A DNA stretch of 63,725 nt, the filler included, from Perkinsus chesapeaki ATCC PRA-425 (taxonomy: Eukaryota > Protista > Perkinsozoa): the NCBI GenBank assembly GCA_013115145.1. It is 9 parts of 9 records of this genome, joined end to end, with 100 filler letters (N's around TTAATTAATTAA, not from the genome) between each part and the next. Parts side by side here need not be neighbours in the genome. Positions count along the whole stretch, not along the records: positions 47,691 to 59,522 come from JAAPAO010000836.1; 8 more parts are not named here. The stretch is one strand, 5' to 3'. Below are positions 1-63,725 of this stretch, piece by piece; within the stretch, counting starts at the first letter, position 1, and each line of letters begins with the position of its first letter. Both the position numbers and the translations under genes were made by a program. The notes below the pieces were generated by a model, which saw nothing but the letters and a program-made list of their open reading frames with translations, searched no databases and was not told the origin of the DNA.

Positions 1-3000
1 TTCAGCTGTTTGTGTCACTGTCCCCTGACGCGAAGGTTTCAACCTCAGTAAAACGGCCAGTCTTCCTTGCGCAGTAAAAAGAGAGATTCAGTAATTGGCT
101 GGTTGATCGCATCGTTTTTTCTCAATTTCGTCCGGCTAAAAAGCAAAGTCGTACCGGAGTCCGTAATGTCGCTGACCCGCAGTAAGGTCTTGCATATACT
201 CTTCCAACCGAACCATTTTATTATACCTTACCAAGCACTGCTTGGCGAGCAGTAAGGGCCACAGGGGCGGCGCAACTATCCTCCTACTGCCCAACGCACC
301 CGTTTTTTCAGGGAGTTCAGGGCAACTCCCTCGATCGAGGAGCAAGTCGGAGGACACAGGGATATTGTACTCACCCTCTCGGAGGGTTCGGAGCAGGATA
401 CGGTTATCTACCACTTTGAGATATTTACTCGGAACTGTTTGGTAGGAAATTGTTACCCACAAAGTCGAAAGAATCAAGAAACGAATACAGAGAAACGTGA
501 AACAGTAATGCAAGTTATTAGAGGCCGCAGTTACATCACAATCAATCTTTTGCTTTCGCACAAAGCATTAATAAACTGCACCGGATCGACCATAGCGTCA
601 CCGTTGCCGCGGAGCATGTTCTTGTTGCAGCCGACTGGGACGAGCTTCATATCAGAGATAATCTGTTTTCTCAACTTTTTCCATACGTCCGGGCCTTGTT
701 TGTTGGCCCATCGCCTCAGGTTTAATGGAGACATGCTGCCCTCTTGCTCAACTGTAGGGCTGCCAACATTGCGCCATAACCAATCAAGAACGCAGCTTTC
801 TGCACCAAGACGATAGCAGTTAGGCGATAAACAAACAGCCACGAAGAGCTCAGGCGTACAAGTATCTTAATAGGAGGAAGCCTACGCACACATTCAGACG
901 TTATCGTTGAAACATACTGTCACGTCGGCTGTCCCATAGAACTTCCGTCACACCATCGCCTGCGTTTGGCCGCACCAGTTGGACATCTCTCTCGCTTTTC
1001 AGCCATCGTTGATGTTGATGCCAAGCCGAACGACAGAACATGGCATGAGCCTTGATCTCGACTAATGCCAGCGCCTTCGAGCTTCGCTTATCTACTATCT
1101 GAAAGCTTGGATATTTGCAATCATGTAGAGTAAGGCAAGGATGATACCGCAACGTCGACTTCCCCCACCCGTTCTTCGCCTTGCATCCATATGGCTCCGA
1201 CGACCTCTTCAGTATCTTCCGCTCGGATACTTAGTCGATTGCAGATCTTAGAAAAGAATCAAATCACCTGTACGGCAACCAGGTTCGGTAACTCACTTCA
1301 TCGCTGGCCAGGTGCACCTTCACGTCGCTGGTCTCCATCTTGTGGCCGCGAGAGGCTCGATCCCGTCCGATGCTCTCGTCCAACTCATTCCACTGCAGTT
1401 CTACATCCCGCAAGCCGCTTGATTGCCAGTAGGCTTCAGCGCGCTGGAGATCGGCAAAGTCCTTATGGGACACGCGCGCCTTCCTCATCACTTCCAGTTT
1501 ACCCTAAATAGACACTTCCTTAATAACACCCTTATCTCACTGCCCCTGATAAACTACTGAGCTGAAACTTGCGCACAACACTAAATCGATCAACCGTTTC
1601 ATCCTTATGTCTTGTACATTCCAACACACTCAACATAAAGAGGACAACTCAGTGCACCAGCACTTTTATCATTTTAAAGGATCGGCGGCATCGAGACCTC
1701 TCTTACAGGTGTCGCAGGATCCATTAAACCTGGTAGACCGGTCCACTAAGGATTGGTATAGGTGACGATGGATAATGATAAGATTTCCCAAAAACTTTAA
1801 GAAGGTAATTTCAGGATACATTCCAATACCTTCATATTTTCGCACGTTGAGATGGGGACAAAGTAGCCCACCTTTCGTATATCAATTTCATGCTGTCGTT
1901 TAACCATCAGATCCTCCGCTGTTCGCGTGTCATCTGGGTGCTTAGAGCGTATCTTTTTGAGTATCTTTTCCGCGTCCTGTCTCGTCATCGGCCGACTGAC
2001 GTGCTCTAGCTGCCAGGCCAGGGTTATCTCGCCTTCGCCTGGGCTGCCCCACTTCTGTCGCATATCCTTCATAACTCCCAGTAAAGAAGTAAAACTCACT
2101 GACTTCCCGCAGGCAACTGAAACCAGAGCACCGCATAACACATCACCGCGCAACCGAATTTATACAATCCACGAATCTAAGCCTTCAGAAAAAGAAGAGA
2201 CGAATTTCGTAACAGAACCATGAATCTCCCGTTGATCATTGGCCCGGATTCCCACAAGGTTGTCTCCCCGCATTCACTAAAATGTTCGAATGTGAAAGCC
2301 TAAGTCGTCCCATGCCCACCTCTATCAACAAGCAACTGTAGTTGGGGATCTTTGTCCAGCATAAGCTGCTTGTATAACAGCTCATCTCCTTGTCGTAGTA
2401 GTTCGTTACGTGGTGAATCCGCCAGCTCATATGCTAGATTATCAGCGAAGTCCTCGAACTCTCTGTTCCCTTCATCGTCATCTCTAGTATACAACCCACA
2501 AGGAATGATAAGGGACAGACAACGCAGTAGGATTGACAGCAGCGGCTTTTGCGTCCAAGAGAACTGAGTACAAGGAGGAGGAGGTGAGTTTCACCGATGA
2601 CTCTCCTGGAAGACGAAGGTTCCCGTCACACGTATGGCGTTCGGAGGCTCTAACAAATCGACTTGCAAACGATCCCGGACGACATTTCCTAGAACCAATC
2701 GCATAGTCCCGCTCTTTAAGAAACATCACTGCTCTGTTCCTGTCTAGCTCCAATTAAATAGCATCGCCCCCTAGTCCCCAACCTCTCCCTACCACTCTTT
2801 GTCTAACTCTTGCTGGTATCACCCCTGTGCGGCATGCACTATACAACGTATCCATCACCAGCCTGGCCGCTCTGTGCATCAATCGCCCATGGCATTTCCT
2901 ACCGATCCAAGCTGTGAATGAAGTCGACTTGCCATTTGAGAAGGAACGCATTTATGCTGCTGCTGCTCTACTAGTGAGTTGGCATCCCCGTCGCTCTTCC

Positions 3001-3239
3001 GACATGAAATTGGAGTGTCGTTGGCCACAGCAATTTGCCTCCCCTTTTTGCAGTTACGCTTTACGTTGCGAACGGTACGAGCGACATCCGAATTTGAATC
3101 CCCCACTTGCAGGAGTTGATCCGATGGACTGTTGTGGCCAGAAGACTCCTAGTGATGTCGTGTTAATCTCATCATCGGTTCGCCTGGCATGATTCCAGCC
3201 CAAACTAGGAACACAAGCGCGATGCATTGATACGGCCAA
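1..3239 (-). CDS. Probable large multi-exon gene(s), hypothetical protein
   Basis: Series of minus-strand ORF fragments (136-561, 531-842, 901-1152, 1264-1491, 1797-2153, 2300-2753, 3054-3239) separated by short intron-like stretches; no family recognised. Confidence 0.35.
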
Positions 3240-3345
3240 TAATTAAGCCTTATTTAATGAAAAGGAATGGATGATTCTGATGACAGGCCCTCAAGACGGG
3301 ACTGATGTTCTACTAGGATTGGCGATGCCAGCAGCAGCATGCCAA

Positions 3346-4451
3346 TCACAACTTTGAATAACTCACATCGTTATAAATCTTCCTCATATTATTAGTCGAC
3401 ACTGAAGTGTACAAAGGATCCTCAAAGAAGTACCTGCCAACAACCGATACTCCAAGTTATCTTCCACGTCATTGAATCGCGTAGCGTTATGGAGCAGGGA
3501 GATATCCGTTCCCTATTCATGGCCATTTGATGCATGTTTGAACTGTGTAAAAGGCAAGTTGGCAGCCAATGCTAGATCCTCGCCTACGATGAAATCGCCT
3601 ACCCTCACAAAAATGCGTCTACTAGAGTCCTAATGTGGAGTAGGATATACAGTGGGAACTGCACTCAAAACACCGAAGAGGCAACATCAACGGGGAAAGT
3701 ATGATGTTCGTCTATGACTCTCAATCTTATGAAACTACTCCAAGTCACCCCGTGCCCGGCGAACTGCATATAATGTCCCAAAACTCTTACCTCGGAATTG
3801 ACCAGAAGAGCCCAGGAAGGCGTCTGATGGCTCTGACCCTCTGGGGACGAAGCCCTATAGGATTGTAATCCGCATAATCTGGTTCATTATCAATAAGACT
3901 ATTAGTGTATCTGATATTGTTCTTCTTTAAAAGCGAGAGCTCTACCCCCCTCCCTTACGGCATAAGAACGTTCTTCAACCTTGGGTTCAGATAGGGAAGA
4001 GCGTAAGCAAACTGTCTGTGCCTATCTGGCCACATTTTACGAAGTTCTTGACGACGAAGGTATCTTAAAAAGCAAGAGATGCACGCTCGACCTCCGGTCT
4101 ACTACCACAAGACTTACACGTCGGGATTGAAAAGGAAATGCCTCCAACCAATGGCCACCATAATACCAAGTGCTGTGCCAAGCAAAGCAGCGTAGTTATA
4201 CGAGGGGACATCATAGAACCATTCCTTCACTTGTTGACGGAATAGGAACTCCGATAGCATCGGATCTGTCTGCCGACGGGAGTAAATGCCATAACGATTA
4301 CGCCACCTTGAGCCACCACATTACCAATAATCCCATTTAAGTCTACTCACCATTGCACTGTGTGGACGCCATTCTCGGAATACATAGGCACACCTAGCTT
4401 GATAGGCGGGCCGTAGTCCCTCAGGCCTCCTAACACCGCACGACGAAACAT
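3346..4451 (-). CDS. NDUFA4: NDUFA4/COXFA4-like cytochrome c oxidase subunit (myzozoan type), copy B, multi-exon
   Basis: Manual splice gives MFRRAVLGGLRDYGPPIKLGVPMYSENGVHTVQWWRNRYGIYSRRQTDPMLSEFLFRQQVKEWFYDVPSYNYAALLGTALGIMVAIGWRHFLFNPDVYLRRQELRKMWPDRHRQFAYALPY...RYFFEDPLYTSVSTNNMRKIYNDVSYSKL*. Mitochondrial-presequence-like N terminus; TM helix followed by RHFLFNPDV resembles NDUFA4 RLALFNPDV. Confidence 0.7.
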
Positions 4452-4857
4452 ACTATATCAATATAGCTGATAACAGTAATGTGAGACATAGTTGAAAATT
4501 CAATGGAGCTCAGTAAGAATAGCCGAGCATCTAAAATCAACGACGAGCATCGCTACAAGGACTAAAAAGGAGGTGATGGGCATTTGGAGAACTGCAGCCT
4601 TTACATCAACCACTACACAGAGACACATTTCAAGGAATTAAATGACAGGAAAATGTATATCCGATAAGATACCATAGGGGACTGAAGAGGACTCAACTCA
4701 AGATGGATGCAGTGGTATAAGATATAAACCCTCCCTAAATACAGCAGCAGCATGTCCCAAATACGAACTAGTAATAATAACAGACCCCTAGGGGACTGAT
4801 GTACACGAGATAATAGAGATTAATATCATGGGAGTATTGCCTATATATAATTATACA

Positions 4858-5641
4858 TTAGAGCTCAGAGTAGCCAATGTCCTTATAGATCTTTTGCATG
4901 TTTTTAGTGGATACACTCGTATAAAGAGGATCCTCGAAAAAATACCTGAATAAAGACGATATGGTGCCACGGAGATAAGTGGTAGCCTTCTTCGTCTTAC
5001 TGAGGAATCGACCACAAGGCGTATATGCGACGAAGGGCCATGACCCTCTGTGGGCGAAGACCGACGGGGTTGTAGTCAGCGTAATCCGGCTCGTTATCAA
5101 TAAAGCTGTTCTTGTACCTAAGATGCATTATGAATGATATGAAGGGAGGGGATGGTTGTTACGGAAGGCATAGGTTCTTAAGCTGGGTGTTCAGATAGGG
5201 CAAGGCGTAGGCGAACTGTCTATGCCTATCGGGCCACATCTTACGGAGCTCTTGACGTCTAACGTAACTAATAGGGAAGGTTAACATATTAATGAAAGAT
5301 ATCTTTACACATCAGGGTTGAAAAGGAAGTGCCTCCAGCAAATTGCAATGCAGATGCCGAGAGCTGTCCCGACCAAAGCAGCGTAGTTATACGAGGGGAC
5401 ATCATAGAACCATTCCTTCACTTGTTGACGGAATAGGAACTCCGATAGCATCGGATCTGTCTGCCGACGGGAGTACAGACCATAACGGTTACGCCACCTA
5501 AAGCAGCATAATTTGTTAATGTTGGTCAGGGTCGACTCACCATTGGACTGTGAAGGAACCGTTCTCCGAATACATAGGGACGGAGAGTTTAGTAGGAGGG
5601 TGATAGCACCTCAACCCACCGATAAAGGATCGACGTAACAT
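4858..5641 (-). CDS. NDUFA4: NDUFA4/COXFA4-like cytochrome c oxidase subunit, copy A (tandem paralog), multi-exon
   Basis: MLRRSFIGGLRCYHPPTKLSVPMYSENGSFTVQWWRNRYGLYSRRQTDPMLSEFLFRQQVKEWFYDVPSYNYAALVGTALGICIAICWRHFLFNPDV...RRQELRKMWPDRHRQFAYALPY...RYFFEDPLYTSVSTKNMQKIYKDIGYSEL*; shared intron positions with copy B. Confidence 0.7.
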
Positions 5642-5834
5642 GTCCAAAAACACTACAGTAGGCACACTCACTCCAAGAGGGAACGCGAAGCCCAGCAACA
5701 ACCACGCGCGTTGTAAAAAGCGCGCGCCCTCGTGATCGATTCAACTGATGCATTTTGATACGGCAAAACTTCGAGGATGCAATCTGAGTACGTGGGGAAG
5801 GCATTTGCCCGTCTGAATACCATCTTTTTGTTTT
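5642..5834. promoter_or_regulatory. Short divergent intergenic region (probable bidirectional promoter)
   Basis: About 200 nt or less between the minus-strand start at 5641 and the plus-strand DDHD gene; contains CGCGCG boxes (acgcgcgttgtaaaaagcgcgcgc). Confidence 0.3.
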
Positions 5835-8528
5835 ATGAATGCTGTTAGGTTCGTCTGGGTTCACGAACCGTGCTTTGGTGAGGGTCCAGCGCCGACATCT
5901 GTCCAACAGTCTGGTGCTACTAGCGAGTCCACGAAGACCTCATGGACAGCCTTCCCTCAATGCGACCAGAACAGGCTTAATGCAGCTATTATATCTGGCA
6001 AAGTACTACCAAAACTTCCTTTAATCGTGCTCCAAGATACCCTTCAGGACGAAGCGTTTGTCTACGGGTATCGCTGGGTGGTCCATGTCCGCAATGGCAC
6101 GATGTCTCCTCGCTTCTGGAAGGCAAATACGAGGAGAGTTATGAGAGTTTTGTGGCATAAAGAAGGTCAGATCGCCAAGAGCTTAGTCTGATTGTTCGAA
6201 ATACTTTAAAGACGTATTTGCCTCGAAACTTCTAGTAGGGAGGAAGACTGGGAGGCCTTATCATAGTAGGAGGGATGGAGATGATAATGTGTCGACTTAG
6301 GCCTGCCTTACACAGAGGAGGAGTCCTTGATGATAGACTCCTGGGCACGGTCACCGATAGACATAGGCAAACCTTTAGTAGTGTTAGTGATAGGTGGGAT
6401 TGTGAAGGTGGCATAGAGATGTAAGGTACTACCAGATGGTAAGAGACGTATTGAAGTTAATACGGAAACACAGGAGATAGTGGAGGTCATAATTGGATGG
6501 TTTACAAGGTGATGATGTGAAGGCGGATATACCGTATACTGCCGGGCCATCACTGCTGAGGGATTCTGGACTACTTCACTGGGGCTGGTGCAACAGCTCA
6601 GTGCAGAGTCTAGACAAGAACACAATACGAAATAATAGATAGGATGTAGAGTAACAAAGATTACTTTGGTATTATATATCGTCTCTGACATAGTGTTCAT
6701 TACGGAGCCCTCCGAGCCGCCGTCATATTGACTCACCTTAGCGCAGTATAACAAAGATTATCAGTCATACTATTGACAACACCCATTAACATCTTTCCCC
6801 TCCTCGTCTAGTCCCAAGATCCCCATCACCCGCGGTTGGCCTAGCATTCCTGTCCACGGTGACTCTGCAGTGCCGGTATCAGATCTAGTAGGTTCAGAGG
6901 GCATTCTGGTTCATGTAGTATCATATAGGTTATTTGCATCCATGGTATCGGTGAGCATCTATGGTCTCAGCAGGCCTTCGCTCAACCAGGCCTGGTCGAG
7001 CAGTGCCGAGGCCTTAGGGTGATGGTCAACGATACAAAAAAGGAAGCTAGTACCAAACGGATAGAGTGAGGGAGAGGAGTGCATGGCGGGGGGTAGAGTT
7101 ACTAAGGTTTTTGCCGGTCGAATGGCACTCGGTGATCCATTCAAATGACGATGCAGTTAAACGTCAACTGGAGGCTATCACATTACCATCAGTTCCGATG
7201 CTACGTAATAGTGTGCTCGGGGGGGAGAGGGTTATGTGGGTATGACAGGCACTATGACAAATGATTGCATATCTGATGTATTGTTTTATCAAGGATCACA
7301 ATATCAGAATAAGATAAGGGAGACAGTTGTGCGAAATATTAATAAAACTGTAGGAAGGGGGGACTTCTGGGGCGCTATGGTTTCACCATTGATCAAGATG
7401 ATACGGCAAGCGTTTATGCCTGCAATTCTCGCGGCCCTGAGCCGCCGCTCGACCCTTGAACAGTTGAGCTCCTTATGGGGGGGACACGACACAAGAAGGC
7501 TCCATGGACTCACGGCCCTGGGGTCCTCTTTCCTTGAAGCCTTAATAACTCACATTGCTGATGTTTATTCTGGGCCACTCTCACTGGTAGGTCCAATCGT
7601 ATCTATCTTCATTGGACGCATCAAGTCCTGTTCCGAAGATATCCTTTATATGCCATTCGCTGGGATCAGTGATTATATACGATATTCTGCATAGGCAAAA
7701 GGACACTAATGTCATACATAGAGGAAGCTCATACCGTATTTCCCTCTGATCGTAGATCCCGGCTACGGAGCGTCTGGACTTTGGTCCCACCCTAGTCGTT
7801 ACCATTCCTTGTCTGTTTCTCATCGGCTCTCCAGTGGCACTCTTTCTGACCTGTCGGGGATCTTGCGCGGATATCATTCCTGAGGTGAGGATTCCATCCA
7901 AGTCCAGCCATCATTTTGATCAGCACGTTTGTCATCGACTATATAACGTATTCAATCCCACCGACCCCGTAGCGTACCGGATAGAGCCTCTGCTAAGCCT
8001 GCGAATGAGGAGCGCCCCACCAGAGCACGTACCGCACTTCTCTCAACTCCCCAAAGAATCCTGGTATAGGTGCCAGCCTTCAGTGAAGGCGGCGGGGTTC
8101 GAGCCCACGTCCAACTGAAAGGAGTAATGAAAGCTCTTGCCGATTCAGCGTATGAAGTTGCCACCAAAGACGGTGGCATCAAAAACGCGTTTATCGGTCC
8201 CATGAAATCATTCCTCGGGCTCGACGCTGATGAGGTAGCGGCGCGCATTATCGTTACCGGATTGGCGGTGTCAGATGGACAGCCTTCACACGGCAATTGA
8301 AAGTGTTATGGCAATTAATGGGGGAGAGAGGATTGACTGGGTTGGTGGCCTCAGGCGGCGAATCTTAGGTTGAAGCGTGCACAGGTGCTTCAAGAAGGGT
8401 TGATAGAATCAGCGAACGATTACGTCACAGCAGTAGTGAGCCACAATCGTTACTTCAACAACGAGGACTTTGCTGCCTTTGTGAAGCACAAACTCGCTCA
8501 GCCAAGTGGATCGTCGAGCAGTTATTGA
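5835..8528 (+). CDS. DDHD-domain phospholipase A1 (PA-PLA1/SEC23IP family), multi-exon; start approximate
   Basis: Lipase motif HSLGSVIIYDIL (about 7654-7690), FLIGSPVALFL, LYNVFNPTDPVAYRIEPLL, GERIDWV, and C-terminal SHNRYFNNEDFAAFV ending at TGA 8526-8528. Confidence 0.85.
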
Positions 8529-8637
8529 TATGTGTTTAGACTTGTCTCGATCATTATAGAAGTGTTCTCGTTGGTGGGCCGGCGGGGGCGGCGGCGTCAG
8601 TCAGTGGTATCCCCGGTAGATTCTGTGACAATTAATG

Positions 8638-9515
8638 AGATGCCACTGACGTCAGTCTTCAACGGGTTTGTTGACAAACTAGCCAAATACGGTGATTCAA
8701 AGGCGAGCTATGATACAGTGGAGAGCGAGGAAGGAGGGGATCCATATAAGGAATTAGCCCGGCGAGATCAAGTGAGAATAATACCCCAGCCGGGGATCGA
8801 ACCAGGGACCTCGTCAGATACTTGATTTCTTCGAAAGAGATTACGATGATGTAATGGGATATCTCCCTGAAGCGTTGGAAGGCATAGCTCCCAAGGGAGT
8901 GTTGGACCGTGGCAGGGCCGGTATAGAAGAGTACATGGAGGACCTCAGGTGTGCGATAGAATCTGCGCGAGATGTATCATCGCTGTCAGGGTCGCGTACT
9001 ATAACGCTGTCAACGGCGAGGCCTTCCAGAACCAACAGCTAGAAGTACTTGTGCCATTATTGATAGAAAAAAGGGAAAATCTGAAGAAGCTGCTCGTGAC
9101 GGGAATGTCTAGAAACACCAAAGTTTATAAAGTGGGCGATGATGGAACTATGAAGTGATACGTCCAACTTGTCAGGATATGAAGATATCACTTGAGCACA
9201 CTAAGCTGGACATACAGGACAGACTGGACAAGAGGAATATTAAACACCAAGAGCGAATGGAGTTGGTTCCGAAGCTGACCAAGATCATTGGCCGAGCCAA
9301 GTTGGCGAAGTTTCTGGCAACCACTGACAATGGGGCTAACAGTAAGGCACAAGGATTTCGGAAAGGAGAACTTTATTATTATGTTAGGCAACTGTGTAGA
9401 AGTGATGAGCCCGAGCAGTAAGACATCTGAGGAGGAGCCGGCCCTGCGGCAAAGGCGGAAGATCTATTCTAATAAGGAGCTGACGGCTCTGCTGCAACGA
9501 GACGATGATGCATGA
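8638..9515 (+). CDS. Multi-exon hypothetical protein
   Basis: Consecutive plus-strand coding-like segments separated by GT..AG introns; last exon ends ...LLQRDDDA*. Confidence 0.4.
8784..8812 (-). repeat. tRNA T-arm/B-box-like relic in an intron
   Basis: Minus strand reads GAGGTCCCTGGTTCGATCCCCGGCTGGGG; no matching acceptor stem or D arm found. Confidence 0.45.
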
Positions 9516-9731
9516 CGATCTGTGAATAATATTAATGTGAGTTTTGACATGCAACTTCTGGCATTCATCTACTCGTCAGAGTCTGTATTATTATAGTGCT
9601 ATTACTTCTTCATCTTCAACTACAGTGTTGCTAATCCTATATTTCACATTCGCCCCTTTAGCTACTTTTAGTATTTCATGTTGAGTTCAAGTGAAGTAAA
9701 TGTTATCGTTTGTATCATATTTTAAAGATCG

Positions 9732-10013
9732 ATGGTATACACCGGCAGTCGGATACCATGGTATCGAACCTGGGGAGTGTTCTGGCCTGTGGCTTATCTC
9801 ATAGGTGAGCTCGACCAGGCAAATAGCGGATCGGTTCTCATTACTCCAGGTGTTCCAACATTGCTCTACATCGGCCATAGGGTCAAGAATGTCCTCACGT
9901 ACGAGTTAGATTTTGCCCTTGCACGAGAGACATGGAAATATACGAGCAAACCCGAGGCCGTTAGAGAGGCGGTTCCGGAGAGGGTTAGGGATGATCGAAA
10001 AGATGTACAATGA
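9732..10013 (+). CDS. Small single-pass membrane protein, one intron
   Basis: MVYTGSRIPWYRTWGVFWPVAYLI, then intron gtgagc..ccag, then GVPTLLYIGHRVKNVLTYELDFALARETWKY...KDVQ*. Confidence 0.5.
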   Translation: MVYTGSRIPWYRTWGVFWPVAYLIGELDQANSGSVLITPGVPTLLYIGHRVKNVLTYELDFALARETWKYTSKPEAVREAVPERVRDDRKDVQ

Positions 10014-10809
10014 ACTATTATCATGTTTCTCAAAATACTTGTCTTGAGCTGCCAAGTCGGGTCTAGTGGGAAGTGAAATGTGACTGGAATGACTTGTGGG
10101 GCGAGAACACACTTGTCGAAGCCTCGCTGAAGACTGATGATGTGATAGCATGCCGAGAGCATTAACCCGGCTGAGAATCACTGAGCTCAGTGCAAGGCAC
10201 CCAAGAACCTCGGTGCATAACTCAACTGATATAATTGAAGAATCCCTCTCACAGTATTAGAATGGGTGAAGCACGACACGATCCAAAAGTTTACCGTAGT
10301 CAATATCTCCGGTTTACCAGTGGCTGTCCCTAGCACTAGCGTCTTTGAGGATTTCGTCGGCGTCTGTTGAGGTTTACTCGCAAATCTAAGTCGATCGTCA
10401 CCTTCCTGCATTGCGATTTTACAAACGTTCTCGAAGGTGACTAGCATCAAACTGATCAACCTAGTCGAGGCCGAAGCAAAAGTCTAAGCCGTACAAGCTC
10501 TCAGTGAGGATAAGCTCCGAACTGACTTGGGAGTCCATCCCCAAACACGAGTGCTATAAAACGTATTCGAAAGACGGCGAGGTGTTACCTATCAATCGTC
10601 AGACATTCGATAAAAACCTTTGTGTATTGGATGGAACTTCATATTTTCCGTCGACTCAAACACGACAGGATTTGTTGAACTCGTCAATCCATTCATGGAA
10701 ATCAGACAGCTTCATATCAATATCGACCAACATGTCGATTAATAATAGGTATATACAAGAAGGGTCGTCTAATGAGTTACTATCAAGCAGAAGATGTAAC
10801 GAACTCACC

Positions 10810-12333
10810 CTAAGGAAGAATAGTTGTTTCAGTAGGGCCTTCAGTGGTGGTGCCAACGGGGCCTTCAGTGGTGGTGCCAACGGGGCCTTCGGTGGTAGAG
10901 CCAACGGGGCCTTCAGTGGTAGAGCCAACGGGGCCTTCAGTGGTAGAGCCAACGGGGCCTTCAGTGGTAGAGCCAACGGGGCCTTCAGTAGGAGTTGATT
11001 CAGCGGGGCCTTCAGTGGTAGAGCCAACGGGGCCTTCAGAAGGAGTTGATTCAGCGGGGCCTTCAGTGGTAGAGCCAACGGGGCCTTCAGTAGGAGTTGA
11101 TTCAACGGGGCCTTCAGTGGTAGAGCCAACTGGGCCTTCAGTGGGAGTGAAGTCAGTCATCGGTGGGACCGTTGTGGGATAAGGTGTCGTTGTGGTGAGG
11201 ACGGAATGGTCGAAGCTCAGCTCAATAGTCGAATCCTCAACCCTGTAGGTATCATCAACGGTGTACATCTGACTGTAGTCGCCAAAGATGCAGAACCCAC
11301 CACAGCCTTCTTCGATGTTTGCCGTAGTTGACTGCATGCCTCGCTGGACTCCCCTCCATTGAATGATGTAAGGCAGACCGTGGGCCAAAGACTTCACACG
11401 ATAACCGCGCATGTAGCCGGAACGCTTTCTGATAGCAAGAATGACATCACCGGAAGTTATCCAAACTGGATCTCTCCTTTTCGGATGACTGGCGGAATAC
11501 CAGGCCTTATGATCATCAAAGACTACACAGTGAAGCCTCTCATCATTGAATTGATGGATCAAATACCAAGCACCATCAGCTCCAGCAGAACCAAAGCATG
11601 GAACAGCAGTCTGGTCCCATGGAAGGTAGACTTCAGCACGAGCCTTGGCTGTTAGAGTGACACGGTGGTAGTCGTGGTCATCACCGTCGTAGTGTTCGGG
11701 CGTGGAAGTAGTTTTGACCATCGCATCAGGATTGGAATCATTGGACATGCGAGGCTCAAAAGGAATTGGTTTGAAGTAATAAGCGCTGATGTAAGCGTTT
11801 CCCATACCGTTGTAGATCTTAACTGTGGGGTAGTAGCCAAACCAATGACCGAACGTGCCACCCTGGACATCAATAGTGAGATAACGGAAGTCATCCTTGT
11901 TGACGTTATTGTCACTCGTCTTGGCATAGACAGTCACATCAGTGGCGACGCTACCATACTCGTCCAACTTGAATTCACCCGAATATACACCAAGCTTGCT
12001 AGTCTTGCGGGTATCGAAAAAATCACCCGGCAAAACATCGGTAATGACGGGAGCTTCCTCCTTCATACGTCCACCGGATGCATGATGTAGCAGATGATAT
12101 ATCATCGTCATCACGCCATACTCATCGTAGCCGTCATCATGATCGTCAGTGGGTGGGGTTGGCATGGGCATCTTCGTGGGGAGATATTCCTCTACACCTG
12201 GGCTCGGCGTGGTAGTAGATAGTGGAGTGAAAGGAGTGGAAGTTTCAGCCACGGCAGTGAATAGACCGGTGCAGATAACTGCAGACTTGAGCATTTGCGT
12301 TAGAGGAATGTAAAGCCTGAACATAAAGTTCAT
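10810..12333 (-). CDS. Secreted mucin-like protein with Thr-rich C-terminal repeats
   Basis: 507-aa ORF; signal-peptide-like MLKSAVICTGLFTAVAE; T/P-rich linker, two globular-looking regions, C-terminal (STTEGPVG)n. Confidence 0.75.
   Translation of the reverse strand: MNFMFRLYIPLTQMLKSAVICTGLFTAVAETSTPFTPLSTTTPSPGVEEYLPTKMPMPTPPTDDHDDGYDEYGVMTMIYHLLHHASGGRMKEEAPVITDVLPGDFFDTRKTSKLGVYSGEFKLDEYGSVATDVTVYAKTSDNNVNKDDFRYLTIDVQGGTFGHWFGYYPTVKIYNGMGNAYISAYYFKPIPFEPRMSNDSNPDAMVKTTSTPEHYDGDDHDYHRVTLTAKARAEVYLPWDQTAVPCFGSAGADGAWYLIHQFNDERLHCVVFDDHKAWYSASHPKRRDPVWITSGDVILAIRKRSGYMRGYRVKSLAHGLPYIIQWRGVQRGMQSTTANIEEGCGGFCIFGDYSQMYTVDDTYRVEDSTIELSFDHSVLTTTTPYPTTVPPMTDFTPTEGPVGSTTEGPVESTPTEGPVGSTTEGPAESTPSEGPVGSTTEGPAESTPTEGPVGSTTEGPVGSTTEGPVGSTTEGPVGSTTEGPVGTTTEGPVGTTTEGPTETTILP
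10835..11150 (-). repeat. 24-bp coding minisatellite encoding STTEGPVG
   Basis: Unit ggggccttcagtggtagagccaac with variants, about 13 copies. Confidence 0.95.
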
Positions 12334-12573
12334 ACAATCCAGTACGTAGCTATCAACAAACTAGTCCGAATCGACCATTGTACACTCGCTCCTCGCAGGA
12401 CGAACGGTTTCGGATACCTCTCGTTGAAGTAGTCGCTCGCCTGCAGTAACCGCACAAAGATTCAGCCGTGCTGAACTAGCACTCTGGTTGAGCTATCGCG
12501 CTTGCGATCGCGATCACCGAGAAGGATTCCAATACAGATAGATTAAATGGGTTAAACCAGAAGGCGTATCCTA

Positions 12574-13950
12574 TTGCCAGTATGGGCCTACTGGGTCGGG
12601 GATTCTACAAATAACGTGCAGAATCCTTGCTTTCATATGTCCTCTGGGGCTCATTCTCAAGCTCACCAGAGCCATTTAGGGTCGGAAAGCAAAGCCCTCG
12701 TGAACTACTTCAATGCTGGAGTACAAATGATGCCAGACTCGAGCACAACCAGTTCCGACAAGCGGCTGGAGTTCATGAGGCCTTAGTATGTCTGAAATAG
12801 GGCCTTGTCTGTTTACTCCAATCGGAGTATAACTCAATTCCTTCGACTTTAGTTTGGCATCATGGTACGCTAAGGATCCGTACGATGGTGCAGCTTATCT
12901 GCTAGTATCCACTTTACCAGCTAAAAGCTGGGCAGTACCTATTCTCACTGAGCTAGCGTAATACCCATCTACCTACCACAGATTCACCAAACTGCCTCGT
13001 AATACTCGACAGTTACGATAGGTTATGCAACTGCAGCGAGGCAAATAAATCTAGAGGCTCGCCACAGCGTCACAGTCCAAGTGAGATCAAGAAACTGGTG
13101 GGTCCCAAGCAAGAAGTGTAACAGACCATTGTCCTAGCTCTTGCACCAATCACGCCTTCTGGAGACCTCGCATCCCTCGTTAGAAATTCGGGAGCAATAC
13201 CCAACTTCAGACATCATGTATGATTCGCGCTGGCTTCACGAACTTCGTTAAGGGCTCTGAAGGTCTGCCGCAAGTTGGAGAAATCATTGCGTTAACGATC
13301 TCCAAAAGGTGCAGGAAAGCGAAGATAGTGTTAAAAGACTGTTTGGTTCAGTATACAGGAGCGGACGAGCCGTTCTATACAGGAGTACAGTGTGTTCAAG
13401 GACGTAGCTGAGCGGATCCTCCTAGCACTCGCTTTGTGCAGTAAAATAGCAAAGTCAACAAGCTTGAAGGGCAAGGACTGCGATGAGGCAAGTCACCTGA
13501 AGTATTAAGTGCCAAGTTCTGAATGCTTCCACAGGTTAGGCTTGCAATCCAAGATATCGGGAACGGAGGGGAGTTGCTGGAGAAGCTCGACTCAGTTCGG
13601 ATTAGGGCAATCCACAGAACTTTGTCTCGGACGTGTGGTGGGTCGTCCTCCACCAAGTTTAACTGGTTTCAAACTTTACTAAAGCGTTCTAGACCGCGGT
13701 GTCTTCTACTAGTCTCAGGTTCCTGCGTCGGACCACAAGTGCTATCAACACCCACCGCAGCGCTGCTGATCGCAGTGATCGAGCTCCTCACTGGCAAAGT
13801 TGCTGTTTGGGATGCAAGTTGCTGAGCTATGATTTCTCTGTCTCTACCTTCCGAAGGATTGAGTTCTACGCCGCATGTGACGCGCTCTCACAGCACCCTT
13901 ACATAAGGCGGCCTCTGCACGAACGTGCATTGACCGTCAATGATTGACGG
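12574..13950 (+). CDS. Multi-exon hypothetical protein with many micro-exons
   Basis: Repeated short exons with GT..AG introns (GLVCLLQSEYNSIPSTLVWHH; KDVAERILLALALC; VRLAIQDIGNGGELLEKLDS). Confidence 0.4.
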
Positions 13951-15503
13951 TTGATGACAAGCTCGACTAGCTTGTCGGGGCTTGTCCATCATGTATTAGA
14001 GCCTTACGAGGGAGAGTTTTCCCTGGACTCCTAGGCTAGTAGTTGCTCGTGTTCTGTTCTGAGTTCCACGACATTTTGCCGGAGGTGCAAGTGAAGCTGA
14101 CTGTCAGTTACTGACAGTTCACACTGATTCGATGCATTGCAGTGGCACTGCAGTAGTGTCAATGTATTACGTAGTTGGATGAATAGTGAAACGATTTGAA
14201 AGTGAATCCGTTGAGCATGATTCAGACTTATTGATTCTCGGTCGCAACGAAGTAATGAGAAGCAGTGAAATGGGGCAACATGACGACATCAGGTCGTCGA
14301 CCTGGTTATTGCAAGATAGAGAAATGAAGCGTTAAAGGTATCCTGCCATTGGCAGCAGGTCAAGAGTGGTATGAATGTATCCAACTTGAATCCTGTCAAC
14401 ATACGAAGGCACTGCCGCTATTATTGTGTGCAGGAGGTCGTCCAGTAGTCTTACAGAAACGTGTGTCTTTCCTCGGGGAGGCAAAGTGTTCCTAACTGAG
14501 TTGGAATGGAAACTCTTTTAAAACATATTTTCCTCGATTAAAGGGAAACACCAAATGCATTCCTCCAGAGGACATGGTTCTACAGTGACTCCCTGACTGA
14601 GTGGACTTACTTTGGCCTCTTGGCTGACCTTTGGTCCTGGTGTCAGTACTGCACCATGAAGCGGGGCCTCGACAATTGAAAGCGCTGGAATCTCGTGAAA
14701 AAAAGAATTTCCCTTTCTGGTGGATACTACCGAATTGGCGTCACAGAGACGCCGTCACTATTCGCAATTCACGGATCGTCAATGTGATTGCGTTATTCGC
14801 GATATACACCTCTGTCGAATGTAGTCTTCTAGTGAGGATGACACTAGCGCTTCTTTTTCATGCGTAGATTACGAATTGTAATGACGCATTACTAATGAGT
14901 CACTTCTAGATATTGTCCCAGAGATGCTGTGTCACGGAGACAATGTCCCCCAAAGTAATTGCCCATTGTCCTGCTATACATAGCGTGGAACTACTCTGTA
15001 ATACAATTTTTTAAACGTTCCTCAAAGTTATGCTCTGTCTTCAAAATTGTATTCTATTGGATTCGGCTCACTGCTTGTAGCTGAAAACTAGGGGATACTA
15101 AGCCAGGGTTCGTTTTTCTAAAGCTCCGCCTTTCAGAGGGGAGCATCTGTCCCCAGTCTTTCAATTTCATGCCGACTCCATTGGATGGAGGGAACGGCGC
15201 TCGATTATGATGCCCCGGTAGTTAACTTTAATGCACTGTTGAGCAATGAACTGCAGTCGGCGCAGCGGGATATATCCTACATAGGTTGGATTCGCGATAA
15301 CGTGCTTCAGTGGCTGAGCAAAGCCACCAGGCAGATCAAGGTGCGTAGACAATAATAGCGCCGCTTCCTCCGAGTACATTGTTTCGAGAAGCGCGGGGTC
15401 ACCGCGAACTCCACGGCATGGAAGTACAAAGCTCGGGTGTTCTAAGAGATACGTGAATAAAGTGACTATTCAGCGTTTCATCATTCTAAACCTCTGATAA
15501 TCC

Positions 15504-16613
15504 ATGTTCGATTACAGACTAATGGTTACTGCCATTTACTTGGCAAGCCTGAGCAGTGTGGTGTATCTGGTACGCAGTGAGATATCTTTGTCTTTCACCG
15601 AAAATAAAGTGACCGGGTTGTCCTTCGATGGTCAGCCATTAGACTTATATTCCGAAACAGCCATTAGTGAAACTCTAGTTATATATAAAGACTGGTATGA
15701 GAAGACCTATGGTAGATGTCCGCCTAAGACATGTTATACTTGCATTAGAGAATGCTACCCCTACAATAGGGAGAGGCACATCGTACATTCACTTGACGGC
15801 AGTACACTCACCACTGTCCTTCATCATGGTACTGTACAACTCGACAAACATCAGATCGAGATGAATTTCCGACTTATTATAGGATGGTCTCCAGGTCCGG
15901 TCCGAGGGGGTAATCTGCCTGTGAACTACTTGGGGTTGGCATTCTATAAAGGTTCACCCGATGAGAATTTTCTAGGGCAGCTGTTCATCAAGAATGTTGT
16001 ATCCGAGAGAAGGATATCTATATGTGCACCTAGTGATCCTCAAACCTTCACTGGTACGATTATACTTGGCAAAGCTGTGAAGACGCAGTGCAAAATCCTT
16101 AGTACTCCCATAATAAGCCTTCCGGCGGGATCATCCGGGTTCCTTGATGCAAGATTCTTGGTTCTTGGGTTGGATTTCTTAGACGGCCACCAGTTTGAAG
16201 AGTATCCGTACGCTACTATAGCTGCCATCGATACAGGAGGTCAAAGCATCGGTTTACCCAAATATTACTTCCAGATGATATTGAACATGATTACCGAAAG
16301 TGCTTCAGGCTCCCCCGTTTATGTTAAAGTAAAAAATGATGTATGGTACATTCAACAGAGAGGGCGAGATAGCTTTCCTACGCTGATAATTGGCCTCGGT
16401 ACCTTCGACAGGAACGTAGTTGTCAAAATCCCGGTGAAACGCTATTTGGGAGGCTGTGATGGCACTTGGTGTCGTCTTCTACTAGTTGGCCACGACTCTC
16501 CATATATATTACTTGGCCGTCCCTTCTTAACAAGCTCATTTTCTTCATTTGCGGAGGATCAGAGAGCTCAAAAAACAGTTACATTTGCTCATTACGACAG
16601 GAGAGGTGGTTAA
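15504..16613 (+). CDS. Secreted pepsin-family (A1) aspartic-protease-like protein with degenerate first catalytic motif
   Basis: Intronless 369 aa; signal peptide; GQPLDLYSETAISETLVI at the first DTG position; Cys flap; SLDGS; second motif AAIDTGGQSIGLP; C-terminal ILLGRPFL. Confidence 0.85.
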   Translation: MFDYRLMVTAIYLASLSSVVYLVRSEISLSFTENKVTGLSFDGQPLDLYSETAISETLVIYKDWYEKTYGRCPPKTCYTCIRECYPYNRERHIVHSLDGSTLTTVLHHGTVQLDKHQIEMNFRLIIGWSPGPVRGGNLPVNYLGLAFYKGSPDENFLGQLFIKNVVSERRISICAPSDPQTFTGTIILGKAVKTQCKILSTPIISLPAGSSGFLDARFLVLGLDFLDGHQFEEYPYATIAAIDTGGQSIGLPKYYFQMILNMITESASGSPVYVKVKNDVWYIQQRGRDSFPTLIIGLGTFDRNVVVKIPVKRYLGGCDGTWCRLLLVGHDSPYILLGRPFLTSSFSSFAEDQRAQKTVTFAHYDRRGG

Positions 16614-17908
16614 AAGTAATAATGAGATGTAATCCATGCTTTTAGTTATCGTTTTTATAGGCACTGTTGTCTATATGAGTTTTAAATTTATAAATTTGTT
16701 ATCAGACTTCATGTTAGCAATAGTCGCTTCGTGTAGGAGCCCAAGATTACGAGATTAGCTGTATGTGATGTGGTCGATTTGTTGTTGATGATTAGCTGTG
16801 ATACATCACTGCTGTTGTTGATTGTATGAGGCTTTTTAGAACGGTTTATACTTAGAGTTTTTTTCATAATTGTTGTCGCTCGGTCAAACATTATCACTAC
16901 GTCGATCACTGCGATCATTCATCAGAACTAGTGTTGAGTTAGAAGGCGAAGTCTCGGTTCATGGTTACATCCACAATCCGCCCAAGGCCGTGCCGCCTGC
17001 TTCGCGGGCAAGTAAACAATCCTCAAACGTCGGTTAGCGACTTCCCTGACTTGATTGCAGGAATTGAACTCTCCTAGCTAACCCGACTCGAGTTCGCTTA
17101 ATCGTGCTGCTTCTGGGGAGCCCGCGGGGATCTCATCGCCTTGAGCAATTGTATAGGGGATCTTCTACGGCAAGTACGTCTCACTCTTCCGAAGAAAGAT
17201 CTACGGCTGCTACGCACTTGCCGGCGTTTGACCAGCGCAGTCTTACGCTGCGTAAGCTGCATAAGTCATACACACCACGAGCTAGTAACATAATATTGTA
17301 ATATATCAAATATTTATATACAGGATGCATAAGAACTAAGGGCCCACCCACGTAATTTCTCATACCAATCGAAAGGACTCGCTAGATTCTACAAGACGGT
17401 ATCCTTCTATAAGGGGCGAACCTTCCTTCGTTTTATTGCTGACCACTATGAGCACTCACTATAAGAACACGGTATCCGTAGAGTGGTCGAAACCTTCATG
17501 GAAATAGCACGTGATTCAGACGTAACACTAGGCAATGCAACGGTAGTAGTCTACGTGGAAGACCACAGTGTGGTTGTTAGGGGAAACTAATCACTTCAAT
17601 TACTTCAAACGACAGCAAAAGGCTGAGGGATCGACACCCGTGCCCTTAATATAAGATATATAAAGATATATTGAACAGCAGTGAATGAGTAGTGTAGTAA
17701 AAATGATAGTGATGTCGAAAGATACGATACAACACAGCGTTAGACGGAGACGCTGGAAGCTGTTAGACGCTAATTGTGGTTATATACCAAATACATCAAA
17801 TAGATACGGTATTGCTTCGACCGAGCACGCGAGGGGTAAAGAATTGCCTTGCTGGCTCGAAGTCAGGAGGCTGTAGTGCAGCTTGAAGGAACCTAACCGT
17901 ACACAGTA

Positions 17909-20900
17909 TCAACGGCGAGTGTAGCCTTGGGGGTACTTCATGAAGGCCCTTGAAGAGTGAAGGTAGCGTCGTAGGGTTGAGTAATGACCATGGTGATCTG
18001 AGTGGCGGACAACGTAACGATAGATCTCGTCAGATAGGCATGGATCAATGGGCAAACCTGCAGACAGCGGATACGGAGAAACGCTAGACTCTGGGGGATC
18101 TACATCGATAAGTGACAGCAGCAACGAACTCAGAGAAACCAATGTGGCCTCGCCCGTCCTTCCGAAGTTGAGCAACAATTTCTCTCGCTGTCTCTGTGTT
18201 GGAGTGGCGAGCGAACGCCTAAACCGGGCATTCAGGCATCACCACACAAGTTAATTGCCGGGCTCACTCTCTCAAGCTCATCGTTGCTGATGTGACCGTG
18301 AGTTGGTGAGGCGAGTTGCAAAAAGAAGCGGCTGAGTCTTGAGGAGTTGGACCCAACAGATGTTCGTGATGCCACCAAGCGATGAGCCTCACGCTGCTCA
18401 TCATCAGCTCCAGCGAAACTGAGTAGACCGCTAGGCGCTATCTTTGTCGTGTTTCAAATCTGACTTATAAGCTGCCTTGAAGAGAGGCTCGGGTATCGGA
18501 CATACAGCACCAGTAACCTACACAGAGTCTGTGCTGCTCGGCGCTATGGTGATGAACAGACCATTCCCGTGGGCCTTCTCAAAAGTAGTTCATGATGGAC
18601 AAGTTGCGGAGCTGAGTACCGCTGAGCCTCGTCCCTTTGCAGGCATCGGTAGACAAAGTCGCCAGCAGCTGGGTCGATGCTGGAGACCTTACAGGTAGGT
18701 TATCACACCACTGTGGGGTCGGGGTAGACCTACGCAGTTTCTAATGGCGGCATGCCAAGGCTGTTTGCTGTGGTCATGGTAGTCTGATTGTAAGAGTATG
18801 TTGGTGAGCTCATCAACATTGCTGCATTGGAAGGGGAAGCTGCCGTTTGTAAACAAGCTGTACCTGACCCTCCTGGGCTACTTGGACCAATACAAGTGAA
18901 AAGTTATTTACGCTACAACACCAAGGGACCAGGAATCACAGAGCAGGCCGAAGTTGCGCTCGAACACTTCTGGGGCTGCATACATAGGGCTGCCTTCTGC
19001 CTGAAGCGGCCGTAGCGATAAAACCGCACTGTATGTAGTTCACTTTCGATCGGCGTTCCCTCGGATCCGATAAGGTCTCAGCGAAGCCAAAGTCAAGCAG
19101 TGTGACACGCAGTCTTAGAAACCTATCGCAGAGAGCTACATAAACAGCTGCGCTCATTGACGACCTGGAGCTGTGCTCTGATGGGGAGGTAAGCTCTGGG
19201 GGATGGTGAGACGAGCACGGGGAGGAAGGCTGATGCTGCTGCATTCGTAGACCATTGACGACTATGTTGCACAATTTAATGTCCTTGTGGATTATCTAGA
19301 GAATGCCACTGCCAACAGAGGGCCGAGCAGAGGGATACCTTCCGGGAATAAGTATGAGCAACAGCAAAAGTGAGCTGATGAACAATCTCAACAGCCTCAT
19401 CAAAGTGGATGCAACTGCCTTGTGTCTTGGCGGTCTCGAGGGCGACACTAAGGGTTATACCGGGCACCTGAGTAGCGTGACGTGCGTCACAACTGGCGTG
19501 GAGATGTACTCTATCCATGATGATGTGTATGCCAGAAGGGCCGTGAAAGTACCTAAGTCCGAGGACTTAGGTCAAGATGATGGCCTTGTTCTTTACTCGT
19601 GCATTTTGACGATGCATGGATGGTCTAATGAAAGCATCGCTGCAACCTCTCCAAGCAGCACCACTCCCACACCAGAGGAACATTTTTGGGCGTTGGTTGA
19701 TATCGATTTAACTGAGATGGATGCTGCATGCCGATTAACATCCAAGTCTCCCACCAACACGACAGCTCCTGCTCGGCATGGCCACAACATCAGGAGACTT
19801 CCGCGGTCCGAGGGCAGTGCTTCCTCCATGGCGCTGCTGTAGGGGTGTATTATGCACACCAGCTGATCGCTGACCGAACGGCCATGTCGCTCAGGGCGAG
19901 GAGGCGCTACTTGTCTCATCATCCGCATCTCATGGATATCCTTCGGGCTGGTGGCACCTGGCATGGCCATCGGTGTGGCCAGATCAGCTGGCCGACGGAC
20001 ATTGGGCCAACAGAAACGGACTGTACCATAGGCTCCACCGCCAACACACTGATCAGATACCTGAATGGCAAGTGACATGCGAGACCAGCCGTGGCCCAGG
20101 CTACTGTGTAGTATTCCTTCAACCTTCTACCAACCACAAGGGACCCTCGACACTCCCTCGATGCCAGTGCATCGTACAGCAGCACGAGAATGCTCTCAAC
20201 TGCGCCTGTTGGCCCTAATGCAGGGAAGCTATGCCGCGAGAGAGAGCAAGCAGTTACCGTATTCTGAACCGTCTCGTCTGAACCTCGACCAGAGACGCTC
20301 AACGGCTGTGTCCGGAAGAGTCGACAACAGGGAGTTGTAGTTGCTGTTAAGAAGCCTCCCTTGCAAGGAGGACCGCAAAGTGCTGCAGCTGAGCCTATCA
20401 ATAATTGCCACTACAAGTCTACGGAAGCTAGCAGGGGTGGTAGGCAACCTATCAGAGCTTCAGGTCGCTGCTGCCACTGTGAGCCGCCTCACCCATGTAA
20501 GGAGACCTCTTCGGCCAGTCGGAGCAGTCTTCTAGTATGAGACATAACTTCACCTAGGACACTACGGAAGGTATCGATCTCGCTGCTGGTGTGGGTGGCA
20601 AAGGAGGTGGTCTTGGCCCGCATGAGGAGGTGACCACCTGGGGATGTAGCGAACGGCCTTGGAATCGAGGAGATCGCAGTGCGTTGATGTTGTGCCTAGA
20701 AGACTGACGGTGGGCTAGGACTGAGGGAGCCGGCTCTGACTACATCAGGGGTCATCGACGGTAGAGTGCATTCAGAAGGTATCCTGGGAGATGAGCCTGC
20801 ATCACTAGCATCCTCCTTGATAACAAAAGATACCTGCCAAAATATAGCTTGCATTTACTTCGTAAGAATAGACAACGACGAAAATGCCAAGCCAGATCTA

Positions 20901-20950
20901 CTGTGGACCTTCTTAGCCGTTCGTGGAGCGCCATCTGGATACTTCACTTC
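17909..20950 (-). CDS. Ser/Thr protein kinase, CAMK/CDPK-like, multi-exon; 5' end approximate
   Basis: VGGGAYGTV, VKSI..LGEVAAMLSLDHPCIVKMHE, IIHKDIKLCNIVV, LLDFGFA, GSPMYAAPEVFERNFGLLCDSWSLGVV, IDPAAGDFVYRCLQRDEAQRYSAPQLVHH. Confidence 0.85.
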
Positions 20951-21156
20951 AGCGCGGCCAGCATGAGGGGGAGGGGTCGAAGCCACAGTCTCTGGTGTCC
21001 TAGGAGTAGGCCTCGTTGAGCTGCTGTTGATAGCCGATAGCAGACCTAGTGGAGTAGTCTATTAACATATTAAATATATAACAACGATTTCAGATATATA
21101 ATACTTATCCACTATTATTAGTGCAATATGACTCATATCCACATGCACGTCATTCC

Positions 21157-22060
21157 TCAGCTTAATATAAGGTGAACTAACCGCCCATTGCTCGGGCTGA
21201 TTCTCACTTGTCGTATGGGATTTATTGAACCCAGGCTGCCCTCCCAGGTGCGCGGCAGATGTCCTGTGCCTGGTGATTTGATCCGGTCGATTGTGATGGT
21301 TCGATGGTGATCCGATAACACTTCCAGTACTAGGCGGCCCACCAAAGGTGAAGGAGGGCCTACATCAGAAACAGATGAACATTATATGAAGAGCATCATC
21401 ATTATGCAATCGTCGTGCAATCACAACCAAGTGCTTCAATACTATACAAGATACAGTATGATTAGAAAATGGCAGCTTTAGATGATTTGTGCGGACAACG
21501 ATAGCAATGGTTTATTATTACTAAACAGTACACATGTGACGTATTGATATCTATTAGAATATAAGGTTACAGTGTGCCTACTTCCTTGCCGCAGTGAGGC
21601 TTTGACGAGACTGGATCCTCGGGGTAACAGCAATAGATGGTGGGCTGAGGGGGTCGAAGCTTGTGAAGGAATACCCAGGTGTCGATGGGCGTTGGAGGGA
21701 GCCTGCTCCATTGTAGCTATTACGCCTGAACCAAACGCTATAGTGACATAGTAGGATGACCGACCTAATAACAGTCTTGGAGGGGGAAGCCTGGTGCACT
21801 GCAAACCCCATCGGTGTCGTTGGGTAGGATGTACCAGCAGTACGAGGGCTGCGGTAGTGGGGACCAGCAAAGGTTGATGGTTGGTAATGATTATGATGGT
21901 TGTTCATAGTCATAGGAGTGGTATGGTTGTAGTGAACATTCAGTGGGGAGTATAGTGGCTTAGATACAGGAGAGGGTTGGGGGCTACCATAGAGCATATT
22001 GGGTAAGAATACTGAAATAAGAACGACCGACGACACCGTCATCCGGAGACCAAAGCGCAA
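21157..22060 (-). CDS. Low-complexity S/P/H/N-rich hypothetical protein
   Basis: 160-aa ORF 21578-22060 plus a downstream coding-like segment; no family recognised. Confidence 0.35.
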
Positions 22061-22245
22061 GGCATGAATTCAGTGGAAATAGGTAATTCGATTTTGTTGA
22101 TTCGTCAGCCGAAAATAGTGAAATAAGACTTAGAAAGGGGTGTAGCAATGCATGAAGACGTCAGATTGAGCACAACCGTGAAGATGCTGATGGACTCAGT
22201 AGCCCCAGTCACATTATGGGACCGATAAGCAAGTTACCAATCCTA

Positions 22246-23481
22246 CTAATATCTCAGCCAAGCAGCCATGATGGCTGCCCCGCGTGCTACAACTCTATCA
22301 TAATCAGCATAACGACTAGGTCGCTTACCATTGAAGAAGTCCTGCACCATAGACCTCAGTTTGGGTATGCTCGTGGAATCACCGACAAGAAGGACAGCAT
22401 CAATGTTTCCTTTATCAATACCCGAATCATCTAGCACTCGTTCGACTGGCTTCATAGTATTGAGAAATAAGTCCAAGTTGAGCTCCTCGAAACGTTCACG
22501 GGTTAGAGTGCAACTGAAGTCGATATCTTCATAAAGAGCATCAACCTCAATGGTGGCTCGGAGAGAAGAAGACAGAGTCCTCTTAGCACGCTCGCATTGG
22601 ACCCTAAGACGCTGCATGGACACATCGTTACCCTCGATAGATTTGCCTTCATTACAATGTTTAAAATGTTGTATGCAGTAGTCTAGTACACGATTGTCAA
22701 AGTCGGATCCACCCAAATGAATATCCCCAGCGACAGCTTTAACGTCGTAAATCTGATCTTCGACAGTTAACAGAGAGACATCGAACGACCCTCCGCCCAG
22801 GTCATATACAAGGACGTTACGCTCAACCTCCTCTCCTCTATCGAAAGCATAGCCTACAGCTGCCAATGTAGGCTCAGCGTATATACGCAAGACATGGAGA
22901 CCGGCAATCTCAGCAGCATCTTTGGTAGCCTGCTTCTGGGAGTCGTTGAAGAATACTGGGACGGTAACAACAGCCTCGACAACGGCACATCGTAAGTAGG
23001 CTTCCGAGATCTCCTTCATCTTGCGAAGAATCATGGCAGAGATCTCCTCCGGGTGAAACTGCTTAACCTTGCCTCACTCGGTAACCTCAATCAATGGCTT
23101 GTCGCCGGGACCACAAACCACCTTGAAAGGCCACCTCTTGATGTCGTGCTGAACCAATGGATCAGAGAACCTGCGCCCTATTAGGCGCTTAGTTTCATAG
23201 ACGGTGTTCTTGGGATTAGTAGTGACCTGTGCCATAGCAGCCTCACCGACAACTCTACCACTATCAGTAAAGGATACATAAGACGGAGTAATGAGGTTGC
23301 CGAACTCGTTAGAGATTGTCCTAACTGAGTCACCAACCCAGGCAGCGACACATGAGTAGGTAGTACCAAGATCGATACCAACAGGAACTTTCCTCTTCTT
23401 CACAGCAACTTCCGGCGCTGCATGAAAGCTACGTCTGTCAGATATGGGCATATTGAAGCCGTTAGTGATAGTAGAGTCCAC
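22246..23481 (-). pseudogene. HSP70: HSP70 ATPase-domain-only copy with in-frame TGA
   Basis: [45 protein letters not shown] (TGA at 23074-23076), DLGGGSFDVSLL, GDIHLGGSDFDNR, degenerate LLVGDSTSIPKL; stops right after the NBD; intronless. Confidence 0.85.
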
Positions 23482-23519
23482 TTGTAATATTATTCAAGGT
23501 AGCCTTGTGCAAATCTGTG

Positions 23520-24316
23520 ACAGGTTAGCGAAACAGACTAGCTAACAGTGCCACAATAGCACAATACCAGACCAGGTTGAGCTTCGTGAACTGTCAGCAC
23601 AATACGCATGTCGCCTCAAAGTTGAGCGTCTGGTCGGTACAAAGGCTATCTGTTTTCAAAATGGGTATTGCAGCGGGCATAGGCCAGGAAGCCCAGGCTC
23701 CAACCTACTGCTTAGAGATGTTCATCTATACATGGCACATTCCATACAGAGCCACAATAGACGATGTCGTCTAGCTGAATATAATCCTGCTGCTAGCGAG
23801 TGGTCACCTTAACGAATATTACTGCCTTGATTTATCGGCGAATAGAACGGTCCCAGAGAAGACCGTTAAAACTTTGGGTTATCCGCCCACTGTGACTGAC
23901 TTGGAAACACAACACTACTGGGTTACGCAGCCGTGAAGGAACTGACACACAGCCTATGCGTACAGCCTACCTACCCTTCGACAACCTCCCACAGAACACC
24001 AATGGCAATCGTAGAACTGCTGATAAACAGTCCTACCGACCGTTGCCTTTACGGCAGCACTGAGCCTAGTCCACCTAAGGCGGTAGGCAGTATGGCTCCA
24101 GCAAAGCTAATAACAGAGTCGAAGGGTAAATTGGCAGGCAGAGGGGCAGGGCAAGGTAAAATTGAAGGTGGTTTCGGGATTTTCCCGAACACACCGGATG
24201 CCCGAAGAGAACAAAAGGACATTCTTTACGAATGTGATGGATAGAGTTAAAAAAGCTATACACAGTAAAGTGAATACCATTAGCACTCTCTGAAACTGAC
24301 TTATACCGCCATGCAA
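23520..24316 (-). CDS. Possible small multi-exon membrane protein
   Basis: Hydrophobic micro-exons (LMVFTLLCIAFLTLSITF; FAGAILPTALGGLGSVLP; STIAIGVLWEVVEG) with GT..AG introns. Confidence 0.3.
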
Positions 24317-24366
24317 GTAACAAGACTCTACGGGATTCTGCTCGACAGCAGATATCCGTCCAGCGC

Positions 24367-25476
24367 CTAGTGACCAGGCGGAAAAGGGTTACGGTAGTTA
24401 GAACCATTGTCGTTAGCAGAAGCAAACGTATGGTTAACATCTGACAAAGATACCACCTCCGAGAACACATCAGACGAAGGATCTCTCTCACCCCTGTGGT
24501 GGGACTCATCAGCTCTCATACAAGCAAAGACGTCCCTTAAGGTAGCATTATCACCGAGCTGGTAATAGTCACGCGCCACGAAAGGCGCAGCCTCCTTGGT
24601 GAACTCGGGAACTTTACCTAAACCTCAGCAACTTGCATCAGACTTCCCTCCGCTGTTTACCTTCATCGATGCATTTAAGGAGGTTAGTATAAGTCTTAAC
24701 GGCTTCCTCTTCCAAGTAGCCAACAAATCTATGGTTGAACTTGGGAGCCAGCAAATACAAAAGGCCGTAACCCCAGAAGAAAATGCCCTGGCTGACCAGC
24801 ACTAACCCTCGTAGTAGTGGACCGGGCTGCTTCAGAGTTAAGGCTATCATCAGATGCATGCGCTCGTTCTCCGCCTCCTCGAGCAATGTGTGGATCCAAC
24901 CATGGTCTCTTTCCATGTTACGAAGACTGTTTAAATGCCTCACCATCCCGCCCACCATACCGGGAACGGCAGCTACTGTCTCCAGGAACACGAGACGGCG
25001 CACCCACAGCTTAGCGTCGCGCCTGCCGAACTTGTACCCGGACAAGGTGTCGAAGGTCTGTCTCAAAGTTTGCACCGAGTAGTAAGCAGCTCGGTCTGTG
25101 AAGTTCTTCGGAGGGTAATGGGTTTGCTCTATGTCCTCAATCTCCGATAGCTCCCATATCGGATGGGGAAGCGAGTGGTCTGAATGAACCTCCTCAATCT
25201 CTGATGATGAAGGGCTTGACCCAGGGGCCGGCTTTCGCTTGAAATGTACGGCGCCTGATAGACTCAAATGAGGCACACACTGATCCAGGGCAGCTTACCA
25301 GCGACATTAGAGCCCATCTCGGGTGCCTTGAGTTGGGCAGTTGAATTGCTGCTTCTAGTAGTGTTCAGCATTCTAACACTTATCATGCTCAGATGACCAG
25401 CTACCATTGGCGACTTCATCAATACACTTGATGATGCACCAGTGAGGAAGTGAGGATGTAGTTTAGGAGCCAACAT
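24367..25476 (-). CDS. AOX: Mitochondrial alternative oxidase, copy B (3 introns)
   Basis: FLETVAAVPGMV, LEEAENERMHL, VGYLEEEAVKTYT, RADESHHR/DVNH; presequence-like N terminus. Confidence 0.95.
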
Positions 25477-25659
25477 AGTTTAGGGAACAGTAATATCCAC
25501 TACAGAGGGATTACAAGCCATATTGGATGACAACGCGACAGCATGTGAAGGAGAGAAAGCACTTTAGCACAGTAATACAAAAGTCAGTAGAAGACGATGA
25601 TGAGGCATCCCGCCTCAGACACAGCCAATGGTGGCTAGAAACGTGCAGAAGAGCGGCGG

Positions 25660-47690: not shown

Positions 47691-48304
47691 CTGTTCTAAT
47701 CTGAGAGTAATCCTAAGCTTTTCAACATATGAAACTGCCTAGCGGAGCGAAGCGATCGCTACATTTGTCCTAAGGCGGAGCGAAGCGATTCATGTTTCAC
47801 ATTTTGTTTTCTTCATCTCCAAAGCTTTTCTGCTGGCATTTAGTCATCAATCTAATAGTCCTTTGTCTCTCTATACTATATCGGTATGCAGTAGGGCCTC
47901 AGCCCTGACTGAGTGGGCTTACGTGAGCAGTAAACGGGTCGAAGGTCTTCGCCCGGGTGGCTAAGTGCCGAGCGGTCGACGGATACCAGAGTCATGTTCG
48001 TTGAAGAAGTTGTTTTAAATGACTACCAGTCGACGAAAGAAGCCCACTGGTCGGTATGGAGCTACTAATACGAGAAGTCGAATGAAGGCGGCTGCTATGG
48101 AGGCGACAGGAGATAGCAGCCCTACTACAGCGTCGGAAAGGGTAAGGAGGGACGGGCAACGTCGCTTATTGGACTGAGCTTTGGTACAGCTATCAGAGCT
48201 CTTTCTTGGTCTTAAATGCTTTATACAGTTCAAGAAGAGTACACTATCAGTATCTCAGTTCTATATAGAGGTTAATACTATATCTGAGGTTAGGGCAGGA
48301 TGCC

Positions 48305-49354
48305 TTGTGGTGTACCGTTACTGCTCAAGGGCAGTTGAGTAATATAAAAAATGATGGTACTAGTAGCTTTTATTGGCCCTTATATATTATATGGAATAGC
48401 GTTCAATATGTTGACTGTTCTCAGAGGGAGGCCCCCAGTGTCGATGCCCTCTTCCATATGGTGGCCAACAGTAACCCTAACCGAACAGATGCCTCCCTCT
48501 ACGGTATAGTAGCTAAGGGGGCCACCGACAGTGTCAAGTCCCCGCCGCCGTCTATCGACATTGAGGCTCCTGGGCGCTCCGAGGACAGGCCTAGCGCGGC
48601 ATCAGTGACGGACAGTCGAACCGATACCGCGCCTACCGTAGCTGAAAAAAGGAAGCGGGGTAGACCGCGGAAGGAGGGGATTGGCGGGCCAATCGAGCCA
48701 GCTGCCAAGCGGCCGAAGGCGGTCGTGGACAGGTCTGTCCATGAGATTAGAATTACGTTATCATCACTGCGGTTGCTACTCGCTGAGTACTCTAGGCGGC
48801 TTCGGTCTGGTCAGCCGGTGGACTTTGAAGAACTTCGGACGGCAATTGGGGAGAGGATGGAGCCCTGGGACCTGTCCGCGATCGATCTTGAATATATCGT
48901 CACTGAATTCACTGCTATTAAATATAGGCCTAGCCTGGGGCTGGTACTCATGGAACGCCCTGGTGCATTTCAACCTTCTAATAGGGCAGTCAATCGAGCT
49001 GGGATATCCGAGGTTGGAGCGAGGCTTAAGGAACTATGGAAGGAGCACAGGACGAACACCCCCCTGACCGGAGAGAATGTGGCTGCTGATCGCATAAGGG
49101 CAAACGGGGCGGTCCGATGGCTTCGTGGATGCACTACGGCAAGCACTTTGAGCTCTACAGCTTGGGACTTCTGGGCATCGTCGACGGCGGTGGCACCGTC
49201 ACCGATCAGACCCAGCGGCATCACGAGACTGGCGTCCCTGAGCGCGGCTGTGATGGGCGATCTTAGTCCATATGGTTCGGAAGGCGGGCAGAGGTTCTCG
49301 ACAGGGATGGTGTCTCCGGTGGTTGGTGGTGGGATATTCGAGCCGATATTCTGA
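48305..49354 (+). CDS. Hypothetical nuclear protein with AT-hook
   Basis: Long ORF containing KRKRGRPRK and PAAKRPK, followed by a helical region. Confidence 0.5.
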   Translation: MWCTVTAQGQLSNIKNDGTSSFYWPLYIIWNSVQYVDCSQREAPSVDALFHMVANSNPNRTDASLYGIVAKGATDSVKSPPPSIDIEAPGRSEDRPSAASVTDSRTDTAPTVAEKRKRGRPRKEGIGGPIEPAAKRPKAVVDRSVHEIRITLSSLRLLLAEYSRRLRSGQPVDFEELRTAIGERMEPWDLSAIDLEYIVTEFTAIKYRPSLGLVLMERPGAFQPSNRAVNRAGISEVGARLKELWKEHRTNTPLTGENVAADRIRANGAVRWLRGCTTASTLSSTAWDFWASSTAVAPSPIRPSGITRLASLSAAVMGDLSPYGSEGGQRFSTGMVSPVVGGGIFEPIF

Positions 49355-49474
49355 GGCTTCATTGAGTTGACTTGGTCATTGCAGCCGACTCGTATACTAG
49401 ATTTAATTAGTAACCCTTCTAAGGGGCATGTTGCAGCACTCCTCCTTATTGGCAATACCATTACACTGCTGACA

Positions 49475-52400
49475 ATGGAGCAGCTTATGTCGCTTGGTTG
49501 TCGTTGTGTTGAGCTAGTTGTTGATAACGTGGTGCAGATTGATTATTATAATGATCCCCTACCTGCCCTTCGTATCTAGCATTGGGGCTTCTACCAAGAT
49601 ATCCCTCTGTCTCTTCGGCTCAGTGGTGCTGCTCGTCATGTTCGTAAGGCAGATCCTTAAGCGTAAGGAGATCAGAGTTAGTAAGCCCTCAGCACGGCGG
49701 TGGCATTCCGATCCCGTCCTGGTTAGATACGGACAAATGGGTCCAGGTGTCGCCGGCGACGGCCAAGAGCAGACCGGTCCGGGTGGCCGTCATCGGCTCT
49801 GGAGTCAGTGCAGCTGCTACTTGGTCAGCGCTTCGCTCCGTCGGATTTTGTCGTCGTATTTTACTATTTTGTCAGTCACTACACTCGCTCCCTGTTCGCC
49901 GATGATAAGGAAGTGTCCCTCACCGTGTTCGAGATGGGCGCTGGCAGCGCCGGACCGATCGTGGACTTTGATGGAAAAAAGTAAGGTGCCGGGATCGAAC
50001 TTGAGACCTATTGTACATCGGGTTTCCGGTTTCCATCGTTCTCCATACCCCAGTGGATAACGTTTTTCATTGGGGCAGGGAGAGCCGATCGACTTTGTAA
50101 AAAATGGTTCCACTTGAAATGATTTTCCGAATCGATTGTTCGAGCCCATCCCATATTGCCCTGCGCAACACTGTCCTGGTAGTGGAGCAAAGGAACTTGA
50201 GAGTGAGCTCATCGACGTCATTAGAAAACTTCGGCTGTCTGCTTTGAGGTGAGGTTAGGTACGAAGCCGGTCACTCGATCATCGCTGACTACAACCAGAC
50301 GATCAAGCGATTGTGCCTCAAGTTGGGCGTAACCCTCCGATCTCTGCTGCCCGGCAATCCTAGTAAGCCGCGGCCGGATACGATTGTGTGCAGCTGTCCC
50401 CTTCTCCCAGGCATTATGCTCCACAACGGTTCGTATCCCTCATTCCAGTCTATGGGCAGGGCTCTGTGGGATATGTTATCATCAGCGTGGCGCTATGGTA
50501 TCCAGAGCCCCATTGAAATGAGACAAACGACAACCGGATGTAGGAAGCAGTTGCTGAGCTAGGTTGGCCATTGCATCTGTACAGGTGTACTTTCCTTCTC
50601 TAATATTTACCTCCTACAGCAGCACGGATATGTCTATGATGAGCCAATGGAGCTGCTGAAGGGCATGGCTGCTGATGGAGATGACTTCACCAGCATTATC
50701 GATAAGGAGGTAAGTGTTGGTAGGGTGATTTAGCCCCAGCAGTTGGACAGTGTTGCTAGTGTTTGCCGTAGCCTATTACGGACTGAATGAAGTCGATGGG
50801 ATCGATATGACTAATACTACAACTCCGCTGTGGCACTGCTGCGGCGGCAGCTGGGTACTGGATTTCGCATTACCGTAGCAAGCCAGTGGCGTTTACATAT
50901 TATCTGCACCCATCGAAGTCGGCGAATTTTTCTCTGGTGCTCGACTAGCAAGACTTGGCGAGGAGCGGGTTTTGTTCATCACAGAAAATTGTCCATCATC
51001 ATACGGGAGGAGACCCGCTCGAATGACTGGAGTCCAGAATGGGGATGTGCAGCTCGTGACATGATTGATAATATCTTTGAAATTACCTGTATCATTTTGT
51101 CTGAGCTGTTCGCTTTCTGTGATACGAGCTCACCTTGCCATCTTTGTCGAACTACGAATTCTGTGCAAGGAACCCAGACCGGCTCGCCGAGCCGGGCTCG
51201 GACATCTGGATGTTGATGACGATTCTAGGACGCAATTGGATCAGAAGCTTTCCTCCACCCAAGAGAAGGCAGATTTACCGCCTCCAAGGATTGTTTCGTT
51301 ACCGAGCTTATCCCCCCGTAGATTAACCGGTATTAGAATACTGGCGATCGGGATGTCCCAACACCCACTACTGTTGAGCACGCGCTCTCCTTCGATTATT
51401 GTATTTCTCTTTACTATTATCAGGCCAGAAGTTACCTTATCAACGATCGTTGCATCAAAGCCCCTCTGGTAGATGACATCTGCACTGCTAGTAATAGCAT
51501 TACCCTCGCAGCGTCACGGCGTCACAATTGGTTACGCAGGTCTTCGCTATCTTTATGGTTTGGACTGCAAGTCTGTTAATGGTCTATGTGCCAATATCGC
51601 CATGGCCGATATCGAATACAAGAATCTGTTCACACCTGTCGGGGGTGCAGAAGCGGTAGGGATTCTCAGTGGTTAAAGTTCGCAAATTGCGGAGCTAGTT
51701 GCGGAGGGCATACTCTCACTCTACTAACCCTCTGTGCGTGCGTGCGAATAAATCACCCAGCTCGATGATCTAGAGGGGTTATGATCACAACCTTTGCACC
51801 AATCGATAGCTCTTACTCTGGGGATACTAGGAAGAATACGGAAAGTGGGTTCTGATCATATCTTGAAGGTTAGCGGGATAAAAAATACTTTTCTGCAGAA
51901 AAATGACAGGCCTTGGGATCGAACTTGAGAGCATCTAACAGAATCTACTGATGATTCGCCGAGCTCCGTCCCTTTTCAAGAAAGCCTAGTATTAATTGGT
52001 TGTTAAGTAGTTATAAAGTAATGTAATTATATAGAAGTTCCAGTAGTAGTAAATATTAATACAGTAGTAGTTAATATTAGTACAGTAGTAGTAAATATTA
52101 ATACTCGGGCACCAGCTTACATCGATTCTTCAGGTCACCGGAGCGCTGTTGGATGACAGTGGAGCTAAAACAGTTAGCGGTCGAAGGATCACTGCTATCT
52201 CTCGAACCGAGGAAGGCGGGTTCATGCTCAATGGAGATGATGAAGCCAATGAGTTCGATGCCGTTGTCATAGCGATGCCTGTGGAGAAAGCGGAGAAAAT
52301 CGCTCTGAAGGGTGGGGCGGAGATTAATTTTTCTTGTCTTTATTTTGGATGGTCAGATTCCGACGGTAAGAGTAGCAGCCTGTTTGATACGTCCAGCTGC

Positions 52401-53474
52401 AACTGCGAGACTAAGACGATTTACCAGCATTTCGTGCAGGGGACAGTCAGTCCGTCTATAACGAAGGTGTAAGTTGAGGCTCTATAGCGCGTTCATTATG
52501 GGAGATCCCGGGTTCGATTCCCGGCCCTGGCTTTTATTTCCTGGAACTATATGTTCTTGTTCAGGGCTGGCCGTGTACCAGTACTTGTGTCGACCACTCA
52601 GACGGCTGCGGACAACAACCTTCCCTGGACCTCTATTGAAGCTGCAGTAGGGAGCTTTGGGGCTAGCTGTTGTTATGTTGGTAGTAGGTCCCTGTTGGTG
52701 CCACTGAGAGGGATGCTGAGACGTTACTGGCCGAGGCGAGCTGTGGGAAGGTGTCTAACTGGAAGGTTACTGCACAGGAGAAGTTGGGCAAAGATGAACT
52801 GCAGAAGCTTGTTATGAGGTAAGACGCTGATGATAGCACATAAGCATCGACGTTACGAAGGCATAGTCCTAGGAATAATGGGCAGGAAGCCTATAAGGAT
52901 GTAGGCAATAATACGTATTATTGTATACTTATCGCCTTGTACTATAAGGAAGAGCTAAGTGTGGTTCGATACATTACTGCATATAATAACGTAAACCAGA
53001 AATCGCATCAGAGCTCATTGGGCTATGTAAATATAAATTGATTGTACTAAGTGAGCTGTTTTAAATGAAAGCTTAGCAACTAGTCTACCGTACTTCATAA
53101 GCAATGTGGATTAGCCGAGCCAAATGCAAACGACTATTGCCCACGGTTTTCTGACACCTCTAGCTATCCTTATTCCCATCAGTCTCCCTGGTTCCCCTGA
53201 TCCCGTCATTGTCGACACTCATTGTCCAACCTTCCCCGTTAACGATAAGCTGCCTCCCTTCAAGCTATCAGATGGTATATTCAGTACAGCTGCCATGGGC
53301 AGGACCGCTGCCGATATGGAAATGGAGTGCATTGGAGCTAAGAACTCGGCATTGTTGGTCCGCAAGTACCTAAAGGCGAGGGGCCTTATTGAGGCGGAAG
53401 ACATTCCAGCAGCTCCCGTTGAAGAGAAGGAGGAGGAGGAGGAGGAGGAGGAGCCAGTGAAGCCGCTGGAGTAG
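49475..53474 (+). CDS. PCYOX1: Prenylcysteine oxidase-like FAD oxidoreductase, multi-exon; start approximate
   Basis: VRVAVIGSGVSAAAT (FAD motif), VFEMG, DGKK|YEAGHSIIADYNQTIKRLCLKLG (cf. YEAGGSVIHPLN), LRYLYG..LFTPVGG, FDAVVIAMP, AADMEMECIGAKNSALLV (cf. SAMEMSAIAAHNAALL); poly-E tail. Confidence 0.8.
49987..50008 (-). repeat. tRNA-derived B-box-like relic in a PCYOX intron
   Basis: Minus strand GGTCTCAAGTTCGATCCCGGCA then a T tract; lies in intron 49981-50257; shares 16 identical nt with the copy at 51909. Confidence 0.5.
51909..51932 (-). repeat. tRNA-derived B-box-like relic in a PCYOX intron
   Basis: Minus strand CTCTCAAGTTCGATCCCAAGGCC followed by T-rich sequence. Confidence 0.5.
52041..52104. 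repeat. 21-bp tandem repeat x3 (intronic)
   Basis: cagtagtagtaaatattaata, three copies, the middle one with two substitutions. Confidence 0.9.
52478..52538 (+). repeat. Internally deleted tRNA-like relic in a PCYOX intron
   Basis: GGCTCTATAGCGCG...GGAGATCCCGGGTTCGATTCCCGGCC then TTTT; perfect T-arm (CCGGG/CCCGG) but no anticodon arm. Confidence 0.6.
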
Positions 53475-53658
53475 CTGTTTATACTGTTTAGCATCATCAT
53501 TAAATCACTGCTATTGTAAACCTCTTACTGTTCTATAGAATCCTTTATCAGCTGACAAGAAGTTTCTAACACACGAATGGTTTTGGGCAGGGGCGCGGTG
53601 TTGGTTAATTTTGTGGCGAGTGACGACGATTGATGGGAAGGATTGTTTGTAATATTGC

Positions 53659-56544
53659 ATGGTGACGACCCGCTCTGCTTGGGCCGCACGACGACTGTTA
53701 ATGTCTGGTAGGCTATTTTTGTGGCGCGCGAGAAATGCCTGTATGGTTTTACAATCAGATCCTCTAGGGGACCCTCCCCGAATCGCCTCTCCGCATTTGC
53801 CGGTGCCTCGAGTGATGGACTCGTCGCCGTCCAGCACGTGTTCGGCGAAACGGAAGAGTCCCGATAGTGAAGGTCTGTGGGAGACTAGGGGCTGCTAGGA
53901 TGCTCGAGCTCAGATGAAAGTGCAATGCCAGCCAGGCGTTCGGCTCGACTATGTAGCTTTGAAAATAGCGAATCCAACAGTAGCAGCCCAGGGGAGGTCT
54001 TGGAGAGGGCGACATGCCTGTCCCAAGGTGGTCTGCTGATGACCGGCTGGTGGTCAATGGATGATTGTTGTAGATAGCAGCGCGACTGCGGCGAGCGCAC
54101 CGCCGCCTCAATACGCTTTGGGGCCGCCATTGCTCCCCATCACAGAGAAGGGGGACTTCACACCACGCCCTGGTGAGATGCTTGTTACGTCTGTCTCTTT
54201 TGTATTTCTAACGAGTTTTCATTTGGCACCCGAAATAGCCGTCATTGGCGACAAAAGGAAGTCTCTCGTGGGGCACTCGATGACGTTGGTTGTTGTTTTT
54301 CAACACGCTTTCAATCGAACTGCGCTACGAATTGATCTAAGGAGGCCACCACAGTGTCGGGATCGCCTTCTGTCTTAGGATTCGTCGGGCTTGTCAACCT
54401 CGGAAGCACCTGCTACATGAACGCAGTCATCCAATGCCTACATGCCATATTGCCTCTAGTGACATACCTTCTGGGAGGGTGAGGGCGTTGAGGAAATGCA
54501 AGATTGCAAGATTTACCTTTGTCGTATCAGGGAGCACGAGTTGAATGAAACTAATCCTCTGGGAACCGGTGGGGACATATTCCAAAGGTGCGATCAGCTT
54601 GCTTTGGGGAAGGCGGTATCTCGCATTTCAGCTTCGCAAGATTGCTCTCGAGCATGCGGTTAGCGTCCAGCTTGGAGGCCATTGTGCCGAGGGAATTTAA
54701 AAAAGCGATAGACAATCACATGGTGGCGTTCAAGTGGGATACTTGCTTTTGGAGAGCTCGAATCGGTTTGCAGGGGCACCGGTATCCAGCATGATGCTGC
54801 TGAGTTCGCCACGGCACTGTTGGACAAGTATGCGAGGACGGTGGTGTCGTGCAGAAAAGGCGGGTGTCAGGCTCCACGAGGATCTCAATCGGGCAGCGAT
54901 GTCGAGTGGCGAGCCACCAGAGACGCCGGAGTGTACCATAGAGATGAGTGAAGAAAAAGGGATTGACAGGATCGCCGCAGAGTTCTGGAAGTAGCCGGGA
55001 GTTGAGCCATGGGGCGGTATGGATTCTGGTAGAGCCCAGCTGGCCAAGAACCAGTCTATAATTGTTGACCTCTTCCAGGGACAGATGCGCTCGGTCTTTA
55101 AATGCAGTTCCTGTGGGCATTCCAGGTGGGGAGGTCTCCTGGTTGGGTTGTCAAGCTCCTCCGCTCAGAGTGGTGTTTGAAGCATTCAATTCCCTTATCT
55201 TACCAGTAGAGGACTTCCGCGGGAAGCCGTTGACTGACATTTACGATTGTCTTCGAGAGTTTGCCCGTCCTTCGGATCTGTCGGGGGACAACGGTTGGTA
55301 GGCAAGGCTAGCCTGCAAGGAATGCCTGGACCGGCAGCCGGCAGGTACTGCGCGAAATGCAGCTCCTTATCGGACTCGACCTGCAACACAACACTGTGGA
55401 AGCTGCCGGGCATTCTAATGGTGCAGCTAAGACGATTTAAACAACTTAGTCCGACACGGTGGAGCAAAAGCAGCCATCATGTAGGCGGTCAGTCGGTGGC
55501 TTTGCATAGCATAAGACGGGCGTCTGGAGTATAATAGAAGGAACACCGAGGAATCTTCAGCGAGGATACCATCAGAAAGCGCTTCCTGGGATTTTTGACA
55601 AGATGATGCCCCATAACACCGTTACAGTTCCTCCCAACATTAAACAGTTCACTAATGCTAATAACTTCGCGGGCGTCACCCTGAGACTCTTCGTACTTAC
55701 GGCCAATGCCTATTCCACGTACTTGTCTAGGAAAAATGTACACTTCTTATACTGCTCGGGGGTCCGCTAGAATTGCCATCGGCACAATAGTGGTTCAGCT
55801 TAAGTATCCGGGACCAGCCTTGTTGCATAAAATCCTCGGCGTTACAGGTGCATTACCCCACCAAGGAGCCTTTGAATCTGGAGAAGTTCGTATCTAGGTC
55901 CCACCAACGGGACGCACCAACCTATAGATTGCTTGGAGTTCTCCGCCACAAAGGCCTCATGTCGTAAGTCTTACCATAGCTGTATGACTTGGAATCTTCT
56001 ACACGGTAGAGGAGGACACTACACCGCTTTTGTGAATCACGACAAGACACTGTGGGACCTGAAGGGCCATGAAAAGCCGATCGATCTATCGCTGCAGACA
56101 CCCCGGCGGGCTCCATTTCACATGGGTAAGATATCCCCTATTGACAGGCCTTGTATGGGCGGTTTAGGGCATCATATGGACCCGGAGAGCCCAATGTCCA
56201 GGGTAGTGCTTGGGTTGGTACCGTGTTCCCCTAATGGTAAACAGCTTGCTATGTTGACCATGGTGATGTTGTGTGCACTGTAGGGTGGTGGTTCTTCGAC
56301 GATTCTACTGTTCATCCTCTACGGAAAGAGGCCCTCGTCGATTCCCGAGGTAAGTCAAACGCTCTGATGGGTTACACTGAATGCGCTAGATGCCTACATA
56401 CTATTTTTCGTTCGATCGGGGACACCAGTAGACCACAAGATGATCCCATCTCAGCGACATAACAAACCGACGGATTGGCCTCATGCTTTTGATAATGTTG
56501 CGTCACCGTCGTCATCGTTGTCATCGCCAGAGGAAGGGCTATGA
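53659..56544 (+). CDS. Ubiquitin-specific protease (peptidase C19), multi-exon
   Basis: Cys box GLVNLGSTCYMNAVIQCL; QHDAAEF; SIIVDLFQGQMRSVFKCSSC; YCAKC..LWKLPGILMVQLRRF; His box GGHYTAFV; WWFFDDSTV. Confidence 0.92.
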
Positions 56545-57798
56545 TGGGCAGTTCTGTTTAACCTTGCCGACTAGCAGCTACTGTTGTCGATTGGCTTTCT
56601 CATTCTGCTGTATTCTTTATTAAAGCAATCACCAGGTTGATTCATTTACTCAGTACCAGTGTTGCGTGGTATAGTCACATAAAGTTGGGAGAAGAGCGGT
56701 ATGAAAAGGTTCAGGGAACGAAACACAAAAAATCTCCGCAGTGCGCAAGGGAAGGATGAACAACCGCAAGACGAGCGAGAGAACAGCGCGCTGCAACATC
56801 CGATATCTGATGCGATTTTGATATAGCGGTGGCCGGAGGAGCATCTTGCTAAGCTTCTATGTGACCACCTACAACTGTTCTTGGTTCTTCGGTATGTGAT
56901 GCCTCATTAGTGAACTTTGGGCCATTTATATACGTACTATGACGCCAGCTATGGGGCCCTCTCAGACTGCCGAAGATGATGGGTTAAGAGATGCCTTAAG
57001 CAATACTGGTGAGTATCTATCGTCCACGTGTGTAAGATACCATTTAGCTCCGTTCGCTTTAACTTTCAATTTGCCCTATTTATTTTCGCTCAGGCGTGGA
57101 TGAAGAACTAGAAAACCAATTAGCCAGTAAGGGATCGAACGCTTCCTACTCTACGGCCTCAAAATCTCGTTGATTTCAGGAAGTTGTGATGAAGCTCATG
57201 GGCCAGCTCCATATGGAGTTCCGCGTGAACTTAAGAAGACATTAGTTTCCGAGAGTGAGCCATCTACCGCTGCTTGCATGGTCATTAATATTGCTCATCC
57301 TTTCAGTAATGATTGTAGACGAAGATAGCTTTAATATGAAAAGTAGGTCCAACTGAGAAGCGCTGTGATGTGGAAATCAGATTTTATTGGTAGCACGAAA
57401 GGCCCTCTTGGGTACCATCTGAACTCCGCTGACACCCGCTTACCTAACGAGAGTGATGCCCTAATCAGTGAGGGTAGATCCTAGGCCCGTCGCACTGGTA
57501 CGGTAATCTGCTGCTCAGATTCTCTGCTGGATGGAAATGCTATGAGATCACACGCTTCTATGTCATCTACAGCATTCTACTCTACTGAAGACGCTGGCCT
57601 AATAGGAGGTACGAAACTGTTGATTCGGCCACTTTAAATTAAGCTGATCCTCAGGTACGCAGTTCTCCTTGACGTCAGAGCAGCTCGGGCTTGGACAAGT
57701 GAATCCAGGTGAACAGCCCAGAAGTTGCGGTGTAGTTGAGCCTCTCAGGTCTCGCACATGCTCCTAATATATCGGATATGATATCACAGAGGTCCGCG

Positions 57799-58343
57799 AT
57801 GAGCGACAGGGGTAGGCTGATGGCTCCATCGTTATCGAATGGTCTGCCTTCAGCTAATGAGAAGACGAACAGGAAGACGAAAGCAGCAAGTAGAAAGAGT
57901 GAGAGTGGAAGTAAGTTATTCCCGTTGGAATGGTTTTATTAGCTCCGTTACGATCTTCTATATGTGCATTTGGCTTACTTGTCCGAGGCTGTTTATCTGA
58001 AGTTTATTTAGTGCTTTGTGCTTCCTCATACGCTCTTATCCACGTTGGTCGTCTGCGTTCCCGGCCTTCCGTTTGCAGCATTTTATCGCCAGCTGCTCTC
58101 ACTTCGCCTCCGTCCCCGCGCCGATTTCGGCAAGTATTTCCGTGCACATTTAGGCCCCGAGAGTACTGCTACCCCTTCCAATAGGAAACCGAAAGGAAGG
58201 AACAGGAAAAGTGAGTCTGTTTGAGATCTGTGTGGATACCTAGTGGTCTTTTCCCTCAGGTTCGGCTGGTGCCAGCTCCGCCAAGTCGACCGGAAAGCAA
58301 TCGAAAGGGCGCAAGAGGAAGGTCAGCGGAGACGAGGATCACG
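57799..58343 (+). CDS. K/R-rich upstream exons predicted to splice into the Rep ORF
   Basis: Three exons (about 57799-57898, 58079-58210, 58260-58343), all with phase-1 GTGAG donors and pyrimidine-rich acceptors, mutually in frame and in frame with the acceptor at 58600-58601 in the Rep ORF. Confidence 0.5.
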
Positions 58344-58519
58344 GTGAGAGCGACTGTGTTACATAGGAGGCGTTCTCGCTTGGAAAATCCCTGCTGTTTT
58401 TCAACGAGGAATCCCCATTGGTGTCTTTATATAGTTTTAACGAAAGAATAACTGATGATCGCTTCGACTTTACTCTCATGAACCTCTTATACCACAGCCG
58501 TTAGTGCTTCGGTTTTCGT

Positions 58520-59522
58520 GTGGGGAGCGTTCTTATACGCAATAATGTAGAATCTATGTTTATGGTTATCTATGAGGAACGACTAAGCGTGAGTGTTTCA
58601 GAAAAACCGGACACTATCGAAATCAAGGACGCATCCTTGGAAGAACTGAAGCGCAAACAGTCACGGTCATTCCTATTTACATGGTCGCACACTGAGGACC
58701 CTGACAAGGCCAAACCGTGTGACATGGAGAAACCAGAGATCAAAAAGATTATAGAGCAAGTCATGGGAAAAGACTTACTCTACTTTTCCATCTTCTTTGA
58801 GAATCACAAAGACGGAAATCGCCATGCCCACTTTGTCTTGAAATATGCCAAACCGAAGCGCTGGAAGCTCATGGCTGACCAGCTTCGACGGGAATATAGA
58901 ATGTTTTGTTCGGTGAGCGTTGCTGAAGACAAGTCCGGGGCTAAGTCCTGCATGTATCCGGTGTTATTTGGGTACTGCTATAATACCAACCCGGAGAAGT
59001 CCCTGTTCGATGTTGACCTCGAACCTTATCTCTCACCTGACCATCCTGCCCCCACCACAATCGGCCTTGAAAAGCCTCGGGTGATCTCTCAAGCGAAGCG
59101 CGTCCGTGCCATGAGCAATAGCGCGGTTCAAGCGTTCGTGATTAAGGCTAACATTAAGACCGAGAAGGAGCTCTACGCGTACGCCAACCGTGATCCCGCT
59201 TTAATGGAGTTTGTGTCGAAGCAAGGCGACTTTCAAGGAGTGGTCGATAAAGCATGGGAGATACATAGAGCCCCAATGGAGCTGATAGAGGATAGGAAAA
59301 CTCCACTGGAGAAGGTTAAGGACTGCCTATCAGCTGAATGCAGCTGTAGCTATTTTGGGATGTGGGCTGAGAAGGTTTCTGTTGTGGTGGAGAGGAACCT
59401 AAGAGAAGAGGGAGCACAGCAGTTTAAGGATGACATTATCAGGAATTTGCAAGTTGGTAGATCGAAGCAGACCAACATTCTGGTATATGGGAGGGCTTCT
59501 AGTGGTAAGAGCGCGATATTCA
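58520..59522 (+). mobile_element. rep: HUH endonuclease plus SF3 helicase Rep (CRESS/parvo-like endogenous element), 3' truncated by gap
   Basis: Motif I SFLFTWS; motif II ENHKDGNRHAHFVL; candidate motif III GYCYNTNPEK; Walker A in SF3 context GRSKQTNILVYGRASSGKSAIF. Confidence 0.85.
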
Positions 59523-59622
59523 NNNNNNNNNNNNNNNNNNNNNNNNNNNNNNNNNNNNNNNNNNNNTTAATTAATTAANNNNNNNNNNNNNNNNNNNNNN
59601 NNNNNNNNNNNNNNNNNNNNNN
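59523..59622. other. Artificial contig spacer 7
   Basis: 100 nt of N containing TTAATTAATTAA. Confidence 0.97.
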
Positions 59623-59730
59623 AATACTTTCGCCTATTAACTATCCCTATCTTATTGTTAAATACAATACTTTCGCCTATTAACTATCCCTATCTTATTG
59701 TTAAATACAATACTTTCGCCTATTAACTAT
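59623..59730. repeat. 43-bp tandem repeat x2.5
   Basis: aatactttcgcctattaactatccctatcttattgttaaatac starting at 59623, 59666, 59709. Confidence 0.92.
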
Positions 59731-60109
59731 CACCACTTTATTAAAAACACAGTACTTTCTCAACACTACTTTCACGTTTATATTACATCATCCTTATATC
59801 CCAATACGTTATATAATGTGAACTAACGGAGCGACGTACCATACATTACTCCTTTATTTCACATTCTCATTACCACCATATAATTCACATTCTCCTCTAT
59901 ATTACATCTTCCTTAAATGCAAGTGTGTTATACCATCACATACATGTGTATGTAACACACGTTAAGTGCTGTTTTACAAATAAAGCCAATGCGGTGATTA
60001 GACTGTGAACTATCCGACTGATGTACGATAATTGATTCCCGTTTTGAAACACAGCATTTACCTTACACTATTGTCCAACTGCCAACAAGGGAAATCGAAT
60101 TCTCTCACC

Positions 60110-61104
60110 AAGTCGCCGGGCCAAATTTCCTATTCCCGTCAGTATTATTACACAGAAAAGAATCCCTCCTGAGAGTCGTCATATTGCCCATTGAAGCAGC
60201 TCTTATTGAAGTACTTCCACACATTAACCAAATGACCTGAAAAGAAAATGGAACCCAAAGGCAAGTACAAGTATCATGGTGAGAGCCACGTAACGATATT
60301 AACGGTTTATCGGTACCCGAGAAAACTTTTCCAGGCGGCAACCTGCGCTTACGTTAACGGTTAATTCCTTATCCCTTGAATTTCTATCAATGCATAGAAA
60401 GAGAGAGTTTATACCGCTATCAGAAATTTTACAACAAAATAGTCCTCAACGGAGTAGAAAATTGCTACAATTACGCAACACAGTTAAAGAGGTCTCCATT
60501 TCCTGATACCAAACAAACACAGTTAAAGAGCTTTCCATTTCCTAATACTAAACAAACACAGTTAAAGAGCTTTCCATTTCCTAATACTAAACAAACACAG
60601 TTAAAGAGCTTTCCATTCCCTAATACTAAACAAACACAGTTAAAGAGCTTTCCATTTCCTAATACTAAACAAACACAGTTAAAGAGCTTTCCATTTCCTA
60701 ATACTAAACAAACACAGTCAAAGAGCTTTCCATTTCCTAATACTAAACCAACACAGTTAAAGAGGTCTCCGCTTCCTGATACTAAACCAACACAGTTAAA
60801 GAGGTCTCCGCTTCCTGATACTGAACCAACACAGTCTCCCTATTCCCCAATTACTACCAGCTTCCTTCTTAGAATCCTCATCACTATCCAAAGCATCATC
60901 ACCCCGTAAAATCTGGTCCCTATGGTCGTCATACCATGCCCGTTCCTGTGGATCGCTCAACACTTCATTTGCCTCGGTGATAAGCTGGAACATCTATACA
61001 GGGGAACTGCTAAGGATGAATCACACAGGGAAGTAGGTACCTGTGTGGCCTCGTCAGAGTTCTGGTTTTTATCAGGATGCCATTTCAAAGCGAGCTTGCG
61101 GTAC
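60110..61104 (-). CDS. DNAJC21: DNAJC21/Jjj1-like J-domain protein (partial, possibly disrupted)
   Basis: [43 protein letters not shown], spliced to [28 protein letters not shown] then TAA. Confidence 0.75.
60478..60829. repeat. 39-bp minisatellite x9 inside the DnaJ intron (60237-60857)
   Basis: Unit acacagttaaagagctttccatttcctaatactaaacaa with variant terminal copies. Confidence 0.95.
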
Positions 61105-62136
61105 CTACAGAGCTGCCAAATCACTCCAGGACATACTTTACTGCGTAAAACAAGCAAGATGCTATAATGAGCGACAAAATACTCAGACTAAATGCCGGGG
61201 AACCACCTTCTACATACAAGGCAAGATCAACGGTGATAGCACCTAATCGTTATTAATAATGATGACCAGTCATTGGACTCCTATGCCGGAGCATAGACTT
61301 TCAACATCTGCAGGATCGGCTTCCACTCGACCACATGAGAGCAGCTGAAGTATATATATGAAAAACTGGTCGAGCATAATAGCATTTCTGTACGCCAAAT
61401 CGCTCAAGTCGCACCAATGAGTGTTTGTAAAGTTCACAACGTTGAGAAATCTCCTTCGCTGTCCCTTCGGCAATGCTTTAGTTAACCAAAATGGGACCTC
61501 AGGTAGTCCGTGCCCGGCCATATAAAAGCGGTACAGTACTTCAAATTCATTATTTATCACCATCTTATTAAAATGAAATTCACTGAGTTGGGCAACGCAA
61601 CGCTGCCTACCCTTCCTTGCCCGTAAAATACAGCTCTCCTCGTTGATTTTTGATTTAACACGCCTCCCCCTTATTACGCCTTTTTAATATCATCTGCCGT
61701 GCAGTTACGCTCTACACCAAGAATGTCATAGTAACATGTTTTCATTAAGAGAAACGTCACCTGACATACAATGTGAATGCTCCAACAGAAATCTCAGAAA
61801 TGCCGCACTACACACGTCCCGCAGGAGTATAATTTTTGCATCTAGCGGCCTTTAGGCGGACCGACGCTTGGTTAGAGAAAGACGATGAAGCGTGGAACAA
61901 TACACGAGCATAAGAGGCTTCTTCCGTACCGCAATGATGCTTTGAACTTTCGATCGTGCTAAGTGCCACTTAGAACAATTTTGCACTTAGACACTACTAG
62001 TGGGCAGACCGGGGCGAGTAGACTCTTGCACTGGTTTGCAAGAGCGGCTTACTAGTAGTAGACCTACGAAGTGCCATAAGATTATGCTGCAAGTGACCTT
62101 CACATAACCATGAGAAAAAAATAAAGAAAAATCTTC

Positions 62137-62272
62137 GGCCTGGGACTCGAACCCACGACATAAGCCGGATAGGTATCCTTTTTTTGTCATTGAAGGGCCC
62201 ACGGGAGGCCTTAGCCTATCCGTGGAGAAGCCGGAATAACTTGACTCAGCATTACCACCACCACTCGGTAGA
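62137..62272 (-). repeat. tRNA-derived element (A-box and B-box separated by a hairpin insert)
   Basis: Minus strand: TACCGAGTGGT ... GTCGTGGGTTCGAGTCCCAGGCC then T-rich tail. Confidence 0.55.
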
Positions 62273-62308
62273 CGCAATTCCTCAGTCGTAGGCATGAGAA
62301 TGAGAGAC

Positions 62309-62408
62309 NNNNNNNNNNNNNNNNNNNNNNNNNNNNNNNNNNNNNNNNNNNNTTAATTAATTAANNNNNNNNNNNNNNNNNNNNNNNNNNNNNNNNNNNN
62401 NNNNNNNN
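62309..62408. other. Artificial contig spacer 8
   Basis: 100 nt of N containing TTAATTAATTAA. Confidence 0.97.
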
Positions 62409-62700
62409 ACTGCACAACAATGGAGCCTTAAGCTCAGCTCGACGCTAGTACTGCTACTAATGTACTAAGTTAAGATTAGATCTCCAGATTCTTGCCTCAC
62501 TTTGGTTCCTTGAGTTCCCTGATGGTTAACACACTCCCCCCAATGGACTGTGTATCGCAAGGTGCTGAGATTGACTCGGTGGAGATCTTGTAACATGGAG
62601 CGCGGCTCCAGTCCTCGAGTGAAGTAGCGCTCGCGTGCCGGACGGATGAACAGCCTTTTTCCACGAAATAATTTCATATAAACAGTTGTTGTCTCTAAAA

Positions 62701-63468
62701 ATGAGATTTTCTACTATTTGTTTGTTGATAGCCTCTCAGTCTGTGCTCAAGGCTGTTGCCCAGCCCGTTGGCAAGTATGTCTATGTCGAAGAAGATGGGA
62801 AGTATCGCCTTGCCTTCGATGTCGACCAGGGTGGCCGTGTCTCGATCAGCTTCGTTACCCCATCCGGTGGTTTCAACGATGGTAGTTATCCACTTATCCA
62901 ACAAGACAAATCCACTTTTGGTGTGAATATTTTTGTTGGCTTAAACTGGTACATCAGACTAGTTTTCATGTACGCCAGAATGCTGCCAACGTACAGTGGC
63001 GTCTTTCCCCGTCTTGGTGACCTCACTACCTTCACTTTTACATCTGATAACGGTTTGTATGTCAAGCTAGGTGGCCGAAGGCTGCTGTTGCACAAAGAAA
63101 CCTCCACTTTACCAGTGGGCGAGTTCCAGTATACTTTGGGTGAATTCCCGTTGGTCTGGTTTCACATAAGCTACAACATTCACCCCAATGGCGAACTCGA
63201 TACGAAGTTCCTCTGTACGGATATCCTCGCGGCCCCTGTATCATTCAACCTCACCAAGAGCGATAAGCCGGAGCAGAATGAGACCTATTATTTGTCTCCC
63301 CCCGATAGAGTTGATGAGTTGAAAGGTGCGATCAATCACGTTTGCCCGGGCTTCCCGTTCCAGCCAAACGACCTAACAAGCATTGTCTTTGAGAATGAGT
63401 CCACGATCCTCATCACTCTCGGGGGAGACCTGTTACGCCTACGCAAAGGGGGATCGACACCTCCATAG
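62701..63468 (+). CDS. Secreted lineage-specific protein with two tandem ~120-aa domains
   Basis: Signal peptide MRFSTICLLIASQSVLKAVA; PVGKYVY...DLTTFTFTSDNGLYVKLGG and PVGEFQY...DLTSIVFENESTILITLGG. Confidence 0.75.
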   Translation: MRFSTICLLIASQSVLKAVAQPVGKYVYVEEDGKYRLAFDVDQGGRVSISFVTPSGGFNDGSYPLIQQDKSTFGVNIFVGLNWYIRLVFMYARMLPTYSGVFPRLGDLTTFTFTSDNGLYVKLGGRRLLLHKETSTLPVGEFQYTLGEFPLVWFHISYNIHPNGELDTKFLCTDILAAPVSFNLTKSDKPEQNETYYLSPPDRVDELKGAINHVCPGFPFQPNDLTSIVFENESTILITLGGDLLRLRKGGSTPP

Positions 63469-63725
63469 AAGCTTCTATGTGCAATTGTGGCACTGCCACA
63501 GCACAAACTCAACTCTAGTATGTTTATCGCTGCCAGGGCTACTTTTTACTTGCTTAATTTTGTATTCGGCGCTCCTCAATGAGCTTTTGTGTGCACTTGC
63601 TTTGCAGGGTATGCCCGTACCTAGTCAACATGTGTGTGAGCTGTAGGGAGGCTGTTGTTGGTACCAGCCCCCGGGCTGTCACTGGAGAGAACGCGACCCG
63701 CCATACGCTAGAGGGATACAGGTCA

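Follow-up and report, generated by a model that had tools for sequence, protein, structure and literature searches.

A probably domesticated mobile-element Rep gene of Perkinsus, with some eleven predicted host-style exons joined to it

Background

Rep proteins of the HUH-SF3 type form a covalent tyrosine link when they nick single-stranded DNA, and act as ring-shaped helicases in its unwinding. The nearest precedent for the gene described here is enRep-Myo9 (enRep-M9l) of guinea pigs, in which, according to the available part of its account, a 3'-truncated dependoparvovirus Rep is fused to a recognisable myosin gene, with a cytosolic protein as the product (bioRxiv 10.1101/572735). Elements with terminal inverted repeats that carry both a Rep and a transposase are also described, in the accessible part of one source, as a geminivirus-like transposable element of Tuber melanosporum and as DENSOV_HM in Hydra (PMC3198968). 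Two further groups encode HUH Reps: Replitrons, whose Rep has no fused helicase, and Helitrons, whose helicase is of type SF1B (PMC10288648, available part). The HvSm DD34E elements are presented without a Rep in the available text of their description (PMC7325037). In a literature search short of most subscription journals, we found no published account of the Perkinsus gene and, beyond PMC3198968, no description of an element combining HUH-SF3 and Tc1 components.

We have analysed a window of 63,725 nucleotides (the whole stretch of DNA considered here) from Perkinsus chesapeaki. It contains a gene that is, in our judgement, probably a domesticated mobile-element Rep. Like enRep-Myo9, as far as the available part of that account goes, it has a Rep region joined to host exons (here by prediction), is kept across species and is under purifying selection (bioRxiv 10.1101/572735). 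Unlike enRep-Myo9, it keeps both nuclease and helicase motifs, its N-terminus, encoded by an array of exons, is predicted to be disordered and matches no family, its host is a protist, and it is known here from sequence alone. With AAV Rep68 and papillomavirus E1 it shares an HUH-type N-terminal domain followed by an SF3 helicase; it differs from parvovirus NS1/Rep and from E1 in an extra CxC..W and a C-terminal CxxC, and in being chromosomal and multi-exon. As in Replitrons and Helitrons, the Rep gene is eukaryotic, chromosomal and intron-bearing (again by prediction). A Replitron is ruled out by the SF3 helicase on the Rep, and a Helitron (SF1B, Pif1) by the match of that helicase to SF3.

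Results and discussion

The Rep exon and its family

The last exon of the gene lies at 58602-59522 on the plus strand and encodes an HUH nuclease and an SF3 helicase with retained catalytic motifs and predicted activity. It is ended by the contig end just past Walker A. The assembly gap that follows (59523-59622, without strand) has removed about 145 helicase residues, as judged from the P. marinus ORF call P0152, together with the 3' flank. Just past this gap are a 43-nt tandem repeat (59623-59731, 2.5 copies) and a 39-nt repeat (60477-60835, 9.2 copies), whose adjacency to the Rep exon across the gap is unproven.

The motifs comprise motif I FLFTW (58670-58684), HAH (58823-58831), two tyrosines (58955-58957 and 58973-58975), CxC (59339-59347) and Walker A (59489-59512). 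FLFTW, HAH and the two tyrosines align with near-invariant family columns. The exon is matched by 151 representatives, and their alignment conserves E..H.H, two tyrosines, CxC..W, Walker A and a C-terminal CxxC. Of the SF3 motifs, Walker A is within the window; Walker B and motif C are seen in the P. marinus orthologue only, the 3' end here being missing.

As the only query, the window protein had no significant match in Pfam or among PDB sequences. Pfam REP_ORF2-G2P was found in 10 of 25 family members, none of them the window protein itself, and the family profile matched the AAV Rep40 helicase with an E-value of 1e-11. The last exon of the P. marinus orthologue gave a structural model with a pLDDT of 90, for which the best Foldseek matches were AAV Rep68 and papillomavirus E1 (E 5e-14, 11-16% identity). 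In the Atlas ranking, eukaryotic Rep clusters came first and parvovirus NS1 next.

The predicted exon chain

The original prediction was of a Rep spliced in frame to three host-style exons. The GTGAG donors it proposed (57899, 58211 and 58344) and the AG acceptors (ending at 58078, 58259 and 58601) are all present, the three introns are all phase 1, and the frame joined from the ATG at 57799 gives 412 open codons up to the contig end at 59522, with a protein identical to that quoted. The Rep exon is also 100% identical to part of the database protein FOL47_010610 of P. chesapeaki, which maps back exactly to the window as 12 exons starting at 56951 with 11 introns, all of phase 1. This exon model is probably ab initio. 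The second and third joins agree with it, but the number of exons had been underestimated: a predicted in-frame 42-nt intron (57812-57853, plus strand; donor rank 2 of 105) was overlooked, as were seven more predicted introns further 5', so that three exons become part of a larger gene. For this reason the ATG at 57799 is probably internal to the gene rather than its true start.

The 5' part of the gene (56951-57811, plus strand), as given by the database model and the splice parse, would consist of eight mini-exons encoding a predicted disordered N-terminus: 56951-57008, 57094-57126, 57180-57254, 57307-57342, 57381-57467, 57519-57608, 57655-57708 and 57749-57811. The predicted introns among them are 38-85 nt long and all phase 1. 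The next exon (57854-57910, plus strand) is basic (..KTNRKTKAASRK) and ends at donor 57899 or 57911. The predicted intron that follows (57899-58153, plus strand) has four in-frame versions, from donors 57899 or 57911 and acceptors 58078 or 58153. The version first proposed (57899/58078) keeps the frame and is one of these four; the database model uses 57911/58153. The best-scoring donor is 57911. The exon end at donor 57899 is identical at 25 of 36 positions to the exon end at donor 58211, a likeness that suggests exon duplication and favours 57899 historically.

A second predicted basic exon (..SNRKPKGRNRK) occupies 58154-58210 on the plus strand (58079-58210 in the version first proposed) and is followed by a predicted 84-nt exon (58260-58343, plus strand) with the basic cluster KGRKRK, which is NLS-like, its function being inferred. 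Finally, a predicted phase-1 intron of 258 nt (58344-58601, plus strand; acceptor rank 3 of 127) precedes the Rep exon. The sequence supports an intron-bearing Rep with a basic, NLS-like linker, the splicing being predicted.

The N-terminal 220 residues are predicted to be disordered (pLDDT below 50), with basic clusters at their end, and have no match among protein families. The P. marinus models also have a low-complexity N-terminus, of 260-380 residues, and the gene models of both species attach this long N-terminus at nearly the same point. The two N-termini are weakly collinear near the Rep (score 59, reached by 2 of 500 shuffles), a likeness that is possibly compositional. When the upstream exons were searched by tblastn with the N-termini from P. 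marinus, all matches had E above 0.2.

Synteny, selection and paralogues

The original prediction offered two origins, a domesticated viral gene or a genome-resident HUH-SF3 transposon. The word 'domesticated' is supported by selection, by dead tandem paralogues and by synteny with P. marinus. Upstream of the Rep gene is a ubiquitin-specific protease (USP) gene (P0169; 53743-56545, plus strand), which served as a synteny marker. P. marinus has this Rep gene too, at 57-58% identity, and on two contigs its neighbour is again the ubiquitin protease; the P. marinus USP is 76% identical to that in the window. Synteny was read from accession order and shared contig sizes rather than from aligned P. 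marinus DNA. In P. chesapeaki the USP and Rep have consecutive accessions (KAF4653276 and KAF4653277). The 625-kb P. marinus contig has the USP EER00830, the Rep EER00829 and two paralogues (EER00828 and EER00827), and the 85-kb contig has the USP EEQ99967, the Rep EEQ99969 and one paralogue (EEQ99970). Two Rep paralogues of P. olseni also carry consecutive accessions. Of four taxa, P. chesapeaki branches off deepest in the part of the published phylogeny available (PMC9550989).

At the protein level, the orthologues are identical at 62 of 76 family-conserved columns compared with 102 of 216 others (Fisher p=1e-7). The neutral chance of a stop-free frame at 58% identity is about 1e-3 if indels are ignored. 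Both orthologues retain every one of E, H, H, Y, Y, CxC and the K-S/T of Walker A, the HxH pair is found in none of the seven other Perkinsus paralogues, and the helicase is absent in several of these. The four Perkinsus Reps form a single long-branched clade with a support of 100 (quick tree, 56 rows). Since the gene is at the same site in P. marinus and has preferentially kept the family-conserved positions, the comparison of sequences indicates that it is vertically inherited and selected, and not a mobile copy. Synteny, selection and diverged duplicates together are the pattern expected of a domesticated gene.

Six of the Perkinsus Rep paralogues (P0005, P0006, P0013, P0028, P0151 and P0153) share an N-terminal coiled-coil-like stretch, mostly followed by CxxCxxC; a profile of this N-terminus had no match in the window. 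A separate single-exon gene in the window (62701-63468) shares 38% identity with P0010 (FOL47_002236) over the N-terminal half of that protein, the C-terminal half being a degenerate Rep nuclease. This may be a fused gene model and a sign of another Rep paralogue locus.

Relatives of the Rep and the question of mobility

Scans of plasmids and phages gave no matches to the Rep, nor did three scans of viral contigs, which used short exact patterns of limited reach. An endogenous Parvoviridae or CRESS-DNA virus was rejected on the basis of the three viral-contig scans, within their limited reach, and the 11-16% identity to viral Reps. At the Perkinsus locus no capsid gene or hairpin ends were seen (the 3' flank is outside the window). 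Prokaryote genomes yielded a single broken copy, on one MAG contig (L032) that is otherwise eukaryotic-looking; a 115-nt perfect inverted repeat interrupts this copy (L032:6238-6472). Another broken Rep copy is near an ORF with MACPF and Hint domains (L021:1-1941).

Among distant relatives, a DD34E Tc1-type transposase is found beside the Rep in 12 of 31 metagenome loci, representing about eight distinct elements (7 of the 12 loci served to build the transposase profile). Pfam DDE_3 confirms 10 of 13 submitted transposase ORFs, and in the L012 transposase 34 residues, counted by hand, separate the second D from the E. Among the 11 of 31 loci that were looked at for repeats, inverted repeats lie close to the two ends of L012 and L029, and direct repeats at the termini of L008, L017, L022 and L025 hint at circles or at copies in tandem. 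Units of 3-6 kb comprising Rep and DD34E genes with inverted repeats can be recognised in L008, L012, L013/L014, L016/L017, L019/L022, L024, L025 and L028/L029. Long hairpins lie between the Rep and transposase ORFs of L017 (94 nt) and L028 (110 nt).

The 'viral' part of the original prediction is thus not shown: the scans of viral contigs (of limited reach), phages and plasmids gave no relatives, and those relatives whose context is known adjoin Tc1-type transposases. These two observations make a mobile-element origin of the Perkinsus Rep likely, of whichever donor type. The Perkinsus gene belongs to the same Rep family as the Rep-plus-DD34E elements (L008-L029). It differs from them in being fixed, with no transposase or terminal inverted repeat seen (the 3' flank is missing). 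A position nested among the transposase-linked Reps was also rejected, as a branch with a support of 98 separates them: five transposase-linked rows fall in one clade and the Perkinsus Reps lie outside (quick tree of 56 rows, with a long Perkinsus branch).

The second origin that had been offered, a genome-resident transposon, is also unsupported for the present copy, as the orthologous site is fixed and repeats of at least 16 nt are absent from 56500-59522 (the 3' flank is in the gap). In a variant of it, an intron-rich Rep transposon, with or without a DD34E transposase on its 3' side, would be present as a fixed 'master' copy that still mobilises itself or non-autonomous copies. The intact catalytic motifs agree with this, as do the 12 of 31 family loci with a DD34E transposase, some of which have terminal inverted repeats; Replitron-1 is a precedent for introns in Rep transposases, at least in the available part of the source (PMC10288648), and the 3' flank of the Rep is outside the window. 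We nevertheless consider it unlikely. The gene is at the same site in two deeply split species, the window has no transposase match and no second Rep, none of the named P. marinus neighbours is a transposase and the next models there are Rep paralogues, and Perkinsus is outside the transposase-linked clade.

Elsewhere in the window, inspection by eye revealed an RT/RNase H-like ORF followed by a tyrosine-recombinase-like ORF (36682-39129, DIRS-like) and a gag/zinc-knuckle/protease-like ORF (45431-47590).

Strength of the splice signal

Splice matrices were trained on introns of the window outside the Rep gene, 30 in all after two doubtful ones had been left out. The contig joints of two small runs supplied 16 of them, and the USP model, which is similar in kind to the model under test, supplied 14. 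With these matrices, the sites of the database model hold 11 of the first 13 places among the 105 GT donors and 8 of the first 10 among the 127 AG acceptors. A parse that is blind to reading frame recovers 7-8 of the 11 model introns exactly. Its score is 55.9, compared with a maximum of 30.8 in shuffles (n=60, all 60 beaten) and 10.0 on the reverse strand, and 7 of its 10 exon lengths are divisible by 3 compared with a fraction of 0.32 in shuffles. It used acceptor 57942 for the first join and, for the last intron, missed donor 58344 by taking 58322, which has an equal score (7.3).

It had been argued that three consecutive in-frame joins are unlikely by chance. We compared this with 300 dinucleotide shuffles of 57799-58601 per setting. 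Three open in-frame joins occurred in 219 of 300 shuffles with any GT/AG and in 100 of 300 with GTR/YAG; they are so common that frame alone is weak evidence. Consensus-grade donors make such joins rare: 1 of 300 shuffles had them with GTRAG/YAG, and none of 300 with GTGAG/CAG all in phase 1. The intron phases of the USP model (53743-56545) also come in runs, three of phase 1 and then seven of phase 2, so the feature 'all phase 1' is not special to the Rep gene. Runs of equal phase may reflect the mode of intron gain in Perkinsus.

Two same-species runs, X1 and X2 (presumed to be RNA, about 4 million contig letters each), cover 9 and 10, respectively, of 30 bins of 47691-59522. Their contigs show spliced joints in neighbouring genes and have zero coverage from 53616 on, the USP included; they are therefore neutral on Rep splicing. 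Spliced contigs also cover two tandem genes at 24638-26556 that resemble alternative oxidases by eye. Over the same genes in 47691-53615 and 22395-25719, X1 and X2 include identical contigs as well as contigs that are less than 90% alike. These runs therefore contain another set of alleles, paralogues or a further species.

The Rep exon could instead be a gene of its own, starting at or near 58602, with the upstream exons a separate low-complexity gene or a non-coding transcript that gene finders have fused to it. The joints to the Rep exon are predicted rather than observed, the last intron is long (258 nt compared with 40-52 nt in 23 of 30 training introns), the alternative donor 58322 would shift the frame, and P0152 has an ATG of its own as its start, shortly before the Rep. 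Against this, the first in-frame ATG past the acceptor lies beyond motif I in the window, the upstream exons continue in frame without a stop as far as a good donor, the acceptor is third of 127, the long N-terminus is joined in the models of both species, and the USP gene also has introns of 206 and 367 nt. Two separate genes are thus, in our opinion, quite improbable. The Rep could also be a fragment of an ssDNA virus, endogenised recently and given its splice signals by chance, with which the parvovirus NS1-like fold and profile matches and the frequency of loose GT/AG joins in shuffles would agree. This reading is very improbable and is largely refuted by synteny: the P. marinus orthologue is under selection, the splice signal is far above that of shuffles, no capsid-like ORF was noticed, and identity to viral Reps is 11-16%.

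Conclusions

The explanation that we favour, with reasonable though incomplete confidence, is that this Perkinsus gene is probably a mobile-element Rep domesticated by its host, which predicted splicing would link to about eleven exons of host style. A Rep would have entered the ancestor of the sampled Perkinsus species and then lost its mobile context. It may have acquired a host promoter and a disordered, basic N-terminus made from symmetric phase-1 exons, the basic exons probably serving in nuclear import, and tandem copies would later have lost the HUH metal site. From knowledge of the family, the protein would nick single-stranded DNA and unwind it.

If the Rep is domesticated, one candidate role, suggested by analogy and held somewhat below an even chance, is to control rolling-circle elements related to it, by policing or servicing them; the paralogues that are dead might then, at a guess, serve as decoys or as poisoning subunits. 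Almost equally probable is a part in the replication or recombination of host DNA. We tentatively propose that an active nuclear nickase-helicase from an undescribed eukaryotic Rep family, together with an array of dead sister copies, may constitute a genus-wide host system that acts against related mobile DNA or in the cell's own replication.

The published co-opted Reps that we found are truncated or lineage-narrow mammalian cases, or expressed insertions without a shown function. Here both nuclease and helicase motifs have been retained across the deepest split of the sampled Perkinsus, with a many-exon N-terminus and dead tandem paralogues. The gene provides a case in which the recruitment of an entire HUH-SF3 enzyme by a protist can be tested. 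It also points to a broad family of Reps in eukaryotes, some of which travel together with Tc1-type transposases.

Follow-up and report, generated by a model that had tools for sequence, protein, structure and literature searches.

The genus Perkinsus consists of shellfish parasites, and P. chesapeaki is a relative of the oyster parasite. I analysed a stretch of 63,725 nucleotides, filler included, joined from nine parts of the genome of P. chesapeaki ATCC PRA-425 (GCA_013115145.1), hereafter the window. Positions 47,691 to 59,522 come from the contig JAAPAO010000836.1 (11.8 kb), in which spliced cellular genes lie upstream of an ORF for a Rep protein. A Rep combines in one protein an HUH endonuclease that nicks and joins DNA and a hexameric helicase of the SF3 type. 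The ORF occupies positions 58520 to 59522 on the + strand, is stop-free over 334 codons, and is still open at the contig edge at 59522. The genes and features of the locus are as follows.

48019 to 49354, + strand: called gene of 383 residues, no Pfam family
49551 to 53474, + strand: spliced cellular gene for a prenylcysteine lyase
53743 to 56544, + strand: spliced gene for a ubiquitin C-terminal hydrolase (UCH), which precedes the Rep gene in P. marinus too
56951 to 58343, + strand: upstream exons and introns of the gene model FOL47_010610, predicted
58344 to 58601, + strand: phase-1 GT..AG intron directly 5′ of the Rep exon, predicted in the gene models
58520 to 59522, + strand: Rep ORF (HUH endonuclease and the start of the SF3 helicase), first ATG at 58556
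58602, + strand: start of the last exon of the annotated gene model, which carries the Rep ORF
58652 to 58999, + strand: HUH endonuclease domain, about residues 45–160, from the AF2 model and Foldseek
58670 to 58687, + strand: motif I, FLFTWS, with T54 invariant across the family alignment
58799 to 58834, + strand: motif II region, E-N-H-K-D-G-N-R-H-A-H-F, with E94, H96, and H102-A-H104 (HUH)
58955 to 58999, + strand: motif III region, with Y146 and Y152-C-Y154
59102 to 59488, + strand: helical linker/oligomerisation region together with the N-terminal portion of the helicase domain, from the alignment and AF2
59489 to 59512, + strand: Walker A (P-loop), GRASSGKS, with G324 and K330 invariant across the family

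The first-pass annotation, made from the sequence alone, had read FLFTWS, motif II, a candidate catalytic Tyr, and Walker A in this ORF, and all of them are present on the + strand at the positions listed. E94, H96, H102, and H104 are all invariant in the family alignment and retained in P. marinus. In the linker and early helicase segment, W282, G313, R314, and N319 are family-invariant. Walker A ends ten bases short of the edge at 59522, and the remaining helicase lies beyond the contig end. Thus, the window copy's own helicase, including Walker B, motif B', motif C, and the arginine finger, is out of view.

Homology and predicted fold of the Rep protein

A family HMM was built from 46 relatives, with the window sequence excluded. 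It matched the window ORF at 107.4 bits in a single stretch covering residues 44–332, while the best of 500 shuffled ORFs reached 9.2 bits; the match is therefore far above chance. The ORF also matched the relative P0002 at E = 2e-13, and BLASTP gave a match at 5e-20. At the DNA level, no similarity was found between the JAAPAO010000836.1 piece and the relatives' loci.

Searched alone, the window ORF reached the curated threshold of no Pfam family, and searches of PHROGs and of PDB sequences gave nothing relevant. A PDB profile search with the family alignment returned weak Rep matches only (E from 0.017 to 0.06). Among 30 family members searched against Pfam, REP_ORF2-G2P matched 20 and Gemini_AL1 matched three (both at E ≤ 0.01), while PPV_E1_C matched 13 and Parvo_NS1 seven. 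On the P. marinus ORF, PPV_E1_C scored 18.9 bits, under the cut-off of 26.5. The first-pass annotation had named the lack of any HUH or SF3 profile match as the result that would speak against its reading; this lack holds for the single sequence, but not at the family level, where both domains are recognised. Membership of the window protein among HUH endonucleases thus rests on transitive homology through its relatives and on the predicted fold.

In the AF2 model of the window protein, the block-mean pLDDT is mostly 77–90 over residues 41–130. The HUH domain is modelled as a beta-sheet plus helices, with a Tyr-bearing helix at residues 146–155. Foldseek with this model returned almost exclusively Rep and origin-binding domains, with modest E-values of about 1e-3. 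The Rep of TYLCV was matched with probability 1.00 and a TMt of 0.65, and further matches were WDV, PCV2/circovirus, vientovirus, AAV Rep68, pMV158 RepB, and the origin-binding domains of E1 and LTag. A full-length model of a relative (pLDDT 91) matched AAV2 Rep68 at E = 2.4e-14 and the E1 helicase with a TMt of about 0.67, as well as AAV Rep40 and B19V NS1. In BFVD, the same model matched NS1 and E1 at 1e-16 to 1e-15. The predicted SF3 fold and the SF3 profile are thus seen at the level of the family and the orthologue only. The first-pass annotation had noted a resemblance to parvovirus and papillomavirus helicases upstream of Walker A; at the family level, the helicase side does stand closest to NS1 and E1, both by profile and by fold. 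Taken with the host contig, the family HMM and the fold place an HUH endonuclease and SF3 helicase Rep in perkinsid chromosomal DNA, as first proposed.

An orthologous locus in P. marinus

Is the gene found in other Perkinsus species? In P. marinus, the orthologue (P0206) lies directly after the UCH gene on an 85-kb contig and is a complete ORF of 470 codons. A second P. marinus haplotype contig (625 kb) shows the UCH-Rep arrangement again, and the loci of the two species are collinear by blastn and tblastx. It was thus found that a single Rep locus is orthologous between P. chesapeaki and P. marinus. Just downstream of the P. marinus Rep there are partial Rep-derived pieces, followed by cellular genes, with a CRAL_TRIO gene coming after a partial duplicate; the locus has thus undergone both duplication and decay. 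Length-limited, word-based protein searches returned no homologue from P. olseni.

The intron predicted in the P. marinus gene model agrees with that of P. chesapeaki in position and in phase, and both models have a canonical phase-1 acceptor predicted 23–25 codons ahead of motif I. In P. marinus there is no in-frame ATG upstream of motif I. The N-terminal extension of FOL47_010610 is basic and of low complexity, and cannot be aligned with the P. marinus extension.

The two proteins share 180 of 318 residues (about 57% identity). Nucleotide identity by codon position is 0.64, 0.72, and 0.36 for the first, second, and third positions, respectively, with a pS of 0.87, which is saturated, against a pN of 0.30. 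The third positions are thus randomised while the first and second are conserved, and the ORFs of 334 and 470 codons are stop-free. The Perkinsus Rep bears the signature of purifying selection.

The Glu, His, and HUH metal-binding residues, a Tyr in the helix of motif III, and Walker A are common to both species. The P. marinus orthologue also retains the Walker B Asp, the Arg following it, the motif C Thr, R421, and a C-terminal CxxCF. Y152, on the helix at 146–155, is conserved in both sequences, while the family Tyr is equivalent to Y152 or to Y154 depending on the alignment, one of these two candidate positions being Phe in P. marinus. By eye, the catalytic Tyr had seemed lost in P. marinus, but a second alignment places the family Tyr on the shared Y152, which makes such a loss doubtful. 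The Lys of the YxxK motif, present in 44 of 46 family members, has been replaced by Asn in the window and, in one alignment, by Arg in P. marinus. Since this Lys is not conserved in Perkinsus, nuclease activity is not assured.

The neighbours called in the two species comprise cellular genes and Rep-derived pieces but no capsid gene. No homologue of a DDE transposase was found in the P. marinus loci or in the JAAPAO010000836.1 piece. Between 56400 and 59522, a search for palindromes and terminal repeats gave only inverted repeats of at most 18 nt, no more than chance would produce. Two pattern-based, non-exhaustive scans of IMG/VR confirmed no viral relative; the first of them was uninformative, as its candidates were checked against the truncated ORF. 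I found no paper naming the Perkinsus loci or a Perkinsus Rep.

Distant relatives paired with a Tc1/mariner transposase

Starting from this gene, a large family of Reps was found in marine eukaryotes, which travels with a Tc1/mariner transposase and not with a capsid. At E ≤ 1e-30, 935 clusters of relatives were found, from marine metagenomes and Polarella. They lie mostly in multi-copy units of 3.6–4.8 kb. In 25 of 27 relatives' loci, a convergent Tc1/mariner DDE_3 transposase gene is located beside the Rep gene, 0.4–1.2 kb downstream. Ends of the type TA|CAAT...ATTG|TA were found in the loci L007, L012, and L006, and nothing comparable exists upstream of the Perkinsus ORF. The terminal units are 214–265 bp in length, with TA duplications. 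They form hairpins in L007 (z −12.7) and L012 (z −8.5); hairpin termini are not universal, as L006 has a z of only 0.3. A Polinton-like virus was considered for the relative P0017, whose neighbours include an rve integrase, a Pox_A32 ATPase, and a PLA2-like gene; these are absent elsewhere and only the transposase recurs, so this candidate was dropped as a neighbour effect. The putative mobile elements are distant relatives found elsewhere, and the Rep in them is paired with a DDE transposase rather than alone.

I found no description of an element with a Rep and a Tc1/mariner transposase in protists. It is quite possible, though somewhat less likely than not, that the Perkinsus Rep is a domesticated descendant of very abundant, apparently undescribed protist mobile elements that combine an NS1/E1-like Rep with a DDE transposase of the IS630/Tc1/mariner type. 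The element class proposed as part of this reading, to be taken as equally provisional, would have long and often hairpin-forming ends, TA duplications, and no capsid, and would be multi-copy in Mb-scale eukaryotic contigs. If this is true, each element would unite an initiator of replication with an integrase of the cut-and-paste kind, and the elements could be a cellular reservoir that supplies the Rep lineage of parvovirus-like and E1-like initiators, or one that this lineage has escaped into. The debated route linking CRESS-type Reps, parvoviruses, and E1/large T would then gain a cellular, transposon-borne branch, which, if real, is open to study from sequence data that are already public.

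Origin and retention of the Perkinsus gene

The Rep ORF is probably the large exon of an ancient endogenised Rep, kept as a co-opted host gene of Perkinsus. It would descend from a small DNA replicon's Rep gene that entered the lineage before P. marinus and P. chesapeaki separated. The remainder of that replicon would have been lost or never present, and the predicted intron and the basic N-terminal extension would have been gained. Retention under purifying selection points to co-option. Since the motif residues are conserved, the protein most likely retains, as judged from sequence, the ability to recognise a specific DNA site, to nick one strand by means of the Tyr, and to unwind DNA at the expense of ATP. 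Candidate host roles are a transaction on host DNA at hairpins or at sites that resemble origins, or the control of related mobile elements. Perkinsus thereby gains a conserved gene derived from a mobile element, which no annotation names. As a dated, syntenic Rep retained by a protist, it offers a clean case for asking what use a cell has for a nicking-helicase initiator.

The first-pass annotation had offered two other origins, an endogenous ssDNA virus and an undescribed class of rolling-circle transposons. Neither is supported in Perkinsus, the former in the sense of a provirus: beside the gene there is no capsid gene, terminal repeat, hairpin, or transposase, the single locus is orthologous in the two species and bears the signature of purifying selection, and the predicted intron is shared. 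It had also noted that Helitrons pair HUH with an SF1 Pif1 helicase and that Replitrons lack a helicase. The gene is neither: both profile and fold assign its helicase to SF3, which departs from the former, and the presence of a helicase at a single locus departs from the latter.

A variant of co-option, in which the protein is nuclease-dead and kept only for DNA binding and helicase/ATPase activity, as in E1 or large T, is unlikely but deserves consideration. The origin-binding domains of papillomavirus E1 and polyomavirus large T are inactivated HUH domains, and both are among the fold matches. The replacement of the YxxK Lys by Asn and Arg would agree with such inactivation, as would the disagreement between alignments on the equivalent Tyr and the Phe of P. 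marinus at one of the two candidates. On the other hand, the metal-binding Glu and His, the HUH histidines, and the Tyr are lost in E1 and LTag, whereas the Glu, the His, both HUH histidines, and Y152 are kept in both Perkinsus species. It is improbable that the window holds the left edge of a still-mobile or recent element, either Rep plus transposase or virus-like, whose remainder lies past the contig end. The contig does stop inside the Rep gene, and the relatives have their transposase 380–1160 bp downstream of Rep; however, the complete P. marinus locus has no DDE homologue and passes through Rep-derived pieces into cellular genes. Moreover, no terminal repeat or palindrome lies upstream of the ORF, identity to the relatives is 19–32%, and the locus position and the predicted intron are common to both species.

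Similarly, there is little to commend a neutrally decaying endogenous viral fragment, a pseudogene open by chance. The lack of a direct Pfam match and the fragmentary state of the nearby P. marinus copies would suit it, yet both ORFs are open although synonymous sites are saturated, codon positions 1 and 2 are 64–72% identical against 36% at the third, and the family-invariant catalytic residues are retained. A free virus or a contaminant contig of non-Perkinsus origin, co-sequenced with the host, was the outcome that the first-pass annotation had said would overturn its reading. Nothing beyond the viral-type nature of the gene favours it. The 11.8-kb contig bears spliced cellular genes, the independent P. 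marinus assembly has the same arrangement on contigs of 85 and 625 kb, and the two pattern-based IMG/VR scans confirmed no relative. The synteny with P. marinus already refutes this explanation, which has practically no probability left.

How does the co-opted Perkinsus gene compare with known systems? Rep-like genes that are conserved, expressed, and possibly co-opted have been reported from eukaryotic genomes (Liu et al. 2011, PMC3198968). The Perkinsus gene resembles them as an intact, apparently retained small-replicon Rep in a eukaryotic chromosome. The hosts in that study do not include Perkinsus (0 occurrences), and its Reps are circovirus-, nanovirus-, or geminivirus-like and detectable with Pfam, whereas no Pfam model is reached by the Perkinsus protein, a member of a distinct family with a helicase closest to NS1 and E1. 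In the Perkinsus case, there is orthology across two species with a predicted intron common to both models. The Tuber melanosporum 'geminivirus-like transposon' is repeated and has a Rep-like ORF and transposase ORFs between TIRs; its Rep is of the geminivirus type, its TIRs are 37 bp, its ORFs are broken, and it has no obvious target-site duplication (PMC3198968). It sets a precedent for the Perkinsus gene's relatives, with Rep and transposase in one unit, although the relatives differ in their NS1/E1-like Rep, intact convergent DDE_3, TA duplications, and 214–265-bp ends. The Perkinsus gene itself differs from it in having no transposase.

In Helitrons, the Rep has two Tyr and is fused to a Pif1 helicase of SF1B, while Replitrons, which occur in multiple copies and have short direct repeats, encode a one-Tyr Rep and no helicase (PMC10288648). 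Both resemble the Perkinsus case as HUH endonuclease genes resident in eukaryotic genomes. In contrast, the Perkinsus Rep is of the one-Tyr type with an SF3 helicase, at a single locus with no sign of mobility. Parvovirus NS1, AAV Rep68, and papillomavirus E1 give the best fold matches to the family model and have the same plan of an HUH or origin-binding domain, a helical linker, and an SF3 helicase, but sequence identity to them is only 10–20%. On the HUH side, the Perkinsus family is by profile nearer to REP_ORF2-G2P and Gemini_AL1 than to NS1/E1. Unlike the NS1 and E1 viruses, the Perkinsus gene has no capsid gene or terminal hairpins; it is chromosomal and predicted to be spliced. U94 of human betaherpesvirus 6, at rank 29 among the fold matches and likened by fold alone, is also a Rep68/NS1-like single gene in a larger genome, its host being a herpesvirus and not a cell.

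Identity of the window Rep protein

The FLFTWS, HUH motif II, candidate tyrosine motif and Walker A described in the first-pass annotation were all present in the window ORF, as follows.

Rep ORF of the window and the motifs within it
58520-59522, plus strand: Rep ORF, 334 codons without a stop and open at the piece end; first ATG at 58556
58670-58687, plus strand: motif I, FLFTWS
58799-58834, plus strand: motif II, E-N-H-K-D-G-N-R-H-A-H-F
58955-58999, plus strand: tyrosine-rich stretch with Y146, Y152 and Y154
59489-59512, plus strand: Walker A, GRASSGKS, ten bases short of the contig edge

The helicase past Walker A is off the contig. When the relatives and the window ORF were aligned, T54, E94, H96, H102, H104, Y146, Y154, W282, G313, R314, N319, G324 and K330 were invariant. 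The catalytic tyrosine is Y152 or Y154, depending on which of two alignments is used. The YxxK lysine, found in 44 of 46 family members, is an asparagine in the window Rep.

A missing HUH or SF3 profile match had been named beforehand as grounds for rejecting the assignment. As a single sequence, the window protein indeed matched no Pfam family, no relevant PHROG and no PDB sequence; homology searching with relatives overturned this. Besides P0001, the annotation of this very contig ([quoted passage not shown]), the first protein search gave P0002, a protein of 451 aa from Tara Oceans contigs that is 28% identical to the window ORF from the HUH motif to Walker A (BLASTP 5e-20). P0002 matches PPV_E1_C above the Pfam cut-off, REP_ORF2-G2P slightly below it and Gemini_AL1 more weakly, and as a query it retrieved 38 relatives. 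Among 30 family members, REP_ORF2-G2P was matched by 20, PPV_E1_C by 13, Parvo_NS1 by seven and Gemini_AL1 by three. An HMM of 46 relatives, with the window ORF left out, matched residues 44-332 of that ORF in a single stretch at 107.4 bits, while none of 500 shuffled ORFs scored above 9.2 bits.

The AF2 model of the window protein has a mean pLDDT of 74, with block means mostly 77-90 over residues 41-130 and 62 at residues 61-70. Its PDB matches, at a modest E of about 1e-3, are almost exclusively Rep and initiator origin-binding domains: among them TYLCV Rep (probability 1.00, TMt 0.65), WDV, circovirus and vientovirus Reps, AAV2 Rep68, pMV158 RepB and the origin-binding domains of E1 and large T. 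The full-length model of P0014, another relative (pLDDT 91), matches AAV2 Rep68 over both domains (E=2.4e-14), and also papillomavirus E1 helicase (TMt about 0.67), AAV Rep40, B19V NS1 and SV40 large T. In BFVD, papillomavirus E1 and parvovirus NS1 are its top matches (1e-16 to 1e-15), with CRESS Reps slightly lower. Thus, from the relatives' profiles, the HMM score and the fold matches, the window protein is a genuine HUH and SF3 Rep. The proposed likeness of its helicase side to parvoviruses and papillomaviruses holds at the family level, in the PPV_E1_C and Parvo_NS1 profiles and the P0014 model matches.

The Rep locus in two Perkinsus species

The Rep-bearing piece is the entire P. chesapeaki contig JAAPAO010000836.1. 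Three genes precede the Rep gene on its strand: one of 383 aa, then spliced genes for prenylcysteine lyase and for a UCH ubiquitin hydrolase. A length-shifted protein search returned the Perkinsus marinus protein Pmar_PMAR022755 (P0206), 58% identical over the Rep part. On an 85-kb contig, its gene comes directly 3′ of a UCH gene; the genes beyond it are cellular, CRAL_TRIO among them. The identical UCH-Rep arrangement occurs on a second, 625-kb P. marinus contig, which is most simply the other haplotype. In blastn and tblastx, the UCH exons and then the Rep region are collinear between the species, with tblastx identities of 59-74% for Rep segments and 59-88% for UCH exons. Judged from these sequences, the Perkinsus Rep is one orthologous locus that predates the split of P. 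chesapeaki and P. marinus, and a free virus, a contaminant and a recent insertion are ruled out. No DDE transposase, capsid-like neighbour, terminal repeat or hairpin was found at the Perkinsus loci.

The P. marinus Rep ORF is complete (L088, a P. marinus contig, 12821-14233; 470 codons; 194.5 bits; family-profile positions 9-447) and retains the Glu, His and HUH residues, a Tyr, Walker A, the Walker B Asp, the motif C Thr and a C-terminal CxxCF. Over 318 aligned residues, the two species agree at 180. Nucleotide identity at codon positions 1, 2 and 3 is 0.64, 0.72 and 0.36, and pS is 0.87 (saturated) against a pN of 0.30; this pattern indicates a protein-coding gene under purifying selection. 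Neutral DNA equally old would not have kept frames of 334 and 470 codons open.

In both P. marinus haplotypes, there is no in-frame ATG from the upstream stop to motif I, so that a complete HUH domain requires an upstream exon. Two independent annotations predict a canonical phase 1 acceptor 23-25 codons 5′ of motif I in both species (58601/58602 in the window; about 12872 in L088). The spliced models were inspected one exon at a time. The N-terminal extensions of these predicted models are basic and of low complexity in both species and cannot be aligned with each other. The P. marinus model exits the Rep ORF at L088 14158-14233, just short of its natural end, and ends about 0.8 kb downstream. 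The unspliced ORF runs on through the family's conserved CxxCF; thus, the modelled 3′ end is probably incorrect.

Partial Rep pieces lie on the same strand as the full P. marinus copy, annotated within a "505/520-aa" gene.

Partial Rep pieces (profile matches) and direct repeats in P. marinus
L088 16842-17321, same strand, downstream: helicase-only piece
L088 18636-19067, same strand, downstream: HUH-only piece
L089 (a further P. marinus contig) 17918-18229 and 18413-19024, same strand, downstream: two pieces, profile positions 36-131 and 238-448
L088 8679-8806 and 14734-14864; 9150-9500 and 16423-16611: direct repeats

The direct repeats show that the pieces arose via a 6-7 kb segmental duplication; the extra copies are incomplete through deletion or rearrangement. 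Between the Rep copies is a nested, MITE-like palindrome about 330 bp long (L088 15916-16245; 80-nt arms, 88% complementary, 76-nt loop). The P. chesapeaki contig end (59489-59522) falls within about 30 codons of the start of the P. marinus helicase-only duplicate (family-profile position 310 versus 280), and a repeated segment may have caused the assembly break.

The Perkinsus gene is probably a Rep that was endogenised long ago and has been kept as a host gene. With both catalytic centres still largely intact despite long divergence, I consider that the protein would still be a DNA-site-specific nickase with a coupled ATP-driven helicase. The main mechanistic rival is a nuclease-dead protein like E1 or large T, to which the missing motif III lysine points; against the conserved catalytic residues, it seems distinctly the less likely state. 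That the gene marks the edge of a live element is improbable, a decaying pseudogene is marginally more so, and a free virus is hardly credible; synteny, the selection signature or both contradict each of these. The first-pass observation is confirmed and its interpretation supported in part: the HUH and SF3 Rep is genuine, but neither an endogenous ssDNA virus in the sense of a provirus nor an undescribed rolling-circle transposon class in Perkinsus is supported. A co-sequenced free virus, its own refuting case, is contradicted by the UCH-Rep synteny of an old orthologous locus. The retained Rep is a further example of the endogenous Rep genes already known.

Distant relatives and the Rep-transposase unit

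An exhaustive profile search yielded 5,165 cluster representatives at E<=1e-3 (the weaker of which may include other SF3 proteins), 3,053 at E<=1e-10 and 935 at E<=1e-30. The Perkinsus proteins are 19-32% identical to the compared members (median 25%; best E=3e-41, full length). Being roughly equidistant from all of them, they form a divergent side branch.

On three long contigs, the gene following Rep converges on it and encodes about 363 aa. The partner ORFs of L007, L006 and the short contig L002 all match DDE_3 above the Pfam cut-off, and two of the three match HTH_Tnp_Tc3_2, indicating an IS630/Tc1/mariner-type transposase. A metagenome scan found a homologue in 38 of 80 further loci, always on the strand opposite to Rep. 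Where 1.5 kb or more of sequence downstream of Rep was available (27 loci), 25 loci have it there, at a distance of 380-1160 bp. The recurrent unit, Rep (plus) with a convergent DDE_3 transposase (minus), measures 3.6-4.8 kb. No capsid-like gene was seen with these units, and IMG/VR held no relative within the limits of a pattern scan. One 90% cluster has 50 members on many contigs of up to 1.3 Mb; thus, at least one large eukaryotic genome carries multiple copies of the unit.

Units and palindromes in relatives
L007 8406-12180; L012 1033-4996; L006 9394-13730: Rep-transposase units
L008 2205-2490; L047 2179-2458; L051 2412-2648; L060 2290-2506; L084 1016-1227; L048 1847-2093: examples of the palindromes 3′ of Rep

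The two genes of L007 are flanked precisely by a perfect direct repeat of 214 bp. Its outer ends read TA|CAAT...ATTG|TA, and stretches of about 15 bp inside the two copies match each other in inverted orientation. The ends of L012 (265-bp repeat, within a 10.7-kb contig) and L006 (230 bp), where the direct repeats are likewise perfect, are identical in type, and one simple repeat runs on at both flanks of the L006 unit. As a DNA hairpin, the terminal unit of L007 folds at -69 kcal/mol (z -12.7) and that of L012 has a z of -8.5; that of L006 shows no hairpin folding (z 0.3). The terminal units of L028 are inverted rather than direct (228-476 and 4576-4789; 217 bp, 95%). The short-read contigs L013, L018, L026 and L048 overlap exactly at their ends by 99-123 bp, giving periods of 3.7-4.1 kb, and are therefore circular or tandem, which assemblies cannot separate; L002 is similarly bridged by L003. 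In many loci, a second palindrome of 100-300 bp lies between the convergent genes, immediately past the Rep stop. The TA-flanked insertions would be due to the transposase; amplification and the circular or tandem forms would be due to Rep acting on the structured palindromes, whether terminal or intergenic.

The L006 (9040-9395, 13731 onward) and L007 (8380-8405) insertions both lie in (CTAGCTAC)n-like simple repeats, which could be target preference or coincidence. Near its unit, L006 also carries an inverted second transposase copy (14251-15633) and a long short-tandem-repeat array inside a called 932-aa ORF (17132-20480). The 2.3-kb contig L023 has the Rep gene only, between 147-bp inverted ends (1-147, 2137-2283; 99% identity), and represents either a derivative with Rep alone or a fold-back of the assembly.

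Polarella and known systems

Besides Perkinsus, the dinoflagellate Polarella glacialis is the sole named cellular source of relatives. In gene models its Rep genes are SAM-domain fusions, with no transposase. In contig L090 (CAJNNW010001700.1), they lie in 8.8-kb tandem units (99.5% identity), and every unit has a full-length Rep copy as well as one with the helicase only (10550-11830, 19348-20628 and three helicase-only segments).

Rep-like genes in eukaryotic genomes, Perkinsus not included, are known to be conserved and possibly co-opted, and a "geminivirus-like transposon" of Tuber melanosporum has a Rep-like ORF, transposase ORFs and 37-bp TIRs (Liu et al. 2011, PMC3198968). Helitrons and Replitrons differ by definition from the HUH and SF3 Rep described here. 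In the literature, of which coverage was incomplete, I found no account of the Perkinsus loci, of any perkinsid Rep or of a Tc1/mariner transposase in combination with an NS1/E1-like Rep. The Rep-transposase family may be a new form of an already known kind of element.

Directly 5′ of the unit in L005, positions 1776-9768 hold dense small genes, an rve integrase, a Pox_A32 packaging ATPase and a weak parvovirus-type PLA2 match. Seen at this contig only, the block looks like an integrated Polinton-like virus. HUH genes are known in some Polinton-like and Mriya-like viruses, which may explain these L005 neighbours but not the recurrent unit.
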